The notes beneath the pieces were generated by a model. It made no database searches, was not told the DNA's origin, and saw only the letters and a program-made list of their open reading frames with translations. A stretch of 64,000 nt of DNA. Origin: an uncultured Thermoleophilia bacterium. Its GTDB lineage: Bacteria > Actinomycetota > Thermoleophilia > Gaiellales > Gaiellaceae. The stretch covers positions 60,069 to 124,068 of the forward strand of contig CAWIQC010000002.1 in the NCBI GenBank assembly GCA_963838105.1, in the 5' to 3' direction. Positions 1 through 64,000 of the stretch are shown in pieces (position 1 is the first letter of the stretch; each line of letters opens with the position of its first letter). The position numbers were made by a program, and so were the translations under genes.

Positions 1-156
1 CTCGTAGTTCTTCTTGACGTTGCCGAACCGAAACTCCCTCATCGTGATGGTCGCCGCGGTCGGCCCATCACCGGTCCCTCGCGCGAGCGCGTAGCCGGAG
101 AAAGCGCCGGCGACGCACACAGCCGCGGCTATGAGCGCGATCGCTCTCCTCCTCAT
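1..156 (-). CDS. N-terminal fragment of a secreted protein (signal peptide); gene runs off the window
   Basis: Reverse strand reads GGAGGTGAGA-ATG, then MRRRAIALIAAAVCVAGAFSGYALARG... (charged N-terminus plus hydrophobic core). Too short for the ORF track. Confidence 0.4.
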   Translation of the reverse strand, partial: MRRRAIALIAAAVCVAGAFSGYALARGTGDGPTAATITMREFRFGNVKKNYE

Positions 157-235
157 TCTCACCTCCCGGTCGGCCCCGCCGGCCCCCAGCCCTACCCGGG
201 CTTACGGTCGGTCAGCCGGAACGGATTCGGCGCGA

Positions 236-946
236 TCAGGGCGGCAGCTCGGCGACTCCGTCGGCGACGGACACCAGGCCGTCCCGGGCGAGTGCGGCGA
301 CCGCATCGGCGTCCAGCTCGTCGAGCCGGCGTGGGCCGGCCGCGACCGCGCGCAGCGCCCTGGCGCGGCGCTGCCTGAACGAGCCCTCGAAGGGCCCCTG
401 CTTGCGTTCGGGCGCGAAGGTCTTGCCGCGCGAGGGGCAGAGCGCTGCCAACGGGCATGCCGCGCACCTGGGGATACGGGCCAGGCAGACGTTGGCGCCG
501 AGGTCCATGAGCGCCGCCGCGGCCTCGGCGCTGAAGCGGACGCCGGTGCGCTCGAGCACGCGGCGCACGTTGACGTCGACGGGCAGCACGGCCCGTCCGT
601 GCGCGAAGCGGGCGACAGCTGCGGCCGTGTATGTCCCCACCCCCGGCAGGCTCGTGAGGTCGTCGGGCCAGCCCTGCCTGGCGATCTCGCGAGCCGCGCG
701 GTGCAGGTTGAGCCCGCGGCGGTTGTAGCCGAGCCCCTGCCACTCGCGGATGACGCTCGCGGGAGAGGCGGCGGCGAGAGACTCGACTGTCGGCCAGCGG
801 GCGAGGAACGCGACGTAGCGCGGGACGACCCGCGGCACCTGCGTCTGCTGCAGCATCACCTCGGACACCAGGATCGCGTAGGGGTCGCGTGTGTGGCGCC
901 AGGGCAACTCGTGGCGCCCGTGCTCGGCGAACCAGCGGAGAAGCAT
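236..946 (-). CDS. HhH-GPD base-excision glycosylase with 4Fe-4S cluster loop (MutY/Nth family, short form)
   Basis: ORF 236..1099. Conserved part starts at MLLRWFAEHGRHELPWR (ATG 946). Has LMLQQTQV-type motif, LPGVGTYTAAAV hairpin-helix and CLARIPRCAACPLAALC cysteine cluster. Confidence 0.8.
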   Translation of the reverse strand: MLLRWFAEHGRHELPWRHTRDPYAILVSEVMLQQTQVPRVVPRYVAFLARWPTVESLAAASPASVIREWQGLGYNRRGLNLHRAAREIARQGWPDDLTSLPGVGTYTAAAVARFAHGRAVLPVDVNVRRVLERTGVRFSAEAAAALMDLGANVCLARIPRCAACPLAALCPSRGKTFAPERKQGPFEGSFRQRRARALRAVAAGPRRLDELDADAVAALARDGLVSVADGVAELPP

Positions 947-1039
947 GGTCTCGGCACGGTGGGGCACTGCTCGGCGGACGCTACCCGTGCGAGCCGACAG
1001 GGTCGGCCTCGAGCGGTGTGATCGCGGCGCAGAACTTGG

Positions 1040-1112
1040 CACACCTCCGTCACGAAGCTGGCGCGTTCGGTCACACACGTGTAGGGGGTCTGACCCCATG
1101 GGTCAGACCCCT
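1040..1112. repeat. REP-A palindromic repeat, single copy
   Basis: cacacacgtgtag + ggggtctgaccc-cat-gggtcagacccc (1085..1111). Same core as at 19806..19832 and 19903..19929. Lies between divergent gene starts. Confidence 0.8.
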
Positions 1113-1143
1113 CCGTTTCGAGGGCTCGTATGCTCGGGACCCG

Positions 1144-2094
1144 ATGACGAGGCTGGTCGCAGCGACGCGGACGGGAATCGCGGTAGCCGAGGAGGCCCTT
1201 GACTGGCGGACCGACCGAGTGCTCGCGGGAGAGGACGTGCGGTCGCTCGCCGCCGCAGGTGGGGGCTGCATGTACGCGGGCACGCAGGGCCGGGGGGTGT
1301 TCCGCTCGGGCGACGGCGGCGCGACGTGGTCGCCGTCCGGGCTGGAAGGAGCGATCGTGAAGGCGCTCGCGGTCGGCCCCGATGGCGCGGTCTACGCCGG
1401 GACGAAGCCCCCCGGCCTTCACGTCTCCTACGACGCCGGGGAGACGTGGAGCGAGCTCGAGGCGTTCCGCGCCCTGCGCCGGTGGTACTGGCGCCAGCCG
1501 GCAGAGAAGCCGCACACACCCTACGTGCAGGCGCTCGCCGTGTCGCCCGCACAAGCGGGCACGATCCTGGCTGGAATCGAGGCCTTCCGGATTCTGCGCA
1601 CCGAGGACGGCGGTCGCACATGGGCGCGTCTGCGCCGGGGAGTCTGCCTCGATTGCCACGACCTGGCCTTCCACCCGCGCCGCGGCGAGCACGTCTACGA
1701 GGGTGCCGGGCTCGGGGCGTCGTGGAGTCGCGACGGCGGTAGCACGTGGTCGCGGGCCACTGCGGGCCTCGACCGTCGCTACATCCTCTCGATCGCGGCC
1801 GACCCGAGCGATCCGGAGCTCTGGTACGCCGGCGCCGCGCCGATGCGCGCGGCACACACGGCGAACTCGCGTGCCTGCCTTTTCCGGTGGACCGGCACCA
1901 GGTGGGAGAAGCTGGCGGGCGGCCTTCCTGACGAGCTCGAGCACCTACCCACCGCGCTTGTCAGTCCGCAGCCCGGTGTTGTGTACGCGGGGCTGCGCGA
2001 CGGCACGGTTTGGCGCTCCGCCGATCGGGGGGACTTCTGGGAACGGCTCGCCGTTGCGTTCGACGGCCTTCGCCGGCTTGCCGTGCTCACGTAG
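1144..2094 (+). CDS. BNR/Asp-box repeat beta-propeller protein (sialidase/Ycf48-like fold)
   Basis: ATG 1144 (MTRLVAATR). Repeated S-x-D-x-G-x-T-W motifs: SGDGGATWS, SYDAGETWS, TEDGGRTWA, SRDGGSTWS. Confidence 0.7.
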   Translation: MTRLVAATRTGIAVAEEALDWRTDRVLAGEDVRSLAAAGGGCMYAGTQGRGVFRSGDGGATWSPSGLEGAIVKALAVGPDGAVYAGTKPPGLHVSYDAGETWSELEAFRALRRWYWRQPAEKPHTPYVQALAVSPAQAGTILAGIEAFRILRTEDGGRTWARLRRGVCLDCHDLAFHPRRGEHVYEGAGLGASWSRDGGSTWSRATAGLDRRYILSIAADPSDPELWYAGAAPMRAAHTANSRACLFRWTGTRWEKLAGGLPDELEHLPTALVSPQPGVVYAGLRDGTVWRSADRGDFWERLAVAFDGLRRLAVLT

Positions 2095-2155
2095 CGGTCT
2101 CCGGGCTCGCCGCCGCCTGGGGTCAGACTCTGCGCACGCCGCGACCCTGCGAGGC

Positions 2156-3280
2156 TCAGCTGCCGGTCTCGAGGTCGCCGATCCAGGCGGCGAAGAGGGG
2201 GTCGACGATCACATGCTTGCCGTCGACGCGCTCGATCTCGGCCGTCGCGCTCAGCCGGGGCAGCGCCTTTCGCACCATGTCCTTCGTCAGCTGCAGCCGC
2301 CGGAGGACCGATTCTCGGTAAGGCGAGCCCTCGCCGGCGATCACGGCTCGCATCGTCTTCTGCTGCGACGTGTCGAGCCCGCGCCACTCGGCGTCGAACT
2401 CGGCCGTCAGCTCGAGGAGCGCGGCAGCCCGCGCCGTGCTCCAGTCGTCGAGTGTGGCACTGCCGCCCGGGGGGAGCTCCTCCCAGAGGCGGTGCGCGAG
2501 CAGCATGGAGCGTTGCGGGTGACCTGCCGCGAGCTCTACGAGGGGGTTGAGAGCCTCACCGGCGTTCCGCCCCGTCTGCTGAAACCGTTCGGCCACATAT
2601 GTCGCGACGTCCTCCTGCGCGAGCCGACCGAGGCGCATCGGCACGGCAGAGCCGTAGAGAGGGCGATCCCTGCTCTCGAAGAGGTGCTTCATCAGCCCCG
2701 GCTCCGAGCCCGCGAACACGTACGACGCGACCTCGCCGTGATGCTGGATGTGACTTCTCACCAGCCCGTCGAGGTCGGGGATCTTGTCGATGTCCTGGAA
2801 CTCGTCGAAGACGATGAACGCCCGGTAGCCACCGCTTTCCTCCAGCCGCAGCGGGAGCGCGAGCAGCGCATGGAGGGCCGGCAGCGGAGCGAGCTTCGGG
2901 TCGAGCTGCAGCCGCGCGCTGATGCCGAACGCACCGAGCGAAAGGCCGATGCCGGTCTTCTGCAGGAAGTCCTCGATCCTGGCCCGAACCGCGCCTTTCA
3001 GCTGCCGGGCGTAGGCGCGCTCGAGCCGAACGGCGACGTCGGCCAGGGAGACGACGCGGTAGAGATCGACGAGGATGGGAATCAGCCCCTCCCGCTCCTC
3101 GCCCTCCTGCAAGGCCCGTCTCAGCAGGCTGGTCTTGCCGTACTTGCGCGGTGCGTAGAGACGCACGTAGTGACCTCCCAGGACGCTGCGAAGCAGCTGC
3201 TGCGTCTCGCCGTCCCGATCGATGACGTCCTCCGGCGGCACCGGGCGGGAGTACACGAATGGGTTCACGTCGCTGATCAT
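2156..3280 (-). CDS. AAA-type ATPase (archaeal-ATPase/DUF234-like family)
   Basis: Intact 374-aa ORF. Walker A YAPRKYGKTSLL, Walker B IVFDEFQDI. Coherent sequence throughout. Confidence 0.8.
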   Translation of the reverse strand: MISDVNPFVYSRPVPPEDVIDRDGETQQLLRSVLGGHYVRLYAPRKYGKTSLLRRALQEGEEREGLIPILVDLYRVVSLADVAVRLERAYARQLKGAVRARIEDFLQKTGIGLSLGAFGISARLQLDPKLAPLPALHALLALPLRLEESGGYRAFIVFDEFQDIDKIPDLDGLVRSHIQHHGEVASYVFAGSEPGLMKHLFESRDRPLYGSAVPMRLGRLAQEDVATYVAERFQQTGRNAGEALNPLVELAAGHPQRSMLLAHRLWEELPPGGSATLDDWSTARAAALLELTAEFDAEWRGLDTSQQKTMRAVIAGEGSPYRESVLRRLQLTKDMVRKALPRLSATAEIERVDGKHVIVDPLFAAWIGDLETGS

Positions 3281-3373
3281 CGACCGTCCGAGAGACTACC
3301 AGACAGTCGTCTGTTGGACTACTGAATATGAGTCCAGCCAGACGCAACACCGGCAATGCTCTAGATTCCGCGC

Positions 3374-4454
3374 GTGGTCAGAGTGCGCTTCGCGCCCAGC
3401 CCGACCGGGGCTCGCTCCATCTCGGCTCGGCGCTGACCGCGGTCGCGAACAGGCGCTTCGCCGACGAGCGCTGCGGCGTGCTCGCCCTGCGGATCGACGA
3501 CACCGACGTCGCTCGGGTCGATCCCGAGGCCGAGGCCGGCATCCTGCGCGACCTCGAATGGCTGGGCGTGGTCTGGGACGAGGGGCCGCTCCGGCAGAGC
3601 GAGCGACGTCGCTCTCTACCGCGATGCCGCCGCGCGGCTGCTCGAGGAGGGTCATGCGTACGACGATCGCGGTGCGGTCAGGTTCCAGGGCGAGCGCAAT
3701 GCGACGCTGCTGCGGCCGGACGGCAGCGCCACGTACCACCTCGCCTCGGTGGTCGACGACATCGAGCTCGCGATCACGCACGTCATCCGGGGCCGCGACC
3801 ACCTGCCGAACACCGAGCTCCACCGGGCGCTGGCACGCGCGCTCGGTGCGGAGCCGCCCGAGTACGTCCACCACGGGCTCCTGGTCGGAGCGGACGGCCA
3901 GAAGCTCTCGAAGCGCCACGGCGCCGCCTCCGTGGCAGACCTCCGCGAGCGAGGGGATCCCGGCGGAGGCCGTGCGCGCCTACCTCGAGGAGCTCGACCT
4001 TCCGCGCCACGACGTCCAGCTCGATCTCGCCCGGGTCAGGCGGCTGTCGGTCGACGCGATCGCGGCCCTGCCCGACGAGGAGCTCTGCGCCCGAGTCGGC
4101 GCTCCGCTCCGGTTCGCCGCCGCCCTGCGCGGGAGCCCGGACGCTCGCCGAGGCGCGGGACATCGCCGCATCAGACTCGCGCAGCGGCCGGCGCCGGCCG
4201 AGCTCGACGAGCGCGGGAGGCTTACGCGCCGAGCGATTCCGCGAGCTGCGCGAGCGGGTGCCGGGCGAGCTGGACGCAGGAAGCCGCCGCGCGACGCTGC
4301 TGCGCGAGCTGAAAGCGGTCGGGGGGGACCTCCGCAGCCTGCGCCTCGTCCTCACCGGTGTGAGCAGCGGTCCCGAGCTCTGGGCGGTGCTCGTCGCCCT
4401 GACGCGAGAGGAGGCGCTGCGCCCGCGTCGAGCGCCGCGCTCAGCGCCAATTAG
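3374..4454 (+). CDS. gltX: Glutamate--tRNA ligase family protein (compact), with at least 4 frame breaks
   Basis: Pieces in different frames: VRFAPSPTG / SLHLGSALTAVANRRFA..LRIDDTD..WDEGPLRQSER / YHLASVVDDIELAITHVIRGRDH..KLSKRHG / IPAEAVRAYLEEL / LRLVLTGVSSGPELW. 3' end uncertain. Confidence 0.7.
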
Positions 4455-4465
4455 CATCCTCGACA

Positions 4466-5753
4466 GTGCGCCTCTACAACTCGCTTTCGCCGCCGCAAGG
4501 AGGAGCTGCCGCCTCCGCCCGGCCCGATCGGCATGTACTTCTGCGGCCCGACGGTCTACCAGCGGATCCACGTCGGCAACGCGCGGCCGTTCGTCATCTC
4601 GATGTGGCTGCGGAACTGGCTGAGCGTGCGCGGCTACGACGTCGACGCTCGTCGAGAACATCACCGACATCAACGACAAGATCTACGACGCGGCTCCAGG
4701 CGCGAGCGCGCGAGCTCGCCGAGCAGGCCTCCCGGTGGTACGTGGAGGACACCGACCGGCTCGGGCTCGGCCGGCCGGACTACGAGCCGAAGGCGTCGGA
4801 GACGGTCGCCGAGATCGTGGCGCTGATCGAGGAGCTGGTCGTCCGCGGGCTCGCCTACGAGGCCGGCGGCGACGTCTACTTCCGCGTGGCGCGCTTCGCG
4901 GACTACGGCCGGCTGTCGGGCCAGCGTCCCGACGAGGTCCAGGAGCAGGAGCCGAACCCGCTCAAGGAGGACCCGCGCGACTTCGCCCTCTGGAAGGCGA
5001 CGAAGCCGGGCGAGGACACGCGCTGGGAGTCGCCGTGGGGCCCAGGCCGGCCCGGCTGGCACATCGAGTGCTCGGCCATGGCCGAGAAGTTCCTCGGCCC
5101 GTCGTTCGAGATCCACGGCGGCGGGCTCGACCTCGTCTTCCCCCACCACGAGAACGAGCTCGCCCAGTCGCGCGGCGCCGGGCGGGAGTTCGCGCGCATC
5201 TGGATGCACAACGGGATGCTGCGCCTCACCGGCGAGAAGATGTCGAAGTCGCTCGGCAACATCGCCACGCTGCAGGAGGTGCTGGACGAGTGGGGCCGGG
5301 AGACCCTGCTGCTGTTCTTCATGACCGCGCACTGGCGCAAGCCGATCGACTTCTCCGAGGAGACGATGGCCGCCGCCCGGGCGCAGGTCGACGGCTTTCG
5401 CAACGTGCTCGTCGAGCCCGGCGACGAGCCCGTGGACGAGGAGCAGTGGGCCCGTCTGGTGGCCGCCCTCGACGACGACTTCAACACGCCGGAGGCGTTG
5501 GCGGTGCTGCACGAGTGGCGGAGCAGGGGAGAGGCCGGCGCGTTGCTGCGCGGCCTGTCGCTCTTCGGCCTCGAGTCTCTGGCGCAGACGGGCGGAGGCG
5601 CCCGAGGAGGTTCGGCTGCTGCAGCGACGTCGCGACGAGGCGCGAGACCGGCGCGACTTCGCCGAGGCCGACCGGCTGCGCGACGAGATTCTCGCCCACG
5701 GCTGGGAGCCGCGCGACTCGGCCGACGGCACAGCGCTCGTGCCCCGCGAATGA
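4466..5753 (+). CDS. cysS: Cysteine--tRNA ligase, with about 4 frame breaks
   Basis: MRLYNSLS, then MYFCGPTVYQRIHVGNARPF, LVENITDINDKIYDAA, GWHIECSAM, KMSKSLGN and C-terminal EAPEEVRLLQRRRDEA...GTALVPRE, spread over three frames. Stop TGA 5751..5753 overlaps the next ATG. Confidence 0.85.
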
Positions 5754-6475
5754 CGGCGCCTCGAGAGCTCGTCTACGGCCGCCACCCGGTGCGCGAGGTG
5801 CTCCGCGCGGGCCGCCGCGAGATTCTCGAGCTCCTCTGCAGCGAGCGAGCTCTTGCCGCGGAACCGTGGCTCCGAGAGACCCCCGGCCTGCGGGTGAAGG
5901 TCGTCGCCGAGGCCGCGCTCCGCGCGGCCTCGGCAAGCTCGGACCACCAGGGCGTCGTCGCCTACTGCGAGCCCTACCGCTACGCCGACGCGTGGGAGCT
6001 GGCGGCCGGCGAGCGGCCGCTGATCGTCTGCCTCGACGGGGTCACCGACCCGCACAATCTCGGGGCCGTCTGCCGGAGCGCCGAGGGCGCGGGCGCGTCC
6101 GGCGTCGTCCTCCCCGAGCACGGCGCGGCGCGGGTCACGCCCGCCGTGTGCCGCGCCTCCGCCGGCGCCGTCGAGCACCTGCCGGTCGCGGTCGTCGTCA
6201 ACCTCGCCCGCTACCTCGGCGAGGTCAAGCGCGGCGATCTGTGGGCGTGGGCGGCGACCGAGCAGGCCGAGCAGCCGGTCTGGGAGGCCGACCTCGCCGG
6301 CGGCACCGCGCTCGTCTTCGGCGCGGAGGGAAAGGGCGTGCGGCCCGGCGTGCGGCGCGCCTGCGACGGCGCCTTCGCGATCCCGCTCGCGGGTCACGTC
6401 GAGTCGCTGAACGTCAGCGTGGCCGCCGGCATCGTGCTCTTCGAGGCCGCTCGCCAGCGCGGCCGGCCTACGTGA
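5750..6475 (+). CDS. rlmB: TrmH/SpoU-family 23S rRNA 2'-O-methyltransferase (RlmB-like)
   Basis: MTAPRELVYGRHPVREVL...LDGVTDPHNLGAVCRSAEGAGASGVV...GAEGKGVRP...IPLAGHVESLNVSVAAGIVLFE. ATGA overlap with cysS. Confidence 0.85.
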   Translation: MTAPRELVYGRHPVREVLRAGRREILELLCSERALAAEPWLRETPGLRVKVVAEAALRAASASSDHQGVVAYCEPYRYADAWELAAGERPLIVCLDGVTDPHNLGAVCRSAEGAGASGVVLPEHGAARVTPAVCRASAGAVEHLPVAVVVNLARYLGEVKRGDLWAWAATEQAEQPVWEADLAGGTALVFGAEGKGVRPGVRRACDGAFAIPLAGHVESLNVSVAAGIVLFEAARQRGRPT

Positions 6476-7121
6476 TGCCCGGTCCGGCCTACCGCGTCGA
6501 GACAGCTCGCCTCGTGCTCCGCTGCTGGAGACCGGACGGACGCCGAGCTGCTCGAGCAGGCCGTGGTCGAGAGCCTCGACCACCTTCGTCCCTGGATGCC
6601 CTGGGCGGCCGACGAGCCCATCGATCTCGCCGCCAGAGTCGAGCTGCTTCGCACGTTCCGGGGCAGGTTCGATCTCGGCGAGGAGTTCGTCTACGCCGTC
6701 TTCGATCGCGGCGAGAGCCGCGTCCTCGGCGGCACGGGGCTCCACCTGAGGAGCGGCCCGACGTCGCGGGAGATCGGCTACTGGATCCACGCCGACCATG
6801 TCGGACGGGGTCTTGCGACCGAGGCAGCCGGAGCGCTGACCCGCGTCGCGATCGAGATCGACGGCGTGTCTCGGGTCGAGATCCGTTGCGACCCGGCGAA
6901 CGCCGCGAGCGCGCGGGTGCCCGCGAAGCTCGGGTTCAGGCACGAGGCGACGCTGCGCCGGGTGCTCACAGGAGTCGGACGGCTCTCCGCGTGACGCGAT
7001 GGTCTGGGCGCTGCTCGCCGACGAGTATCCGGCGAGCCCGGCCGCGGCCGTCGAGCTGGCGGCCTTCGACGCGGCCGGGCCAGGCTCCTGTGACCGCACC
7101 CCCTCCGGGCTGACTCGCTAG
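6475..7121 (+). CDS. GNAT N-acetyltransferase (RimJ/RimL-like), 2 frame breaks
   Basis: MPGPAYRVETARLVLRCWRPD / DAELLEQAVVESLDHLRPWMPW...GYWIHADHVGRGLATEAA...ANAASARVPAKLGF / DGSPRDAMVWALLADEY. Confidence 0.7.
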
Positions 7122-7192
7122 CATCGGAGGCGTGCCGCACCGGTAGCGGCCTCCAGAGCAACGCGCGAGATCGCGTACCAGGAGGTCGGCCC

Positions 7193-8104
7193 ATGTCGGT
7201 CGAGGTACGTCCCTTCAGACGCGACGATCGGGAGCAGGTCACCGCTCTCGTCAACGCGCACGTCCAGGCGGTCGTGCCGGGCGTGTCCGTCTCGGTCAAC
7301 GCCGTGCTGAGCCAGCTCGAGCGCGATCCGGGCGAGTTCATCGTCGATCCCTGGGTCAGCGAGCGCGCGACGCTCGTGGCCGAGCAGCGCGGCCGTGTCG
7401 TGGCGGCCGCGCACCTGCTGCGTTACGCGAGCTCCGACGACGTCGGCGAGTCCTACCGCGACGCCGGCGAGATCCGCTGGTTCGCCTACTGGCCGGAGGC
7501 CCGTTCTGGCCGGATTCCGAGGCGGCCGCCAGCGCGCTCATCGGCGCGTGCGTCAGAACCTTCGAGCAGTGGGGTGTCGCGCGCCAGTACGCGGACGGGA
7601 CGCTTCCCGCGCCCGGGTGTCTTCGGCGTGCCCGAGCAGTGGCCACACGTCCGGGCCATGTACGAGCGCGGCGGGTTCGCCCACGAGGGACATGTCGAGA
7701 TCGTGTACCTCGCCGTGGTCGAGGAGCTGCCGCGACCCTGAGCCAGCCGATGCGCGGGGCTGGCCTGCGGCGCTCGCTCGGTATCAACGGCACGCGCCTC
7801 ACCGCCGTGCGCGGCGACGAGATGGTGGGCTACATCGAGGTCGAGACGCTCGAGGATGCGGGCAGGCTCCCGCGCCACGGCGGCTGGGCCGACATCGGCA
7901 ACCTCGAGGTCGTGGAGCACAGTCCCACGTCGCGGCTTGCGACCTGGCTGATCGGGCAGGCCGCCGACTGGCTGAGGCTGGCGCGCGTCGAGCGCCTGCT
8001 CGCCTACGCCTGGCCCGAGCGAGGAGGACTACATCGCCTTGCTCGAGTCCGTCGGCTTTCGGGAGCTCACGCGCACGCAGCGGGGCTGGGTCAGGCGGGC
8101 CTAG
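7193..8104 (+). CDS. Two-domain GNAT acetyltransferase, several frame breaks
   Basis: RBS GGAGG, then ATG 7193 MSVEVRPFRRDDREQVTALV. Second half GYIEVETLED...GNLEVVEH...LIGQAADWL...EEDYIALLESVGFRELTRTQRGWVRRA sits in other frames. Confidence 0.6.
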
Positions 8105-9014
8105 ATCGCGTCGCCGGCTGCCGCTCGCGGTGCACCGCGACGCCGAGCACGACGAGCGCGACGCCCGCGATCTCGACCCAGGTCGGCAGCTGAAGCAGCA
8201 CCGCGATCCCGATGACGGTCGCGGTCGCCGGCAGCAGGGCCACGAACAGCGCGTACGTGGCCCGTGCCATGCGCGCCATCGCCAGCTGGTCGCAGACGTA
8301 CGGGATGACCGATGAGGTGACGGCGACCCCGACCGCGGCGCCCAGGGTTACAGGGTCGATCAGCGACGGCGCGGCGCTCCAGCCGCCGATCGGCGTCACC
8401 ACGACCGCAGCCACCAGCATGGCTCCGGCCAGGCCGTCGATGCCGCCGGTCGGGCCCCGCTGCGCGACTCGGTGGGCGAGGACGATGTAGACGGCGAAGA
8501 GCGCCGCGTTCAGGAAGGCGAGGACGATGCCGGCCACGTTGCCCTCGATGCGCACGTCGACGAGCAGGTAGACGCCCGCCGCGGCGGCGATCAGGGCGAC
8601 GGCATTGCGGGCCGTGCGCGCACCGGCCGCCGCGAGCGCAATGACAGGCAGGAACTCGATCGCCGCCACCGTGGCGAGCGGCAGCCGGTCGATCGCCGCG
8701 TAGAAGCACGCGTTCATGACGGCCAGCACGGCGCCCAGTGCAACCAACAAGCGGCGACCGCCGCCGTCGAGCGTGGCGAAGCAACGCCACGGCCGGCGCC
8801 ACAGCGCGTAGATCGCTGCGGCGCACACGATGCGAAGCCATGCCGCGCCCAGCGGCTCGACGCGGGCGAAGAGGAGGACGGCGAAGGCCGGGCCGAGGTA
8901 ATGGAAAACGGCGCTGCCGACGAAGAAGGCCGCGGGCGGGGTCGAAGCCGCGAGGTGACCGGCACGGCCGGCGAGCCCTGTCGTCGCTGAGCCGGCGGCC
9001 GGGGAGAACGCCAC
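8091..9014 (-). CDS. EamA/DMT-family transporter
   Basis: Intact 307-aa ORF with about 10 hydrophobic segments and two EamA-like halves. Divergent from an Lrp-type regulator. Confidence 0.85.
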   Translation of the reverse strand: MAFSPAAGSATTGLAGRAGHLAASTPPAAFFVGSAVFHYLGPAFAVLLFARVEPLGAAWLRIVCAAAIYALWRRPWRCFATLDGGGRRLLVALGAVLAVMNACFYAAIDRLPLATVAAIEFLPVIALAAAGARTARNAVALIAAAAGVYLLVDVRIEGNVAGIVLAFLNAALFAVYIVLAHRVAQRGPTGGIDGLAGAMLVAAVVVTPIGGWSAAPSLIDPVTLGAAVGVAVTSSVIPYVCDQLAMARMARATYALFVALLPATATVIGIAVLLQLPTWVEIAGVALVVLGVAVHRERQPATRSRPA

Positions 9015-9076
9015 GACCTCATTGTCCGAGTCGGGGTACGATTCCGACAGAGCCGATCCAAGGTATTCGCAGCCAA

Positions 9077-9574
9077 GTGCCTACGTACCAGAGGAAGACC
9101 CGCCCGATCGCCTACGAACGCGATCTGCTCGACGCCGTCAACCGGCGGATCCTCGGTGAGCTCCAGGCCGACGCCCGGCTCAGCATGGCGGAGCTGGGCC
9201 GGCGCGTGAGCCTCTCGGCGCCGGCGGTGGCCGAGCGGGTCCAGCGCCTCGAGCAGGCCGGTGTGATCACCGGTTACCGCGCCGAGGTCGATCCGAAGGC
9301 GATCGGCTTCCCGATCGCCGTGGTCGTCCGCGTGGCCCCCGCCAGCCGGCAGCTGCAACGAATCCCAGAGATCGCCCGCGAGACGCCCGAGGTGGTCGAG
9401 TGCTACCGGATCACGGGCGAGGACTGCTTCTTCCTCAAGCTGCACCTCCGCTCGATGGACGACCTCGAGGCCATCCTCGATCGCTTCGTGCTCTACGGCC
9501 GCACGACCACGTCGATCGTCCACTCCGCTCCCGTGGCCCGGCGCACGCTGCCGCTCGACGCGGTAGGCCGGCGC
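9077..9574 (+). CDS. Lrp/AsnC-family transcriptional regulator (stop missing in frame; boundary uncertain)
   Basis: LDAVNRRILGELQADARLSMAELGRRVSLSAPAVAERVQRLEQAGVITGY plus a RAM-type C-terminal domain. Reads through into the next gene in this assembly. Confidence 0.75.
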
Positions 9575-10015
9575 ATGCCCGAGCCGACGCTCTACGTGTT
9601 CGACGGCTACAACCTGCTGCACGCCGGGACGACCGACTCCCGCGACGAGCTCGTCGACAGGCTGGCCGGCTTCGTCGCGCTTCGCGGCGCGCGCGGCGTC
9701 GTCGTGTTCGACGGCGAGGGCGAGGAACGGCGCGTCGGACCGCTCGAGGTGCGCTTCGCCACGCATGCGGACGCGCTGGTCGAGCGCCTCGCCGCCGAGC
9801 GCCGCGGCAGCGAGCGGGTCGCCGTCGTCTCGTCCGACGCCGCGATTCGCGAGACGGCGGGCCCATGGGTCGAGCGGCGCTCCTCGCGGAGCTTCATGCG
9901 CGAGCTCGAGGGCGAGCGGCCGCCCCCTCCCAGCCCCGCCGGCCGCTTCCAGGTCGAGGGCGCGCTCGATCCGGAGACGCGGGACAGGCTCGAACGACTG
10001 CGGCGGGGCCGGTAG
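9575..10015 (+). CDS. YacP-like NYN-domain protein
   Basis: MPEPTLYVFDGYNLLH...VVVFDGEGE...VRFATHADALVERL...VVSSDAAIRE, the typical YacP/Rae1-family pattern. Confidence 0.7.
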   Translation: MPEPTLYVFDGYNLLHAGTTDSRDELVDRLAGFVALRGARGVVVFDGEGEERRVGPLEVRFATHADALVERLAAERRGSERVAVVSSDAAIRETAGPWVERRSSRSFMRELEGERPPPPSPAGRFQVEGALDPETRDRLERLRRGR

Positions 10016-10091
10016 TGGTCGGCGGGAGCGGGGAGGGCGGCCGGTTGACGCCGGCCCCGCCTTCGCCCACCATGGCCTCCTAGGTGTAACG

Positions 10092-12150
10092 ATGGCTCGC
10101 AACCTCTACATCACGGGCATGGAGCCGCGTTGCGGGAAGTCTGTCGTCGCCCTCGGCGTGATGGAGCTGCTCTCGGCCCGGGTCGAGAGGCTCGGCTTCT
10201 TCCGGCCGATCGTGCCCTCGAGGACCGAGCGCGATCCCCAGCTCGAGCTCGTTCGCCGCCGCTACAAGCTCGACGCCTCCTACGAGGAGATGCATGCGCT
10301 CGCCGAGGACGAGGCGAGCGAGATCGAGTACGAGGAGCTGCGCAAGCGCGTCGTCGAGGCGTACAAGGCGCTCGAGCAGCGCTGCGACTTCGTCGTCTGC
10401 GAGGGCACCGACTTCGGCGGTGCGGCCGCGCTCGCCTTCGGCCGAAACGCGGACCTCGCCAACGAGCTGGGCGCTCCGGTGCTCGTCGTCGTCCGCGGCG
10501 GCACGCCGGAGGAGACCGTCGCGTCGGTGCGCGCCGCCCGCGGGTCGCTCGGCCACAAGGACTGCGCGATCTTCGGAGTCGTCGTGAATCGGGTCGACCC
10601 GGAGAACATGGCGGACGTGGCCGCCAGGCTCGCCGGGGCGGACGGAGAGGAGCCCGTCTACGTCCTTCCGGAGCGCCCGGAGCTGGCCTACCCCACCGTG
10701 GCCGAGATCGCGGCGCAGCTGGACGCGACGATCCTCTTCGACCCCCGCGAGGCTCTCCAGCGGGAGGTGCGCGACGTCAGGGTCGCGGCCATGAGCGTCG
10801 AGCACTTCATCGACAATCTCGTGGACGGGGCCCTCGTCATCGTGCCCGGCGACAGGCCGGACATCCTCGTCACGGCGTTCGCCTCCACGATCTCGGCCGC
10901 GATCCCGACGGTCTCGGGCGTCGTGCTCACCGGGGGATACCCGCCGAGCGAGACCGTCCGCCGGCTGCTCGCGAGCGCGCCGTTCCCCGTGCTCGAGGCC
11001 ACGCCAGCTCACCCACGAGGTGGCGGCCGCGGTGCAGTCGGTTCAGCCGGTCATCGGGCCCGAGGACGAACGCAAGGTCGCCACCGCGCTCGGCCTCTTC
11101 GAGGCCTCTGTCGACACGGGCGAGCTGGAGCGGCGAATCGCCCTCGACCGGCCCGCGCGGGTGACGCCGATCATGTTCGAGTACGAGCTGATGGAGCGCG
11201 CCAAGGCCCGCAGGACGCACATCGTCCTGCCGGAAGGCGAGGACGAGCGCGTTCTCCGCGCCGCGGAGATCCTGCTCAGGCGTGACGTCGTCGATCTGAC
11301 CATCCTCGGACGCGTCGAGGACGTCCGTGGGCGGGCTGCCGCGCTCGGCCTCGATCTCGACCGCGCCGCGCTCGTCGACCCGGCCGACTCACCGCTGCGC
11401 CAGGACTACGCGAACCGCTACTTCGAGCTGCGCAAGCACAAGGGGGTGACCGAGGAGCTGGCGTTCGACGTGGTCGCCGATCCGAGCTATTTCGGCACGC
11501 TGATGGTGCAGACGGATGCGGTCGACGGCATGGTGTCCGGCGCCGCGCACACGACCGGCGACACGGTGCGGCCTGCGTTCGAGATCATCAAGGCGCGCGA
11601 GGGCGTCTCCGTGGTCTCGAGCGTGTTCTTCATGTGCCTCGCCGACCGGGTGCTCGTGTACGGCGACTGCGCCGTCAACCCCAAGCCGGATACCGCGCAG
11701 CTCGCCGACATCGCCATCAGCTCGGCCGAGACCGCGGCCGCGTTCGGCATCGAGCCGCGGATCGCGATGCTCTCGTACTCCACCGGCGAATCGGGCCGCG
11801 GCGAGGACGTCGAGGCCGTCCGTGCGGCGACGGACGCGGTCCGCGAGCGCCGGCCCGACCTCAAGGTCGAGGGCCCGATCCAGTACGACGCCGCCGTGGA
11901 CGCGAGCGTCGCGAAGCTGAAGCTCCCGGGGAGCGAGGTCGCGGGTCACGCGACCGTCTTCATCTTCCCCGACCTCGACACCGGGAACGTGGCCTACAAG
12001 GCCGTGCAGCGCTCGGCGCACGCACTGGCCCTCGGGCCGGTCCTGCAGGGCCTGCGCAAGCCCGTGAACGACCTCAGCCGCGGCTGCACGGTCGCCGACA
12101 TCGTCAACACGGTCGCGATCACCGCCATCCAGGCTCAGAGCGGCGGCTGA
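10092..12150 (+). CDS. pta: Phosphate acetyltransferase, long form (AAA-like/DRTGG N-terminus plus PTA domain), one frame break near 11001-11008
   Basis: MARNLYITGMEPRCGKS...VIVPGDRPDI / ...THIVLPEGEDERVLRAAE...MVSGAAHTTGDTVRPA...YGDCAVNPKP...SYSTGESG...FIFPDLDTGNVAYK. Confidence 0.9.
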
Positions 12151-12209
12151 GGCTCGCCGGATCTGTCCCTCGAGGCCGCGTTCCTGTATCGGTGACGCCG
12201 CCGTCTTTC

Positions 12210-12233
12210 GGGCCGGACAGGTCCGGCCCCTAC
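12210..12233. repeat. REP-B GC hairpin (gggccggac-ag-gtccggccc-ctac) downstream of pta
   Basis: Perfect 9-bp stem. Core ccggcccctac recurs at 20238-20340, and inverted at 20913-20943. Confidence 0.6.
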
Positions 12234-12287
12234 ATCGTTCCTCCGCCCGGTGCCGGCCTTGGGAGGCCGAACTAGACTTCACCGCCC

Positions 12288-13702
12288 GTGGTCGACCTCG
12301 ACCTCAGCTACACGCCCGCGACGGAGCTTGCGCGGCTCATCCGGGCAGGCGAGCTCTCTGCGGTCGAGGCGGTGCGGAACAGCCTCGAGCGCATCGAGCA
12401 GGTCAACCCGACGCTCAACTGCTTCTGCTTCGTCTATCCGGACGAGGCGCTCGAGCGGGCGGGCGAGGCGGATCGGGCGGCCGCCGCCGGCGGCGAGCTG
12501 GGGCCGCTGCACGGCGTTCCGATCGCGATCAAGGATCTGACGCCGACGGCGGGCAAGACGACGACGATGGGCTCGTACGCCTTCGAGCACTTCGTCCCCG
12601 ACCGAAACGCGCTCATCGTCGACAGGCTGCTCGGGGCCGGAGCGATCATGGTCGGCAAGACGACCACGCCGGAGTTCGCCTACTCGAGCTTCACGGAGAG
12701 CCCGCTGTGGGGGATCACGCGGAACCCGTGGAATCCGGAGCGGACGCCGGGTGGCTCCTCAGGGGGCGCCGGCGCTGCCGTGGCCTCGGGCTGTGTGCCG
12801 CTCGCCGAGGGAAGCGACATGGGCGGATCGATCCGCATCCCGGCGGCGTGGTCGGGCACCGTCGGGCTGAAGCCGAGCTTCGGCCGTATCCCGCTCGACT
12901 TCCTGCCGACCCAGTTCGACACGATCCAGCACGTGGGGCCGCTCGCGCGCACGGTCGCCGACGCGAGGCTCTTCGTCGCGTGCGCCCAGGGGCCTGACGA
13001 GCGCGACATCATGTCGCTCGCGCCCGCGCTCGACCTGTCCGGGCCGCTCGACGATTCGGCCGAGGGTCTTCGCCTTGCGCTCGACGTCGATCTCGGCCAC
13101 TACGCGATCGATCCCGAGGTCGAGGCGGCGACCCGCGAGGCCGCGGCTGCCCTCGCCGAAGCGGGCGCGGAGGTCGAGGAGGTCGACCTGCGCTGGACGC
13201 GAGAGCTCGCCGATGCCTGGGTCGAGCACTGGGGCGTCTACCTCGCGGCGATCTTCGGGCACACGCTGCCGGAGTTCCGCGACAGGATGGATCCGCGAGT
13301 CGTCAGGCTGATGGACGCAGGGCTCGCCATGAGCGCGGTCGACTTCAAGCGGCTCGAGTTCGTGCGCACGCGGGCCTGGCAGGAGCTCGCCCCGATCCTC
13401 GAGCGTCACGACGCCTTCCTGTGCCCGACCATGTCGCGTCCCGGCGCCGCCGGTGGACAAGGACGACTTCGAGTTCTACAAGGACCGGGGCGACGGCCTC
13501 TACCACGCGCTCGACATCACGAGTCAGTTCAACTACGTGAGCCAGTGCCCGGTGCTCTCGGTCCCGTCGGGCTGGAGCGCCGACGGACTGCCGATCGGGC
13601 TGCAGATCGTCGCCCGCCGCTACCAGGACGACCTGGCGCTGCGAATCGGGGCCGCGCTGGAGCGGGTCTCGTCCCTGGGCGCACCGCCGCCCGCCCGTCT
13701 GA
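12288..13702 (+). CDS. Amidase-signature family amidase, 2 frame breaks
   Basis: GPLHGVPIAIKD...GGSSGGAGAAVASG...GSDMGGSIRIPAA. Tail continues in other frames: DKDDFEFY...LPIGLQIVARRYQDD...RPWAHRRPPV-stop. Confidence 0.8.
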
Positions 13703-13787
13703 CGCGGGCGGCGCCGGTCAGAGACAGGTCCATCGGGGGCCTTCCGCAGCCGCTTGAGACGATCAAACTGCAATTTTGCAAAACCCC

Positions 13788-13816
13788 TTGAAGTTCATTG
13801 CATGAGGTGCTACTCT
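13788..13816 (+). promoter_or_regulatory. Candidate sigma-70-type promoter upstream of the sigma factor gene
   Basis: TTGAAG, 17 nt, TACTCT in an unusually AT-rich stretch. Inverted repeat tgcaa-tt-ttgca lies just upstream. Confidence 0.35.
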
Positions 13817-13865
13817 CCGTGACCTCAAGTAGAGGTTCACGTTCGCGGGCAAATCGGGAGGGATT

Positions 13866-14527
13866 GTGCCGCCACGGCTCCTCACAGCGGCTCAGCAGCA
13901 GGCTAAGGCTCAACGTGAAGTCGAGGATCTACACCTCGTGCTGCGTGCCCGCAACGGCGACGACGTCTCGCTCGACGCGCTCATTCGCCGCTACACGGGC
14001 TTCGTGCGGCTGAAGGCGAGCTCGTACTTCATCGCCGGCGGAGAGTCCGAGGATCTGATCCAGGAGGGGCTGATCGGGCTCTACAAGGCCGTGCGCGACT
14101 TCCGCTCCGACAAGGAGACGTCGTTTCGCAGCTTCGCCGAGCTCTGCATCACGCGCCAGATCATCACGGCCATCAAGACGGCGACGCGCTACAAGCACTC
14201 GCCGCTCAACACGTACGTCTCCTTCAGCCAGACGCCGGCAGGCCAGGAGGACTCGGACGTGACGCTCGGCGACGCGCTGGCCGGGCCCGGCGTCGACGAT
14301 CCGGTGATCTGCGTGATCTCGACCGAGGAGCTGCAGAGCCTCGTCTTCGCGCTCGGCACGGGTCTCTCCCAGCTGGAGGCCGACGCGCTGCGCCTCTACC
14401 TCGAGGGGCTCTCCTACGAGCAGATGGCGGAAGAGCTCGACTGCGACACGAAGACGATCGACAACGCGCTGCAGCGTGTGAAGCGCAAGGTGCTCGCGCA
14501 CCAGGCCTCCCGCGCCGTCCGGCCTGA
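13866..14527 (+). CDS. sigH: Spo0H (SigH)-type RNA polymerase sigma factor; 3' end uncertain
   Basis: RBS GGGAGGG plus GTG. EDLIQEGLIGLYKAVRDF..SFRSFAELCITRQIITAIKTATRYKHSPLN...TIDNALQRVKRK closely matches B. subtilis SigH as I recall it. The supplied ORF reads on through the tRNA, which is an artefact. Confidence 0.8.
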
Positions 14528-14579
14528 GTTGGGCGCACCGAGAGCCGAGCTCGGGTCGGCCCGTATCATTTCCGGCGTC

Positions 14580-14652
14580 GCCGGAGTAGCTCAGCTGGCA
14601 GAGCACTCGCCTTGTAAGCGAGATGTCGCGGGTTCGAGTCCCGCCTCCGGCT
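14580..14652 (+). tRNA. tRNA-Thr (anticodon UGU)
   Basis: GCCGGAG acceptor, GCTC/GAGC D stem, anticodon loop CTTGTAA, GGTTCGAGTCC T arm. Folds as a cloverleaf by eye. No encoded CCA. Confidence 0.95.
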
Positions 14653-14688
14653 TGCGATCGCGCCGAAGCCGATCGCCGACCCGCGGCG

Positions 14689-15048
14689 TCAGGCGAAGAA
14701 CGTGTCCTCGTGGCGGTACGGCGGCGCGCAGCAGCAGAGGAAACGCAGCTCCCCGCTTTCATCGGCGCGGATCTGATGCCGGGCGCCCGGCGGGATCAGG
14801 ATCGCGTCACCGGCCCCGACGCGACGCCGCTCGCCGTCGAGCTCCATCTCGCCCGAGCCCTCGACGAGGTAGTAGATCTCCTCGCTCTCGCGGTGGTAGT
14901 GGCGCTCCGTCGCGCCTCCCGCCGGCAGCGTGGCCTCCGCGAGGCTCTGGTTGCGCGCCGACGAGGTGGGCAACCCGAGCAGCTCCCGGATCGTCGAGCC
15001 GTCCTTCGTCGTGAACGGCTCGGCCTGCGCGAGCGAGCGGATCTCCAC
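14689..15048 (-). CDS. Cupin-2 domain protein
   Basis: Intact 119-aa ORF with HYHRESEEIYYLVEGSGEM...PPGARHQI two-motif cupin signature. Confidence 0.8.
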   Translation of the reverse strand: MEIRSLAQAEPFTTKDGSTIRELLGLPTSSARNQSLAEATLPAGGATERHYHRESEEIYYLVEGSGEMELDGERRRVGAGDAILIPPGARHQIRADESGELRFLCCCAPPYRHEDTFFA

Positions 15049-15111
15049 GCCCGCACCGTAGCCGAGGGAGCCGCTCTTCCTGCGCCCACGAGGCGCCTCG
15101 AGCGCGGCCCG

Positions 15112-15616
15112 TCAGTCGCCGCGTTGCGTATCCGGCCGCGGCTCGAGCCTGGTCGCCGTGCTGCGCTTCCGCCACAGGTGCGCGACGAGCAGGGTGAGCA
15201 GGCCAAGCGTGACGGCCAGGTCGGCGACGTTGAAGGCGCCACCCTGTCCCCGGTCCACGAAGTCGGTGACGTAGCCGAGCCGCAAGCCGGTCGACGAGGT
15301 TGCCGAGGCCGCCTCCGAGCAGAAGCCCGAAGCCGATGACCGACAGCGGCCCCGGATTACGCCGGCGGAGGACGTAGACGACGAGCGCGGCCAGGGCCAG
15401 CGCGCTCGCGACCGCGATCGGGACGGCGCTGCCCTGCAGGTGCCCTCCGAGGATGCCGCTGTTGCGAACGTGGTGGATGGAGAACGGGCCGACGGCGGGC
15501 ACGGCCTCCCCCAGGTCGAGCGTGGCGCGCACGACCGCCTTCGTCGCCTGGTCGGCGGCGAGCGCCACGGCGGCCACGACTGCGAAGGTGGTCCAGTGCG
15601 TGCGGCGAGCCGGCAT
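15112..15616 (-). CDS. lspA: Lipoprotein signal peptidase (signal peptidase II), one frame break near 15300
   Basis: ...HHVRNSGILGG...LLLGGGLGNLVDRL / RLGYVTDFVDRGQGGAFNVADLAVTLG. Confidence 0.85.
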
Positions 15617-15697
15617 CGGTCTGACACTAGCGCCGGCGGGCTTGGGCGCGGAAGAACCATGTTCACCCGTCGCCGGCGAGGTCGCCCAGCAGTCGGC

Positions 15698-16371
15698 TCA
15701 GGGAACCGCCTCCACGGGCGGAATCGTCTCCAGTGAGAAGCACCCGACGAAGCGTTCGAGCGATTCCTGGTCGCCCGCGATCCGAACCGAGCCGCTCTCG
15801 ACCGCGGCTGCCGGGCTCTGCCGGCCGCTGAGCAGCGCGTGCAGGCCGGCCGCGTCCGTCTCGAGCTCGAGGTCGGGATCGGCCAGCTCTCCCGCCCCGA
15901 TCTCGAGCTCGCCGATGCCGACCGAGAGGTTGACGACGACGTCGTCGACCCGGAGCACGTAGCGCACGGGCGGTCCGGCTGCGCCATCCGGTTTGAACAT
16001 CGCGCCCAATGCGAGGCGCAGCGAGTCGCCGTTCAGCGTGTCTCCGGGGCGGGGCTCGCCATCATCTTGGCGCCCCAGAGGCCCAAGCGCAACACGATGT
16101 CCTCGAGCTCGCGCCCGTAGTCGGTGAGCTCGTAGACGACCGGGCCACCCGGTAACGGTGAGAGCGAGCGCCGGACAACCCCGCCGCGCTCGAGCTCCTT
16201 GAGCCGAGCGAGAGGACGTTCGTGGGGATCCGAGGCAGCCCGCGCCGCAGGTCGGGTGAAGCGCTTCGGTCCGAGGATCAGATCCCGGACGACGAGCAGC
16301 GCCCAGCGCTCGCCGACGAGCTCGAGCGCATGCGCCAGCCCGCAGATCTGGCCGTAGTCGCGGCCTCGCAT
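15698..16371 (-). CDS. HxlR-type winged-helix regulator fused to an SCP2-like C-terminal domain, frame breaks
   Basis: CGLAHALELVGERWALLVVRDLILGPKRF...LKELERGGVVRR...YELTDYG, then GDTLNGDSLRLALGAMFKP...AGLHALLSGRQSPAAAVESGSVRIAGD. Confidence 0.7.
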
Positions 16372-16407
16372 TAGACCATTCTAGCGTGACAACTTGCAGA
16401 GACAGAC

Positions 16408-16428
16408 TGTAGTTGTATATAACAACTA
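16408..16428. promoter_or_regulatory. Perfect palindrome GTAGTTGT-ATATA-ACAACTAC in the divergent HxlR/MFS intergenic region
   Basis: 8-bp arms. Extra ACAACT copies at about 16388 and 16441. AT-rich relative to surroundings. Confidence 0.5.
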
Positions 16429-16458
16429 CGCTTCGTTAAGACAACTAGGAGGCGCAGC

Positions 16459-17640
16459 ATGAGCACGGCATCCGACGACCTGCAGCTGACTTCCGGCGCT
16501 ACCCCGCCGCTCGCCCCGATCCCCGGCGGTGGTGGGCCCTGGCGCTTTTGTGCGGTGCGTTCTTCATGGTGATCCTCGACGCGGCGATCGTGAACGTGGC
16601 GTTGCCGTCGATCCAGCAGGAGCTCGACTTCTCGCGCCAGGGCTTGCAGTGGGTGGTCAGCGCCTACGCTCTGACGTTCGCCGGCCTGCTTCTGCTGGGC
16701 GGCCGAGCGGCCGACCTCCTCGGGCGCCGGCGCATGCTCATGGTCGGTCTGGTTCTGTTCACGCTGGCCTCGCTGCTGTGCGGGTTGGCGTGGTCTGCCG
16801 AGGCGCTGATCGGGGCGCGCGCGCTGCAGGGTGTCGGTGCGGCGATCATGACGCCGACGGCGCTGTCCATCATCACGACGACGTTTCAGGAGGGCTCGGA
16901 GCGCAACAAGGCGCTCGGGATCTGGGGCTCAGCTGGGTGGCATCGGCGCCACAGCGGCGTGGCTGATCGGCGGCCCGCTCGTCGACGGCCCCGGCTGGGG
17001 ATGGATCTTCTTCATCAATGTCCCCCTAGGGATCGGCGCCTTGCTGCTCGTCCCGATGCTCATCCGCGAGAGCCGAGACTCCACAGCTCGGCGGAGTTTC
17101 GACCCTGCTGGCGCTCTGACCGTCAGCGGCGATCGGCTGATCATGGGCCAGGCGATCGTGCTGCGGGTTGGCTTCCGGCCGGTCGCCTCCATCGGGATGG
17201 CGCTGATGATCGGGGGCTGTGCCCTGCTCACCCAGGTCTCCGTGGACGGCACTACTTCGGCGATCTCTTCCCTGCTCTGGGTCGTCTTCGGGGCCGGGGT
17301 GGGCCTCGCCTTCGTGACGGCGACGATCGCGGCGCTCGCAGGAGTTCACGAGCGCGAAGCCGGGCTCGCGTCGGGCCTCAACAACACCGCGTTCCAGATC
17401 GGCGCTGCCCTCGGCACAGCCATCGTGTCGACCGTGCTCGTCTCGAGAAGCGAGGCCTTCATGGCGGCCAATCCTGACGCCGACCCGCTGCTCGGGCTCA
17501 CCGAGGGCTTCCAGTCAGGGTTCGCGGCGGCGATCGTCTTCCCCGCGCTCGGCCTGCTCGTCTCCCTGCTCCTGCTCGGCCGGCCGCCGCGTCCGGCCGA
17601 GCAGCCCTTCGAGGCGGTGCCGGCGCCGGCCAGGGACTGA
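16459..17640 (+). CDS. MFS drug:H+ antiporter (DHA2/EmrB-like), frame breaks and a probable internal deletion
   Basis: RBS AGGAGG plus ATG 16459. FFMVILDAAIVNVALPSIQQELDFS...GGRAADLLGRRRM...ALQGVGAAIMTPTALSII. Shorter than typical 14-TMS members. Confidence 0.75.
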
Positions 17641-17758
17641 GCTTCTCTCGCCAGATTCCTACTGGGTGGGCGGCACCTGCGCTGCGCGGCGCCGCCCACC
17701 CGGACGGGCCACCGCCGCTGCCGGCGGGGCCGCCGCTCTCCGAGCGACAATCCAGCGG

Positions 17759-18788
17759 ATGCGCATCTTGCTCGTCTCGCAGATGTACCCGGGCCCGGCC
17801 GACCCGGATCTCGGCATCTTCGTGGCCGGGCTCGAGCGCGAGCTGATCGCGCAGGGCCACGAGCTCGAGCGCGCTGTGATCGACCACCGCGGCGGGTCGC
17901 GGACGAAGTACGTGCGCCTGGGCGCCGACGCCGTCCGCGTGGCGTGGCGATTCCAGCCTGACGTCGTCTACGCGCATTTCCTCGCCCCGGCCGGGGCGCT
18001 CGCCGCGCTCGCGTCGCTCGCAGGGATGGCGCCGCTCGTGGTGACGGCGCACGGACGGGACGTCCGCAACATCGGGGCCATCCCGGGGGCATGGCAGGCG
18101 ACCCGCGCCGCATGCCGGCGCGCCGGCGCGGTGATCGCGGTCTCGGACTACCTGCGCCGGGAGCTTCTCGCCAAGCTGCCGGAGCTCGACGGCAAGATCG
18201 AAGTCGTCGACTGCGGCGTCGATCTCAAGCGCTTTCGCGGGCGCGATCCCGAGGAAGCGCGGACGTGCCGTCGGTTGGGACGGCGAGGGGCCTCGCTTCC
18301 TGTTCGTGGGCACCCTCGACGAGCGGAAGAACCCGCTGCGCCTCGCTGCCGCGCGCGAGCGCCTGGGCGACGGGCAGCTGGCGCTGATCGGTGACGGCCC
18401 CCTGCTCCCGCAGCTTGCGGGGCGGGAGGGGATTCGCCTCGTCGGCCGCGTTCCGCACCCACGCGTCGCCGACTGGATCGCGGCGTGCGACGTGCTCGTC
18501 CAGCCCAGCCTCGTCGAGCCGTTCGGGCAGGCGATTCTCGAGGCGATGGCGAGCGAGCGCAGCGTCGTCGCGACGCGGGTCGGCGGCCCGCCCGAGTTCG
18601 TCGTTCCCGAGGCGGGCGTCCTCGTCGACCCGCTGAGCGTGGACTCGATCGCGGACGGCCTGCGCCGAGCCGCCGAGCTGCCGTCCCCGAACGTGGCTGC
18701 GCGGCGCGCCGCGGAGAAGCACGACGTGCGCGCGCAGGCGCGCAAGGTGGCCGGCGTGCTCGAGCGGGCCGTCCGAAAGAGCCGATGA
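17759..18788 (+). CDS. GT4-family glycosyltransferase, one frame break near 18265-18300
   Basis: MRILLVSQMYPGPADPDLG...VVTAHGRDV / GTLDERKNP...VLVQPSLVEPFGQAILEAMASERSVVATRVGGPPEFV (E-x7-E motif). Confidence 0.8.
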
Positions 18789-19751
18789 CGGAGGGACACG
18801 AGCACGTCGGCCGGGGGCATGACCACGCCGGCCACGATCTGCCCGGGCACGGCCATTCGCACGGGCTGCGCGGCATCCGGAACGTTCGCATCCTCGCTGT
18901 CTCGCTCGGGCTGGTGCTCGCGACCATGGCCGCCGAGGTCGTGGCAGGGGCTATCGCCGGCTCGCTCGCGCTGCTCGCCGACGCCGGCCACATGCTCACC
19001 GACGCGGTTGCGCTCGGCCTCGCACTATTCGCGTCGTGGGCTGCTGCGAAACCGCCACGAGGCCGCTACACGTTCGGCTTCAAGCGCGCCGAGATCCTGG
19101 CGGCGCAGGCGAACGGCCTCGTCCTGGCGGGCCTCGCCGTCTGGATCCTCGTGGAGGGCGTCCGTCGGCTCATCGATCCTCCCGAGGTTCGCGCCGAGCT
19201 CATGGGCTGGGTCGCGCTCGCCGGAGTTCTCGTCAGCATCGCGATCTCCGTCCTGCTCGCCCGCGCGCAGGACGAGAGCCTGAACATCAGAGCCGCCTAC
19301 CTGCACGTCGTGCTCGACGTCGTCGCCTTCGCGGGCACGGGGATCGCCGCCGCGCTGATCGTCCTGACCGGGTGGGACCGGTTCGACCCCATCGCGTCGA
19401 TGCTCGTCGCCGTGCTGCTCGCCCGCGGAAGCTACGAGCTCCTGCGGGAGACGACGCAGATCTTCCTCGAGGGTGCGCCCGTCGTCCGCTCCGCCCGAGG
19501 CGGTGGGCCGCTCGATCGCCGCGCACCCCGGCGTCGTCGAGACGCACGACCTCCACGTCTGGACGGTGACGAGCGGCTTCCCGGCGCTCTCGGCCCACGT
19601 CCTCGTCGAGCCTCGCGGCGACTGTCACCGCATCCGTCTCGAGCTCGAGGCGATGCTGCGGGACCGCTACGGCCTCGAGCACACGACGCTCCAGGTGGAG
19701 CACGTAGGCGCCGCCAGCGGTCTCGAGATCCGCCCCAGCCGGCGCCCGTGA
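18785..19751 (+). CDS. Cation diffusion facilitator (Zn/Co/Cd efflux, CzcD/ZitB-like), one frame break near 19480
   Basis: His-rich N-terminus. LLADAGHMLTDAVAL, FGFKRAEILAA, LHVVLDVVAF, then HDLHVWTVTSGFPALSAHV. ATGA overlap with the GT4 gene. Confidence 0.85.
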
Positions 19752-19932
19752 CGCTTTCGTCACACTCGCGCGCGCGAATCGGCACGGTCCGTCACACACG
19801 TGTAGGGGGTCTGACCCCATGGGTCAGACCCCTCTAGGAGGTCGGTGGCGCTTTCGTCACACGCGCGCGCGTGAATCGGCACGGTCCGACACACACGTGT
19901 AGGGGGTCTGACCCCATGGGTCAGACCCCCCC
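19752..19932. repeat. REP-A repeat, two tandem units with a 97-bp period
   Basis: Unit: cgctttcgtcacac..gcgcgcgcg..gaatcggcacggtccg.cacacacgtgtag-ggggtctgaccc-cat-gggtcagacccc. Palindromes at 19806..19832 and 19903..19929. Confidence 0.85.
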
Positions 19933-19998
19933 GAGTTTCCTGCGTTCCGGGAGCCTAGGAGGCCGGTCGAAGCCGCTCCAGTAGCTATCCTTTGGGCC

Positions 19999-20218
19999 TT
20001 GCTCGCCGCCGTTGCAGTTCTGTGCGTCCTCCTCGCGATCGCGCTCATCGTGCTCGTGCTCATGCATTCGGGGCGCGACACCGGATTCGGCGGGATGGGG
20101 TTCACCCCGTTCTCCCACGGAGGCCAGCACATCGTCGAGCGCAACCTGACGCGGCTGACCGTCGTCGTGGCCGATCGCATTCGTTGTGACGACGATCGGG
20201 CTCTACTACCTGCTCTGA
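19999..20218 (+). CDS. secG: Preprotein translocase subunit SecG, one frame break near 20165-20172
   Basis: TTG start. LAAVAVLCVLLAIALIVLVLMHSGRDTGFGGMG...ERNLTRLTVVV / IAFVVTTIGLYYLL-stop. Typical two-TM SecG layout. Confidence 0.7.
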
Positions 20219-20237
20219 GCCTGCCCTTGGCGCCGGC

Positions 20238-20340
20238 GGGCCGGATGAGATCCGGCCCCTACGGATCGCGAGAGGCGGGGCCGTTTGAGATGCGGCCCCT
20301 ACGGATGGCGAGAGGCAGGGGCCGGATGGGATCAGGCCCC
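20238..20340. repeat. REP-B hairpins, about 2.6 tandem units of roughly 40 bp
   Basis: gggccggat-gag-atccggcccctacggatcgcgagaggc / ggggccgtttgagatgcggcccctacggatggcgagaggc / aggggccggatgggatcaggcccc. Lies between convergent genes. Confidence 0.7.
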
Positions 20341-20354
20341 GACAGCCCCGAGCA

Positions 20355-20903
20355 TTACGGCTTCGGGCGGCGAGGCTCGAGCGCTGCCGCGAGCTGGCGA
20401 TCCGTCGATGCGTTCACGAGCTCGATCGGAACGCCGTAGTCGTGCAGCCCCCGGGCCACCTTCTCGGCCGGGACCGCCGGGCGAGCGGCCTGACGCCAGC
20501 GTCCCCGGTGCCCGGCCGGGACGTAGAGCGCTGCCGGGTATCCGTGCGAGGCGCGCCAGCCCGCTTCCGCCTCGACCACGCGTCCCCACAACGTCACCCG
20601 GCCGACCACACGGTGCACCGTGTCGGCCCTACGGCTCACGCCGCGCGAGTACGCGAGGGTGTGAGCGACCGTACGCGTCGCGTACAGGCCGCAGGTGCAC
20701 TCCTCGGCAGGCGCCGTGTGCGGAGCGAGAGCTCCCGGGTTCTCGACCCAGCTCCGCCGGCACGTCGCCGTCGCCTCGCAGCGCGGGAGCCAGATCGACC
20801 AGAACGCGAGCGAGCACAGGCGTAGTGCTCCGTCGAGCTCCACGACGTCCCACACGCGCCAGCCGACGACGGGGTCGATCGAGTCCGGGGCGAGGTCACG
20901 CAT
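20355..20903 (-). CDS. Hypothetical protein (family not recognised)
   Basis: Coherent 182-aa reading from ATG 20903 (MRDLAPDSIDPVVGWRVWDV...CTCGLYA...). No motif I can name. Confidence 0.55.
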   Translation of the reverse strand: MRDLAPDSIDPVVGWRVWDVVELDGALRLCSLAFWSIWLPRCEATATCRRSWVENPGALAPHTAPAEECTCGLYATRTVAHTLAYSRGVSRRADTVHRVVGRVTLWGRVVEAEAGWRASHGYPAALYVPAGHRGRWRQAARPAVPAEKVARGLHDYGVPIELVNASTDRQLAAALEPRRPKP

Positions 20904-20912
20904 CACGGCAAA

Positions 20913-20943
20913 CTGTAGGGGCCGGCGCCTCCGACCCCTACAG
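20913..20943. terminator. Hairpin ctgtagggg-N13-cccctacag between the protease gene stop and the next gene start
   Basis: 9-bp arms. Contains an inverted REP-B core (gtaggggccgg). No T-tract, so terminator function is only a guess. Confidence 0.35.
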
Positions 20944-20954
20944 TGCACGGGCTC

Positions 20955-23219
20955 TCAGCCGCCGCGTTGCAGCACGCGGCGCTCACCGCCTGGCTGCGTG
21001 ACATCCGCCGCCGCGACCCACAGGCGATAGGGGGCGTACTGCAGGATCTGCTCGGTGGGCTCGTCGTAGGTGACGATCGCCGCGACGACGTCGTAGCCCT
21101 CCGCCAGCACTCGTCGAAGAGCCGCCCCGGCCAGCCGGCCCTCGAACCGGGAGTCCAGCTTCAGCCGGTGGATGAACGCCTGCCGCGGCCGGTCGGAGCC
21201 GTAGCCCACCAGCTGTACCGTGAATCCGCTCACCCTCGTCGGTCGCACCTGGGACGCCGAGCGGAAGCCGTCGAGCGAGCTCCCGTCCGAGATGGGCTGG
21301 TCGCCGATGCTCACGTCGTCGATCCACCAGCCGGGCAGGTCGACGCTGGAGTCGGTCACGTAGCGGAAGGCGATGAGGATCGTCTCGCCTCTGTAGGGGG
21401 AGAGGTCCCACTCGCTGTCGACCCAAGCTCGCCTGCTCGCCGCCGCCCGAGATCCCGGTGAGCCCTGGCAGGTTCTCGACCACGGTAGGAATGGCTCCCG
21501 GGTCGTACTCCTCGGTGGTCAGGGCGCTCGGCAAGGCTCGTGAACGTCTCGCCGCCGTCGGTCGAGACCTGCACGAAGCCGTAGTCCCACAGAACCTCGG
21601 TGTCGTACTGCGTCTCGAATCTGAGCGTCGGCTCCGCCTCGGGGACCGTCACCTCGAAGATGATTGCCCGGTCGAAGTTCGATCCCGAGCCGGAGTGGAG
21701 GGCGGGATCGCCCTCGTGCCCGGGCGGGCTCGGGTCGACCACCCACTCGACCGGCAGCTTCGGGAGCGTCTCGGCCCCGTCGAACGCGATCGAGCGGATC
21801 TGGCTCGCTCGCAGGTAGTTCCCGGAGCCGCCGCGCAGACGCACGTAGTCGGAGCCGTTGGGCGGTGCGCCGGCATCCGCGAAGGCGTCGTCGGCGTCCC
21901 AGTTGATCGCCGCGTCGAGCTCGCTCGCCCGGTAGCGGCCGTACGGGCCGCCGCCCAAGGACCAGCCGTGATCGATCGCGCTGTCGAGGGCGAGCGTCGC
22001 AGCCCAGTCGTGCAGGATCTCGCGGGCGGCACGCTGGGACGCGCCGTCCTCCCGCAGCACCGCTCGCAGCGACGGCAGCCCGTTCGCCTCGTCGACGTGG
22101 AGCGCCGACAGGACGTCGGGCCCTCGCTGCGTCGCGAGGTAGACCATGAGCGACTGGGCGGCGCCGTAGTCGCAGGAGAGCTCGGAGTCACCCTGGTCTC
22201 CCCAGAGGGTGAGCGAGTTCTCCGGCCCGCCGAGCCCGGTGCTCCCGGGCTCGCCCATGTTGCCGAGCAGGCACTGGATCTCGAAGCTGAAGCCGATCTC
22301 GTCGATCGGCGTCTCGAGGTCGAAGTAGCCGAGCAGCGACTCCGCGTACATGGACAGCCCCTCGTTCATCCACGTCGTCTCGTCGGGGTCGGTGTAGTAG
22401 TGGAGCAGGTGCTGGTACTCGTGCGCGAACGTCGCCTCGAAGAGGTGCGGTATCGCCGGCCGGTCGAGGCAGGGATCGTCCGGGAACGGCTCGTCGGGCG
22501 GGTTGGCGCCGAGGCGGTGGAGCCAGTCGAACGCGTCCACCGTCATCACGTTCCGGTCGGCGAGCTCGTTGAAGACGGAGTAGAAGAAGCCGAGGATGTA
22601 CCCGTACCCGGTCTGATCGTTCGGGTCGTAGAAGTTGTCGTCGCGGACGTTGTCGACGAGCACGACGACGTTGTCGCCCTCCCCGGCCCAGTAGCCGTCG
22701 GGAAGCCCGACGTCCGCGGTCAGCGCGAGGCTGCCGTCTCTGGCGGGGGCGACGCTGAACGCTTCGCTCTCGGCCGGCAGGATTCTGCGCTCGAACTCGC
22801 CGATCAGAGCCTGGATCTGCTCGTCTTTCACCTCGACGCTGTCGTTGCGGCAGTCGCCGGCCGGGAACTGCGTGCCCGTCGAGACCTCGTCCGAGTCGCT
22901 TGCCACCCAGACTTCGATGTGGTCGCCGATCGCGCGCAGCGTGTAGTTCTTCAGGTAGATCGTCCCGAGCACGTCGTCGGCCGCGAGCCACAGGCGCTCG
23001 TCGCCGACTGCGGCCACTGACGCAGTTCCGTGCACCGCTCGCGCGGCGGCCCGTGCCGTCGCCCTCGTCCCGGGGGCGAACGGAAGCGCCTTGCCGCCGT
23101 TGTAGTCGGCGCCGGTATCGGCCGCGGTACCGGCTCCGACCGAGCGATCCGGCGTGCGCCGAGCCCGCGACGGCAAGCGCTGCGACCGCGGCGGCGACGA
23201 CGAGCCGCACTGCCCTCAT
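20955..23219 (-). CDS. M6-family (immune inhibitor A-like) secreted metalloprotease, several frame breaks
   Basis: RBS GGAGGGG plus ATG 23219. Signal peptide MRAVRLVVAAAVAALAVAGSAHA. Zinc site FAHEYQHLLH (HEXXH), WMNEGLSMY. Long C-terminal beta-rich region in other frames. Confidence 0.8.
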
Positions 23220-23294
23220 GTCCCCTCCTTCGGCTGTCCTTCCGGCGCACGGCACGCTCCCCAGCTGCCGCGCCGGCGACATCCTCGGCGTTGC

Positions 23295-24447
23295 CTACGA
23301 GGAAGTCAAGGCGCCGCGCGCGAGCCGGTAGATCGTGCCCTCGTGACTGACCAGGAAGAGCTGGCCGGCGGGGCCTTCGCCGAACGAGCTCAGCGCCTCC
23401 ACCCGGAAGCTGTGGCGTGCGCACGTCGGTCGCCTCGCCGCCTCGCACGACCAGGCTCCAGACGGTCCCGGAGCAGAAGTCGCCGAAGAAGTACCTGCCC
23501 TCGGCGGCCGGGATGCGCGAGCCGCGGTAGACGTAGCCGCCGGTCACGGAGCAGCCGTCGCTGTGGGAGTACTCGTGGATCGGGAAGACGAGCTCGCCGC
23601 CACCCTGGTCCGTGTCCTCGAACTCGTGGTTGCCCTCGTACAGGTCCCATCCGTAGTTCTCGAGGCCGGGGCTCGGTCGGGGCGTGTAGTCGATCTCCTC
23701 GTACTCGTTCTGGCCCACGTCTCCGATGTAGAGCTCGCCGGTGCGCCGGTCGAAGCTGAAGCGCCAGGGATTTCGGAGGCCGAGGCCGACGATCTGCCAG
23801 TCGAGACGCGCCTTGCTGACGTCGGCCCTCAGCAGCTTGCCGAGGCGCGAGGAGAGGTTCTGGGCCCTGTCCTCGGGATCGGCACGGGAGCCCCCGTCGC
23901 CCATCCCGACGTAGAGGAACCCGTCGGGACCGAACTGGAGCTGCCCGCCGTTGTGGTTCGCATACGGCTGGTCGACGAACAGGAGCTCGCGCACCTGCTG
24001 CGGGCTGCGGCCCGGTCGCGCTCGGTACTCGACGACACGTGTGTCGCCGTTGTTGTCCGTGTAGTTCACGTAGAAGAGCCGGTTGGTGGCGTAGCTCGGG
24101 TGGAACGCCATCGAGAGAAGGCCCTGCTCGCCCCGGTCCTCGGTGAGGCCCTGGATGTCGAGGAACGGGGTCGAGAGGACGCGTCCCCGCTCGACGATGC
24201 GGATGCGGCCGATCTGCTCGACGACGTAGAGCCGCCTCGGCTGGCTCGGCGTCGTGGCGACGTAGACGGGGTGCTCGAAGCCCTTGGCCACGGTGACGAG
24301 GCGCAGGCTCGGCTCGCCGGCGGCCGATCCCGGAGCCGCCGTCCCGTCAGCGGAACCGTCGCTCCCTCCCCTGTTGGCCGGGGCCTGGCTCGCGCCACAG
24401 GCCGCGAGAACGGCGGCCAGCACTCCGATGCCGAGCAGCTTCAGCAT
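23295..24447 (-). CDS. PQQ-dependent sugar (glucose/sorbosone) dehydrogenase lipoprotein, one frame break near 23400
   Basis: MLKLLGIGVLAAVLAACG lipobox. GLLSMAFHP, HNGGQLQFGPDGFLYVGMGDGG, GLRNPWRFSFD, GDVGQNEYEEI, GGYVYRG. Confidence 0.8.
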
Positions 24448-24525
24448 TTTTCCTCCGTATCGGTCCGGGGGGTCAGCCCTCACGGTAGCGGCGAGGCTTT
24501 GGCGCTTTGTAAGGAACCGTCAGGG

Positions 24526-25944
24526 TTACCGGTCCAGCTGCCGCAGCGCCGCCTGCGCGGCCCAGTAGCCGCACATGCCGTGGACCCCTCCGCCCGGCGG
24601 CGTGGACGACGAGCACAGGAAGACGCCGGGCAGCGGTGTCTCGTACGGAACCAGCCTCGCCACCGGCCTGGTGACGAGCTGGCGCAGGTCCTGGAGGCCG
24701 CCGTTGATGTCACCGCCGACGTAGTTGGCGTTGTAGCGCTCGAGCTCCTGCGGCCCGAGCACGTGGCTTGCGATGACGCGATCGCGAAAGCCGGGTGCGA
24801 AGCGCTCGATCTGCGCCTCGATCTGCGCCCGGTCATGTCGACGGGGGACCCATTCGGCACGTGGCAGTAAGCCCAGACCGTGTGCTTGCCGGGCGGCGCC
24901 CGGCTCGGATCGAAGAGGCTCTGCTGCGCGAGCAGGACGTAGGGCCGCTCCGATGTCCGCCCGGCGGCCACCGCGGCCTCGGACGCGGCGATCTCCTCGA
25001 GCGTTCCGCCGAGGTGGACGGTGCCGGCGCGGGCGCACTCGGGAGCACGCCACGGGATCGGGCCGTCGAGGGCCAGGTCGAGCTTGAACGCGCCGGGCCC
25101 GTAGCGAAATCCTGCGAGGCGGCGCCGGTAGCCGGCGGGCAGGCGGCTGCCGCCGAGGCGGAGCAGCTGGCGCGGCGTGACGTCGAGGAGCACAGTGCGC
25201 GCGCGCGGCAGCTCGGCCAGGGATTCCACACGTCGGCCGAGCTCGATCTCGCCCCCGAGCGAGCGCAGGCAGGCGGCAAGGGCTTCGGCGAGCGACTGCG
25301 AGCCGCCCCGCGGCAAGGGCCAGCCCATGTGATGGCCGAGCAAGCCGAGCACGAGGCCGAAGCCCGCGCTCGGCGAGCTGGTGAGGGGAAGGAGCGAGTG
25401 CGCAGCCAGCCCCGCGAAGAGGGCGCGGGCCCGCTCGCCCTCGAAGCGACGGCGGGCCAGGCCGACGGCCGACTGGACGCCGAGCACGCCAAAGCGGGTG
25501 AGCGGCACAGGATGCCGCGGGACGCGGAGGGGGCCGAGGATGTCGGCAAGGAGATCGGCGGAGTCCTCGACGAGCGGCGCCATGAGCCGTCGGTAGGCGT
25601 CCGCGTCGGCCCCGAGCCCCTGCGCTGTCTCCTCCACGGAGCGCTCGAGGAGCACGGCCGTCCCGTCGTCGAAGGGGTGAGCGAGCGGCGCCGGCGGCTG
25701 GATCCACTCGAGGCCGTGCCGCTCGAGGCTCGAGCGTCTGGAGGAACGGCGAGCCGAGCCCGAGCGGATGGATGGCGGAGCAGACGTCGTGGCGGAAGCC
25801 GGGAAGCGTCAGCTCCGCCGTCCGCACGCCGCCGCCCACCGTTGCGGCCGCCTCGAGCACGAGCACGGAGCACCCGGCTCGTGCCAGCACGATCGCTGCG
25901 GCGAGGCCGTTCGGCCCGGAGCCGACGACGACCGCGTCGTGCAT
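24526..25944 (-). CDS. FAD-dependent oxidoreductase of the phytoene desaturase (CrtI-like) family, at least 3 frame breaks
   Basis: MHDAVVVGSGPNGLAAAIVLARAG..VLEAAATVGGG dinucleotide fold. C-terminal YNANYVGGDINGG...LCSSSTPPGGGVHGMCG. Confidence 0.8.
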   Translation of the reverse strand: MHDAVVVGSGPNGLAAAIVLARAGCSVLVLEAAATVGGGVRTAELTLPGFRHDVCSAIHPLGLGSPFLQTLEPRAARPRVDPAAGAARSPLRRRDGRAPRALRGGDSAGARGRRGRLPTAHGAARRGLRRSPCRHPRPPPRPAASCAAHPLWRARRPVGRRPGPPSLRGRAGPRPLRGAGCALAPSPHQLAERGLRPRARLARPSHGLALAAGRLAVARRSPCRLPALARGRDRARPTCGIPGRAAARAHCAPRRHAAPAAPPRRQPPARRLPAPPRRISLRARRVQARPGPRRPDPVACSRVRPRRHRPPRRNARGDRRVRGRGGRRADIGAALRPARAAEPLRSEPGAARQAHGLGLLPRAEWVPRRHDRAQIEAQIERFAPGFRDRVIASHVLGPQELERYNANYVGGDINGGLQDLRQLVTRPVARLVPYETPLPGVFLCSSSTPPGGGVHGMCGYWAAQAALRQLDR

Positions 25945-25948
25945 CTAG

Positions 25949-26166
25949 AGGTTGATTCCACGATCCACGCGCGGCCGGATGCGCCATCTGGCGCGTCTGG
26001 GCCGCTTCCGTTCCTTTCTGAGAGGCCGTGCGGCCTCTCAGACAGGCCCGTGCGCTTCGCGAGGTCGGGGCTTGCCGAGGCGTCCAGCCTCGCCTGCGCC
26101 CCGGCCTCGTGTCCCAGAGCGGCCAGCTGACGCCCCGGCGGAGGCGGATCTCGTGGAATCAACCAT
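25949..26166. mobile_element. MITE copy 1 (218 bp)
   Basis: Terminal inverted repeats (a)ggttgattccacga ... tcgtggaatcaaccat, flanked by CTAG at 25945..25948 and 26167..26170. Internal 11-bp-stem hairpin tctgagaggcc-gtgc-ggcctctcaga. Near-identical to 42656..42874. Confidence 0.85.
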
Positions 26167-26886
26167 CTAGCCGCGCGGCCCGACTCCTCCCGCGGCGCGG
26201 GCGCATTGCATGGAGGGTCGAGCGGATGGGCGCCGAGTGCCTGATGTTCCCGGCCTTCGACCACTGGCGCCGGCGGTCGACGCAGACGACCTGCGTCTCG
26301 ACGGCGGCCGAGACGCCGAGGTGGGCGGCCAGGTTCGCCAGCGTCTGCTCCCAGAAGCGGTCCTCCACCCGGTGCCCGCCGAGAGCGAGCCCGAGCTCTG
26401 TCAGGGGGTCCTGCGCCCGGACGAGCAGCTGCGCCTGAGCCACGGTCTCCCCATCCTCCTCGTGGGCGCTGAACGTGATCCAGCCGGCGAGCATGTGGCC
26501 CTGGGGCGTCATCTCCGTGAACGACACGTCGTCGGCGTGGAGTGTCATCACGCCGGTCGAGAGCTTGAGCCCGGCCGGCCCGGCCGCCTTGATCAGCGCG
26601 ACCTCGCCCGGCTCGATGCCGGTGAGCGGCGGGTAGAACGTGTTTCCTTCCGGCCAGAACTCGGCGAAGTGCTCCTTCCAGACGCGCGATCACCTCGGCC
26701 GGCGTGAGCTGCGAGCCCTCGAGCCGGACGCGGTACGTCTTCTGCCACATCTTCCCGAAGCCCTGGAGCGGGCCGAGCGAGGCGCTTGCCCTCGACGAGG
26801 TTGGCGGCTCCCTCCGGCACGGACTCGACGTGGAGCGTCGAGACCGGCTTCGCCCAGCGCCCCGCGTCGCGCGGTGTCTCGTTCAT
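26159..26886 (-). CDS. Conserved hypothetical protein, last gene of the sensor operon, at least 3 frame breaks
   Basis: RBS GGAGGA plus ATG 26886. MNETPRDAGRWAKPVSTLHVESVPEG.. / GFGKMWQKTYRVRLEGSQLTPAEVI / MTLHADDVSFTEMTPQGHMLAGWITFSAHEEDGETV. Present stop codon lies inside the MITE end. Confidence 0.55.
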
Positions 26887-26901
26887 CGTCTCCTCCTTCG
26901 G

Positions 26902-27252
26902 TCAGGCGACGGCTGCGAGCGCGTCGGCCTCCGAGTCGTAGATTCCGATCGCCTCGTCGAGGCGCGTGAGCTCGAAGATCTGGCGGTAGTGCTCGTTGAG
27001 GCCGAAGGCGAGCAGCTTCTGCTTCGCCCGGTTCGCTCGCACGAGCAGGGTGACCAGCAGTCCGATCCCGCTCGAGTTCATGTACTCGAGCTCGCTGAAG
27101 TTGAGCACGAGCGCGCGCACTTCCTCGCCGCCGGCGCGGGCGTAGGCGTCCATCAGCGCGTCCTCGCTCGCGGCCGTGATCTCGCCGCGCACGTCCACGA
27201 CGCAGGCGCCGTGGCCGGCGTCCCGCACCTCCAGGTTGAGCGTCGTCTGCAT
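26902..27252 (-). CDS. STAS-domain anti-sigma-factor antagonist (RsbV/SpoIIAA-like), copy 2
   Basis: RBS GGAGGA plus ATG 27252. MQTTLNLEVRDAG..VVDVRGEIT...LVLNFSELEYMNSSGIGLLVTLL...GLNEHYRQIFELTRL. Intact. Confidence 0.85.
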   Translation of the reverse strand: MQTTLNLEVRDAGHGACVVDVRGEITAASEDALMDAYARAGGEEVRALVLNFSELEYMNSSGIGLLVTLLVRANRAKQKLLAFGLNEHYRQIFELTRLDEAIGIYDSEADALAAVA

Positions 27253-27265
27253 GTGTCCTCCTTCC

Positions 27266-27600
27266 TCAGCTCGCGTCCTCGTCCGGAATGATCCGGACGA
27301 AGTCCGCGATGCGGGTGATCTCGAAGATCTCGCGGTAGTGGTCGGCGAGGCCTCGGGCCTCGAGCTCGACGCGGTCCCGGCGTCCCTTCGCAAGCAGCCC
27401 GACGAGGAGCGCGATGCCGGTCGAGTTGATGTACCCGACGCGGCTGAAGTCGAGCGTGACGACCCGCGCCCCGTGCCCGTCGCCTCCGCGTAGGCGGCTT
27501 CCAGCGCAGCTTCGGCGCCACCGTCGACGTCGCCCTCGAGCTCGACGACAGCCGCCTCGGCCGCCGGCTGCACGCGCGCCTCAAAGCGACTCGTCTGCAT
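27266..27600 (-). CDS. STAS-domain anti-sigma-factor antagonist, copy 1, one frame break near 27470
   Basis: RBS GAGAGGAGA plus ATG 27600. MQTSRFEARVQP..VVELEGDVD / ARVVTLDFSRVGYINSTGIALLVGLL...GLADHYREIFEITRI. Start overlaps the end of the upstream gene by 20 nt. Confidence 0.75.
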
Positions 27601-30477
27601 CCACGTCTCCTCTCAACCGGAACGCGAGCTCGAGCGTGTGGCTCTCGCCCTCCGTCCAGGTCTCGATGCCGTCAGCCATGTGCTCGATCAGGAACAGGCC
27701 CCAGCCGCGTGGCTTCTGCTCGGCCCTCGAGCTTCGCCTCGAGGTCGGGTCGTTCGGGCTCGACCATCGGGCGCGCTCCGCCGCCGTCCGTGATCCGCAC
27801 GCGGAGCCGCTCGCCGTCGGCGAGCACCTCGATGGCAACAGGCAGCTCGGGCCGTGAGTCGTTGCCGTGCTCGATCGCGTTCATGGCAGCCTCGGAGACG
27901 GCTGTCCGCAGCCGTTCGAGCGTCGTCGCGGGAACGGCGAGCCGCGCGACTGCCGTCGTGACACGCTTCCATGGCCTCCCGCTCGTTGCCGGGCACGCTC
28001 GCCAGCTCGAACGCGGCAAGCACCGTGCCGTTTCCGCCTCGCGGAGGTCGACCGGCTGCGGCGCCCGCTCGAGCGCCACGAGCGTGATGTCGTCCTCCTG
28101 CTCCCAGGCCGAGCCGGTGAAGCGGTCGAGCTCTGCGAGCAGGCCGTCGACCGGTGAGGTCGAGGCGGGCGAGAGCCCCATGAGCTCCCGCAGGCGCGGG
28201 AAGCCGAACATCTCGCCGCCCGGGTCGTGCGCCTCGACGAGGCCGTCCGAGTAGAGGAGCAGGCTCTCGCCGGGCTCGAGCACGGCCTCCTTCTCGTCGT
28301 ACGTCCATCTCCGGCATCAGGCCCAGCGGCATGCCGGTCGCGCGAAGCTCCACGGAGCCGCTCGCCGTGCGCACGCACGGCAGGTTGTGGCCGGCGTTCG
28401 CGTAGCGGAGCACGCCGGTCGACGGCTCGAGAACCGCGAAGAGGCAGGTCACGAACATCTTCGGCGGCATGTCGGGGCACAGCAGGTCGTTCGCTCGGCG
28501 CAAGCACCGCCGCGGGCGAGGCCTGCCGCTGCGACGTAGCCCGCAGGACGCTCCGCGTCGCCGCCATGACCATCGCGGCCGGGACACCCTTGTCGGTCAC
28601 GTCGCCCGACCACGAAGGCCGACCCGGCCGTCCGTCGAGCTCGATGACGTCGTAGAAGTCGCCGCCGACCTCTCGGGCCGGCCGGTAGTGGGCCGAGACC
28701 TGCCAGCCGGCGAGGTCGGGGAGCTCGCGCGGAAGGAAGTTCTGCTGGATGAGCCGGGCGACCTCGAGCTCCTGCTCGATCCGCTCGTGCTCACGCGCCT
28801 GGTATCTCCTGCTCGCGCACGAGCTGGCCGACCCGGAGCGCCGGCGCGGCCTGGGCGGCGAGGTTGTCGAGCAGCCGGCGATCGTCGGTCGAGTAGTCCT
28901 GATCGGAGAGCCGCGGCCCGAGGTTGAGCAGGCCGATCAGCTCGCCCTGGCTGACGAGCGGCACGACGAGCTTCACGCCCGTCGTCGTCAGCGCCGCGAG
29001 CGCAGGCGAGTCGAGCTCGAGGCTGTCGACGTCGATTGCGCCGGAGGCGCTCTCGAAGTACGCGACGAGCGGGTCGTTGGGAGCGATGTCGAGGTCGAGC
29101 GCTCCGGCGGGGCTCGCCGGTGTGTGCGCGGCGAGATCTCTCGCTTCGTCCGGCGGAGGCGCGGGATCCTGCGGCTGCGCTCGACGGAAGATGTGGGACA
29201 AACGCGTCATTGCTCTGCTCCTGTTGTACGGCCGACGCCGTCCGGCGGGCGTTACGGCATCCGTTACGGCGGGACGAAGCCAGAGCGACACCCGCTCGGG
29301 CTCCAGCGTTCGCCGCACGACGGCGGTGAGCTCGCCGTGGAGCGCGGCGATGTCGATCTCGTCGCGCAGCCGGGCGGAGAAGGCCTCGAGCGTGCGCTGG
29401 GCGTCGTAGCGGCGGCGGTAGAAGCGCCGGTCGACCGCTCGCTGAACTCGGGCCCGCACGGGACGGAAGAGCGCGGCGACGGCGAGCGTGGAGACGGCGA
29501 TGGCGAGGTCGGAGCCGCCGCCGAAGGAGGAGAAGACCTCCTGGAGGCCGAGCACGATCCCGAAGTAGGCGCCGACGAGCAGCGCCGAGACCGCGCCGTA
29601 GACGACTGCCCGGTTGACGATCCGGTCGATCTCGTAGAGGCGGTAGCGGAGGATGGCGATCCCGGCCGAGACCGGGATCGTGGCGATGGCCAGGAGCAGG
29701 AGCGGCTCCCAGACGGCGCCGTCGTCGATGTACCAGAAGAGGAGCGGGCCGCTCGCAAAGGCGGCGCCCACGAGGCCGGCGGCGCTCGCGACCCACTTGA
29801 GCTGCTGGCGCTCGAGCCCTGTCGCCCGGCGGAAGCGGAGGACGAGCGAGGTTGCCGAGACGAGAATGCCGACGAACATGAGGATGGAGGCGATGTTCGC
29901 GACGATCTCCAGCGCGTCCGCGAGCGCGCCTCCGGCTGCGTACGGGTTCTGTCAGAGGCTCGAAGTCCTCGAGCGTGTGGGGGCTGAACATCTCTCCGAG
30001 CAGAGCGAGCACGATGGCGCCGACGACGATCCAGACGACCGGCACCCAGCGCCGCGACAGCAGTCGACCCTCGGGGAAGAGGAGGAAGAGCAGCGTCGCG
30101 GCGAGGAACAGCGGTGGCAGAAGGAGCCACGACCCCAGCCAGGCCATCGTCTCGCCGGCCGGAAGGGAGCCGGGCTCGGTCAGCAGCGCGTAGAGGGCGT
30201 ACTGGTTGGCGAAAGCGGCGAGCGCGAACAGGCTTCCCAGGCCGACGAAGATCCAGCCGATCGGGTTCTCGGGGCGGCGAGAGGCGATGAGGGCGCCGAC
30301 GGTCGGAAAGCCAGGACGACGATCCCGAACAGGGCATCGCCGAGCGTGACGATCCGAAGTTGCTCGACGCCCGGCGTCGAGCGGTTGAGGATCAGGAATG
30401 CGAGCGCGGCGAACGTCAGCGCGATGGCGATCGCGCAAACCGCCCAGGCGAGACGGGTCGTGCCACTGCCGGCTCAT
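27581..30477 (-). CDS. Array paralog A: polytopic membrane module plus conserved juxtamembrane segment, fused to GAF-like, PP2C (SpoIIE/RsbU-type) phosphatase and RsbW-type HATPase kinase domains; many frame breaks
   Basis: - Membrane module: [85 protein letters not shown].
- GAF-like: VVPLVSQGELIGLLNLG.
- PP2C: GDFYDV..GDVTDKGVPAAMVMA..YANAGHN..LLLYSDGLVEA..DDITLVAL.
- Kinase: AAMNAIEHGN...GWGLFLI. Confidence 0.8.
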
Positions 30478-31705
30478 CGCTGCACCTTCGGTCCTCGGAG
30501 CCAGAGCGACACCTGAGCGGGCTCCAGCGTTCGCCCCACCACGGCGGTGAGCTCGCCCTGGAGCGCCGCGATGTCGACCTCGTCGCGGAGGCGGGCGGCA
30601 GAAGGCCTCGAGCGTGCGCTGCGCGTCGTAGCGGCGGCGGTAGAAGCGCCGGTCGACAGCTCGCTGGACTCGGGCCCGCACGGGACGGAAGAGCGCGGCG
30701 ACGGCGAGCGTGGAGACGGCGATGGCCAGGTCCGAGCCTCCGCCGAACGACGAGAACACCTCCTGGAGGCCGAGCACGATCCCGAAGTAGGCGCCGGCGA
30801 GGAGCGCAGAGACCGCGCCGTAGACGACCGCCCGGTTGACGATCCGGTCGAGCTCGTAGAGGCGGTAGCGGAGGATGGCGATCCCGGCCGCGATGGGGAT
30901 GGTGGCGACTGAGAGCAGCAGAACCGGCTCCCAGGGCCCGTCGTCGATCCACCAGAAGAGCGAGCGGGCCGCTGGCCCATGCCACGGCCACCAAGCCCGC
31001 GGCGCTCGCGACCCACTTGAGCTGCTGCCGCTCGAGGCCCGTCGAGCGGCGAAACCGCAGGATCAGCGAGATGGCCGACGCGATAAGGCTTGCGAGCATC
31101 AGCACGAACGCCACGTTCGCGACGATCTCGAGGGCGTCGGCAGCCGCACCTGCGACTGCGTACGGGTTCTCGATCGACTCGAAGCCCTCGAGCGGGCCGG
31201 GCAAGAACATCTCCGCGAGCAGGGCCAGCACGATCCCGCCCCCGGCGGCCCAGAGGACCGGCAGCCAGCGCCGCGAGAGAAGTGGCCGTTGGGGAAGAGG
31301 AGGAAGACCAGGGTTCCGCTCAGGATGAGCGGAGCCAGGAAGAGCCAGGACTGCAGCCAGGCCATCGCCATGCCCGCGGGCAGCGACCCCGGCTCGGTGA
31401 CGAGCGCGTAGGAGGCGTACTCGTTCGCGAAGGCCGAGATCGCGAACATCGCTCCGAGGCTGACGAAGATCCAGCCGATCGGGTTCCCCGGACGGCGGGA
31501 GGCGACGAGCGCCCCGACGGTCGAGAACGTGAGCAGAGCGACGACGAAGAAGACGGTCGCGACCTGCGATCCGATCGTGCTCATCCCCCTCTCATCGGGG
31601 CTCGAGCGGTTGAGAACGAGCGAACGCGAGAGCGGCTAACGTCAGGGCGAAGGACGAGCGCCGCAGACCCCCCAGGCAAGGCGTGTCGTCGGCGGGCCGG
31701 CTCAT
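30474..31705 (-). CDS. Array paralog B: membrane module plus juxtamembrane segment, no output domain; frame breaks
   Basis: MSRPADD.., [75 protein letters not shown]-stop. TGA overlaps the ATG of paralog A (ATGA at 30474..30477). Confidence 0.7.
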
Positions 31706-32947
31706 CGGCTCGCCTCCTGCGTCTCGGAGCCAGAGCGAGACCTGAGCGGGCTCCAGCGTTCGCCCCACGACGGCGGTGAGCTCGCCCTGGAGCGCGGCGA
31801 GGTCGATCTCGTCGCGGAGGCGGGCGGTGAAGGCCTCGAGCGTGCGCTGGGCGTCGTAGCGGCGGCGGTAGAAGCGCCGGTCGACCGCCCGCTGGACTCG
31901 GGACCGCACGGGCCGGAAGAGCGCCGCGACGGCGAGCGTGGAGACGGCGATGGCGAGGTCGGAGCCGCCGCCGAAGGACGAGAACACCTCCTGGAGGCCG
32001 AGCACGATTCCGAAGTAGGCGCCGGCGAGGAGCGCGGTCACCGCGCCGTAGACGAGGGCCCGGTTGACGATGCGATCGATGTCGTAGAGGCGGTAGCGGA
32101 GGATCGCGAGCCCGGTCGCCAGCCGGGATGGTGCCGAGCGCGACGAGGCCGAACCGGCATCGGGGGGCCCGTCGAAGCTCGTGCGAGAAGGCGAGCGGCC
32201 GATCGTTCAGCGGCACGATGACGAGCAAGCGCGCGGCGACCGAGGCGAGACCCACTTGATCTGCTGCCGCTGCTCGCGGTTCGCGAGGCGAAACCGCAGG
32301 AACGAGCGAGGTCACCGAGGCGATCAGGAGCACGACCAGGCGTGTCAGGCCGAAGCCACGTCGGCGACGAATCTCGAGGACGCCGGCACGCCGACCTGGG
32401 GTTCGTCGAGGTGCTCGAGCGGCTACCTCGAGCGGGCCCGCCCGGAACGTGAACGAGAGCGGGCGCCAGCACGATCAGCCACGGCGGCCGCGAAGTAGCG
32501 ACGGACGCCAGCGCGCCGACGAGAAGACGGCCGTCGGGAAACAGGAGGACGATCACCGCCATGACGCCCGAGGACGAGCGGATCCAGGTCCAGCCAGGAC
32601 GAGCCAGAGCGACGCCACGCGCCGCCGGCAGCGAGCCCGCGCTCGGTCGCGAGCTCGGCGTAGCCGCCGGACACGTTCGCGAAGCCCGAGATCGAGGACG
32701 CCGCGCCAGGCGAGAAGAACCAGCCGATCGGGTTCTCCGGGCGCCGGGAGGCGACGAGCGCGCCCACGGTCGCGAAAACGCTGAGGATAGCGACCCAGGA
32801 CGACGACAGCCCGACCTGCGATCCGAGTCGGCATCCGAGCCCGTTCCGGTGCTCGAGCCGTAGAACGACGAGACCAGGCCGGCTGAGATCAGCCGAGGAC
32901 GCCGACCCAGGCGCCCCAGGCGAGGCGGTGGCCGTGCGGCTGCTCAC
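31702..32947 (-). CDS. Array paralog C: same family, the most heavily frame-broken copy
   Basis: GTG 32947 overlaps the stop of the cyclase gene (GTGA). [45 protein letters not shown] (from DNA), [25 protein letters not shown]. Expected ATGA junction with B is out of frame here. Confidence 0.55.
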
Positions 32948-34285
32948 CGCTCCACCTCGGCGGCGAAGAGCTGACGCTCGCCCTGCACGCCCTTGAGCTC
33001 ACGGGTGCGAGGGTCTTCGAAGCGGACCCCGGAGCCGGCCACGAGCTCGCGGACGGTGCTCGAGACGAGGATCTCGCCGGCGCCGGCCATCTCGGCGACC
33101 CGCGCTCCGATGTGCACCGCGATGCCGCCCAGGTCGTCGCCGTGGAGCTCGCACTCACCTGCGTGGACACCCGCGCGGAGCTCGAGACCGAGCGGCCGGA
33201 CGCCGTCGCGAACGGCGGCGGCGCAGCGGATCGCCTGCGTCGGGCTGTCGAAGGCTGCGAAGAAGCCGTCGCCTGTCGTCCGGAGCTCGCGACCGCGGAA
33301 GCGATCGAGCTCCCTTCGCACCAGCTCGTTGTGGCGCTCGAGCAGCTCCTTCCAGCGACTGTCGCCGAGCCTCGTCACGTGCTCCGTCGAGCCGACGATG
33401 TCGGTGAAGAGCAGGGTCGTCAGCACCCGCTCGGGCTCGGGAGCGGTCCGGCGCGCACCGGTCACGAGCTCCTCGACCTCGCCGACGAGCGTCTCCGCGT
33501 CGCCGGCGAACGGCCAGTGGTCGTCGCCGGGAAGCTCGACGAGTCGCGCGCCGTGGATGTGATCGGCCAGATAGCGGGAGTGACCGACGTCGACGAACCG
33601 GTCGCCCCTCCGGTGGAGGACGAGCGTGGGCGCCCGGAGCCCGTCGAGCCGGTCGCGCACGTCGAGCTCGGTGTTCATCCGCATGAGCGAGACCGCGCGC
33701 CCGGGGCTCGCTCCGAGCCGCAGGAGCCGGGCGAACCAGCTCCGGTAGGCCTCGTCGTCTGCCAGGCTCGGCGCGAGAAGCGCGGCGCCGTCGCGCGGTG
33801 CCCCAGCCCTCCTCGGTCGCCGAAAGGTAGAGCTGGATCGCCGCCGGCGACCAGCCGAGGTCGTAGCCGTCGCCCTGGGTGAACTTCGCCAGGCCGGCGT
33901 AGAGGGCGAGCGCCGCGACGCGCTCGGGGTGCTCGGCGGCGAAGAGCGCGGCCAGCGCAGCGCCGTCGAACACGCCGAGGAGAGCGGCGCGCTCCGAGCC
34001 GGCGGCGTCGAGCACCGCGCCGATGTCGTCGATCCGCGCCTCCGGGGTCGGGAGGCCGTCCACGGGGTCGGACATGCCGGTGCCGCGCTTGTCGAACACG
34101 ATCAGGCGCGAGAAGGCCGCGAGCCGGCGCAGGAAGCGGGCGGACGCCGGCAGCTCCCAGCTCCATTCGGCGTGCGACAGGAAGCCCGGCACGAGCATCA
34201 GGTCGACCGGGCCCTCGCCCACGACCTGGTACGCGATCGTGACCTCGCCGCTGCGGGCGTAGCGCGTGTCGACCTGTGGCGTCAT
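32944..34285 (-). CDS. alpha/beta-hydrolase fused to a class III adenylate/guanylate cyclase domain, at least 1 frame break
   Basis: MTPQVDTRYARSGEVTIAYQVVGEGPVDLMLVPGF...FDKRGTGMSD...GVFDGAALA; then LLFTDIVGSTEH...RTTGDGFFAAF...RAGVHAGECE...GIAVHIGARV. ATGA overlap with upstream paralog E. Confidence 0.8.
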
Positions 34286-35484
34286 GTCGCACGCTCCCGG
34301 AGCCAGACCGATACGTGCGCCGGCCGCATCGTCTCGTCGACGGTGGCGGCGAGCTTCGTCTCGAGCGCGGCGAGCTCGACCTCCTCGCGCACGTGGCTCG
34401 CGAATGCCTCGAGGGTGCGCTGGGCGTCGTACTTGCGCCGGTAGAAGCGGCGATCGACGAGGGCCTGGATGCGGCCCCGGACCGGACGGAAGAGCGCGAA
34501 CGCGATGAGCGTCGACGCCGCGATCGCGAGATCGCCGCCTCCGGCGAACGACGAGAACACCTGCTGGAAGAGTAGGACGATCGCGAGGTAGAGGCCGGCG
34601 AGGGCCACGGTCGCCGTGCCGTAGACGAGCGTGCGGCGGATGATCAGGTCGATGTCGTAGAGGCGGTACCGCAGGATCGCGAGGGCGGTCGCGATGGGGA
34701 TGCCCACGAGCAGGGCGAACAGCGTGGCGGCCCAGAGGACGTCCCCGGCCAGCTCCCAGTCCACTGCCGCGAACGGGAGGACCAGGGCGATCGGGGTCGG
34801 CAACGACAAGGGCGAGCCACTTGAGCTGTTGGCGCTCGACTCCTCTGGCGCGCCGGAAGCGAAGCGCGAGCGAGAGAACTGCCGCCGCGAGGCTCGCGAC
34901 GAGCAAGCGCTGCGCCGGCCAGCCGCAGTCGCTTCCAGCAGGCCGGCCGCGTCGACGCCGAGCGGGTTTGGCGAACCCCCCGTAGAGAGGGTCGGGGTGC
35001 AGGCCTTCACCCAGGATCGAGAGCACGATCGCGCCCGCAGCCAGCCAGATGGCGAGGCGCCAGCGAGGCGTGAGCGGCCGGCCGTCAGGGAAGAGGAGCG
35101 AGGAAGATCGCGCTGAGCGCGAACGCGGGCCAGGTGCTCCACTCGTAGAACCACGCGAGCCACTGCGGCGCGGGCACCGCGTCGGGCCGCACGGCGGCGA
35201 TCTCGCCGCCGATCTCGACGATGCCGTTCGAAGGCCCAGACGAGCGACGTGCAGCACATGACCCAGCCGACGGCGTTCTCGGGCCGGCGAGCGGCGACGA
35301 GCGCGCCGGTCGTCGCGAACACGGCGAGCCCGAGGTCACCGAGAATCGTGAGCCAGAGCGGCTCGATGTCAGCCTCCTCCGCCGCAGACGCGCCGTAGAC
35401 GGCGAGAGCGATCCCGAGCCCGGTGAGGGCGAGGTACAGGGCCCAGAGGGACCAGGCGAGGCGGGTTGTTGTGCGCGTGCTCAC
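34282..35484 (-). CDS. Array paralog E: membrane module plus juxtamembrane segment, no output domain; frame breaks
   Basis: GTG 35484 (GTGA overlap with F). [93 protein letters not shown]-stop. Confidence 0.7.
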   Translation of the reverse strand: MSTRTTTRLAWSLWALYLALTGLGIALAVYGASAAEEADIEPLWLTILGDLGLAVFATTGALVAARRPENAVGWVMCCTSLVWAFERHRRDRRRDRRRAARRGARAAVARVVLRVEHLARVRAQRDLPRSSSLTAGRSRLAGASPSGWLRARSCSRSWVKACTPTLSTGGSPNPLGVDAAGLLEATAAGRRSACSSRASRRQFSRSRFASGAPEESSANSSSGSPLSLPTPIALVLPFAAVDWELAGDVLWAATLFALLVGIPIATALAILRYRLYDIDLIIRRTLVYGTATVALAGLYLAIVLLFQQVFSSFAGGGDLAIAASTLIAFALFRPVRGRIQALVDRRFYRRKYDAQRTLEAFASHVREEVELAALETKLAATVDETMRPAHVSVWLRERAT

Positions 35485-36651
35485 GTTCGTATGTCGGGCG
35501 ACCGTAACCAGAGCGAGACCTGTGCGGGCTGCAACGTCTCCTGCACGACGCCGCGGAGCTCCTCGCCGAGCGCGTCGAGGTCGATCTCGTCGCGCAGGCT
35601 GGCGGAGAAGCTCTCGAGGGTTCGCTGAGCATCGTAGCGACGGCGATAGAACCGCCGGTCCACCAACTGCTGGATGCGTCGTCGGGCCGGGCCGAACAGC
35701 GCGGCGACCGCGAGCGTCGAGACGGCGACGGCGAGGTCGGAGCCGCCCGCGAACGACGAGAACACCTTCTGCAGGGCGAGCACGATCCCGAAGTAGAGGC
35801 CGGCCAGAGCTACCGTGGCGACGCCGTAGACGAGGGTTCGCTTGAGGACGAGATCGAGGTCGTACAGCCGGTAGCGGAAGATCGCGATGCCTGCCGCGAT
35901 CGGCAGACTCGAGAGTCCCAGAGCTCCGAGCACGGACAGCACCTCGCCCGAGTCGATGAGGAAGAACGAGGCGATGAAGATCGGTGCCGCCGCGAGGAAC
36001 CAGCGGAGCTGCTGCCGCTCGTCCGCCCCTGCAGAGCGATATCGGACGAACACGGACACTACTGCGAGCAACAGCGCGAGCATTGTCCCGAGCCACGCCC
36101 AGTCGCCGCCGGAAAACAACGGGAACTCGATCTCGATGGGCTTGTCTGCCCCGGTAACGCTCGAGAGCGTGCCCGGCCCGAGGGCGGTTCCCAGCCCCAT
36201 CACGAACAGCGAGGCAGCGGCGAGCCAGGCGACGGGACGGAATCGTGGGGAGGTCAATTCCCCGGTCGGAAACAGCAGGAGGAGAAACGTTCCGAGCGCG
36301 AGCGCGGCGACAGGAGCCAGATCTGCCGCCAACCCTGCCCAGGAGCCGCCCGGCAGCGAGCCCGGCGACTCTCGAAGTGCGTAGATCGCGTATTCCTGGC
36401 AGAACAGCGCGATCTGAATTCCGAGTCCCAGCCGCGAGGAAGATCCAGCCGACCCGGTTCCCGAACCGGCGTGACACGATCAAGGCGCCGACGGCCGAGT
36501 AGGCGAGGATCGAGACGATGAGGGCCGGGTCGGTCGCCCGCGGGAGGTCGGAGACCTCGAGTGAGCGCGTGGGCACCCACAGCGCGAGCCCCGCGGCGGC
36601 GAACGCGACGGAGAGCCCGAAGAGCGACCAGGCTACGCGGCCGCTCGTCAC
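35481..36651 (-). CDS. Array paralog F: membrane module plus juxtamembrane segment, no output domain; one or two frame breaks
   Basis: GTG 36651 (GTGA overlap with G). [97 protein letters not shown]-stop. Confidence 0.75.
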
Positions 36652-37902
36652 CGCTTCTCCTGAGCAGGACGAAGCCAGAGCGAGACGTCGGAGGGTTGCA
36701 TGGTGTCGCGAACGACGGTACGTAGCTCGGTGCCGAGCGCGTCGAGGTCGACCTCGTCGCGGAGGCGGGCGGAGAAGGTCTCGAGCGTGCGCTGGGCGTC
36801 GTAGCGGCGGCGGTAGAAGCGCCGGTCGACGGCGTGCTGGACGCGCCGGCGCGCGGGCCCGAACAGCGCCGCGACGGCGAGCGTCGAGACGGCGACGGCG
36901 AGGTCGGAGCCGCCGGCGAACGACGAGAAGACCTGCTGCAGGGCGAGCACGATCCCGAAGTAGAGGCCGGCCAGGCCGGCGGTCGAGGACGCCGTAGACG
37001 AGCGTCCGGCGGATGATCACGTCGATGTCGTAGAGGCGATACCTGAAGATCGCGATGCCGATGGCGAGCGGGAGAGCCACGAGGCCGGCGACCAACGGCG
37101 CCGCGCCGATCCAAGACTCCCCGTTCGTGGCCGAGAGCGTGATGAATCCAGCTGCGAGGAGGGTGGCCGCGTAGGCGAACCACTTGAGCTGCTGGCGCTC
37201 GTCTCCCCTGGCACGGTGAAGGCGAAGCACGAACGAGCTCGCCGAGGCGAGGATGCTGACGACGAGCAGCGTCCAGCCGGTGGAGCCCTTCGAGCGACGT
37301 CGAAGAACCGTCCGGCGCGGTCGATCCCGAACGGATTCTCGATCGAGGTGATGTCATCGAAGCCGCCCAGCGGGCCCGGGCGAGAACGAGCCCAGGAAGA
37401 GGGCGACGAGGGAGCCCGCTGCGAGCCACGCGACGGGTCGCCAGCGCCGCGAGGGCAACCGACCGTCCGGGAAGAGGAGGAGGAGGAACGCTGCGGTGAT
37501 ACCCAGTCCGACGTAAGGCGTCCACGACCAGAGCCAACCCAACGCCTGACCTGCTGGCAGCGAGCCGGGGTTTGTGAAGATGGCGTAGATCGCGTAGCCC
37601 TGGGCGAAGCCGGAGATGGCAAAAGCACCCCCGGCGGCAATGAGGATCCAGCCGATCGCATTGCCGGTCTGGCGCGTGGCGATGAGGGCTCCGACGGCCG
37701 AGAAAGGAAGGAAGACGAGTGCGAAGAGCGCCTCGTCGTGCGCCTCCTCGCCGTCCGGGAGCGGCGTCGAGAGGTTGAGGGCCAGAAACGCGAGGCTGAG
37801 CGCGGTGAGCACGAGCGAGAGCCCGGCGAGCCCGAGGGCCACCCGGACCCAGATCGTGGTAGCCCCCGGTCTTCCCATGCGAATCGGCCGGCTCCTAGCC
37901 AC
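36648..37902 (-). CDS. Array paralog G: membrane module plus juxtamembrane segment, no output domain; frame breaks
   Basis: [113 protein letters not shown]-stop. Start is GTG 37902 or ATG 37878. Confidence 0.75.
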
Positions 37903-38358
37903 AGCTACGGCTCAGTCTGTCGAACCGCCAAGCTCGGACGGCCACGAGCTGAGCGATCAGGACGATGGCCAGCGCATTGACGACGTGCAGGGCAGACAAC
38001 GTCGGCACGTTGTCCTGCGCGAGGACGAGCAGGCCCTGGACGATCGTCAGGCCCGTGAGCAGCGCAGATGGCCAGAGGATCCCGCGACCCATTCGCCAGC
38101 GAGCGCCGTGAGCAGGATGAGCGCGGCGATGAACGTGAGCACGCTGCCGAGAATCCGGTGGGCGCCGAAGCTCTGCCCATCGAAGACGGCTAGGCCTGCG
38201 AGCAAGAACTGGGTGACCAGCCCCGCGAGGAACGCGACGACGAAGATCCAATGAAGGGTCCGGGCTGCGCGTCGCTGGGGCCTCCAGTGGAATCGTCGCC
38301 TCGTTGTTCGCGGCGACGAACCGAGCTTTGCCACGGGGCTGGTGCGAAGATCGCTCAC
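37895..38358 (-). CDS. Small polytopic membrane protein (possibly DUF6220-like), one frame break near 38060
   Basis: GTG 38358 overlaps the stop of paralog H (GTGA). [35 protein letters not shown]... / ...[24 protein letters not shown]. Family assignment is from memory only. Confidence 0.5.
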
Positions 38359-39590
38359 CGACCGCTCCTGAGCCAGAGCGAGACGTGTGCCGGCTGCATC
38401 GTCTCCTCGACGACGCCGGTCGAGCTCATCTCGCAGCGCGTGCAGGTCGATCTCGTTGCGCAGGCTGGCGGAGAAGCTCTCGAGCGTGCGCTGGGCGTCG
38501 TAGCGGCGCCGGTAGAAGCGGCGGTCCACCGCGGTTTGAATTCGTCGCCGCGCCGGCCCGAACAGTGCGGCGACGGCGAGGGTCGAGACGGCGACGGCGA
38601 GGTCGGAGCCGCCGGCGAACGACGAGAACACCTGCTGCAGGGCGAGCACGATGCCGAAGTAGAGGCCCGCCAGCGCGGCGGTCGCGACGCCGTAGACGAG
38701 CGTCCGGCGGATGATCACGTCGATCTCGTAGAGGCGGTACCTGAGGATCGCGAAGCTGGCGGCGATCGGGATCGCGGTGAGCGCAGCGACCGCCAGCGCG
38801 CCAGGACCAGCTCCTCGAAAACGGCCGACCCCGTGTCCTCGGACGAAGCCCTCCTACCAAGAAGACGACGGCGAAGAACACGCCGTGCTCGCCACCCACT
38901 TGAGCTGCTGACGCTCGACGGCTCCCGAGCGCCGGAAGCGCACGACGAGCGCCGCCGCGGCGATCGCGAGGCTCGGGAGAAGAATGAACCAGCCGGCCAC
39001 TGCGGCGTTCCCGAGCACCTCGGGCGCTCCCTCGATGCGGAGCGGGTTCTCGACGTGCTCGAACGGCTCCGTGAGCGTCTCCGGCGCGAGAACGCCGACG
39101 CAGAAGCGCGAGGAGACCGACGGCCTGGAGCCACACGAGAGGCCGCCAGCGGCGCGAGGGAGGCCTTCCCGTCGGGAACAGCAGCAGGATCAGCACCCCC
39201 GCGAAGAAGGCCACGGCCCAGATGTTGGCGCCGACGAATGCCGCGTACGCGCCTCCGGGAAGGGAGCCGCGGTTCCGCGACGAGCGCGTGGTGGCCGTAC
39301 GCCGTGGCGAACACCGCGACGGCGAGGACGACGCCGACGACGCAGAAGAGCCAGCCGATGGGGTTTCCGGGTCGTCGCCTCGCGATCGATCGATGCCGAC
39401 GGCCGGCGAACGCGACTGGCCGGGATGAGGACGACGGCGTCGTCCCAGCGATCGTCGATATGCGCCGAGCGGCGAGCGTGCCCGCCGAGCCAAGGCGAGC
39501 GAGAGCCGCAGAGGGCACCCAGGCGAACGGCGCGCTCAGGTGGGCAAGAGCCGCGTCGCGGCGATCAACGGATTCTCCGCCAACGCGCAC
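38355..39590 (-). CDS. Array paralog H (first gene of the operon): membrane module plus juxtamembrane segment, no output domain; frame breaks
   Basis: [94 protein letters not shown]-stop. Start GTG 39590 is approximate. Confidence 0.7.
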
Positions 39591-39657
39591 GCGTCGCGCC
39601 AGTCCAAGGCTCGACGACGTCCCATGGTCGGAGCGTGCAGCGGCGCCGTTCCGGGTC

Positions 39658-39676
39658 CGTTACGGCGACCGTAACG
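39658..39676. promoter_or_regulatory. Palindrome CGTTACGG-CGA-CCGTAACG in the 107-bp divergent control region
   Basis: 8-bp perfect arms between the operon start (39590, minus) and the SARP gene start (39698, plus). Confidence 0.4.
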
Positions 39677-39697
39677 CGGTCGAGGTACGTTGCGCTC

Positions 39698-42481
39698 GTG
39701 AGCAGCTTGACGATCTCGCTCCTCGGGCCGCCGCGGATCGAGGTGGACGGCCTGCCGTTACGCGTCGACACGCGCAAGGCGGTGGCGCTGCTGGCCTACC
39801 TGGCGGTCACCGGCCGGCCGGCTCGGCGCGAGCTGCTCGCCGATCTGCTCTGGCCCGAGTACGAGCCGGCCAACGGGCGTGCGGCGTTACGCCGCACCTT
39901 GTCGGTGCTTCGCGCCGCCCTGGGCGCCCGCTGGCTCTCGGCATCCCGCGACATCGTGAGCCTCGATGAGCACGGCGTCGACCTGGATGTCGATCGCTTC
40001 CGCCGGTTGCTCGTCGAGGGCCGGGCGCACGAGGCGGTCGTGCTCTACCGCGGCGACTTCCTCGAGGGGTTCGACCTACGCGACAGCGCGGAGTTCGATC
40101 ACTGGCAGATCGCCGAGGCTCAGGCGCTGCGCCGCGAGCTCGGCGCCGGCCTCGAACAGGTGGCGCTCGAGCGGGCCGAGGCCGGAGATCTCGAGGCGGC
40201 GATCGTGCACGCGCGCCGGCGCCTCGAGCTCGATCCGCTCGCCGAGTCGGGCCATCGCCTGCTGATGCAGCTGTATGCGTGGGCAGGCGATCGTGCCGCC
40301 GCGATCGAGCAGTACCGGGCCTGCGTCCGCGCGCTGCATCGCGAGCTCGGCGTCGCCCCGCTCGCCGAGACGACCGAGCTCTACGAGCAGGTCAGCGCCG
40401 GCAAGATCGTCCAGCCGGCCCCGCGGCCGCCGGCAGCGGCGACGCCTGTGCACGCTCCGGTCGCGCTCCCGCTCGTCGACCGCGACGCCGAGCTCGCGAG
40501 CCTGATCTCGGCCTGGCAGGGCGCCGCGCCCGACGGCCGCCTCATCGTGATCGAGGGCGAGGCCGGCATCGGCAAGACGCGGCTCGCCGACGAGCTCGCG
40601 GCTCGGGCCGGCGCCGCTGGAGCGGTGACTGTCGTCGTGCGCGCGGCCGAAGCGGAGGCGGAGCTTCCGTACGCCGCCGTGCTCGACGCGATGCGACAGC
40701 TCAGCGATCGGCCGGACGCTGCGCAGCGAATTGCGACGGTCCCAGCCCTGATCGCAGCGGAGGCCGCACGCCTCGCGCCGGAGGTGGCAGACCTGCGCCC
40801 GGGCCTGCCACCGGCGCCGCCGACGGACAGCCCCGGAGCGGGCAGCCGCTTCCTGGGCGCGCTCGCGGACGTCCTCACGGCCTGCAGCGCCGGCAGCGCG
40901 CCCGGGCTTCTCGTCGTGGACGACGCTCAGTGGGTCGATGCCGCGTCGCTCGAGGTGCTGAGCTTCCTGGTCCGCCGCCTCGAGGGCCGCGCGCTCTGCA
41001 TCCTGCTGTCGTGGCGAGCCGAGGAGCTGCCGCCGGGCCACGCACTCCGCGAGCTGCTGGCAGACGCGCGGCGCTCGAGACGCGGGCTCCTCGTGGCTCC
41101 GAGACGCCTCGGTCGCGCGGCCGTAACGGAGCTGGCACGGGCAGCGGGCGCCGTATCGGAGATCGATCGGCTCTACGCCCAGACCGCCGGCCTGCCCCTC
41201 TTCGTCGTCGAGTACCTCGCGGCTCTCGGCGAGACGGCAGGTGGCGACGTGCCGGAGGGCGTGGCCGAGCTCCTGCGTCACCGTGCGGCGGCGGCGAGCG
41301 AGGGCGCTCGCCAGGTGCTCGCGGCAGCCGCGGCGCTCGGGACCTCCTTCGACCTGGAGGCGATCCGCGAGACGAGCGGGCGCAGCGACGAGGAGACCGT
41401 GGCCGCCCTCGAGGAGCTCGAAGCGCGAGGGCTGCTCAGCGAGGACGGCGAGAGCTACGCGTTCGCGCACGACTCGATGCGGTCCGTGATCTACGCCGAC
41501 ACGAGCCTCGCTCGGAGGCGCTTGCTCCACCGGCGTGCCGCTGAGGCGCTCGCCGCGAGGCCGCCGCGCGACCGCGTCGAGCGTGCGGCGGTCATCGCCG
41601 AGCAGTACCGGCTGGCAGGACGAGATGCCGACGCGGCCGAGTATCACCGCCTGGCAGGTGAGCGGGCCCGAGAGCTGCTGGCGCCCTCGGAGGCGCTCGC
41701 CCACTTCCGGGCTGCGCTCGCGCTCGGCCACGCGGACGAGGCCATCCTGCACGAGGCAGTCGGCGAGCTGCTCATGCTCATGGGCGAGTACGGGCCGGCG
41801 CTCACGAGCCTCGAAGCGGCCGCCGCTCTGGCGACCGATCGAGCACAGCTCGGCCGGATCGAGCACGAGCTCGGCGCCGTTCGTCATCGGCAGGGTGAGT
41901 GGGAGCTCGCCGCAGCACGCTACGAGGCCGCCGCGGCCGCGCTCGAAGGCAACGAGGGGCAGCTCGCGCGCATAGAGGCCGACCGCAGCCTCAACGAGCA
42001 CCGGAGGGGTCGTGGCGAGGCCGCCGCTGCACTGGCGCACAGGGCGCTCGAGCTCGCGGAGCGGGCCGGGGACACCGCAGCGCTCGCGCAGGCGCACAAC
42101 ATCCTCGGCATCCTGGCCTCGAGCGGCGGCGCGCTCGACGAGGCCCGCACGGAGCTCCGCCAGAGCCTGGAGCTCGCCGGCGCGCTCGGCGACCCCGGTG
42201 CGCGCGTGGCGGCGCTGAACAACCTCGCGCTCCTCGAGCGAACGGAGGGGGATCTCGCCGAGGCGCTGCGGCTCACGCGGGAGGCCCTTGCGTTGTGCGT
42301 GGCCCAGGGCGATCGTCATCGCGAGGCGGCGCTGCACAACAACCTCGCGGATCTCCTGCACGCAGCCGGCGACCCTGACGCTGCGATGGCGGAGCTCAAG
42401 CAGGCCGTGGCGATCTTCGCAGAGATCGGCGGCGACGCCGGCGAGGCTCAGGTCGAGATCTGGAAGCTCGTCGAATGGTGA
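39698..42481 (+). CDS. AfsR/SARP-family regulator: OmpR-type winged helix plus BTAD, P-loop NTPase, C-terminal TPR repeats
   Basis: SLLGPPRIEVDGLPL...RKAVALLAYLA...LYRGDFLEGF...HRLLMQLYAWAGDRAAAIEQY...GEAGIGKTRL...LLVVDDAQWVD, then many TPR-like repeats. Uninterrupted over 2.8 kb. The supplied ORF start at 38984 is an upstream artefact. Confidence 0.9.
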   Translation: MSSLTISLLGPPRIEVDGLPLRVDTRKAVALLAYLAVTGRPARRELLADLLWPEYEPANGRAALRRTLSVLRAALGARWLSASRDIVSLDEHGVDLDVDRFRRLLVEGRAHEAVVLYRGDFLEGFDLRDSAEFDHWQIAEAQALRRELGAGLEQVALERAEAGDLEAAIVHARRRLELDPLAESGHRLLMQLYAWAGDRAAAIEQYRACVRALHRELGVAPLAETTELYEQVSAGKIVQPAPRPPAAATPVHAPVALPLVDRDAELASLISAWQGAAPDGRLIVIEGEAGIGKTRLADELAARAGAAGAVTVVVRAAEAEAELPYAAVLDAMRQLSDRPDAAQRIATVPALIAAEAARLAPEVADLRPGLPPAPPTDSPGAGSRFLGALADVLTACSAGSAPGLLVVDDAQWVDAASLEVLSFLVRRLEGRALCILLSWRAEELPPGHALRELLADARRSRRGLLVAPRRLGRAAVTELARAAGAVSEIDRLYAQTAGLPLFVVEYLAALGETAGGDVPEGVAELLRHRAAAASEGARQVLAAAAALGTSFDLEAIRETSGRSDEETVAALEELEARGLLSEDGESYAFAHDSMRSVIYADTSLARRRLLHRRAAEALAARPPRDRVERAAVIAEQYRLAGRDADAAEYHRLAGERARELLAPSEALAHFRAALALGHADEAILHEAVGELLMLMGEYGPALTSLEAAAALATDRAQLGRIEHELGAVRHRQGEWELAAARYEAAAAALEGNEGQLARIEADRSLNEHRRGRGEAAAALAHRALELAERAGDTAALAQAHNILGILASSGGALDEARTELRQSLELAGALGDPGARVAALNNLALLERTEGDLAEALRLTREALALCVAQGDRHREAALHNNLADLLHAAGDPDAAMAELKQAVAIFAEIGGDAGEAQVEIWKLVEW

Positions 42482-42510
42482 GGCTGTAGGCCCGGAGCCT
42501 CAGTAGGCTC

Positions 42511-42532
42511 GGGGCCGGATCGCTCCGGCCCC
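42511..42532. terminator. REP-B-type hairpin ggggccgga-tcgc-tccggcccc between the SARP gene and tRNA-Leu
   Basis: Perfect 9-bp GC stem 30 nt after the stop codon. No clear U-tract. Confidence 0.45.
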
Positions 42533-42540
42533 GTCCAAAG

Positions 42541-42624
<84 letters not shown>

Positions 42625-42655
42625 TGGCTGCGCCATTGTAGCGAGGCAGGCCTAG

Positions 42656-42874
42656 ATGGTTGATTCCACGATCCACGCGCGGCCGGATGCGACATCTGGC
42701 GCGTCTGGGCCGCTTCCGTCCCTGTCTGCGAGGCCGTGCGGCCTCTCAGACAGGGTCGTGCGCTTCGCGAGGCCGGGGCTTGCCGAGGCGTCCAGCCTCG
42801 CCTGCGCCCCGGCCTCGTGTCCCAGAGCGGCCAGCTGACGCCCCGGCGGAGGCGGATCTCGTGGAATCAACCAT
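42656..42874. mobile_element. MITE copy 2 (219 bp)
   Basis: atggttgattccacga ... tcgtggaatcaaccat, flanked by CTAG (42652..42655) and CAAG (42875..42878). Same internal sequence as copy 1 with a few substitutions. Confidence 0.85.
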
Positions 42875-42918
42875 CAAGAGGGTTTGACGCCGTCCGCTCG
42901 GCGCGCTACCCTCAGATA

Positions 42919-42932
42919 CGAACATACGTTCG
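42919..42932. promoter_or_regulatory. LexA operator (Cheo/SOS box) CGAACATACGTTCG
   Basis: Perfect GAAC-N4-GTTC palindrome 18 nt upstream of the lexA start. Confidence 0.8.
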
Positions 42933-42949
42933 CGACCCACGGAGGGGCC

Positions 42950-43576
42950 ATGGTTTCGGAGCGCCAGCAGGAGATCTACGACTTCATCGTCGTCTACGCG
43001 CGCAAGCACGGCTACCCCCCGACCGTGCGGGAGATCGGCGCGCGCGTCGGTCTGGCGTCCCCGTCGACCGTGCACGTCCATCTGGCGAAGCTCGAGCAGG
43101 CCGGGTACGTGCGCCGCGACCCGACGAAGCCACGCGCGCTCGAGCTGGTCGGCCGCGGGGAAGATCCGGCGCCGGAGAACGGCCGTGTCGTCCCGCTGCT
43201 GCCGCTGGTGGGTGAGATCGCCGCGGGCTCGCCATTGCTCGCCGAGGAGAACGTCGAGGAATACGTCGCCGTGCCGGAGCCGCTCGCGCGGGGAGAGGAC
43301 GAGTTCCTCCTGCGCGTGCGCGGCGACAGCATGATCCAGGCCGGGATCATGTCCGGTGACTACGTCGTCATCCGGCGCCAGCAGGCGGCCGCGAACGGCG
43401 ACGTGGTGGCGGCGCTCGTGGGCGAGGACGAGTCGGCGTCCGAGGCGACGGTGAAGACGTACTACCACGAGGACGGCCGCATCCGTCTGCAGCCGGAGAA
43501 CGACGAGCTCGAGCCTCTGTACCCCCAGCACGTCCAGATCCTGGGAAAGGTCGTGGGGCTCTTCCGTCGGCTATGA
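42950..43576 (+). CDS. lexA: LexA repressor
   Basis: RBS GGAGGGG plus ATG 42950. YPPTVREIG...LASPSTVHVHL..LE..GY, cleavage-site region VGEIAAGSP, VRGDSMI..GI..GD, VKTY. Intact. Confidence 0.95.
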   Translation: MVSERQQEIYDFIVVYARKHGYPPTVREIGARVGLASPSTVHVHLAKLEQAGYVRRDPTKPRALELVGRGEDPAPENGRVVPLLPLVGEIAAGSPLLAEENVEEYVAVPEPLARGEDEFLLRVRGDSMIQAGIMSGDYVVIRRQQAAANGDVVAALVGEDESASEATVKTYYHEDGRIRLQPENDELEPLYPQHVQILGKVVGLFRRL

Positions 43577-43770
43577 CCGTGGCTTCCCTCACCCGGACGC
43601 TGGACGAGGCTCTGCTCGCGCTGCTCCAGGGCGAGACGGACGCATGCCTCGTGTGCGGCGAGCCGGTCGAGGGCGAAGAGGAGCGCGTCGAGTGCTCCGC
43701 CTGCGGGTCGGTGCTCGAGCCGGCGCCGAGGGAGGTGATTCCCGGGCAGATGACGTTGATCGACGGCTGA
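43573..43770 (+). CDS. Small zinc-ribbon-like protein
   Basis: ATGA overlap with lexA. CLVCGEP...CSACGS (two CxxC pairs). 65 aa. Confidence 0.5.
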   Translation: MTVASLTRTLDEALLALLQGETDACLVCGEPVEGEEERVECSACGSVLEPAPREVIPGQMTLIDG

Positions 43771-43781
43771 CCCTGCGGCGG

Positions 43782-44610
43782 TTACGCCTTACGGCCCCAG
43801 GCCTGGACGAACACGTGGGAGAGAACCAGGGTCATCGGATCGTCCAGATGCCGCGACAAGGCCGCCGTACAGTTCACGAACTCGGCTTCCGAGATCAAGC
43901 CCTCCGCGACGATCCGCTCGCGAAGGTTGTTCACGAACTGGAGGAAGATCGGCCGGCGGCTGTGACCCGGTCCGTAGGCGTGGATCAGTGGGTTGACGCG
44001 AACATCGGACAGACCGGCGGCCGCCAGCATGCGAGGGAGCCTGCGTCCGACGAAGAGGTCGATGCCGTTCCGTCGTGGCGTAGGCCTCGAGCGCGGCCAT
44101 CAGGCGATCCCATTCGAGTAGGGGCGGGTCGCAGACATGGGCGCGCCAGTCGGCCTCGTGCAGCGCCACTGTGCCTCCGGGCCTGACGAGAGCGACCATC
44201 TCGGCAACGAGAGCATCCGGCTCCGGGATATTCACGAGCACGAGGCGCGCGGTTGCGAGATCGAAAGACTCGTGGGGGAGGGCGGCGCTCTTCGCGTCCC
44301 CGTGCAGCACCTGGGCGTTGGTGATCCGGCGTTCGTCGAGGAACACTCGAGCGAGCCCGACGGCCTCGTCGCTGATCTCGATGCCCACCACGGATCCTTC
44401 GACGCCGACTCGCTCGGAAAGGAGCTCGAGGCAGCCTTGCGGGCCGCAGCCGACCTCGACCACGCGGGCCCCAGGTCGAATCCCGATCCGATCGAAGAGC
44501 CACGCGGATTCTTCCGCGAGCTCTTCGGCTTGCTGCCGAAGGCGCTGCTGCTCGGCTGACGCGTGGCCGAGGAAGTACTGGTCGCGCCCGCCCTCCAAGT
44601 GAGCCGACAT
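43782..44610 (-). CDS. Class I SAM-dependent methyltransferase, one frame break near 44060
   Basis: VVEVGCGPQGCLELL (motif I), VGIEISDEAV, VRPGGTVAL. C-terminal part in ORF 43782..44030. Confidence 0.75.
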
Positions 44611-45373
44611 CCGGCGGCGAATCGTACGCGAGGCTGGGCGGTCGGTCAGGGCGCAGCTCGGGGTATGCGGGCAGACCGCGAGGCTCTTGTCGACCGGCAC
44701 GATCGCCGGGCCGGTTTCCGGGTCGACGAGCAAGCCGAGAACGCCGGACGTGTCGCCGCTCCTCCCGTCCTCGGTCTCGAAGTAGGCGAACACTCCGAGC
44801 TCGTAGGCGCCGGGCTCGAGATCGACAGCCCACGACATGCTCGCGCTCTCGAGCTCGAAGTCGGCCACGGCCCGATCGGGGCCGCACCCGAGCGGGTAGA
44901 CGACGACGGTCGACGGGCACGCCGGACGAGCCCTCGGGGACGGTGAGCGTCGCATCCGACGACCTCGATCGTCACGGGCTCGCCGGGCGCGACGATGCTC
45001 AGCTCGGCCGGATGGACGAACGCCGCGTCGGCGCAGGCGCCCTGCGCCCTCGCCGCTCTCGCTCACCTGCGTGACGCAGTAGCTCCCCTGGACGGCCTCC
45101 TGACGGCCGGCCTCGGTCACGAGCACGATCGGCGGCGGCTTCGGCTCGGAGCTCGGAGGACGCTCGGGCTCGGCCGAGGTGGTCGCCGGCTCGCCGCTGC
45201 CGGTCTCGACGAATCCGCTCGTCTCGGCGGACGCCGCCCGTCTCGGCCGGCGGCGCGCCAAGATCGGACGGTGGCGCCTCCGGCTCTGCGGCCGGAGCCG
45301 TGCCGCCGCAGGCGGCGAGCGCCGCGCCGGCGAGAAGCGCCACCAGCGCGAGGAGGAGGCGACTCCGCGGCAT
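44611..45373 (-). CDS. Putative lipoprotein, frame breaks, 3' boundary unclear
   Basis: ATG 45373. MPRSRLLLALVALLAGAALAACGG lipobox. Later parts (VVVYPLGCGPDRAVADFELESASMSWAVDLEPGAYELGVFAYF) are in another frame and run into the methyltransferase start. Confidence 0.5.
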
Positions 45374-45435
45374 CGTCCCATCTTGGACCATGGCGCCGCC
45401 CCGATGGTTCCGCCTGCCGCGGGCTACACTGTCTC

Positions 45436-45789
<354 letters not shown>

Positions 45790-45790
45790 G

Positions 45791-45816
45791 AAAAAGCCCT
45801 GGTAACGGGGCTTTTT
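45791..45816 (+). terminator. Rho-independent terminator after rnpB
   Basis: aaaaagccc-tggtaacg-gggcttttt (9-bp stem flanked by A and T runs, potentially bidirectional). Confidence 0.6.
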
Positions 45817-46467
45817 CTATGCCTGCGATTCGCCGGCGACTCGTCAGGCTCGCCCCGCGGCGGGCTGACTGCGGTCTCCGTGGAACCGCTCGGCGCGGTC
45901 GCCCGGCGTGGCCTCGGGGGCCGTGCCGGCTACGAGCCGCTCCGCGAATCGAAGCGTACACGACCTCCGATGTGACAGGCCAGGCGCGCCGCGCCACGAT
46001 CCCCCACGACATGACTCGGAAGAGCCCGAATAGCCACGCAGGTTCCGCCCCATCCTTGCGCCCCCATTGCGACGTAGTCCCTCAAAGACAAAAGGCGGGC
46101 GTCACGAGCGAAACCGCAACACGGCGTTACGCTAAGCAGCGAAGGGCTCGAGGCCGATCACTCGCGACGTGTCATCACCGCCTTGGGGGCGGTAGCCCGC
46201 TTTGCGGTGGATTCGGGTGAGCGCTGCGCGCCCCGCAGGCCACGCCCGGATGCGTGCGCCGTGAGAGGTGGGGATTCAGAGGGACTAGAGGGGACGTTGA
46301 GCCGTTTCCCGCCCCCGTCTAAGGGGGCCGGATCCCCCCTTTCCCGGCTCTACTCACAACAACTCACCAAGCGGATCCTGTCCGCTGGGGCCGCATTTTC
46401 GCTCGGGTTGACCCTGTACGCGTTCAGCGTAAGACTTCATGCCCTAGCGGCAAATAGGAGGGGAGAG

Positions 46468-47285
46468 ATGAGGATTCGGCTTACACGCGCCACACTGCCG
46501 GGGCTCGTCGTTCTAGCGGCGGCGCTTATGACGGCGCTCCTTGCGGCAGGCTCTACGTAGTCCGCCGCGCCCGCTACCTGCCACGGCAGCCCGGCGACGA
46601 TAGTCGGCACCGACCACGACGATTCGCTCACCGGCACAGCAGGCAGCGACGTTGTCGTGCTCCTTGACGGCGACGACTTCTTCGACGGACTGGTGGAAAC
46701 GACACCGTCTGCGGCGGCGACGGCGAGGACTTCGTCGTCGGGGGCGTGGGCGACGACATGCTCGACGGTGGGGACGGAATCGACGTAGGTGAGGGGCGAC
46801 TCCTTTTCGGCGACGGGCGACGCGATCGAGGACGGGGGGAACGACACGATCATTTGCGGCGAGGGGCACCGACGACAGAGGTGGCGGTGACAACTTTGCG
46901 CCGAACGGGAACGCCTCCGGCAACGGCGGAGACGACACTATGTCCGGATGCGAGCGCTCGACTGCCGACAACGGCGCGGGCGGCGTGGCCTCGGGTGACG
47001 GCGGGAACGACACGATGGAAGGCTGTCGTGGTTGCATCGGTGACAACATCTCGTTCAGCGGCCAGACATCCGGCACGGGCGGGAACGACACGATCATCGG
47101 CACGCCGAAGGGCGACATCGCCGTGGTTGGTGACAACAGCGGCACGGGCGGTGGCGGAAACGACGACATCTCCACCTTGAGCGGTCGCGACATCATCGAC
47201 GGGGGGCCTGGGCAAGGATCGCTGCGACGGCGGCACCGGCATGGACAGCGCGAAGAATTGCGAGACGCTGATCGACATCCCCTAG
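46468..47285 (+). CDS. Secreted protein with RTX-like (GGxGxD) calcium-binding repeats, frame breaks
   Basis: RBS AGGAGGGG plus ATG. Signal peptide MRIRLTRATLPGLVVLAAALMTALLAAG. Repeated GGNDT, GGDGED, GGVGDD, GGDGID, GDGGNDT, GGGGNDD motifs across frames. Ends DGGTGMDSAKNCETLIDIP. Confidence 0.65.
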
Positions 47286-47902
47286 CAGACAGCCCGCGCT
47301 GACACCGCAGTCCGCTTCATCGTCGGCTCCCGAAGACCGCGGGCTCGGGGCGCGCGCGGTGGCCTACGCCCCGGCACGCTTGCCGTAGGTGGCGAGCGCG
47401 TCCGACTGGATTGCGGCGAGGTCGCCGGCTTCCCACCGGCGCCACGCGTCGTCGAGCGCGGAGACGAGCTCGCTAAGCAGCGAGCCGGAGCTCGGAGGTC
47501 TCGGCCAGCGGGTGACTTCGCGGCTCATCGCCGGATTCCCGCGTTTGCGGCCGGCCGGGACGAGCCGGTGCGGTCCTCGGTGTGGTCCGCCGCTCGCGCG
47601 GGAGCTCTTAAGCCTTTGGAGCTCCTGCAAAGTGCGACGGGAGCAACGGGACGAGTTGCGCACCTCCGGCGTGACAGGCCGACCCATCCTGATCGCGTGG
47701 GGACTGTGACGCGGATAACTGGGCTGAATAGCGAGCGAGACACAGATGCATCCTTCGATGCCGGACCCGGTCGAGCCTGACGAGTTGCCCGGCGAGTCGT
47801 CAGTGGTTGCAGGTGCCGCACTTCGTGAAAGTGCATCTATGTCTCGCCTGTTATCGCGGTGAGTAGCGGCTGCGATTTGCGCGATCGAGGGTCGCGTCGG
47901 GC

Positions 47903-48685
47903 TCAGAGCGCGAGCTCACGACTGAGCGTGTGCTCGATCGCTTGCAGGCGACGGAGGGCGATGAGCTTCGGGACGTCCGGTTCACGTCCGAGGGCGGCGA
48001 GCATGCGCGCGAGGTCGGCGGTTGACGCGACCGGAACGCGGAGGCCCTTGCCGATCGGCTCGCGCGTGGCGGCGCGCCGCAGGTCGTCGTAGCCCCCGCG
48101 CGTTCCTGCGGGCTCGGGGACGACCTGGAGCTTGCCCTTCGGGCTGCTGAACTCGCTGGGCGCGCCGTGGCTGTTCATCTCGTCAAGAGCGGCTGGTTGA
48201 CCGTCCGGTCGCACAGCGCCGAGGTCGCCGAGTGCCAGCGCGAGCCGGTGGAGGTTGTCACTGCGCAGGGACGGCGCGATGTCGACGCCGTCGGTCGTCT
48301 CCTCCGCGCCCTGGACGATGCGTGCGAAGGAGCCGATGACGACGTAGACCGTCTGCTGGCGCTCCAAGCAGGCGAGAATCGCGTACGGGTCGAACGGCGA
48401 GTCGGTCGATGACGCCTTGAGCGCTCGCTGCACTCGGCGCTCGGGCGAGAGGAGCGCGTTCTTCTGCAGGCGCTCGTTGGCGGACTCGTCCCGCGGCACG
48501 AGCTCGATCGGTAACTCGAAGCCGCAGATGGCGATGATCTCGAGGAAGGTCTCGAGGCTCGGCTCGATCGCGCCTTGCTCCCAGCGTGCAATGACCGAGC
48601 GTTGGCGGCCGCTGAGGTCCGCGAGCTCCTGCTGCGTGAGGCCGGCTCGTAGGCGAGCCTCTCGAATGAGCGTCGCGCTCCACAC
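47903..48685 (-). CDS. XRE-family helix-turn-helix protein with a C-terminal domain of unknown function
   Basis: LIREARLRAGLTQQELADLSGRQRSVIARWEQG. Intact 260 aa. Divergent from the integrase gene. Confidence 0.8.
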   Translation of the reverse strand: MWSATLIREARLRAGLTQQELADLSGRQRSVIARWEQGAIEPSLETFLEIIAICGFELPIELVPRDESANERLQKNALLSPERRVQRALKASSTDSPFDPYAILACLERQQTVYVVIGSFARIVQGAEETTDGVDIAPSLRSDNLHRLALALGDLGAVRPDGQPAALDEMNSHGAPSEFSSPKGKLQVVPEPAGTRGGYDDLRRAATREPIGKGLRVPVASTADLARMLAALGREPDVPKLIALRRLQAIEHTLSRELAL

Positions 48686-48752
48686 CGTCGGCCGAGTATA
48701 AGTCGCCTGGCCCGTTACACGCTCACGACCCGTATTTGCTACAGTACCCGGT

Positions 48753-50432
48753 ATGGCGACGAGCGTTCAGCTCTCCTTCGCCGATGTGGAAGCGGTCGAG
48801 GAACCTGCTCCGAGGACATCCTCGCCGAAGGTGGGGGCGGCGGGCTCGGTGTCGCACTCGGCCGACCAGGCAGCTCTCGCGGCGCTCCAGGCAGCGCTGG
48901 TCGACGCTCGCGCATCGGAGGACGACCGGCCGCCGCTGGTCGTGCTTGCCTCGTGTCTCGGCCAGTTCGACGGCTCGCCTGTCTCCGCGCCTCCTGTCGC
49001 GTCCTGTGACAGCGCCTCGCTGCGGCAGGCGCGCGATGACTGGCTGCGGCGGCTCGAGACCTCGCGAAAGAGCAAGAGCTCCCTGGTGGCATACCGCGTG
49101 GCGATCGACGACCTGCTCGACTGGTCGGAGCCGCGTCATCGCAGCGTCCTCGAGGAAGCGACGATCGTCGACTACCTGAGCGCCTACGAGCAGCGGGCAC
49201 ACCCGGCGCAGGCGACCTACTACCGCCGCTTCCTCCTCTTGCGCCGCTTCCTCCGCTGGGTCAGCAAACGCGTCGGCGCGCCCGACCCGTTCCGCGACCT
49301 CGACCCGCCGCCGAAGCCGCGGCAGGAGCGCGACTGGCTGACACGCGAGGAGTTCCGGCGGCTGCTCGACGCCGCCGGGAAGCCCGACCGGAACCTGCCT
49401 GGCCTCGCGGAGCGTGACCAGCTCACGCTCCTCACCCTCGTCACGACCGGCCTTCGTCGCTCCGAGCTGTGTGCGCTCGAGTGGCAGGACCTCGAGCTCG
49501 ACGGACGCAAGAAGTCGCTGCTCGTCCGCCATGGGAAGGGCGACAAGTCCCGGAGTCAACCGATCCCGGCTCGCCTCGCCCGCGAGCTGCGGAAGGTGCG
49601 CGACGCCCGGCAGCCCAGGCCAACCGATCCCGTCTTCTGCGGGCTCGCCGGCGGACGCCTGCAGGAGACGATCCTCGCCGACATCATCCGGCGCGCCGCG
49701 ACGCGAGCCGGGATCGAGAAGCACGTCACCGCCCATACGCTGCGCCACACCGCCGCGACCTGGCTGCGCCAGGAGCGCGGCGATACCCGCCTCGTCGCCG
49801 AGTACCTCGGCCACGCCGACCTCTCGACCGTGGCTCGCTACGCGCACGTCGACCGCGACGAGCTCTTCGATGCCGCGGGCCGGCTGGAGCAGCTCGCCGC
49901 TCCTTCGGAGGAGCGTGCGGCGCCGGACCGGCCTGCGGAACCCGCGAGACCGCGACGCTCCAGCGAGCGGGTCGGATCAGCCGCGCCGTCGGCGCCGCCG
50001 TCGCCGGAGGCGGGGGCGCCGTTGAGCCGCCAAGCGCCTCGCAGCCGGCGACTCACTGGTCGCGCTCGACGCTCCCAGGGCCGCAGAACGGCTCTCAGCG
50101 ATCCGAATTCGGCGGCCGAGGGTGTGAAACGGCGAAATCGGCCCGTTGGACGCCGCTCACGACCCGTTGCGCACGCCACGTGGGAGCGGAGAGCGGCTCT
50201 GAGCCGCTCTCAGTCGAGTCGGAGCTGCTCGCTCGCGGGCGTGAGCCGTGGCGCGACGACGACCGTGCCCTCGAACACCTCCGGCCCGAGGAACGCCTTC
50301 ATCAGCTTGTCGTGCGAGCGGTGGCGGAGCATCTGCGCCTCGATGCGCGTGGCGGCGGCATACTCGACCGGGTCGGCCGGCCGCTCGCCGGGGAGCCGCC
50401 GTTCGAGGATCCGTTCGGCCGCCCACCAGTAG
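48753..50432 (+). CDS. Tyrosine recombinase / phage-type integrase (C-terminal tail beyond about 49950 probably read-through)
   Basis: SAM-like core-binding region (SLVAYRVAIDDLL). Catalytic TGLRRSEL, HTLRHTAATWL, LGHADLSTVARYAHV. Confidence 0.8.
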   Translation: MATSVQLSFADVEAVEEPAPRTSSPKVGAAGSVSHSADQAALAALQAALVDARASEDDRPPLVVLASCLGQFDGSPVSAPPVASCDSASLRQARDDWLRRLETSRKSKSSLVAYRVAIDDLLDWSEPRHRSVLEEATIVDYLSAYEQRAHPAQATYYRRFLLLRRFLRWVSKRVGAPDPFRDLDPPPKPRQERDWLTREEFRRLLDAAGKPDRNLPGLAERDQLTLLTLVTTGLRRSELCALEWQDLELDGRKKSLLVRHGKGDKSRSQPIPARLARELRKVRDARQPRPTDPVFCGLAGGRLQETILADIIRRAATRAGIEKHVTAHTLRHTAATWLRQERGDTRLVAEYLGHADLSTVARYAHVDRDELFDAAGRLEQLAAPSEERAAPDRPAEPARPRRSSERVGSAAPSAPPSPEAGAPLSRQAPRSRRLTGRARRSQGRRTALSDPNSAAEGVKRRNRPVGRRSRPVAHATWERRAALSRSQSSRSCSLAGVSRGATTTVPSNTSGPRNAFISLSCERWRSICASMRVAAAYSTGSAGRSPGSRRSRIRSAAHQ

Positions 50433-50942
50433 ACCGCGTTCGCCGCCACCTCGACTTCGAGGATCCGGTACGGGACGTACTCGCGCACGCGCGAGCGCGC
50501 CAGGCCTGCTTGACGGGCGGCGCGTTCGAGCGCCTTGAACTCGCGCCGGCCCTCGTAGACGGTGACGATGCCGGTCTCGGGCTCGAACTCGGCCTCGACG
50601 TGGAGAGTCCTCGTCCTTGCGGGCGATCTCGCGCACCCAACCGTTTGCGTGGTGACGGACGACGAGGACGGACAGCTCGGCGACGTATCCGCCGGCCTCG
50701 GCGAACACGGACAGCTGCGATCCCGGCTCGGCGGAAACGAGCGCACGCAGACTGCCGCTCATGCGCGACCAGCCGCGCGCCCCAGGCTCGGGCACCTCCT
50801 GGCGCCAGAGCGAGAGCGACAGTCCCGGATCGGTCGCGATCTCGATCGGCGTCCCCGGCGGGATTCGTGTCGGATCGAAGAGCAGCGAGACGGTCCGCTG
50901 CTCGCCCGGGTGAACGCGGATCGGCGACTGCTTGAAGCGCAT
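50210..50942 (-). CDS. Hypothetical protein downstream of the GHKL ATPase, one frame break near 50620
   Basis: MRFKQSPIRVHPGEQRTVSLLFDPTRIPPGTPIEIATDPG... / LHVEAEFEPETGIVTVYEGRREFKALERAARQAG...YWWAAERILERR. No family recognised. Start uncertain. Confidence 0.45.
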
Positions 50943-51033
50943 CGCCGCGTCGAGCGGGAGGGCGGGCGGAGCCGTTCGCGGGCGGCTGCGGCGGAACCGA
51001 CTGCCGCTCCGGTTCCTCGACCGGGCCGCTGCG

Positions 51034-52287
51034 TCAGTCGGCGCCGCCTCGGGCGAAGCCGGCCTGTCCGGGTGCGTCGAAGGCGGCGCGCAGCGCATCG
51101 TTCAACGCGCGCAACCCAACCTCGTCGCGGGCCGTGATCTCCTTGCCGGCGCGGACGAGCCGCGCGCCCGCCCGACGCTCCTCGGCCTCGATGATCGGAC
51201 GGACGATTCGCTCGATCGCCGCGTACAGGCGTTTCACGAGCGGGTGCGCGTCGTTGAGGCCGCTCCGGTCGACGCGCACGACCACCTGCGGCCGCGGCGC
51301 GTCGAGCGCCTCGCGTTGGAGCTGCTCGATCGCCTCGCACCGGACCTCTCCGTACAGGTGCCGGGCGCCCGGGCGCGCCTCGAGGCCGGCGAGCGTCGTC
51401 TCGTGCGCGGCTCGGCCCGACAGGACGACGAGGCCGCCACGGCGCGCGGCGCGCGCGGGACTGAGCGGGATCGGCTGAGCAGCTCGACGGACGACGACAC
51501 GGGCGGTGACGCCGCGCTGGAGCTCGATCTCGTCGTCGAAGAGCACCGGCCGCTCCGGATCTGGCTCGGGCGGCGTGTAGTGGACGAGCTGGAGCGGCTC
51601 GCCGGGAAGCTCGAGCAGCAACTCGCGCCGCTCGTCCTCGAGAATCGGCCGCAGCTGCACGAGGTCGGCGACCAGCCTGCGCAGACGGGCGGTGGGCGGC
51701 AGCCGCCCGTCGGCGAGCGGCACCGTCACCCGCGTGCCCTCGTGGGCGATCCCGAGCTCGCGGCGAATCGCCCGCGTCGCGCGAGCATCGAGCACGTGCG
51801 TGTAGACGTAGGGCTCGTCGCCGTCGGCCGGCAGGAACCACGACTCGACCGCGCGGTCGCCGCGCACGCCCTGGATCCGCCCGCCGCCCTGGGCGAGCCA
51901 GACGTCGCGCAGGCCTCGCCCGAAGAGGCCGCGCTGGCCCTCCCGCTCGGGAACGACGCCGAGCGCGCCGAGGCGCTGATCGACGACCTCGGCATCGACG
52001 CCCTCGCCGTCGTCGGAGCAGACGAGCTCGTAGCGCCAGGCTCGCAGCGCCGGCAGCCGGAGGCTGCGAAGGGCGGTCTTCCACGCCTGCAGGAACTCTG
52101 GATCCGCGGGCCCGATTCGCAGCTGGATGCGGCCGCGCTCACGTCCGGCGGCGTCGATCGCCGCGTCCGCGTTCGTCACCAGCTCGGGGATGATCTGCGA
52201 GAGATCGATCCCGGCCTGCGCGAAGTTCTCGCGGAAGTAGCGCCCACGAACCCGACCGTGGCGCAGCTTCGAAGCGTCGATCGCCAC
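51034..52287 (-). CDS. GHKL-superfamily ATPase (HATPase_c_3/MORC-like ATP-binding protein)
   Basis: Intact 417 aa. N box IPELVTNADAAID, G1 DDGEGVD, G2 GLFGRGLRDV. Confidence 0.75.
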   Translation of the reverse strand: MAIDASKLRHGRVRGRYFRENFAQAGIDLSQIIPELVTNADAAIDAAGRERGRIQLRIGPADPEFLQAWKTALRSLRLPALRAWRYELVCSDDGEGVDAEVVDQRLGALGVVPEREGQRGLFGRGLRDVWLAQGGGRIQGVRGDRAVESWFLPADGDEPYVYTHVLDARATRAIRRELGIAHEGTRVTVPLADGRLPPTARLRRLVADLVQLRPILEDERRELLLELPGEPLQLVHYTPPEPDPERPVLFDDEIELQRGVTARVVVRRAAQPIPLSPARAARRGGLVVLSGRAAHETTLAGLEARPGARHLYGEVRCEAIEQLQREALDAPRPQVVVRVDRSGLNDAHPLVKRLYAAIERIVRPIIEAEERRAGARLVRAGKEITARDEVGLRALNDALRAAFDAPGQAGFARGGAD

Positions 52288-52559
52288 GGATAGAGGATAA
52301 GCCCGTCAGCCGGAATCGACTCGACGCGGCTCGTCAGTCGCCGGTCTCGCCGAGGCGCGTCGGGTCCGCAGCAAGCCCCGGTCACTACCTCACGTTCGGG
52401 ATGCGGCGCTCGACGTTCGAGCGCGGCCTGAACGAGGTCGGGGAAATCCGGGTTCCGCTTTCTTCGCTCGTCGATGATCTCGTCGAGGAAGTCCGACGGT
52501 CAGCCGCCAGCGTAACTAGCCGAGTTCGCACCTGCTGCGAGCGTACCCGCGGCCGCGTG

Positions 52560-53793
52560 TCAGTGTGTCGGTCGTGGAGTGCGCTCGGCTGGCCCGAACT
52601 CACGCTCAAATCGGTCGAGCAGGTCAAAGAGGCCGACGCACTCCCAGGCGCGGTTTCGCCGCCCCACGGCCATCTGCCGAAGGACGCCTGCGCGCTCGAG
52701 GCGGAGGACCGTCTGACGTGCACGCTCCTCGGTACCTCCGAGCAACTGCGCTGCAGTCTTCACGTTGATGATCGGTTGCGACGGCAGGAGCTGGATCAGG
52801 CGCAGCGGGCCTGAGTTGCGGCGTGGGTTCCCGGCCTGCTCGATCCAGCCGCCCTGCAGCTCGGCGACGTGACCGGCGAACGCGCGAGCACCCGTCGCGG
52901 CCCGGTGGACGGCGTCGACGAAGACCGTGTACCAGTCCTCCTCGTCACCGTTGCGCCAACTCGTCAGTCCGGCGATGTATCGGTCGGCTTCGCCGGCAAG
53001 GGCGAGGCTTACGGGCGGCAAGTATCTCGGTGCGATCCCGCGTCGGCGGAGGATGGTCAGGATCAGGGCTCTCCCGACGCGGCCGTTGCCGTCGTGGAAG
53101 GGGTGAATCGTCTCGAACTGGGCGTGGGCGATCGCCGCCTGGATCACGGCGGGGATGTCTTCGCGGTTGCAGAACGCGCACAGATCGTCGAGCAGCTCGG
53201 GAACGAGCTCGTGCGGCGGAGGGATGAACTCGGCGATGCGCGGGCTCGACGCGGCGCCGCCGATCCAGTTCTGCTCCTCGCGGAGCAGCCCGCCGAGCGT
53301 GCTCGTCGCGGGTACCGGCGAAGAGGACACGGTGGACCTCGAGCAAGTGGTCGCGCGTGAGTTCGTCCACCTCGCTCGCAAGAGCGACAGCGCGCTCGAG
53401 CGCTGCGATGTTTGCGAGTACCGCCTTGGGCAGTAAGGTCGCGTGCATCGGCCGAGAAGGCGGCCTTCGCAAGCCGGCGGTGCGAGAGCACGAGGCCCTC
53501 GATGCGCGACGAGGCGACCGACTCGGCGCGGAGGAGCTGGCGGGCGAGCGCCTCGAGGTTGACCAGCGCGGGCGGGTCTTCGTTCAGGTCGCGGCACGCC
53601 TTCTCGGCATTCGCGGCGGCAGCCGCGACGTGTGAGCTGAGCAGGAAGTCATCATCGGCGATCTCTTCCGGCACGTAGGCGCGATAGGTGAAGCCCCGCC
53701 TCGCACTGCGGCCCCCAAGGGCTCCGGGCGCGCGTCCCAATTGCGCTCGACCAGACGGCCTCGATGTGACTGTTCCCTAAGTTTGGTTGCCAT
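52560..53793 (-). CDS. Fic-family protein (AMPylase-type), several frame breaks
   Basis: HPFHDGNGRVGRAL core motif. N-terminal ESVASSRIEGL. C-terminal winged-helix-like LLGGTEERARQTVLRLERAGVL. Confidence 0.8.
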
Positions 53794-53853
53794 CGCTCAT
53801 ATCCAAACTTAGCAGATTAAGTTTGGAGAGGCGAATCGCGGCCCAACTTTGGG
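53778..53853. promoter_or_regulatory. Cluster of 9-mer repeats CCAAACTTA/TAAGTTTGG at the Fic gene start (candidate operator)
   Basis: taagtttgg 53778..53786, ccaaactta 53803..53811, taagtttgg 53818..53826, related cccaactttggg 53842..53853. AT-rich island. Confidence 0.45.
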
Positions 53854-53897
53854 CTCTGCCGCTCGCTACCCAATGTTAGTGACACAACTTTGCGCAA

Positions 53898-54490
53898 CTA
53901 GCCGACCCAGCGGGCCCCGCTTGACCGCTCCCACGGAGCTCTGTGCTCGATGGACGACGACTCGAAAGCTTTGTTGCGGAGAGAGGAGCCGCTGATCGCG
54001 CCTCTGAGCTCGTGCGCGTTCACCCGCGTGTAGCGCTGCGTCGAGTCGAGGTGCTTGTGGCCGAGGAGCTCCTGGATCTGGCGCAGGTTCACTCCGCACG
54101 AAGGAGCTCCGAGGCGAAGACGTGCCGGAGCGTGTGCGGGGTGACACGCGTGCGCTCGTTCACGCCGGCGGCGTCGACGTAATGGCGGAAGACCTGCCCG
54201 AGCTGGCTGTAGTGGAGCCGGTTCCCCTGGACGCCGACGAAGACCGCCTGCTCGGTCAGCGGCACGCGCGTGGCGTAGTACCCGGCGAAGAGCGGCACGA
54301 GCGCCGAGTAAATCGGAATGGTCCGCTGCCGCCCTCCCTTCGCCTTGCGGGCGCGCAGCAGCCGCCGGGAGAGGTCGACGTCGTCCCAGTCGAGCCCGAG
54401 CAGCTCGCTCCGCCGAAGCCCGGCATAGGCCATGAGCGCGAGCAGCAGGCGGTCGCGCTCCGCCTTACCCGGGAAGTGCCGCTCCCAGAC
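53898..54490 (-). pseudogene. 5'-truncated tyrosine recombinase remnant
   Basis: Only the catalytic half is present: LMAYAGLRRSELLGLDWDDV, HTLRHVFASELL, LLGHKHLDSTQRYTRV. One frame break. The N-terminal core-binding domain is absent. Confidence 0.7.
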
Positions 54491-54493
54491 ATC

Positions 54494-55201
54494 TCAGCGC
54501 CCGGCTGGGGGAGCAAGCACTCGAGCTCGCGCATCAGTGACCTCGGTGTCGTGAAGGTGACCCACCTGCGTGCCTTCCTCGCAAGCCGGCATCCGACTTT
54601 CCTTCCAGTCGATTGGTGTCCTGTCGGGGTCGAGGAGCGTCCGGTAGGCGCGGCGGTGGTAGAGGAGCGGCGTCCCGGCGCGGGAGGCGCGTACCGCCCG
54701 AACGCGGCCGAAGAGGACGGAGTGGTCGGCGACTTGTACGGCCTCCGCGAGCTCGCAATCGAGGTGGGCGAGCGCTCCCGCAACGACCGGGCTCGCACTC
54801 TCCCCGGCGCCGGATTCGGTGAACGGCTCGAGGAACTTCATCGTCCCCGGCGCCGAGCCGTAGCGGGCCACGGCGAGCTGGTCGGCCGCCAGGATGCTGA
54901 CCCCGAAGCTTCGCGTGTCCGAGATCGCGCGGGCGCTCGTCGCTTCTGATCGGAGCGAGGCGAGGACCGTGGGCGGATCGATCGAGACGGAAGCGAAAGC
55001 CGTGACGGTCATCCCCCACGGCCTGTCGCCGACCCAGCAGGTGACGAGCACGACGCTGCTCGCAAGTGCGCTCATCGCGGCGGCGAATTCCGTGATCGGC
55101 GCGGGCAGAGGCGTCGGGTCGGCGACGAGATGTAGGTCGAGCGTGCCGAACAGCTGCTCGGTGTCGACGCCGTTGCGGATCGTCTCGGCGGTTGTACTCA
55201 T
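54494..55201 (-). CDS. Flavin reductase-like (FMN-binding split-barrel) protein; C-terminal tail probably read-through
   Basis: RBS GGAGGG plus ATG 55201. FAAAMSALASSVVLVT...GMTVTAFASVSIDPP.VL.SL...LDCEL...GDHSVLFGRV...PLLYHRRAY. Confidence 0.7.
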   Translation of the reverse strand: MSTTAETIRNGVDTEQLFGTLDLHLVADPTPLPAPITEFAAAMSALASSVVLVTCWVGDRPWGMTVTAFASVSIDPPTVLASLRSEATSARAISDTRSFGVSILAADQLAVARYGSAPGTMKFLEPFTESGAGESASPVVAGALAHLDCELAEAVQVADHSVLFGRVRAVRASRAGTPLLYHRRAYRTLLDPDRTPIDWKESRMPACEEGTQVGHLHDTEVTDARARVLAPPAGR

Positions 55202-55252
55202 TCGATCCCTCCTTGCTGATAGTCCGGCCCCTGCCGGAGCGGTCGTAGCCCT

Positions 55253-55284
55253 AGAAAACACGAGCGCGGTTGACGCCCGGTTGA
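55253..55284 (-). promoter_or_regulatory. Candidate SARP-type operator plus -10: two TCAACCG repeats 11 bp apart, 8 bp upstream of TTTTCT (minus strand)
   Basis: Plus-strand cggttga at 55267..55273 and 55278..55284, agaaaa at 55253..55258. Same layout in the paralogous region at 59339..59370. Confidence 0.35.
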
Positions 55285-55560
55285 GACGCCGGTAAAGCCG
55301 CAGTAGCAGCAGGAGCGCGAGTCGATGCCTCCGGGCCGAGCGGCCCTCCGTCCTCGCGGACGAGGCTCCGCGGTGACGGGCCGCCTATCGCTGAACATGG
55401 CGACGGTGGCAGCAGCGGGCGGCACCGGACGGCGTCCTGGCGGAGCGCCGGTCTACCGACGTCTCGGTCGGCCTTACAGGGACGCGTACGCATTGGCGAG
55501 GTTGGCCGCTCCGTCGCCCTGCCGGACGGTGTGACGGTGGTAGCGTCAAGCGCGTCTCGT

Positions 55561-57678
55561 ATGGATTTTCGGCTCCTCGGCCCGCTGGAGGTGCGCAGTG
55601 GTCATGCGCGGTTGCAGATGGCTGCAGGCAAGCAGCGGGCGCTCCTCGCGATTCTGCTCCTGAACGCGAACCGCACCGTCGCCCGCGAGCAGATCATCGA
55701 CGCTCTCTGGGCCGAGGACGTTCCGGACTCGGCTCAGAAGATGGTGCAGATCCACGTCTCGCAGCTGCGGAAGGCGCTTCCCGAACCGCGGCTGCACACG
55801 CGCGCTCCTGGTTACCTGCTCCAGGTAGGGAAGGACGAGCTCGACCTGACCCGGTTCGAGCGTGCAGTCGCCGACGCTCGCCAGGCGCTCGCGGAAGGCG
55901 ATGCCCCGAAGGCGAGAGAGTTGCTGGGTGACGCGCTTGCGCTCTGGCGCGGGCCCGCGCTGGCCGAGATCTCGGAGCCGTTCGCCAGGCACGAGGGCGC
56001 GCGTCTCGAGGAGCTCCGCATTGCAGCGCTCGAGCAGCGGATCGAGGCCGACCTCGCGCTCGGCCATCACCGCGACGTGGTCGGTGAGCTCGAAGCGCTG
56101 ATCGCCGAGCACCCGCTTCGCGAGCGCCTCCGCTTGCAGCACATGCTCGCGCTCTACCGGTCCGGCCGGCATGCGGAGGCGCTCGCCAGCTACCAGGCGT
56201 TTCGGCGGACGCTTGCCGACGAGATGGGGATCCAGCCTTCCATTTCGCTTCGCGAGCTCGAGCGGCAGATGCTGCAGCAGGACCCTTCCCTCGAGCCGCC
56301 GACGCACGCGGAGGGGCGCGCGCGCCGACCGGCAGAGCCGCGAGCGGGGCTCCCGCCGGCGATGTCGCCTATGCGCGAAGCGGCGATATCAGGATCGCAT
56401 ACCAGGTCGTCGGCGACGGGCCGGTCGACCTCGTCCTCGTCCACGGCTTGGTCTGCACCTTTCAGCCCGGCTGGGAGATACCCGAAGCTGGCGGCCTTTT
56501 ACCGGCGGCTCGCGTCGATGGGGCGGCTCATCCTCTTCGACAAGCGCGGCACCGGCCTCTCCGATCGTGTTTCCACCGAGCGACTGCCCGATCTCGAGAC
56601 GCGTATGGACGACGTTCGGGCAGTGCTGGACTCGGCCGGCACGGAGCGGGCGGCACTGCTGGGCATCTCCGAAGGAGGAGCGATGTCGGCGCTCTTCGCC
56701 GCGACGCACCCGCAGCGGACGTCGGGGCTCATCCTCATGGGCACGTTTCCCCGTGAGATGCGGGCGGCCGACTACCCGTCAGGAACCAGCGAAGAGGGTC
56801 TCGGGCGCCGCTTGGCCCTGCTCGACGAAGACGACTGGGCGGCCGCGACCACGACGGCCTGGCTCGGAAACGTCGCCCCCGATGTGCTGCGCGATCCGGC
56901 GTCGCTTCAGTGGTACACGTCGTACGTCCGACGCGGAGCGAGCCCCGGCGCGAACAAGGCGATCCGACTCATGAACGCCGAGATCGACATCCGCGACCTG
57001 CTGCCGACGATCAACGTCCCCACGCTCGTGCTCCACCGCGCACACGAAAGCCTGCGCGATGGGTCTCGATTCATGGGCGAGCACATCCCGGGCGCGCGCA
57101 TGGTCGAGCTGCCGGGCAACGACCACCTGCCATGGGAAGGCGACCCTGAACCGTTGCTCGACGAAATCGAACGATTCCTCTCCGGACTCCGCAACGACCG
57201 CGAGCCTGACCGGGTCCTCGCCACCCTGCTCTTCACTGACATCGTCACGGGGGCCAACGCGGGCGACGACGCCTCGAGCGAGCTGCTCGCGCGGTACGAC
57301 CGGGTCGTGCGCGCCCAGGTCGAGCGCTTTCGCGGCCGTGAGGTCGGCACCGGCGGTGAGGGACTGGTCGCGATCTTCGATGGCCCCGCCCGCGCCGTTC
57401 GCTGCGCTTCGGCGATCGTCGCTTCCGCTCGCGACCTCGGCCTCGAGCTGCGAGCCGGCATCCACACCGGCGAGGTCGAGCAGACCAACACGGGCATCCG
57501 CGGAATTGCGGTCGACATTGGCGCGCGAATCGCTGCGGCCGCCCTTCCCGGCGAGGTGCTCGTCTCGAGCACAGTCAAGGACATCGTCGCCGGCTCGCGC
57601 ATCGTCTTCGAGGAGCGCGGCGAGCACGAGCTGGCACGAGTACCCGGCACATGGCGCCTGTTCGCCGCTTCCGCCTGA
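55561..57678 (+). CDS. SARP/BTAD DNA-binding domain fused to alpha/beta-hydrolase and a class III cyclase-homology domain; compensating frame breaks near 56330-56480
   Basis: MDFRLLGPLEV...KQRALLAILLL...LWRGPALAE...MLALYRSGRHAEALASY; LILFDKRGTGLSD...GISEGGAMSA; LLFTDIV...GEGLVAIF...RAGIHTGEVE...GIAVDIGARI. Confidence 0.8.
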   Translation: MDFRLLGPLEVRSGHARLQMAAGKQRALLAILLLNANRTVAREQIIDALWAEDVPDSAQKMVQIHVSQLRKALPEPRLHTRAPGYLLQVGKDELDLTRFERAVADARQALAEGDAPKARELLGDALALWRGPALAEISEPFARHEGARLEELRIAALEQRIEADLALGHHRDVVGELEALIAEHPLRERLRLQHMLALYRSGRHAEALASYQAFRRTLADEMGIQPSISLRELERQMLQQDPSLEPPTHAEGRARRPAEPRAGLPPAMSPMREAAISGSHTRSSATGRSTSSSSTAWSAPFSPAGRYPKLAAFYRRLASMGRLILFDKRGTGLSDRVSTERLPDLETRMDDVRAVLDSAGTERAALLGISEGGAMSALFAATHPQRTSGLILMGTFPREMRAADYPSGTSEEGLGRRLALLDEDDWAAATTTAWLGNVAPDVLRDPASLQWYTSYVRRGASPGANKAIRLMNAEIDIRDLLPTINVPTLVLHRAHESLRDGSRFMGEHIPGARMVELPGNDHLPWEGDPEPLLDEIERFLSGLRNDREPDRVLATLLFTDIVTGANAGDDASSELLARYDRVVRAQVERFRGREVGTGGEGLVAIFDGPARAVRCASAIVASARDLGLELRAGIHTGEVEQTNTGIRGIAVDIGARIAAAALPGEVLVSSTVKDIVAGSRIVFEERGEHELARVPGTWRLFAASA

Positions 57679-57706
57679 TCCGCGAACTCTGCGGGCGTCG
57701 AACGGC

Positions 57707-58354
57707 TCACGCCGCTCGAGCGTCCAGCCGCTTCCGGAAGTAGTCGCGCCACGCATTCGGAAGCACGTCGAGGTCAGCCGCGCGTCGCATGCCCTCGACG
57801 TCGTCGCGGTCGCTGGCGAAGAGCCGCGCGACCTCCGTCACCCCGAAACCGCGCGGGTCGCGCTGCAACTCGACGATCGGCTCGCCCGCCGCGACCTCAC
57901 CCTCGCGGACTACCGCCAGGTAGAAACCGAGCAGTCCGCGCTCGAGGAACTCGGTCACGAACTCGTCGCGGCCCATCCTGATCCCGAGCTTGAAACACGG
58001 AATCCGCGGCTGGGTCACGACGAGTTCGGCCGTCCCGAACCGGAAGCGGTCGCCGATGCTCACGTCGCCGTCACGGAGGCCTTCGGTGGTCAGGTTCTCG
58101 CCGAACCTGCCCGGGCCGAAGTCGAGCTCCGGCCGCTCGCGCGACCAGAGCTCATAGAACTCCGACGGGTAGGCGTAGACGGCCTTCTCCGGGCCGCCGT
58201 GAACGCGCAGATCGGCCTGACGGTCGCCCTCGAGGTTGAGTCTGCGAAGCAGCACGCGACCGGCGATCGGCTCCTTGTAGATCCCCGTTGTGACCGGCTT
58301 TCCCCTCCAGACCACCTCGCGCGGCAGGCCGACGTTGACCGAGAGCACTCTCAC
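57707..58354 (-). CDS. MOSC-domain protein (YiiM-like)
   Basis: VLSVNVGLPREV...TGIYKEP...GDRQADLRVHGG..KAVYAY...GENLTTEGL...IGDRFRFG.AELVVTQPRIPC.KL. GTGA overlap with the upstream hydrolase gene. Confidence 0.85.
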   Translation of the reverse strand: MRVLSVNVGLPREVVWRGKPVTTGIYKEPIAGRVLLRRLNLEGDRQADLRVHGGPEKAVYAYPSEFYELWSRERPELDFGPGRFGENLTTEGLRDGDVSIGDRFRFGTAELVVTQPRIPCFKLGIRMGRDEFVTEFLERGLLGFYLAVVREGEVAAGEPIVELQRDPRGFGVTEVARLFASDRDDVEGMRRAADLDVLPNAWRDYFRKRLDARAA

Positions 58355-59289
58355 CTCGCGCTCCCCGCCGGCTCGACCGCCTTCGCGCCGGCGCGGCCGA
58401 CGATCTGCTCGGCGTGGAACCGCTTGATGTGCGCGGCGATCGCCTCGAGCGAGTCCTCGACGGCGAAGTGCCCGCTGTCCAACATGTGCAGCTCGGCCTC
58501 CGGGAGGTCGCGCAGGTACGCCCGACCGCCCTCGGGCCCGAAGATGATGTCGTTCTCCCCCCACAGGATCAGCGTCTTCGGCGTGTGCTCGCGGAGGAAG
58601 GCCTGCCACTCCGGATACAGCTCGACATTGGTGCGGTAGTCGTACAGGAGGTCGAGCTGGACCTTGCGCGCACCGGGACGCTCGAGAAAGTGGAGGTCCA
58701 TGTTCCAGTTGTCGGGGCTGATCCGTTCCGGGTCGCTGTGCCCGTGCAGGTAGAGGAGCTTCACCCCTTCGGGCTCGAGGAATGAACTGAGCGGCGCCTC
58801 GGTCTCGGGGCTTCGGTCGAGCCAAAGCGCGCGGATGCCGTCCCATATGGCAGTGAAGCCCTCCTCGTAGGCGTTGGAGTTCTGGATCACTTGCCACTCG
58901 AGCCAGTTCGGATGACGACCGACGATGCGATTGCCGATCGGCCCGCCGTAGTCCTGCATGTAGAGCCCGAAGGGGCGGAAGTCCGTCTGCTCGAGCACGC
59001 CCTCGACGATCTCCGAGAGCCGGTCGAAGGTGTACTCGTAGTCGTCGGGCATGTCGGTGTTGCCGAAGCCCGGATAGTCGGGCGAGAGGACGTGGAAGCG
59101 GTCGGCGAGAACCGGGATCAGGTTGCGGAACTGATGTGACGAGGCGGGGAAGCCGCCGAGCAGCAGGAGCTTGGGATTGGCCGGGTCCCCGGCCTCGCGG
59201 TAGAAGACGGAGAGTCCGTCCACCTGGGCTGTCCGGTGAGCGACCACTGTGGCTCCCTCCTGTCGTCGTTGCGTGACAACCGGTCTCAT
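58351..59289 (-). CDS. alpha/beta-hydrolase (epoxide hydrolase/haloalkane dehalogenase-like)
   Basis: Intact 312 aa. LLLLGGFPASSHQFRNLIP, PDYPGFG, GLYMQDYGGPIG (nucleophile elbow with Asp), GHFAVED. Confidence 0.85.
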   Translation of the reverse strand: MRPVVTQRRQEGATVVAHRTAQVDGLSVFYREAGDPANPKLLLLGGFPASSHQFRNLIPVLADRFHVLSPDYPGFGNTDMPDDYEYTFDRLSEIVEGVLEQTDFRPFGLYMQDYGGPIGNRIVGRHPNWLEWQVIQNSNAYEEGFTAIWDGIRALWLDRSPETEAPLSSFLEPEGVKLLYLHGHSDPERISPDNWNMDLHFLERPGARKVQLDLLYDYRTNVELYPEWQAFLREHTPKTLILWGENDIIFGPEGGRAYLRDLPEAELHMLDSGHFAVEDSLEAIAAHIKRFHAEQIVGRAGAKAVEPAGSAR

Positions 59290-59338
59290 TCGATCCTCCT
59301 TCTCGGAAGTCCGGCCGTCTGCCGGATCGGATGTCGCG

Positions 59339-59370
59339 AGTAAACACGGGCGCGGTTGGGGCTCGGTTAA
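59339..59370 (-). promoter_or_regulatory. Paralogous candidate SARP-type operator plus -10 upstream of the hydrolase-MOSC operon
   Basis: Plus-strand cggttgg 59353..59359 and cggttaa 59364..59370 (11-bp spacing), agtaaa 59339..59344 (TTTACT on minus strand) 8 bp away. Confidence 0.35.
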
Positions 59371-59630
59371 GAGGCCGGTAGGGCGGCGGTAACAGCACGA
59401 ACACGCGTCGAGCCCCAGCCGGGCGCAATTCAGCGGCAACCGGTGGCGACTGCGGAAGCTTCGGAACGGCGGAAGCCAGAACCGTTGCCGCGGATTGCGA
59501 CCGCATGCGGTGAGAGCGTCACGGTAAGGAGGGAGTCGAGTTGGTTCGCCGAGGAACCCGACCTCGACCGGTCCGCCGCCCACGAGCTCGGTACTACTCG
59601 TAGTTCAGAGGCGTACCGGCGCGGCCGCGC

Positions 59631-60785
59631 TCACCGACCGGGGGATGTCGGCGCGCCTGCGTCCCGTGCCTCGAGCAGGTCGCGGACACGCACCTGCTCG
59701 GTCAGCAGACGGCGGAAGCGCTCCGGCTCACCCGCCACGTACGAGCGGCACAGCTCGCCGCCGGCGGGGTAGGTGATGATGTAGGTGCGCGAGGTCGGCT
59801 CGGTGAAGAAGCGGATCATGTGTGCGGCAAGCTTCGGCGTCATCAGCCCCCAGCGCTCGAGATACGCCTGCGTCTCGGCCTCGCTCGCTCCCTCTTCGTG
59901 CAGCATCAACGCCGCGTTGACCTCGGCCCACCGGCACGGCTCGTGGGCCCGCTCGACGGCCAATGCGTGAGCGAGATCGAGCTCGATGCCGGCGTCGTGC
60001 ACGACCGCGGCAAGCGCCGGCCCGGCCTCGCTTCCGAGCAGCACCTCCGGCGCGAGCACGGCGATCCCCTCAGAGACGAGCGACTGTGGCGTGGGCACCA
60101 GCACCAGCGTCTCCTCGAGCAGTCCGCGTCCGCGGACGAGCGAGTGCTCCTTGCTGGCTCGCTCCGTGTGGTGCCCGGGATAGGTCTCGTGGATCGCCAG
60201 GGTGAGCAGGTCGATGGCAGACAACGGCAGATCGACGTTGACGGCGACTCGGCTGCGAAGCGCTCCGAGGTAGCAACAGAAGGCCCACCATGGCTCGTCC
60301 CGCACGATCTCCAAGGAGATGCCCTCGCCGTCCGGCAGCTCGACCAGGCGACCCGTCCACGCACGCGCCTCTTCGATGACGGCCGCCAGCAGGCGCTCGA
60401 CCTGGTCGGCAGGCACGAGGCTCGAGCTCTGCCAGCGCTCGTGTCGCTCGGCCAGCGTGCCCTCGCCCGGGAGCAGCTCCTCGAGCCGCTCGTGCGCCGC
60501 CGCGAAGACCGCTTCGTCGGTGTAGGTCGGCCGGACGCCGTAACATCCTTCCACCTCGTCGGCGTAGGAGCCGTACTCGCCCGCCAGCACGCCCGCGTAG
60601 GTGCGTAGGCCGACTACCTGGTCGCGCAGCCAGCCGTCCTCGAGCTCGTCGAGCAGCGTCTCCGTCTCGACGACGAGTGTCCGCGGATCGACCGGCGGCT
60701 CCGCGTCGACGGCGGCCGCCAGCTCTGGAGGGCCGTAGTAGGCATCGACCATCCCCTCGACATGGCGCCCGAGCTGCAGCCCCAC
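59631..60785 (-). CDS. DUF885-family protein (metallopeptidase-like HE..PGHH motif)
   Basis: Intact 384 aa. AIHETYPGHHTE motif. Confidence 0.7.
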   Translation of the reverse strand: MGLQLGRHVEGMVDAYYGPPELAAAVDAEPPVDPRTLVVETETLLDELEDGWLRDQVVGLRTYAGVLAGEYGSYADEVEGCYGVRPTYTDEAVFAAAHERLEELLPGEGTLAERHERWQSSSLVPADQVERLLAAVIEEARAWTGRLVELPDGEGISLEIVRDEPWWAFCCYLGALRSRVAVNVDLPLSAIDLLTLAIHETYPGHHTERASKEHSLVRGRGLLEETLVLVPTPQSLVSEGIAVLAPEVLLGSEAGPALAAVVHDAGIELDLAHALAVERAHEPCRWAEVNAALMLHEEGASEAETQAYLERWGLMTPKLAAHMIRFFTEPTSRTYIITYPAGGELCRSYVAGEPERFRRLLTEQVRVRDLLEARDAGAPTSPGR

Positions 60786-60832
60786 CCGGAGGTAACGCTC
60801 GACCGGTAGCCTCGGTCACGCGATGCTCTATG

Positions 60833-61863
60833 TCAAGGCCGGATGAGGACCGGCGCGTGGTGGATGTGATCTTCTCCTCTGATCGTGAGCGTGCGGTAGA
60901 CGACGCGGGCAGGTGGCGCTTCAGGCAGCGGAGCGCTTCTTGCGGGTGTGGCCCTCGCTCTGCTTGCGGGCGAGGTAGGCCTGCGCGGGTGGGTGCATGC
61001 GGCCCTGAGTGACGGCGATGCGGTGCAGCGCGCAGTTGAGCTGGCGGTTGCCGGAGCGGTTGAGGCGGTGGCGTGCTTGGCGCCGCTGGAGGCGGGAAGT
61101 GGTGCGCGCCGGCGTGCATCGCGAGCTTGCGCTCGCTGGGGAAGCGCTCGGCGCCGGCGGTCTCGCCGAGAGCTTGGCGCGGTCAAGACGCCGCAGCCGG
61201 GGAGCGCGAGCAGCGCCGCGCTGCGCGCGCACGAGCGCGGCCGAGCTCGCGCTCGAGCTCTGTCGCGCGCCGGGTGAGCTCGCGGCAGCGCCGAGGAGCT
61301 CGCGGCAGATGCGCACCTGCGCGTCTGCTCGCGGCGGGCGAGGCGGCGAGCGAGGCGTTCGAGCCAGACGCGGCGGTCGAGGCAGCCGGCGGGCAGCTCG
61401 AGCTCGGGCTCGAGCTCGTGCAGGTGCCAGCGCAGGCGCTGCTGGATGCGCGTGCGCTCGGCACGAGATCCTCGCGGTGGTCGAGGAGGAGCCGGATCTC
61501 GCGCTCGGCGCCCTCGAGACGCGCCTGGGCAGCTCGCGGCTCGCGCAGCGCGCGCGGCGACGCGAGCGCGTCGATCGCGTCGGACTTGCCGCTCGCGCGA
61601 TCCGCGGCGCGCCCCGGCCATCAGCTTGGGCGGCACGCGCACGACCGCTCGCCGCGAGCCGAGCAGGAAGCGCTCGAGCGAGATGGAGACGTGCCGGCAG
61701 TCCTCGAGCGCCACACCGCTCCTCGCGAGCGCGCGCGCCAGGCCAGCAGCTCGCTCGTGCCCGGCCTGGCGCGCCTTCACCGTCGCTCGAAGGAGCTCGA
61801 CCGACGCCGCATCGACGACGACGGCGGTGTGGGTCTGCTTGTGGGGTCACCCGATACGATCAC
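60833..61863 (-). mobile_element. IS110-family transposase gene, heavily frame-broken (degraded IS); element ends not defined
   Basis: GDPHKQTHTAVVVD (DEDD N-terminal motif region), ALEDCRH, GKSDAIDA, LLDHREDLV, and C-terminal HRLNRSGNRQLNCALHRIAVTQ...EALRCLKRHL, spread over three frames. Confidence 0.8.
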
Positions 61864-62019
61864 TCCGGTCCCTTTCCTGAGGTGGCCATGACAGCGGAGC
61901 GCCAGCGGACAGGCCTCAGTGGGGGCGTAGCCACGCTCCTATCAGGTCACGCTGGCGCTCCTCGGACGGCGGCGGGCGACAGATCGCATGCAGGTCAGGC
62001 CGACAGGCCGACACCGAGC

Positions 62020-62532
62020 CTAAGGGTCAGCCCGCCGCCGACCCGAGCCTAACCGGCCGTCGGTACAGCCGGTCCGTGGGAACCAGGATGACACTGAGGC
62101 GAGCCTACGGCGTTTCCGGGTGCGGTGCCTCGAGCGCATCGAGGTCGGGTACTCCTCGAATTGCGGCAGGTCGTCGGTGATCTCGAACCACGGTGCCTTG
62201 GAGCCGACGAAGATGTGCTTGGTCGGCTGAATGCCGGGTGCGTCCACGAGCGATCCCAGCGCTACGTGCACGAATGTCCCGTCCCGCACCACGGAGAAGA
62301 GGAGCGAGCCGCAGGCCCCGCATCGGGTGTGATTCGAGTCTTCCTCGCCGAAGACCAGGAGCCTGTCCGGGCCGTCCGTGACCTCGAGCTTCTCCCGCTC
62401 GATGCCGGCGAACGCCTTGAACGCCGAGCCTGTCGCCGCCCGACAGTTCGAGCAGTGGCAGTTGGCGGCGTACAGGAACGCATCCGCGACCCTGTACCGA
62501 ACGCTGCCGCACTCGCACTTCCCGACGAGCAT
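62020..62532 (-). CDS. GFA-family (CENP-V/glutathione-dependent formaldehyde-activating enzyme-like) zinc protein with a probable read-through tail
   Basis: MLVGKCECGSVRY...ANCHCSNCRAATGS...RCGACGSLLF. About 43 extra residues after QFEEYP look non-native. Confidence 0.75.
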   Translation of the reverse strand: MLVGKCECGSVRYRVADAFLYAANCHCSNCRAATGSAFKAFAGIEREKLEVTDGPDRLLVFGEEDSNHTRCGACGSLLFSVVRDGTFVHVALGSLVDAPGIQPTKHIFVGSKAPWFEITDDLPQFEEYPTSMRSRHRTRKRRRLASVSSWFPRTGCTDGRLGSGRRRADP

Positions 62533-62695
62533 GCGGTTTTCCGCCTCGATCCCGGAGGACCCCTCTGCATCAATCACGGCTCCTCTCCCCGTTGCATCTG
62601 GACTCATGAGCTACTCCTCTCGCTCTCGACTGGTTGGTAGACCATCCCCGAGCGGCGAAGTCATCGCTTCACCCGACGCGCCGGAGCCGACCGGC

Positions 62696-62723
62696 TTGAC
62701 ATATTCCGATATAGGTATATAAT
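62696..62723 (+). promoter_or_regulatory. Near-consensus sigma-70 promoter (TTGACA, 16 nt, TATAAT) with overlapping imperfect palindrome ATATTCCGAT-ATAGGTATAT
   Basis: TATAAT ends 7 nt before the ArsR ATG (62731), implying a leaderless or near-leaderless transcript. Confidence 0.6.
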
Positions 62724-62730
62724 CTCGCGC

Positions 62731-63084
62731 ATGGCACGAGCAGCGACCACGGCGGATGCGTTCAACGCGGTCGCCGAGCCCCGGCGGCGGCAGATCCTGG
62801 ACGTCCTCGCCGGCGGGGAGCGCCCCGTGAACGACCTGGTGCGCGTGCTCGGGCTGGCCCAGCCACAGGTGTCCAAGCACCTGCGGGTGCTCCGAGAAGT
62901 GGGGGCGGTCGACGTGCGTGACGAAGGACGGCAGCGCCTGTACCGGCTGAACGGCCACGCGCTCAAGCCCATCCACGACTGGGTAAAGGACTACGAGGAC
63001 TCGTGGTCGGAGCGCTTCGACCGGCTGGACGTCGTATTGGAAGAGCTCAAGCAGAAGGAGGCAGGAAATGGTAGCGACGAGTAG
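62731..63084 (+). CDS. ArsR/SmtB-family transcriptional regulator
   Basis: FNAVAEPRRRQILDVLAGGERPVNDLVRVLGLAQPQVSKHLRVLREVGAV. Intact. Confidence 0.9.
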   Translation: MARAATTADAFNAVAEPRRRQILDVLAGGERPVNDLVRVLGLAQPQVSKHLRVLREVGAVDVRDEGRQRLYRLNGHALKPIHDWVKDYEDSWSERFDRLDVVLEELKQKEAGNGSDE

Positions 63085-63571
63085 CGGGACGGCGACGGTG
63101 ACATTGCCCACGGATGAGCAGATCCTCATCACGCGGGAGTTCGCGGCGCCCAAGCATCTGGTCTACGAGGCGTGGACCACGCCCGAGCTGGTCAAGCGCT
63201 GGTGGAACGCGAAGCGTGGCGAGGTGACCATCGCCGAGATCGACCTGCGCGTCGGCGGCAAGTGGCGCTACGTGATGATCGCGGAGGGCGGATTCGAGGT
63301 CGGCTTCCACGGCGAGTACCGCGAGATCGTCCCCAACGAGCGAATCGTCTCGACCGAGACCTATGAGGGCCTGCCGGAAGGCGTGTCTGAGGAGGACGGC
63401 TCGACGGTGAACACGGCGACGTTTACGGAGATGGACGGGCGCACGACCGTCACGCTCCTCGTGCAGGCCCCGAGCAAGGTGACCCGCGACGCCATCATCG
63501 AGTCCGGGATGGAGGCCGGGCTCCAGGACGCCATGGACCTCCTCGAGGAGGTCGCGGTCTCGCTTCGCTGA
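63068..63571 (+). CDS. SRPBCC-superfamily protein (AHSA1/Aha1-like domain)
   Basis: ITREFAAPKHLVYEAWTTPELVKRWW...GGKWRYVM...GEYREIVPNERIV.TE. Overlaps the ArsR gene by 17 nt. Intact. Confidence 0.9.
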   Translation: MVATSSGTATVTLPTDEQILITREFAAPKHLVYEAWTTPELVKRWWNAKRGEVTIAEIDLRVGGKWRYVMIAEGGFEVGFHGEYREIVPNERIVSTETYEGLPEGVSEEDGSTVNTATFTEMDGRTTVTLLVQAPSKVTRDAIIESGMEAGLQDAMDLLEEVAVSLR

Positions 63572-63596
63572 GCCGACGACCGCATCACGATCGAGG

Positions 63597-63626
63597 GGAG
63601 CCCCGGTGACGGGGCTCCTTCTTTCT
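63597..63626 (+). terminator. Rho-independent terminator after the ArsR-SRPBCC operon
   Basis: ggagccccg-gtga-cggggctcc followed by ttctttct. Confidence 0.7.
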
Positions 63627-63835
63627 CGAACGGCGCGACGAGAGAGTCGTCGACCGAGGAAACGCCACAGGCGACCTGGAGGTCGCCGCCGGGTCGGCGC
63701 ACCCGCACCGAGCAGTCGGTCGCCGGCGTCGAAGGAGGCGCTCGTGGGCGCCTGTGCTCGTCGACGGAATCGAGGGTGGACGAGCCCGGCATCGCCGTCG
63801 ACGGCGGCTTCCCGTACAGGTCGACGGTGGCCGTA

Positions 63836-64000
63836 CTAGCGAATGATGTCGATCGGCGTGCCCGGCGGGGCGAGCCTTCGAAGCCGCAACGCCGCGGAAT
63901 TTGCGACTCGGACGCAGTCCATGCGAGACAGCCTGGCCGAGGAGCTGGGGCTGGTTCGTCCCGTGGATGCCGACAATGCCGCCGCCCGGCCAGTCGGACA
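63836..64000 (-). CDS. L,D-transpeptidase (YkuD) catalytic domain, C-terminal fragment; gene starts outside the window; one frame break
   Basis: Reverse strand: IVGIHGTNQPQLLGQAVSHG / CVRVANSAALRLRRLAPPGTPIDIIR-stop (HG..ShGCvR motif). Confidence 0.65.
   Translation of the reverse strand, partial: CPTGRAAALSASTGRTSPSSSARLSRMDCVRVANSAALRLRRLAPPGTPIDIIR

Follow-up and report, generated by a model that had tools for sequence, protein, structure and literature searches.

Partner switching of the RsbU/RsbW/RsbV kind uses a PPM/SpoIIE-type phosphatase, an RsbW-like HATPase_c_2 kinase and STAS antagonists with a phosphorylatable serine motif, and in M. tuberculosis Rv1364c, S. coelicolor OsaC and V. 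fischeri SypE the phosphatase and the kinase share one chain. The locus described here has the same components and the same joining of phosphatase and kinase. It differs from partner switching in four respects: many copies of the sensor exist, each a membrane protein of its own, two polypeptides share the regulatory GAF domain between them, there are two STAS genes, and no sigma factor is encoded at the locus. N-terminal sensor domains, GAF among them, have been proposed to control PPM phosphatases via dimeric coiled-coil linkers (PMC12143880), a general scheme that the GAF-type N-terminal regulator and helical linker found here fit.

The B. subtilis stressosome, in which RsbRA-RD and RsbS act on RsbT and RsbU, likewise connects paralogous sensors with a variable input and a conserved docking part to one PP2C-based switch. 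However, the RsbR proteins are soluble and join, by way of their STAS domains, a large kinase-sequestering complex, whereas the modules here have ten transmembrane (TM) segments and no STAS domain, and the locus has no RsbS/RsbT-like gene. SiaABCD of Pseudomonas aeruginosa also combines a PP2C phosphatase, a kinase and a STAS-like protein with a nucleotide cyclase; there, SiaC controls SiaD, a diguanylate cyclase, while here the enzyme is a LipJ-like class III cyclase lying amid the modules and absent from several related loci. Its alpha/beta-hydrolase plus class III cyclase architecture is that of mycobacterial LipJ (Rv1900c), and it matches the LipJ model NF058673 over the full length at 441 bits, below the cut-off of 800. 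It differs from LipJ in its replaced nucleophile serine (G-V-F-D-G-A) and in the position of its gene inside a membrane-module array. Sensor proteins are usually single chains or have dedicated adaptor domains. Single-chain relatives of the present system do exist (P0122, P0126 and P0138, module-GAF-SpoIIE(-HATPase_c_2); P0181 and P0185, module-GAF-HisKA_3), with homologous module, GAF and output, but they are one polypeptide in one copy, whereas in our locus the module is detached and amplified. A full-text search of a library of papers turned up none on a comparable gene arrangement, in agreement with the earlier note.

The DNA analysed is a 64,000-nt stretch, hereafter the window, from an uncultured Thermoleophilia bacterium (GCA_963838105.1 CAWIQC010000002.1:60069-124068). 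It contains a conserved signalling locus of uncultured Thermoleophilia/Gaiellales, with a cluster of 13 genes after a one-base correction at position 29234 and a divergent regulator gene beside it:

39698-42478, plus strand: AfsR/SARP-like regulator (BTAD, AAA_16, TPR), divergent, intact ORF (tblastn, Pfam on the L005 orthologue, synteny)
39591-39697, no strand: divergent intergenic region with an inverted CCGTAACG pair at 39658-39676, a probable operator/promoter
38355-39590, minus strand: membrane module H, orphan; start uncertain, at least three frame breaks, stop TGA at 38355-7 (HMM segments, comparison with L003)
37895-38358, minus strand: small DUF6220 membrane protein (Pfam); GTG start overlaps the stop of H (GTGA)
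36648-37905, minus strand: membrane module G, orphan; start GTG at about 37905 or ATG at about 37878
35481-36651, minus strand: membrane module F, orphan; one frame break, 93% identity to the intact 389-aa P0001
34282-35484, minus strand: membrane module E, orphan; about five frame breaks
32944-34285, minus strand: LipJ-like alpha/beta-hydrolase and class III cyclase (Pfam, NCBIfam); one frame break, 4-nt overlap on each side
31702-32947, minus strand: membrane module C, orphan; uncorrected, it reads through ATGA at 31702-5, and one indel correction restores the stop
30474-31705, minus strand: membrane module B, orphan; three frame breaks
29207-30477, minus strand: membrane module A; an orphan without the extra base at 29234; its long tail crosses the CCGTAACG repeats, and its stop, TGA, shares bases with the ATG that follows
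29250-29269, minus strand: two CCGTAACG copies, 12 nt apart, that precede the PP2C start by about 45 nt and recur in related loci as a conserved feature
27584-29210, minus strand: soluble output protein with the second half of a GAF domain, a coiled-coil linker, a SpoIIE-type PP2C and an RsbW-like HATPase_c_2 kinase; at least four frame breaks
27266-27600, minus strand: STAS protein 1, RsbV-like, motif INSTG; one frame break, ATG located 14 nt ahead of the kinase gene's stop
26902-27255, minus strand: STAS protein 2, RsbV-like, motif MNSSG; intact (Pfam STAS, E 6.5e-16)
26159-26886, minus strand: conserved protein of about 240 aa with a sub-threshold DUF1990 match; always 3' of the two STAS genes, including in L009, L013 and L014

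The tight packing of output-less membrane paralogues beside a PP2C/RsbW-like kinase, two RsbV-like STAS genes and a cyclase is thus as first reported. A profile HMM built from 103 homologues and run on the window recovers exactly seven modules, all on the minus strand (29268-39386). The six 4-nt overlaps described earlier can be read in the sequence (GTGA at 38355-8, 36648-51, 35481-4 and 32944-7; ATGA at 34282-5 and 30474-7), the seventh, at 31702-5, being an in-frame stop only after the correction that had been foreseen. Pfam finds the expected domains (GAF, SpoIIE, HATPase_c_2, two STAS, Guanylate_cyc and Abhydrolase_1). The module and the stop of H stand; its start is uncertain, the ATG of L003 being CTG in the window and the first 60 or so codons being garbled by indels. 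What does not hold is the count of twelve genes with paralogue A fused to the output.

The window is rich in 1-nt indels. The coding frame switches every few hundred nucleotides, also in the flanking FAD-oxidoreductase gene; the cluster genes had to be pieced together from two to five frames, with the exception of STAS protein 2, and none of the membrane modules is an intact ORF as given, save the main part of F. Against L003, the closest relative, the array and the PP2C region carry 5-13 non-triplet indels per kb. As given, module A and the PP2C gene read through in one frame (29951-28794). When the base at 29234 is deleted, module A ends in '...WLRPAVTDAVTPAGRRGRTTGAEQ*' with a TGA overlapping the ATG at 29210, and the PP2C/kinase becomes a separate 540-aa gene. 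An ATGA stop/start overlap with a Shine-Dalgarno sequence before the PP2C ATG is found at this junction in L001, L003, L006, L007, L008, L013 and L015, which are all of the related loci with a module beside the PP2C gene, and the last of which has clean reading frames. The correction restores the split of these seven relatives, and thereby gives a cluster of 13 genes with no output-bearing paralogue.

The alternative is that A is truly fused to GAF-PP2C-kinase here and that the six orphans hetero-oligomerise or compete with it. Such a fused architecture occurs in other organisms (P0122), and the C-terminal helices of the paralogues, at 70-87% identity, would allow mixed dimers. Nevertheless, the single reading frame on which this view depends hangs on one extra base in an indel-ridden region, and seven out of seven comparable junctions are split, so that we consider the fusion very improbable. 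As judged from the junction sequences, a spurious 1-nt insertion almost certainly produced the output-bearing paralogue A. The working hypothesis built on it consequently loses its footing: every module is an orphan, and a distinct soluble half-GAF protein provides the output. One 1-nt error in a noisy long-read assembly would then have created the sole 'output-bearing' paralogue of the first interpretation, a lesson for methods.

The same frame breaks could mean that the array is decaying, with real frameshifts and most modules left as pseudogenes from duplications. There are many breaks per gene, and a comparison with L003 gives up to 17 indels per kb in the array, far more than the 2 found over about 3 kb of the adjacent regulator gene. 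However, the homologous segments have no in-frame stops, GC3 is high in the correct frames, and flanking non-array genes are broken too. Substitutions relative to L003 fall at codon position 3 in 55-90% of cases, as they do in the intact regulator gene, an excess which indicates genes under purifying selection. Moreover, orthologues are intact ORFs in L004, L005, L015 and JGI proteins such as P0001, and the output gene, with four or more frame breaks in the window, is one 542-aa ORF in L005. Decay is therefore very improbable.

That the copy number itself is an artefact, a repeat expanded by the long-read assembler, is hardly credible. The assembly behind the window is indeed error-prone, and at the 3' ends of the modules DNA identity is about 80%. 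The N-terminal two-thirds of the copies are nonetheless only about 30% identical in protein, every copy can be paired with a positional orthologue of its own in other genomes (MAGs), and arrays of 3-10 modules are present in independent assemblies, among them the short-read MEGAHIT contig L004 and the clean-frame JGI contig L015. For the comparison with L003 itself, module C is without an orthologue there.

The modules, each of about 400 aa and together spanning 29.2-39.6 kb of the minus strand, diverge very unevenly along their length. Over residues 1-250 the paralogues are 27-34% identical, compared to about 70% over the last 150 residues and 86-87% at profile positions 321-360. Each orphan is thus a fast-diverging transmembrane/outer part followed by a strongly conserved cytoplasmic end, consisting of a signalling helix and a stub of a GAF domain (helix alpha1 and strand beta1). 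The orphans end 3-8 residues beyond alpha1-beta1, as measured from the VSLWLR motif, save the last module before the PP2C gene, which has a tail of about 22 aa overlapping the start of that gene. The pattern extends to the family, which comprises 41,476 clusters at 50% identity: 153 of 166 sampled members have a WLR-type motif and end a median of 6 residues after it. The membrane modules have no Pfam domain at all. More distant resemblances, all far under the family cut-offs, are to HisKA_7TM (PF16927; 19.5 bits against 28.6, in the distant member P0229 only) and to the PrsK N-terminal membrane domain (TIGR02916; 20.8 bits against 300), and Foldseek against the PDB gives a best E of 0.02.

The stub is matched by what the output protein lacks. 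A complete GAF was looked for in the output protein, and only the second half was found: split proteins match the Pfam GAF model at positions of about 70-132 only, compared to positions 1-133 in the fused homologues P0122, P0138 and P0155 (7-132 in P0126). The split point therefore lies inside the GAF domain, after alpha1 and beta1, with the phosphatase keeping the second half; in P0122 this point reads 'VSVWLR-11 aa-DIAPNDP'. Around 50 stand-alone PP2C/kinase proteins of 530-545 aa were found. In AlphaFold2 models, the stub of an orphan alone is disordered (pLDDT below 50). When module and output are modelled as covalently joined, using an alignment that held natural fusions, alpha1 and beta1 reach a pLDDT of about 88-92, beta1 is a DSSP strand, the half-GAF exceeds 95, and the Foldseek matches are GAF domains.

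Natural fusions of the module elsewhere lead into GAF-PP2C(-kinase) proteins or GAF-HisKA_3 kinases. For example, L009, an Actinomycetota MAG, encodes a single 919-aa protein made of a 10-TM module, a complete GAF, PP2C and an RsbW-like kinase. It lies in the same context as in the window, with a divergent AfsR-like regulator, two STAS genes and a DUF1990-like gene, and has no orphans; the gene context of P0122 comprises the regulator, the two STAS genes and the DUF1990-like gene. The thirteen related loci contain 1-10 modules in changing arrangements, and all ten fetched loci with a split PP2C gene have adjoining orphan modules, in three gene orders. These loci and the covalent fusions strengthen the proposal that several inputs converge on one switch.

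Other parts of that interpretation fare less well. The cyclase is absent from L009, L013 and L014 and is not a constant partner of the switch. A serine nucleophile (G-x-S-x-G) is missing in the window and in each of five loci checked; the elbow reads G-[VI]-F-[DE]-G-A in the window and four of these loci, and A-V-F-E-G-G in L015. A single 13.4-kb transcript is doubtful because the conserved promoter-like CCGTAACG element recurs just upstream of the PP2C gene, where in L005 the repeat pair lies in non-coding DNA.

The output genes carry the hallmarks of partner switching. The phosphatase matches PF07228 at 183 bits, over the full length in the L005 orthologue and in fragments in the window, where the PP2C motifs GDVTDKG, SDGL and DDIT can be read. 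The kinase matches PF13581 at 77 bits and has the N-box NAIEHGN, the NCBIfam SpoIIAB/RsbW models giving E of 2.5e-13 to 1.4e-8, below their equivalog cut-offs. PF01740 is found in both STAS genes, together with N-S-[ST]-G motifs (INSTG, MNSSG) that hold the predicted phosphorylatable serine; TIGR00377, at 52.3 bits, falls just below its cut-off of 53.45. Neither the cluster nor the flanks fetched for related loci contain a sigma factor gene, and no other cognate sequestered target is encoded with the cluster. Among the remaining genes, the AfsR/SARP-type regulator (BTAD, AAA_16 and TPR in the L005 orthologue) aligns in the window over residues 1-927 in a single HSP and adjoins the cluster in every related locus reaching that far. 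The DUF6220 gene (32.4 bits; Pfam cut-off 29.8) was found only in the window and L003 among the fetched loci. The DUF1990-like protein reaches 16 bits in two members, below the Pfam gathering threshold of 23, and has no PDB sequence match. Candidate downstream targets are the DUF1990-like protein, the AfsR-like regulator and the cyclase.

We propose that a single gene of the L009 type may have been broken inside its GAF, after alpha1/beta1, in the lineage of the window, although fission and fusion are both possible directions. The membrane part would then have multiplied into 3-10 tandem paralogues, seven here, and the LipJ-like pseudo-hydrolase/cyclase would have inserted into the array. The stub of a module in the signalling state would complete the half-GAF of the phosphatase/kinase, which would be recruited and dimerised at the membrane; the coiled-coil linker would then shift the balance of PP2C versus kinase activity towards the two STAS proteins, and many membrane inputs would share one partner-switching output. 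We are highly confident of the anatomy, that is, all modules orphan, the split inside the GAF, and a conserved array of variable copy number. Complementation of stub and half-GAF in trans is plausible, at somewhat short of an even chance, and the explanation as a whole, anatomy and docking taken together, we narrowly favour.

Alternatively, the orphans may act independently in the membrane, with no signalling through the PP2C/kinase; they would be neighbours by common descent, and their stub would serve self-assembly or another partner, e.g. the embedded cyclase. An orphan module stands alone without signalling neighbours in L010; L002 has 9-10 modules and a cyclase, and its fetched stretch has no PP2C/STAS; translational coupling links the cyclase to the modules flanking it on either side; and members of the family far outnumber the half-GAF phosphatases seen. 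Given the size of the family, the solitary orphans and the L002 array, the stub may indeed have another role, such as self-association. Nevertheless, orphans adjoin the split PP2C gene in ten out of ten loci, and never the fused form; the break is exactly complementary within one domain; and the cyclase is dispensed with in three loci. We thus regard full independence as unlikely, and retain the stub and half-GAF as the preferred connection.

If this connection is true, a sensor has been cut inside a folded domain and its input half amplified into a birth-and-death array, which would be a new wiring of many inputs to one output and a natural case of protein-fragment complementation in signalling. 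More generally, the split GAF might act as plug and socket and the roughly 400-aa family (more than 40,000 clusters) as detachable sensor modules, with 3-10 inputs on one switch and new inputs arising by tandem duplication; this broader view is possible, and we would sooner bet against it than for it. It would provide a very large membrane-protein family that lacks a Pfam model with a testable function, and it would indicate a regulatory hub in the Gaiellales, an abundant uncultured order of soil actinobacteria.

Searching the 64-kb window with a profile HMM of 103 intact homologues gives exactly seven copies of the ~400-residue membrane module, all within 29268-39386 and each made up of two to five frame segments, and no copy elsewhere. 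Pfam searches of the stop-free pieces of the window's translations identify the small membrane gene as DUF6220, the cyclase gene as Abhydrolase_1 plus Guanylate_cyc and the PP2C/kinase region as GAF, SpoIIE and HATPase_c_2, and confirm two STAS domains. The DUF1990-like protein has no sequence relative in the PDB, no RNA family lies inside the cluster (Rfam) and no sigma factor gene is found near it. The six 4-nt start/stop overlaps of the earlier note are all present, and the ATGA at 31702-31705 becomes an in-frame stop once one indel is corrected, as that note had said. The searched literature offers no description of this arrangement.

Features in and around the cluster (L003, closest related locus)
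14580-14652, plus strand: tRNA-Thr(TGT)
29250-29269: direct CCGTAACG pair with 12-nt spacing, ~45 nt before the PP2C start, inside the last module's tail codons
37895-38358, minus strand: DUF6220 small membrane gene between modules H and G (counterpart in L003, 4729-~5200)
39658-39676: inverted CCGTAACG pair in the divergent promoter region
42540-42624, minus strand: tRNA-Leu(GAG)
42950-43573, plus strand: LexA-like gene beside the regulator, synteny conserved
43788-44586: methyltransferase gene, a frame-broken flanking gene
45435-45792, plus strand: RNase P RNA (class A, 256 bits)
56370-57663, plus strand: second LipJ-like hydrolase-cyclase paralogue, outside the array, retaining G-x-S-x-G as G-I-S-E-G-G

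The GC content of the window is ~71%, and between 26159 and 39590 on the minus strand the high-GC3 frame switches every few hundred bases. In stop-to-stop translations of the array region, protein segments are recognisable but jump between frames. The FAD-oxidoreductase gene outside the array (24480-25944) is likewise frame-broken and, since flanking genes are affected too, the window is an indel-rich assembly and not merely a damaged operon. Compared with L003, at 92-94% DNA identity, the window shows 86 non-triplet indels, in most cases a single surplus base on the window's side. Pseudogenisation of the array was rejected on a codon-position test: in the comparison with L003, position 3 takes 55-90% of the substitutions in the modules, the PP2C and STAS genes and the unknown (DUF1990-like) gene, and 61% in the intact regulator gene. 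Orthologues are clean ORFs in three related loci, L004 (a MEGAHIT contig), L005 and L015 (a JGI contig), and module F shares 93% identity with a 389-aa JGI protein that is intact. Together, the position-3 bias, the clean orthologous ORFs and the intact relative of F speak for frameshifts that are errors or that, at most, arose very recently.

Indels relative to L003 are spread very unevenly (0.6 to ~13 per kb), and the array has a much higher density of them than the regulator gene (39698-42478, 2.8 kb), which is intact although genes flanking the array are broken. This may plausibly stem from poor polishing of the paralogous DNA. Expansion of the array during assembly was rejected on orthology and on the divergence of the paralogues, which within a locus share 27-34% identity in residues 1-250 and ~70% in the final 150, with a peak of 86-87% in the cytoplasmic helix. 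The earlier note's observation is largely right, and the array is genuine and conserved. Uncultured Thermoleophilia/Gaiellales MAGs are the source of the homologues and syntenic loci, and a single long-read project supplied many of them.

The earlier note also held that a single paralogue, A, bears the output domains; there is almost certainly no such paralogue, and this is the one major correction that the note's interpretation needs. The fusion hangs on one base that is extra in the window relative to L003 at the module A/PP2C junction: deleting position 29234 converts '...PAGRRRPYNRSRAMTRL' to '...PAGRRGRTTGAEQ*', with an ATGA overlap at 29207-29210. In seven related loci (L001, L003, L006, L007, L008, L013 and L015) the last module's TGA shares bases with the ATG that opens a separate gene (MTRL.../MTTI...), and a Shine-Dalgarno sequence lies before that ATG. 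In L005 the PP2C gene follows the cyclase on its own, as one uninterrupted 542-aa ORF (half GAF, SpoIIE, HATPase_c_2), and about fifty stand-alone proteins of this kind, 530-545 aa long, are found in the database. Because the one-base deletion restores the split seen in related loci, paralog A is separate from the output gene, all seven modules are orphans and the cluster has 13 genes. The Pfam GAF match on the window's 'A' was discarded as proof of fusion, as it spans the artificial junction.

Many 'double-module' proteins of ~780-810 aa also exist (database proteins P0172, P0173, P0177, P0180, P0183, P0184, P0190 and P0191; L001 14876-17326), mostly from long-read metagenome assemblies. As the 4-nt overlaps allow neighbouring genes to be fused by a single indel, these proteins may be read-through artefacts like the window's 'paralog A', and proteins of this class (~800 aa) were left out of the evidence.

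The split falls inside the GAF domain. Fused proteins match positions 1-133 of the Pfam GAF model (7-132 in P0126), while the split phosphatase/kinase matches only positions ~70-132. The fused homologue P0122 reads '...VSVWLR-DQTKVGAEALA-DIAPNDPVVAYF...' through the break region; in split loci the module stops shortly past WLR and the next protein starts ~40 residues before DIAPNDP. These end points place GAF alpha1-beta1 in the orphans and the remainder of the domain in the output protein. We modelled the window's joined reading (28794-29951, minus strand) with AlphaFold2, using an alignment of fused, orphan and PP2C sequences. In this model alpha1 (201-216) and beta1 (221-225, a DSSP strand) reach pLDDT ~88-92 and the half-GAF >95, the linker is disordered, and the Foldseek matches are GAF domains. 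The model thus shows that the pieces can form one predicted GAF-like fold when covalently joined.

The module corresponds to no Pfam or NCBIfam family. Its own family is very large: clustered at 50% identity, it comprises 41,476 clusters for E <= 1e-3 and 11,882 for E <= 1e-30, and nearly all of the best 150 are 385-440-aa proteins spanning the whole profile. Among 166 sampled members that have a 'WLR'-type motif, 153 end a median of six residues past it. The AlphaFold2 module model (pLDDT 84.5) has a confident helical membrane bundle over residues 1-260, followed by two long helices; the tail over VSLWLR is disordered. Read with the positive-inside rule, the model predicts about ten TM helices and a cytoplasmic location for both termini, and would place the conserved motifs SRRPxNPIGW, FPDGRLxSRRW and RFRRxxxERQQLKW and one 21-residue motif all on the cytoplasmic face. 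Against the PDB, Foldseek returns only generic 7-TM look-alikes (E >= 0.02, TM-score <= 0.38); the PrsK membrane part and HisKA_7TM bear a faint similarity to the module. Homologues are fused to GAF-SpoIIE (P0126, P0138, P0155), GAF-SpoIIE-HATPase_c_2 (P0122), PAS-GAF-SpoIIE (P0124) and GAF-HisKA_3-HATPase_c (P0181, P0185). Judged by these fusions, the module is a signalling input domain. Two distant orphans (P0218 in L010, P0199 in L012) lie beside phage-type integrases with no signalling genes nearby, and L010 also has short module fragments.

Modules before + after the cyclase, and PP2C/STAS genes, in the window and related loci
Window: 4+3; PP2C/STAS yes
L001: 6+2; yes
L002: about 6+4; none within the fetched stretch
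L003: 5+2; yes
L004: 4 + at least 2, contig ends; contig stops before the PP2C/STAS point
L005: 3+0; yes
L006: 3+3; yes
L007: 3+3; yes
L008: 5+3; yes
L009: a single fused gene, orphans and cyclase absent; yes (fused)
L013: 2 modules, no cyclase; yes
L014: downstream of the switch genes, three stretches of the module family, one of them annotated as an 807-aa double-module protein; cyclase absent; yes
L015: 1+2; yes

Constant across loci are a divergent AfsR-like regulator and the order STAS, STAS, DUF1990-like gene. The DUF6220 gene was detected, among the fetched loci, only in the window and L003. The window's modules have distinct orthologues elsewhere: H, F and A in three or more loci, and G and B in L003. 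Module C has no L003 orthologue, and between G and F L003 carries an additional copy, a pattern of birth-and-death evolution even at 93% genome identity. L005 retains a non-coding module-tail remnant ('VTISGRSGSRKDPR*' in one frame, 11329-11392) between the cyclase stop and the PP2C start, and this leftover suggests that its downstream modules were deleted by recombination.

The cyclase does not belong to every version of the system. Its resemblance to LipJ extends along the whole protein, yet it scores below the family cut-off, and the nucleophile serine of its hydrolase domain is lost in the window (G-V-F-D-G-A) and in all five loci checked.

A CCGTAACG-N6-CGGRACG element occurs at two sites, one in the divergent promoter region and the other shortly before the PP2C gene, and the window has five exact hits against 0.98 expected. 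Both sites carry it in L001, L003, L006-L008, L013 and L015, and only the promoter in L002, L004 and the fused locus L009; in L005 it lies in non-coding DNA before the PP2C gene (11349). The last module's long tail is simply the product of translating through the element, which is probably an operator or internal promoter and which the AfsR-like regulator may bind. This distribution suggests that a second, similarly regulated promoter drives the output genes, so a single 13.4-kb transcript is not assured. At the window's 71% GC, scans for sigma-70 promoters and terminators gave no useful signal.

Our data establish the parts list, the split, the complementary break point, the co-location and the conservation pattern. 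In partner switching, the PP2C phosphatase and the RsbW-like kinase oppose each other on STAS proteins. The system falls within this known PP2C/RsbW/STAS scheme, but its input architecture is unusual. N-terminal sensor domains, including GAF, have been proposed to control PPM phosphatases via dimeric helical linkers (PMC12143880). Here, the stub of a membrane module would complete the half-GAF of the soluble enzyme, tethering and dimerising it, and docking of the stub would set the phosphatase/kinase balance. Different modules, presumably for different membrane or external cues, would share or compete for one output. The interpretation thereby gains a more specific, testable mechanism, the split GAF.

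What the first reader, a model, noticed from the sequence alone, without database searches (positions are those of the whole stretch)
26902..30477. Antagonistic PP2C phosphatase and RsbW-like kinase fused in one membrane protein, two STAS partners, no sigma factor
Paralog A carries a SpoIIE/RsbU-type PP2C domain (GDFYDV, DVTDKGVPAAM, YANAGHN, LYSDGLVEA, DDITLVAL). An anti-sigma-type HATPase (NAIEHGN ... GWGLFLI) follows directly. Two separate STAS genes come next, the first overlapping the end of A by 20 nt.

Fusions of these opposing activities are known, for example M. tuberculosis Rv1364c and S. coelicolor OsaC. Here the fusion is anchored to a polytopic sensor, and the operon contains no sigma factor or other obvious target. 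The only sigma gene in the window is the Spo0H-like one at 13866, which is unlinked. The two STAS proteins differ around the phosphorylatable position (DFSRVGYINSTGI versus NFSELEYMNSSGI), so they may be distinct substrates.
Basis: partly seen in the sequence, partly recalled or inferred. Interest (0 to 1): 0.65.

Follow-up and report, generated by a model that had tools for sequence, protein, structure and literature searches.

The report
Fused phosphatase-kinase switch, not membrane-anchored
A soil actinobacterial operon encodes one soluble protein carrying both a PP2C phosphatase and an RsbW-type kinase, followed by two STAS substrates, but its apparent fusion to a membrane sensor is a one-base sequencing error, and the likely output is a conserved lipid-binding-fold protein rather than a sigma factor.

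Summary
The domains are real. After correcting the window's many 1-bp indels, a 539-aa ORF (29210-27581, minus strand) carries half a GAF domain, a PP2C domain and an RsbW/SpoIIAB-type kinase domain. Two STAS genes follow, the first overlapping by 20 nt. Both keep the canonical phospho-serine.

The link to the polytopic membrane protein is not real. It depends on one extra C at 29234. That base is missing from three near-identical contigs and from spanning contigs in four other public runs. The membrane gene ends at a TGA overlapping the next ATG (ATGA).

The gene boundary cuts a GAF domain in two, and single-ORF versions exist in other lineages. The two proteins therefore probably dock.

No sigma gene is linked. 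The only one in the window is SigH-type, about 13 kb away.

The cassette continues in 16 of 17 related species with a 238-aa START/SRPBCC-fold protein, usually followed by a CrtI-like flavoenzyme. In about 30% of its family clusters this protein is fused to a STAS2-type domain, making it the best candidate output.

PP2C-kinase fusions are already known (HsbR, CrsR, SypE, Rv1364c). This is a new variant of a known kind.

The parts
29207..30477 (-). Membrane protein A, about 422 aa, with about 9 hydrophobic segments and no Pfam family. It is the last of seven tandem paralogues. Its cytoplasmic tail ([19 protein letters not shown]...VSLWLRP) supplies the N-terminal part of a GAF domain. The stop TGA at 29209-29207 overlaps the next start codon.
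   Evidence: tblastn map. Intact orthologue in L001 ending ...TPAGRRGRTTGAQQ*. Hydropathy. No Pfam hit. GAF profile positions 1-~45 map to this tail in single-ORF relatives. dN/dS 0.19.
29234..29234 (.). Window-only extra base (C on the minus strand, in ggcgtCggccg). It puts the membrane ORF and the phosphatase-kinase ORF in one frame and is an assembly or sequencing artefact.
   Evidence: Absent from L001-L003. Reported as 'left out 1' at 29234 at 100% of depth in runs X2, X3, X5 and X7. About 19 similar window-only indels lie nearby.
27581..29210 (-). Soluble 539-aa bifunctional regulator, in order: C-terminal half of a GAF domain, helical linker, PP2C (SpoIIE-type) phosphatase, RsbW/SpoIIAB-type HATPase_c_2 kinase. 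It is broken by about 12 one-base indels in the window.
   Evidence: The corrected translation is a clean ORF with 24 aa differences over 539 from the relatives' majority sequence. Alignment A1 gives 96% identity to P0001. Orthologues P0001-P0006 are 539-540 aa. Pfam on P0002. dN/dS 0.155.
28836..29099 (-). GAF C-terminal half (residues ~38-125). It matches only profile positions ~70-133 of the GAF models.
   Evidence: (P0002: GAF 67-125 to profile 70-133), compared with full-length GAF matches in the single-ORF relatives P0008 and P0015.
28065..28640 (-). PP2C/SpoIIE phosphatase domain (residues ~192-380). The metal-binding aspartates are kept (GGDFYD, GDVTDKG, SDG, EDDIT).
   Evidence: Pfam SpoIIE 5e-53 on the orthologue. 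D184, D187, D202, D205, D320, D371 and D372 are invariant in A1. PDB matches are Rv1364c, RssB and SpoIIE.
27626..27993 (-). HATPase_c_2 kinase / anti-sigma-type domain (residues ~404-525). It has an N box (EAAMNAIEHGN), a G1 box (DGGG) and a G2 box (GWGLFLI).
   Evidence: Pfam 5.7e-21. E437, N441, H445, D472, G474, G499 and G501 are invariant. SpoIIAB structures match at 3e-7. NCBIfam spIIAB and RsbW give sub-threshold hits.
27266..27600 (-). STAS1, 111 aa, with canonical Ser60 in INSTG. It overlaps the kinase ORF by 20 nt. The window lacks one base at about 27475.
   Evidence: Ser is kept in 31 of 32 STAS1-type sequences, the exception being a frameshifted L085 ORF. dN/dS 0.34.
26902..27252 (-). 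STAS2, 116 aa, intact in the window, with canonical Ser60 in MNSSG. This STAS type is the one fused to the SRPBCC domain in other genomes.
   Evidence: 46 of 49 fused STAS domains score higher with the STAS2-type HMM. It passes the NCBIfam anti-sigma-antagonist cut-off, 61 against 53.45 bits.
26168..26886 (-). U238: a 238-aa protein with no Pfam or NCBIfam hit of its own. It has an SRPBCC/START/Bet v 1 fold and is a distant relative of DUF1990. It is the candidate output of the switch. It is frameshifted in the window.
   Evidence: tblastn. AF2 pLDDT 93.6. Foldseek top 50 are all SRPBCC members. Present downstream in 16 of 17 close species loci. STAS-U238 fusions.
25945..26170 (-). MITE-like element of about 226 bp with terminal inverted repeats, inserted in the 3-nt spacer between U238 and the flavoenzyme gene. 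A second copy lies at 42652-42878. It is absent from relatives.
   Evidence: blastn 96% over 227 bp. Alignment with L001.
24480..25944 (-). CrtI/CrtO-like FAD-dependent oxidoreductase, about 470-490 aa, frameshifted in the window. It travels with U238 even where the phosphatase-kinase gene is absent.
   Evidence: Pfam NAD_binding_8 and Amino_oxidase. NCBIfam CrtO/CrtI-family hits below cut-off. Orthologues lie next to STAS-U238 in L093, L094 and L095.

Best explanation
This is a partner-switching-type phospho-relay cassette in an uncultured high-GC soil actinobacterium. The closest species representatives are Gaiellales, Thermoleophilia and Rubrobacteraceae.

A soluble 539-aa enzyme carries both the PP2C phosphatase and the RsbW/SpoIIAB-type serine kinase. 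Together these set the phosphorylation state of Ser60 on two dedicated single-domain STAS proteins.

Input most likely comes from the upstream polytopic membrane protein A. Its stop codon overlaps the enzyme's start codon. Its C-terminal tail encodes the missing N-terminal part of the enzyme's GAF domain. The two polypeptides therefore probably reconstitute one GAF module, which controls PP2C activity through the helical linker, as in other sensor-linker-PPM phosphatases.

Output is most likely not a locus-encoded sigma factor. The proposed path runs from STAS2 to the next gene product, an SRPBCC/START-fold protein (U238) that probably binds a hydrophobic ligand. U238 works with the adjacent CrtI-like flavoenzyme. 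On this model, phosphorylation of STAS2 gates its binding to U238.

Shown: gene structure, domains, catalytic and phospho-acceptor residues, purifying selection, synteny, and the domain fusions.

Inferred: who binds whom, the direction of regulation, the ligand, and reconstitution of the split GAF domain.
For: Gene structure and selection:
- Domains and motifs.
- Intact 539-aa orthologues.
- The corrected ORF, with dN/dS of 0.15-0.34 across the four genes.

Separate, coupled genes:
- ATGA overlap in relatives and in the corrected window.
- The same ATGA coupling between membrane paralogue 4 and the hydrolase-cyclase gene at 34284 in the window itself.

Split GAF domain:
- Single-ORF relatives match the full GAF profile across tail plus N-terminus. 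The stand-alone protein matches only profile positions 70-133.

STAS proteins:
- The canonical Ser is conserved in both STAS types.

U238 as output:
- The cassette PP2C-kinase/STAS/STAS/U238 is conserved in 16 of 17 close species loci, including Blastococcus saxobsidens and Ktedonobacter racemifer.
- Three of three look-ups that started from U238 landed in the same cassette.
- 44-49 of 150 U238 family clusters are STAS-U238 fusions, and 46 of 49 fused STAS domains are STAS2-like.
- A minimal two-gene module, PP2C-HATPase_c_2 followed by STAS-U238 with a 17-nt overlap, occurs in L091 and L092.
- U238 has an SRPBCC fold.
- U238 is linked to the flavoenzyme in L093-L095.

Precedents:
- Fused PP2C-kinase regulators with an adjacent STAS partner and non-locus outputs: HsbR/CrsR (PMC6482189) and SypE/SypA (PMC8256260).
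- A STAS domain fused to a regulated enzyme: HenR/All4160 (PMC13555669).
- Sensor-linker-PPM control (PMC12143880).
Against: - No interaction or phosphorylation was tested.
- Conserved gene order and domain fusion show functional linkage. They do not show direction, so U238 could be an input or merely co-expressed.
- Only about 12 of 42 fused STAS-U238 proteins keep Ser or Thr at the canonical position. Many family members therefore cannot be phospho-regulated in this way.
- In some relatives the phosphatase-kinase gene is not adjacent to a membrane paralogue. Strict one-to-one GAF complementation is therefore uncertain.
- All seven membrane paralogues carry the same GAF-like tail, although only one GAF C-terminal half is encoded.
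- The HATPase_c_2 domain resembles true anti-sigma factors. An unlinked sigma target cannot be excluded from 64 kb.
Confidence: 0.45

Rival explanations
1. This is a classical anti-sigma switch with an unlinked sigma. The HATPase_c_2 domain sequesters a SigB/SigF-type sigma factor encoded elsewhere, as CrsR and HsbR do with RpoS and Rv1364c does with SigF. One or both unphosphorylated STAS proteins release it. U238 and the flavoenzyme are only operon passengers or regulon members.
For: - The kinase domain matches SpoIIAB/RsbW anti-sigma factors.
- The closest solved structure is Rv1364c.
- HsbR and CrsR have the same PP2C-then-kinase order, an adjacent STAS gene and an unlinked sigma.
- STAS2 passes the anti-sigma-antagonist model cut-off.
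Against: - No sigma gene lies in the cassette in any of about 30 related loci.
- The only sigma in the window is SigH-type. To my knowledge, SigH-type sigmas are not controlled by RsbW-type kinases.
- This model does not explain the recurrent STAS-U238 fusions or the two-gene PP2C-kinase + STAS-U238 module.
Confidence: 0.3
2. U238 is the input rather than the output. It would be a ligand-binding SRPBCC receptor that regulates the PP2C or kinase domain when loaded, like plant PYR/PYL receptors inhibiting clade-A PP2Cs. The STAS proteins would then act on an unknown target.
For: - U238 has an SRPBCC fold, and PYL-PP2C complexes are among the Foldseek matches.
- U238 is tightly linked to a PP2C gene.
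Against: - PYL hits are not better than many other SRPBCC hits, and they are over-represented in the PDB.
- The recurrent covalent partner of U238 is STAS, not PP2C.
- U238 with the flavoenzyme also occurs without a PP2C gene nearby.
Confidence: 0.12
3. In this particular strain the membrane sensor and the GAF-PP2C-kinase really are one 970-aa polypeptide, and the C at 29234 is genuine.
For: - The window reads through in frame.
- Genuine single-ORF fusions exist in other lineages (P0007 and P0015).
Against: - The same 4.5 kb holds about 19 other window-only 1-bp indels, which break conserved domains under purifying selection.
- Seven independent sequences lack the base.
- Short-read-derived contigs also leave out the other inserted bases.
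Confidence: 0.03
4. The locus is a decaying pseudogene array with no function.
For: Every gene except STAS2 is frameshifted in the window.
Against: - Substitutions against relatives show dN/dS of 0.15-0.34.
- All frameshifts are window-only single bases.
- Genes outside the locus are equally fragmented.
- Orthologues are intact in other assemblies.
Confidence: 0.02

Closest known systems
HsbR-HsbA (Pseudomonas aeruginosa) and CrsR-CrsA (Shewanella oneidensis)
   Same: One polypeptide carries a PP2C phosphatase followed by an RsbW-type kinase/anti-sigma domain. The STAS partner is encoded next to it. No sigma gene is in the locus. HsbA also has non-sigma partners, FlgM and HsbD (PMC6482189).
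   Different: - Their input is an N-terminal receiver domain fed by a phosphorelay. Here it is half a GAF domain, apparently completed by a membrane protein.
- They have one STAS partner. Here there are two conserved STAS paralogues.
- They have no SRPBCC or flavoenzyme partners.
- They are proteobacterial, not actinobacterial.
Rv1364c (Mycobacterium tuberculosis)
   Same: It is the best solved-structure match (3KE6, 2e-17), aligned through the PP2C domain into the kinase domain. It is an actinobacterial protein with a sensor domain, PP2C and an anti-sigma kinase on one chain.
   Different: Rv1364c has a PAS sensor and carries its STAS domain on the same chain. It is tied to SigF. Here the STAS proteins are separate genes and no sigma is linked.
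SypE-SypA (Vibrio fischeri)
   Same: A dual serine kinase/phosphatase controls phosphorylation of a single-domain STAS protein at the canonical Ser. The output is not a known sigma factor (PMC8256260).
   Different: From my own knowledge, the SypE domain order is kinase-REC-PP2C. The SypA target is unknown, and no SRPBCC partner is described.
HenR-All4160 (Anabaena PCC 7120)
   Same: A PP2C phosphatase and kinases act on a STAS domain that is covalently attached to the regulated effector. This parallels the STAS-U238 fusions found here (PMC13555669).
   Different: There the effector is a glycosyltransferase, and the kinase and phosphatase are separate proteins.
SpoIIE/SpoIIAB/SpoIIAA and RsbU/RsbW/RsbV (Bacillus)
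   Same: All three component families are present, with catalytic and phospho-acceptor residues conserved.
   Different: In Bacillus the phosphatase and kinase are separate proteins, and the sigma factor is encoded in the same operon.

Membership tests
Partner-switching module (RsbU/SpoIIE - RsbW/SpoIIAB - RsbV/SpoIIAA type) | PPM/PP2C phosphatase domain with conserved metal-binding aspartates | tested here: met
   SpoIIE 7e-49 and 5e-53. D184, D187, D202, D205, D320, D371 and D372 are invariant.
Partner-switching module (RsbU/SpoIIE - RsbW/SpoIIAB - RsbV/SpoIIAA type) | GHKL-type serine kinase (HATPase_c_2) with N, G1 and G2 boxes | tested here: met
   HATPase_c_2 5.7e-21. Boxes are invariant in A1. 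SpoIIAB structures match at 3e-7.
Partner-switching module (RsbU/SpoIIE - RsbW/SpoIIAB - RsbV/SpoIIAA type) | Single-domain STAS protein with Ser at the canonical phospho-acceptor position | tested here: met
   Both STAS genes are present. Ser60 sits in INSTG and MNSSG. It is kept in 31 of 32 STAS1-type sequences and in all STAS2-type orthologues.
Partner-switching module (RsbU/SpoIIE - RsbW/SpoIIAB - RsbV/SpoIIAA type) | Cognate sigma factor encoded with, and sequestered by, the kinase | tested here: not met
   No sigma gene lies in the cassette here or in about 30 related loci. The window's only sigma is SigH-type, about 13 kb away. Binding to an unlinked sigma cannot be tested with these tools.
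Partner-switching module (RsbU/SpoIIE - RsbW/SpoIIAB - RsbV/SpoIIAA type) | Reversible phosphorylation of STAS by the kinase and phosphatase | not testable with these tools
   Needs biochemistry.
Fused PP2C-kinase regulators (HsbR/CrsR/Rv1364c type) | PP2C and RsbW-type kinase on one polypeptide, with PP2C N-terminal | tested here: met
   Intact 539-aa orthologues. Corrected window ORF. The alignment to Rv1364c runs across the junction.
Fused PP2C-kinase regulators (HsbR/CrsR/Rv1364c type) | Receiver-domain input (HsbR/CrsR), or PAS input plus a C-terminal STAS on the same chain (Rv1364c) | tested here: not met
   No REC, PAS or in-chain STAS. Only the C-terminal half of a GAF domain precedes the PP2C.
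   Continuity depends on a window-only base at 29234 that is absent in 7 independent sequences. This form is genuine in other lineages (P0007 and P0015).
GAF domain | Complete GAF profile matched within one polypeptide | tested here: not met
   P0002 matches profile positions 70-133 only. P0008 and P0015 match positions 1-132 across the segment that is split between two genes here.
SRPBCC / START / Bet v 1 superfamily (for U238) | Helix-grip fold: a beta-sheet wrapped around a long C-terminal helix | tested here: met
   AF2 pLDDT 93.6 and pTM 0.88. All 50 top Foldseek PDB hits are SRPBCC members, with E of 2e-5 to 7e-4 and target-normalised TM of 0.5-0.66.
Pfam DUF1990 (for U238) | Score above the Pfam gathering threshold | tested here: inconclusive
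   The L001 orthologue of the window protein has no DUF1990 hit, and P0121 has none on record. 28 of 150 family representatives hit DUF1990 (best 1.7e-7), some just above the cut-off.

The most novel reading that the evidence does not exclude
A widespread, undescribed kind of partner switch has an SRPBCC/DUF1990-like lipid- or isoprenoid-binding protein as its effector, paired with a CrtI-like flavoenzyme, rather than a sigma factor. In this lineage its sensor module is a GAF domain split between two translationally coupled genes. One or several of the seven paralogous membrane sensors could then plug their GAF N-terminal fragment into the single phosphatase-kinase, merging many membrane signals into one phospho-switch.
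Probability: 0.3. Interest if true: 0.7.

Novelty: new variant of a known kind. Interest (0 to 1): 0.45.

Why it matters
Partner switching is usually taught as sigma-factor control. The targets of 'orphan' STAS proteins such as SypA remain an open question.

This cassette offers a concrete, testable candidate for a non-sigma output. The candidate is an SRPBCC-fold protein repeatedly fused to the STAS domain, with 1,186 family hits at E<=1e-3 among 1.84 billion cluster representatives. Two culturable carriers, Blastococcus saxobsidens DSM 44509 and Ktedonobacter racemifer DSM 44963, make experiments possible.

The split GAF domain would be an example of a sensor and an enzyme coupled by domain complementation.

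The case also shows that an apparent domain fusion in an indel-rich assembly can rest on a single base.

Tried and rejected
- A GC3-based fragment map of the whole window was too noisy to use directly. A greedy non-overlapping subset was used for Pfam instead.
- The first AF2 model of U238, from 29 close homologues, was poor (pLDDT 65) and its Foldseek hits were marginal. It was replaced by a 95-sequence alignment (pLDDT 93.6).
- The early impression that U238 is specifically PYL-like was dropped. With the good model, PYL receptors are just some of many SRPBCC hits.
- Local phmmer with two sigma seeds found only sporadic ECF sigmas more than 3 kb from the cassette (L022, L087), which does not amount to linkage.
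- The promoter/terminator scan of 24000-31000 found nothing on the minus strand and is uninformative for a 71% GC genome.
- A literature search for DUF1990 returned only the chloroplast channel Oep23 and proteomics lists, which do not help with function.
- The pseudogene explanation was rejected on dN/dS and on the fact that only the window carries the indels.
- A possible link between the CrtI-like enzyme and fatty-acyl desaturases of furan fatty-acid synthesis rests only on my memory, plus one locus with DUF1295 and photolyase neighbours. It was not pursued.


Full report
**State of the sequence.** The window is about 71% GC. On the minus strand between 30477 and 26902 no long ORF exists; the coding signal jumps between frames every few hundred bases. 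Pfam on the stitched product gives SpoIIE 7e-49, HATPase_c_2 1.4e-19 and GAF 1e-7, and both small ORFs are STAS. The domain content is therefore real, but the gene as printed is broken at least eight times.

**Nature of the breaks.**
- The nearest database proteins (P0001-P0004, 90-92% identical) are intact 539-aa proteins that start at MTRLSHIFRR.
- Three contigs carrying one of them (L001-L003) are 94.5% identical to the window at DNA level.
- A four-way alignment shows about 16 one-base insertions and 4 one-base deletions, found only in the window, within 4.5 kb.
- Removing them restores clean ORFs.
- Substitutions against the relatives give dN/dS of 0.19 (membrane protein), 0.155 (phosphatase-kinase), 0.34 (STAS1) and 0.15 (STAS2).
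- Contigs from independent soil and rhizosphere metagenome runs also leave out the inserted bases.
- The breaks are technical errors, not gene decay.

**The membrane 'fusion'.**
- One of the extra bases, a C at 29234, lies in the 60-nt tail between the last conserved membrane-protein residues (VSLWLRP) and the ATG of the 539-aa gene.
- With it, the two ORFs read in one frame.
- Without it, the membrane ORF ends ...TPAGRRGRTTGAEQ* at a TGA that overlaps the next start (ATGA), as in L001-L003.
- Every contig spanning the site in four further runs lacks the base, at 100% of depth.
- The same ATGA arrangement joins membrane paralogue 4 to its hydrolase-cyclase gene at 34284 in the window itself.
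- In JGI short-read contigs the phosphatase-kinase gene is likewise free-standing. Some copies are not even adjacent to a membrane paralogue.
- The single membrane-anchored polypeptide is therefore an artefact in this lineage.

**A real link to the membrane protein remains likely.**
- Single-ORF proteins joining this membrane domain to GAF-PP2C-kinase exist on short-read contigs (P0007, 1122 aa; P0015, 1067 aa).
- Fusions without the kinase domain occur in several phyla (L024, L025, L027, L029, L036).
- In these proteins the conserved membrane-protein tail (YDA..TLEAFS...VSLWL) is contiguous, across a short variable loop, with the N-terminus of the 539-aa protein.
- In them, all three Pfam GAF models match their full length across this segment. 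The free-standing protein matches only profile positions 70-133.
- The gene boundary therefore cuts a GAF domain in its variable loop.
- I infer, but could not test, that the two polypeptides reassemble one GAF module.
- All seven tandem membrane paralogues (39371-29207) end with the same GAF N-terminal fragment.

**The phosphatase-kinase and its substrates.**
- After correction the protein has the PP2C metal-binding aspartates and the N, G1 and G2 boxes of the kinase. All are invariant in homologues down to 47% identity.
- The best solved-structure match is Rv1364c (3KE6, 2e-17), aligned through the PP2C domain into the kinase domain. Next come the RssB and SpoIIE phosphatase domains, then SpoIIAB for residues 406-516.
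- STAS1 (27600-27266) overlaps the kinase ORF by 20 nt. STAS2 (27252-26902) follows after 13 nt.
- The two STAS proteins form two conserved orthologous groups. Ser at the canonical position (INSTG; MNS[S/G]G) is kept in 31 of 32 STAS1-type sequences and in all STAS2-type orthologues examined.

**Sigma factors.**
- Pfam scans of the remaining coding fragments found one sigma-70-family gene, at 13929-14561. It is SigH-type (236 bits against a cut-off of 208).
- No sigma gene lies in the cassette in any related locus with precomputed Pfam annotation.
- The 90-locus phmmer map agrees. It shows only two ECF sigmas, each more than 3 kb away.

**What follows the STAS genes.**
- The next gene, U238 (26886-26168), is a 238-aa protein with no Pfam or NCBIfam hit. 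It is highly conserved, with 5,460 relatives at E<=1e-5.
- Among GTDB species-representative loci with a close phosphatase-kinase homologue and enough downstream sequence, 16 of 17 have U238 after the STAS genes. At least 13 of the 17 have two separately called STAS ORFs. Carriers include Blastococcus saxobsidens DSM 44509 and Ktedonobacter racemifer DSM 44963.
- Three look-ups that started from U238 homologues all landed in the same cassette.
- A profile search of 1.84 billion cluster representatives found 1,186 family members.
- Of the best 150, 44 (Pfam) to 49 (local HMM) carry an N-terminal STAS domain fused to U238. Seven add a pyridine-nucleotide-disulphide oxidoreductase.
- In 46 of 49 fusions the STAS part is closer to the STAS2 type.
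- One such fusion sits directly behind a PP2C-HATPase_c_2 gene with a 17-nt overlap, giving a minimal two-gene version of the system.
- Others sit in front of an orthologue of the window's next gene, a CrtI/CrtO-like FAD oxidoreductase (25944-~24480).

**Fold of U238.** With a 95-sequence alignment AlphaFold2 gives pLDDT 93.6. All top Foldseek matches belong to the SRPBCC/START/Bet v 1 superfamily, including Ms6760, CoxG, PR-10 proteins, PYL receptors and ARO/CYC. 28 of 150 family representatives also hit DUF1990. This fold typically binds hydrophobic ligands (established knowledge of the superfamily).

**Mechanism.** The most likely reading is a partner-switch-type phospho-module.
- A membrane signal reaches the GAF module through membrane protein A. 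This shifts the balance between the PP2C and kinase activities of the 539-aa enzyme and sets the phospho-state of STAS1 and STAS2.
- STAS2 then engages or releases U238, which works with the flavoenzyme. This resembles the STAS-fused glycosyltransferase controlled by HenR in Anabaena.
- STAS1 may feed back on the kinase domain.
- The classical alternative is that the kinase domain holds an unlinked sigma factor, as in HsbR/CrsR. This remains open and is the main rival.
- Sensor-linker-PPM control is a described general mechanism.

**Comparison and novelty.**
- PP2C-kinase fusions are well known: HsbR, CrsR, SypE and Rv1364c.
- 22 of 53 distant PP2C homologues in the genome scan also carry the kinase domain.
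- JGI already annotates these proteins as 'RsbU / anti-sigma regulatory factor'. The headline feature is therefore ordinary.
- The new elements are the split GAF input, the conserved pair of STAS paralogues, and the SRPBCC/flavoenzyme partners.
- I rate this a new variant of a known kind, of moderate interest.

Noticed in passing
window 26800-31300, and apparently the whole window: Single-base indels occur about once per 225 bp. They are mostly insertions, are not in homopolymers, and are unique to the window compared with three near-identical contigs. Nearly every gene in the window is fragmented. Any frame-dependent finding from this window needs reference-guided correction.
   Followed up: yes
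window 29207-39371, minus strand: Seven tandem paralogues of a ~400-aa polytopic membrane protein with no Pfam family. All end in the cytoplasmic motif RYRLY(D/E)ID...[16 protein letters not shown]...VSLWLR, which corresponds to the N-terminal part of a GAF domain. Relatives carry up to 8 copies (L084). In other genomes the domain is fused to HisKA_3 histidine kinases, Ser/Thr kinases and GAF-PP2C.
   Followed up: partly
window 32944-35484, minus strand; junction at 34284: Membrane paralogue 4 is translationally coupled (ATGA) to a ~446-aa alpha/beta-hydrolase + guanylate/adenylate-cyclase protein. This is the same sensor-plus-output gene-pair design as at the phosphatase-kinase gene, and it is conserved in relatives. 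A second hydrolase + cyclase-like gene lies at about 56373-57648 on the plus strand.
   Followed up: partly
window 25945-26170 and 42652-42878: Two copies, 96% identical, of a ~226-bp MITE-like element. It has ~20-bp terminal inverted repeats (TGGTTGATTCCACGAGATCC...) and an internal 10-bp-stem hairpin. One copy is inserted exactly in the 3-nt spacer between U238 and the flavoenzyme gene. It is absent from all related loci fetched and may uncouple the flavoenzyme from the operon in this strain.
   Followed up: partly
window ~3400-14561, plus strand: A SigH-type sigma gene (13929-14561) lies downstream of gltX, cysS, a SpoU/RlmB-type methylase and a YacP-like NYN gene. From my own knowledge this resembles the Firmicutes sigH neighbourhood. 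Here it is interrupted by unrelated genes (GNAT, EamA, AsnC, pta, amidase) in a 71% GC actinobacterium-like genome.
   Followed up: no
window ~48800-54500: Two phage-integrase-family genes, a Fic/DOC gene and several unannotated ORFs, next to lexA (42923-43570). This may be an integrated mobile element.
   Followed up: no
L094 (Logan contig SRR33577240_329854): In this contig a STAS-U238 fusion and its CrtI-like flavoenzyme are flanked by a DUF1295 (steroid-reductase-like membrane protein) gene and a DNA photolyase gene. This hints at a light- or oxidative-stress-related lipid-modification context for the U238/flavoenzyme pair.
   Followed up: no
L084 9511-9963: In one relative, a second SRPBCC protein (Polyketide_cyc2, 150 aa) sits immediately upstream of the phosphatase-kinase gene, between it and the array of eight membrane paralogues.
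   Followed up: no

Follow-up and report, generated by a model that had tools for sequence, protein, structure and literature searches.

The window analysed here, 64,000 nucleotides of contig CAWIQC010000002.1 from an uncultured Thermoleophilia bacterium, carries seven paralogous genes for membrane proteins (c1 to c7, i.e. copies H, G, F, E, C, B and A of an earlier note on this DNA), which lie in one operon with a gene for a GAF-SpoIIE/PP2C-HATPase_c_2 protein. All genes of the locus are on the minus strand, and 4-nt start/stop overlaps between them were found by reading the junctions. Copies c1 to c6 were delimited by motif scan, frameshift-aware alignment (to P0065 for c1) and junction reads, together with a comparison with L001, one of four orthologous contigs (L001 to L004), for c2 and c3; c7 was delimited by its full-length match to P0122.

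Copy c1 (38355-39590; about 390 aa) has its RYRLY-to-WLR segment at 38742-38367, a TGA stop at 38357-38355, an uncertain start and at least six robust frame changes relative to P0065. In c2 (36648-37878; about 410 aa; segment 37044-36669), the single-base insertions relative to L001 coincide exactly with the inferred frameshifts, and the TGA stop overlaps the GTG start of c3 (GTGA). The cleanest copy, c3 (35481-36651; 389 aa; segment 35876-35502), has a single frameshift, 93% identity with the intact 389-aa protein P0001 and a GTGA overlap with c4 (34282-35484; about 400 aa; segment 34671-34297). The latter displays the most divergent tail among the copies, and its stop overlaps the ATG (ATGA) of a gene coding for a 446-aa alpha/beta-hydrolase and class III nucleotide cyclase (32944-34285). 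Located inside the array, between c4 and c5, and translationally coupled at both ends, this gene gives a product 98% identical to that of L002 after one frame correction, and its orthologs match Pfam Abhydrolase_1 and Guanylate_cyc.

As for c5 (31702-32947; segment 32098-31724), it is the most disrupted copy (at least 11 frame changes), is without a close ortholog and is missing from L001-L004; its presumed TGA stop (31704-31702) overlaps the ATG of c6 and is one frame off the raw frame. Copy c6 (30474-31705; about 405 aa; segment 30870-30495) has an ATGA overlap with c7 (29207-30477; segment 29648-29274). The latter codes for a 422-aa stand-alone protein once a single extra C is removed (GGCGT[C]GGCCG, 29233-29235; the aligner places the +1 shift at 29233), and is then 94% identical to the 422-aa P0122 from end to end, with the tail PAVTDAVTPAGRRGRTTGA(E/Q)Q included. 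In its orthologs, the true stop, which corresponds to TGA 29209-29207, shares bases with the start codon (ATG) of the gene that follows, the GAF-SpoIIE/PP2C-HATPase_c_2 gene (27584-29210; 539 aa), which contains 10 single-base insertions and whose product is 94% identical to P0160 after correction. As P0160 matches Pfam SpoIIE (177.8 bits) and HATPase_c_2 (75.3 bits), the product is, judged by its domains, a phosphatase fused to an RsbW-type kinase. Two STAS genes of the anti-sigma-antagonist type follow (27600-27266 and 27252-26902), their products being 95% identical to those of L002 and their orthologs matching Pfam STAS and STAS_2, so that SpoIIE/PP2C and HATPase_c_2 domains with adjacent STAS genes, the components of a partner-switching module, are all present.

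None of the paralogs is a single intact ORF, and between one and more than 10 frame corrections were needed per copy. The motif scan nevertheless found RYRLY, DRRFYRR and VS[LV]WLR seven times each, in identical order in every copy, and the reconstructed proteins (about 390-420 aa) align end to end with the motifs of the earlier note in order, which bears out its description of seven paralogs. Some motifs are degenerate in single copies: c2 and c3 each have one altered 10-residue motif, c3 also has ERQQLRW, and c4 has DAVPAP in place of GSLPxG. The greater divergence reported for the loops and membrane helices was likewise recovered with the seven corrected copies: pairwise identity is 61-94% (mean 75%) in the last ~125 aa, from RYRLY to WLR, vs. 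26-67% (mean 37%) in the N-terminal ~290 aa.

The seven genes are members of one very large unnamed family of integral membrane proteins of about 400 aa, comprising 43,740 representative clusters, for which no Pfam or NCBIfam model was found and whose members are named 'hypothetical protein'. Based on hydropathy, the positive-inside rule and where the cytoplasmic domains lie in fusion proteins, ten helices are predicted, with both termini in the cytoplasm. The AlphaFold2 model of a natural fusion, P0136, has ten long helices (pLDDT mostly above 90 in residues 1-280), with RYRLY at the end of helix 8 and two more long helices after it; TM9 and TM10 are also supported by hydropathy peaks of 2.12 and 1.63. 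The conserved segment, which had been described as purely cytoplasmic, thus includes two further hydrophobic helices: it consists of RYRLYDID at the cytoplasmic end of TM8, a TM9-TM10 hairpin that hardly varies and a cytoplasmic tail of ~65 aa, made of two helices followed by DLxALxxELxxVVxxTxxPxxVSLWLR, where the protein terminates. Four cytoplasmic loops are conserved and Arg-rich, namely RRPxNPIGW, LFPDGRxxSRRWRP, RFRRxxGxERQQLKW and the last one, of the RYRLY-containing segment. Consensus frequencies over 105 stand-alone homologs range from 0.34 to 0.48 for TM1-8 and from 0.17 to 0.64 for the loops on the outside, vs. 0.70-0.78 for the four cytoplasmic loops and 0.79-0.92 for TM9, TM10 and the tail. 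The pattern of a variable membrane part and variable outer loops, set against an inner face and tail that do not vary, is family-wide, and from the earlier proposal of diversified inputs on a common stalk this much can be retained, the purely cytoplasmic stalk being given up.

Concerning the tail, its last ~30 aa appear to be homologous to the start of a GAF domain, namely helix alpha-1 and strand beta-1. In natural fusions, Pfam GAF and GAF_3 align from profile position 1 at 'DLDAL' (residue 380 of P0136, 396 of P0215 and 371 of P0387); the GAF profile is aligned over positions 1-132, of which the ~30 C-terminal residues of the tail correspond to about 1-35. In the separate GAF-SpoIIE proteins (P0160 and a Kribbella protein), GAF models match only from profile positions 50-91, those in P0160 starting at 52, 76 or 91, and hhalign aligned only positions 46-151 of the fused GAF region with 31-136 of the separate one, a start after beta-1. 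By both profile and hhalign comparison, the N-terminal helix and first strand of the GAF domain are missing in the downstream phosphatase-kinase. The addition of the tail raised the score of the GAF match only from 31.2 to 35.4 bits, and the stand-alone P0122 and P0001 gave no GAF hit (PF01590, PF13185, PF13492) and do not hold the complete fold of ~130-150 aa. Since AlphaFold2 left the GAF region unfolded (pLDDT below 50 and no strands in two runs), the placement of the tail in the GAF fold is taken from profile coordinates alone.

A search for known linker or signalling models, as the earlier note had suggested, brought weak matches to PrsK and HisKA_7TM besides the GAF start in the last ~30 aa. 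For PrsK (XrtA/PEP-CTERM histidine kinase, TIGR02916), 55 of 109 family members match the model of this kinase, in its N-terminal membrane region, at about 183-347 (best E 6e-8). This stretch covers the last membrane helices and the juxtamembrane tail, and in PrsK it passes into a GAF domain. Both thus share the logic of a multi-helix membrane module directly followed by GAF, but the family scores 16-35 bits against a cut-off of 300, within model positions ~130-355, which is below equivalog level, and its first eight helices do not match the PrsK model. Unlike PrsK, the stand-alone proteins are without HisKA/HATPase, and their chain goes no further than the first GAF helix and strand. Among Pfam models, weak matches were most often to HisKA_7TM (PF16927), an N-terminal sensor region with seven TM helices in histidine kinases (8 of 109 members at E ≤ 0.01, best E 2.7e-7); residues 128-280 of P0179, for example, match profile positions 72-222 with 27.1 bits vs. 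a gathering score of 28.6. HisKA_7TM has been described as a sensor domain in kinases of archaea and bacteria (PMC5847659). The family differs in having ten predicted helices instead of seven and in being mostly stand-alone; all the examined matches are below gathering, P0122, P0001 and the window fragments gave no hit, and a remote similarity only is indicated by the profiles.

As regards concept, membrane-embedded sensory modules with varying cytoplasmic outputs are also shared with MASE-type domains, a class of stand-alone or output-less membrane sensor modules that recur with different cytoplasmic outputs. No match of the MASE, 5TMR-LYT, MHYT or Cache models to the family was found, and unlike the MASE type, the great majority of this family is output-less. 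The natural fusions of the module are GAF-PAS-SpoIIE (in Rubrobacter, in many independent assemblies), GAF-SpoIIE and GAF-HisKA_3-HATPase_c. Among 48 loci of at least 10 kb, a sample biased by a ranking query that contained the GAF part, a SpoIIE gene was present in 29 and a STAS gene in 25. A signalling role of the family is thus supported, at the level of sequence, by the fusions and by the conserved gene order with the GAF-SpoIIE-HATPase_c_2 gene and two STAS genes.

In RsbU/RsbW/RsbV partner switching, a PP2C phosphatase, a HATPase_c_2 kinase and a STAS antagonist regulate sigma-B in Bacillus, with relatives in actinobacteria. The locus is similar in encoding SpoIIE/PP2C and HATPase_c_2, here on one chain, plus two STAS proteins. 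It is unlike that system in that separate 10-TM proteins would provide the input, in place of an N-terminal domain of the RsbU, stressosome, PAS or response-regulator type, in that the GAF of the phosphatase is without its N-terminal elements, and in that neither a sigma factor gene within the locus nor a target gene was found in the window.

The paralogs are most likely interchangeable membrane input modules for the partner-switching phosphatase-kinase. As a whole, stand-alone family proteins whose tail is a GAF start and which act as inputs to the phosphatase-kinase are the best explanation, with a probability of about 0.6; both the sensory-input role and the docking are probable. The GAF-SpoIIE-HATPase_c_2 protein, with its GAF lacking alpha-1 and beta-1, and the two STAS proteins would form the partner-switching module, for which the membrane proteins would be alternative sensory inputs. 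The paralogs would use their common cytoplasmic face and tail to dock with the one soluble phosphatase-kinase, and perhaps with the embedded hydrolase-cyclase as well. Docking would determine the phosphorylation of the STAS proteins, and the tails, kept alike by gene conversion, would all fit the same partner. Completion of the GAF across two proteins is a plausible mechanism, but that the domain is really split, the paralog giving alpha-1 and beta-1 and the SpoIIE-HATPase_c_2 protein the rest, is a tentative proposal with the odds against it. Were it true, the GAF would be whole only when the two proteins are bound to each other, one partner-switching phosphatase-kinase could accept any of several divergent membrane sensors, and gene conversion would serve to keep the connecting sequence uniform among the paralogs.

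It is rather unlikely that the paralogs are instead transporters, scaffolds or enzymes that modify lipids or the cell wall, and that they lie near the phosphatase-kinase by chance or because regulation runs in the opposite direction. Ten TM helices and conserved charged loops would suit such functions, JGI labels a few members 'MFS family permease', and the GAF-SpoIIE gene is missing at many loci: none was found within 6 kb in ~40% of those sampled, nor within 10 kb of the L005 array of 8-9 copies, and at such loci the tail must have a role independent of an adjacent partner. However, no transporter or enzyme family, MFS included, was matched above threshold, the hits to Acyl_transf_3 (12-15 bits vs. 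31) and UbiA (21-23 vs. 34) being weak and at chance level; Foldseek found no PDB relative at E < 0.01, histidine kinase sensor modules are the sole recurrent weak matches, and in repeated fusions the module stands at the N-terminus of GAF/PAS/PP2C or kinase outputs.

Another reading is that the conserved 3' segment reflects concerted evolution only, i.e. conversion between tandem repeats without special function. At four-fold synonymous sites, identity is 0.66 in the 3' part vs. 0.47 upstream (chance, 0.41), so that selection is not the sole cause of the contrast. Moreover, nucleotide identity jumps abruptly to at least 0.9 at RYRLY (about nt 840) within c1-c2-c3 and within c5-c6-c7; c5 and c6 are 0.92-0.95 identical over the 3' 360 nt (0.93 vs. 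0.53 for their 3' and 5' parts), and the 5' part of c5 reaches 0.5-0.65. This step points to gene conversion of the 3' ends. Conversion as the only cause is nonetheless improbable, since the segment is the most conserved part in the 105 stand-alone homologs, which span classes and phyla between which conversion is impossible; columns conserved at 90% or more make up ~37% of it vs. ~6% upstream, and it is conserved in PrsK-type kinases too. The contrast is due partly to family-wide selection and partly to gene conversion.

The earlier note had also held that six copies stop right after WLR and that A (c7) runs on into GAF-PP2C-kinase, which would make A a full-length membrane sensor and the other six truncated derivatives sharing its signalling stalk. 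In the raw sequence, a stop 3-6 residues past WLR was confirmed for c1, c2, c3, c4 and c6, but not for c5, whose raw frame has no stop until 46 codons past WLR. The raw c7 frame is indeed open from WLR into the GAF gene, the read-through is in the database as P0121, and genuine fusions of this type exist in Rubrobacter. The continuity hangs, however, on the extra C near 29234, which a five-way DNA alignment shows in the window but in none of L001-L004. In these contigs, the c7 ortholog ends 21 codons past WLR, and its TGA shares bases with the ATG of the 539-aa gene, a gene in its own right. Separate orthologous proteins are known for both (P0122 and P0123, 422 aa; P0160 and P0157, 539 aa), P0122 and P0160 being encoded on one JGI contig, and the upstream family gene stops 1-26 codons past WLR in 30 of the 31 loci where a GAF-SpoIIE gene is adjacent, isolates of Kribbella and Nocardioides included. 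Similar 1-nt insertions occur in every gene of the locus (10 in the GAF-SpoIIE gene, 5 in c2-c3 relative to L001). The apparent fusion is a sequencing-type insertion and not biology, which makes a full-length A with six truncated copies very improbable; because the extra C is absent in the four orthologous contigs and two separate genes are found in 30 of 31 loci, all seven copies, A included, are stand-alone on sequence evidence.

That the array consists of decaying pseudogenes with real frameshift mutations is hardly credible despite the one to more than 10 disruptions per copy and the state of c5, as the disruptions are nearly all single-base insertions and affect the cyclase, phosphatase-kinase and STAS genes equally, the products of these genes are still 94-98% identical to intact orthologs, the reconstructions needed no in-frame stops, and related contigs of the same long-read project have the same genes broken at different places.

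A conserved N-terminal motif, M-T-x-L-[ST]-x-x-F-R-R, was observed in the soluble GAF-SpoIIE partner; were the GAF split between the two proteins, this motif might contribute to their docking or strand exchange.

The seven paralogs with a shared motif order reported in the earlier note are borne out by both a motif scan and full-length alignment. The window has a G+C content of about 70%; its minus strand carries RYRLY, DRRFYRR and VS[LV]WLR seven times each from 39.6 to 29.2 kb, always in this order. None of the seven units is a single open reading frame in the raw window: the G+C content by codon position switches frame every few hundred bases across the array, and the motifs of one copy are spread over different frames. 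The paralogs were rebuilt with a purpose-written frameshift-tolerant DNA-to-protein aligner guided by intact database homologs, which gave seven proteins of 389-422 aa that can be aligned end to end and carry the nine motifs in order, single motifs being degenerate in a few copies. These are c1 (39590-38355), c2 (37878-36648), c3 (36651-35481), c4 (35484-34282), c5 (32947-31702), c6 (31705-30474) and c7 (30477-29207), all on the minus strand and previously lettered H, G, F, E, C, B and A, respectively; the absent letter D belongs to a gene (34285-32944, minus strand) for an alpha/beta-hydrolase joined to a nucleotide cyclase. Neighbouring genes share a four-base overlap (GTGA or ATGA), as is usual where the genes of one operon are translationally coupled.

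The most disrupted copy is c5, which lacks its stop in the raw frame: the ATGA junction is where it would be expected but shifted by one frame. No close ortholog of its N-terminal part was found in three more distant loci, L005-L007. The first gene after the cyclase in the orthologous contig L003 was tried as a guide for c5 and rejected: the c5 tail misaligned, because the gene is not an ortholog of c5. Between the cyclase and GAF-SpoIIE genes, the window has three paralogs, the four orthologous contigs (L001-L004) two, and L005-L007 three or four. The extra c5 (31702-32947, compared with L001 14592-17087 and with L002-L004) could reflect copy-number variation, a loss in the L001-L004 lineage or an assembly collapse.

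Between paralogs, the mean identity is 37% (range 26-67%) in the N-terminal part up to RYRLY vs. 75% (61-94%) from RYRLY to WLR, hereafter the segment. Likewise, in homologs from several classes and two phyla, ~6% of the columns upstream and ~37% of those in the segment are conserved at 90% or more, which confirms the proposed difference between the TM/loop and juxtamembrane regions. The segment had been described as cytoplasmic, which probably applies to its tail (the last ~65 aa) but not to the segment as a whole. Hydropathy gives ten hydrophobic stretches, the last two of which (peaks 2.12 and 1.63) lie within the segment. Ten long helices are also seen in the AlphaFold2 model of the natural fusion P0136 (120-sequence alignment), where most of residues 1-280 have pLDDT >90. 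In this model, RYRLY ends helix 8 and is followed by helices 288-323 and 328-358, then by short helices 364-378 and 381-395. Both termini are probably cytoplasmic, judging from the positive-inside rule and from C-terminal fusions to cytoplasmic domains in other lineages. On this predicted topology, the consensus frequency among 105 stand-alone homologs is 0.34-0.48 for TM1-8, 0.17-0.64 for outside loops 1-4, 0.70-0.78 for the four cytoplasmic loops, 0.79 for TM9, 0.92 for TM10, 0.82-0.83 for the tail helices and 0.91 for the final VSLWLR strand. The idea that the input parts vary and the inner part stays constant thus holds, but what is constant comprises the whole cytoplasmic face, a membrane hairpin and the tail.

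An exhaustive search with the family profile retrieved 43,740 cluster representatives (clustered at 50% identity) at E ≤1e-3 and 12,461 at E ≤1e-30; among the best 150, nearly all have a length of 380-440 aa and stop no more than ~15 residues from where the profile ends. The family, one of soil Actinomycetota and Chloroflexota, ranges over Thermoleophilia, Rubrobacteria, Nocardioidaceae/Kribbella, Acidimicrobiia and Chloroflexota, and arrays of two to nine copies are frequent, with at least two copies in 32 of the 48 loci of ≥10 kb. Pfam and NCBIfam searches gave no model covering the family, a literature search found no description of it (HisKA_7TM alone was mentioned, as a sensor domain), and the Kribbella members WP_130385352.1 and WP_130385351.1 are 'hypothetical protein' in RefSeq. 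Of 109 members, 55 matched TIGR02916 PrsK weakly (model positions 183-347) and eight HisKA_7TM, again weakly. Compared with the PDB by Foldseek, the P0136 model matched no solved structure with E <0.01, the best hits (E 0.011) being generic 7TM bundles (GPCRs, bacteriorhodopsin) with TM-scores of 0.14-0.46. A role outside signalling, as transporter or enzyme, is unlikely, since the recurrent weak similarities of the family are only to sensor-kinase membrane modules. The general type is known, namely a membrane sensor module akin to those of PrsK and HisKA_7TM kinases that provides the input to a partner-switching module. New are the very large and unnamed family, which occurs predominantly without an output domain, the gene boundary, which appears to fall within a GAF domain, and the multi-copy arrays with homogenised tails. 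A few members (P0018, P0032, P0047 and P0163) bear the JGI label 'MFS family permease', probably an annotation error, as no member tested matched an MFS model.

The likeness of the segment among the seven copies appears, from the alignments, to be due jointly to family-wide constraint and gene conversion. At four-fold degenerate third positions, identity is 0.66 in the segment vs. 0.47 upstream and 0.41 expected by chance. In 60-nt windows, nucleotide identity rises abruptly at ~nt 840 (RYRLY), from 0.5-0.65 to 0.9-0.98, within c1-c2-c3 and within c5-c6-c7, c4 standing apart from both conversion groups; the clearest mosaic is c5 vs. c6, where identity is 0.53 upstream but 0.93 within the segment. 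The raised four-fold site identity and the step at RYRLY would suit gene conversion as the sole cause of the conservation, which is nevertheless very unlikely because the segment is also the most constrained part across homologs of several classes and two phyla.

Single-base insertions, probably present over the whole window, disrupt almost every gene between 26900 and 39600, and long homopolymers are not their sole sites. Against L001, the closest relative found (91-97% DNA identity), in which the c3 orthologs are intact, c2-c3 carry five such insertions, exactly at the frameshifts placed by the aligner. The 1.6-kb GAF-SpoIIE-HATPase_c_2 gene has ten +1 shifts, and the cyclase and first STAS genes one frameshift each, with 94, 98 and 95% protein identity to their intact orthologs, respectively. 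Given this same pattern in neighbour genes, and related contigs from long-read soil metagenome bins (Thermoleophilia) in which the same genes are broken at other places, the frame breaks are assembly-type indel errors and not decay; with insertions so frequent, any ORF- or fusion-based reading of the window needs prior frame correction.

Such an error underlies the apparent continuation of copy A (c7) past WLR into a GAF-PP2C-kinase. In a five-way DNA alignment, an extra C near 29234 (GGCGT[C]GGCCG) is found in the window only and is absent from L001-L004; without it, c7 stops 21 codons past WLR (…PAVTDAVTPAGRRGRTTGAQQ*), its TGA overlapping the ATG of the next gene. Several independent assemblies encode two separate products, a membrane protein of 422 aa (P0122/P0123) that shares 93-95% identity with c7, and a GAF-SpoIIE-HATPase_c_2 protein of 539 aa (P0160, P0157, P0164). 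Among 31 loci with the gene pair, 30 have a stop 1-26 codons past WLR, including the isolates of Kribbella and Nocardioides, and only one, from Rubrobacter, is truly fused. All seven copies are thus stand-alone, and the exception that the earlier note made for A falls. A real fusion of membrane module and GAF-PP2C-kinase in this copy, which would depend on that single C and set it apart from its orthologs, is most improbable. That the seven copies form a pseudogene array is barely tenable, as all neighbouring genes carry the same insertion pattern. One inserted base in an uncorrected long-read assembly can thus create a domain fusion, which calls for caution in scans. Long database entries such as P0135, P0151 and P0478 seem to stem from read-through in frameshifted assemblies.

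Related genomes (56-97% identity) share a conserved gene order: a BTAD/AAA/TPR regulator, paralogs, the hydrolase-cyclase, more paralogs, the GAF-SpoIIE-HATPase_c_2 gene, two STAS genes, a 238-aa protein and an FAD amine oxidase. The core group (family gene, GAF-SpoIIE-HATPase_c_2, two STAS genes) is also found in Kribbella, Nocardioides, Limnocylindria and Chloroflexia; the cyclase is confined to Thermoleophilia-like loci (8 of 48). The array of L005 has 8-9 copies and the cyclase, with no phosphatase gene nearby. Natural fusions join the membrane part to GAF-PAS-SpoIIE (~915 aa, in dozens of Rubrobacter assemblies), GAF-SpoIIE (P0387) or GAF-HisKA_3-HATPase_c (P0332). Gene order, translational coupling and natural fusions link the family to GAF-PP2C partner-switching modules, which gives it a testable role. 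We infer that a single phosphatase-kinase takes its input from the stand-alone proteins as alternative membrane modules, which would dock onto it through their invariant face and tail, and that it would pass this input on to the STAS proteins. This suggests how a cell could bring many membrane-sensed signals into one cytoplasmic switch.

The tail may hold part of that interface. In natural fusions, Pfam GAF and GAF_3 align from profile position 1 at 'DLDAL…', the GAF spanning residues 380-511 in P0136, 396-527 in P0215 and 371-491 (profile 3-133) in P0387, where the family's own profile reaches residue 399 and thus covers the first ~29 aa of the GAF stretch. In the soluble proteins (P0160 and its Kribbella ortholog), GAF models match only from profile position 50-91 on. 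Profile-profile comparison pairs 46-151 of the fused GAF with 31-136 in the soluble proteins (100% probability), and found in the latter no counterpart to the first 45 fused-GAF positions (alpha-1, beta-1 and part of the linker). Taken together, these profile starts and the gap suggest that the last ~30 residues of the stand-alone proteins correspond to GAF alpha-1 and beta-1, both of which the partner's GAF would lack. Searched as a profile against PDB sequences, the fused GAF region gave weak hits only, to the C-terminal half of GAF domains (E 0.04 or worse); in these, its position 74 faces residue 70 in a GAF of 149 residues, a spacing consistent with a full-length GAF starting at 'DLDAL'. 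In AlphaFold2 models, the GAF region is unfolded both in P0136, whose membrane domain is confident, and in the window read-through P0121 (mean pLDDT 69), which stood in for the complex as one chain, so that the stub reading derives from sequence profiles. That the tail completes the truncated GAF in trans is possible, if doubtful; it would explain why conversion keeps the tails uniform and, if true, a GAF completed across two chains would be a new way to wire sensors to outputs.

The soluble proteins start with a basic motif, M-T-x-L-[ST]-x-x-F-R-R (window 29210-29175; L006-L081), followed by a variable Ala/Pro-rich linker of 25-45 aa and a conserved 'PVDIAPNDP'. The motif is kept from Thermoleophilia to Kribbella and Chloroflexia and, given this wide conservation, is probably functional; its homology to beta-1 (VSLWLR), with which hhalign did not align it, would be speculation.

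Several other genes accompany the array. The gene for the hydrolase and class III nucleotide cyclase (32944-34285) is embedded in it with 4-nt overlaps on both sides, is conserved in the Thermoleophilia-like loci including L005, and may serve the membrane proteins as a second output partner. Between c1 and c2 (~37900-38340, minus strand) lies a small hydrophobic ORF with one frame change, and L002 has a 156-aa DUF6220 protein at the corresponding place. Upstream, synteny with L001, L005 and L006 predicts a large BTAD/AAA_16/TPR regulator (40076-42361, minus strand) and, at ~42900-43600, a LexA-like protein (LexA_DNA_bind and Peptidase_S24), a pairing kept across related loci. Downstream of the STAS genes (~26160-26890 and beyond; L008 8944-9744) lies a conserved protein of ~238-266 aa with the motif GFGKMWQKTY... 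and no Pfam hit, which also occurs in Kribbella; in Thermoleophilia-like loci it is followed by an FAD amine-oxidase-type gene, and both may belong to the same regulon.
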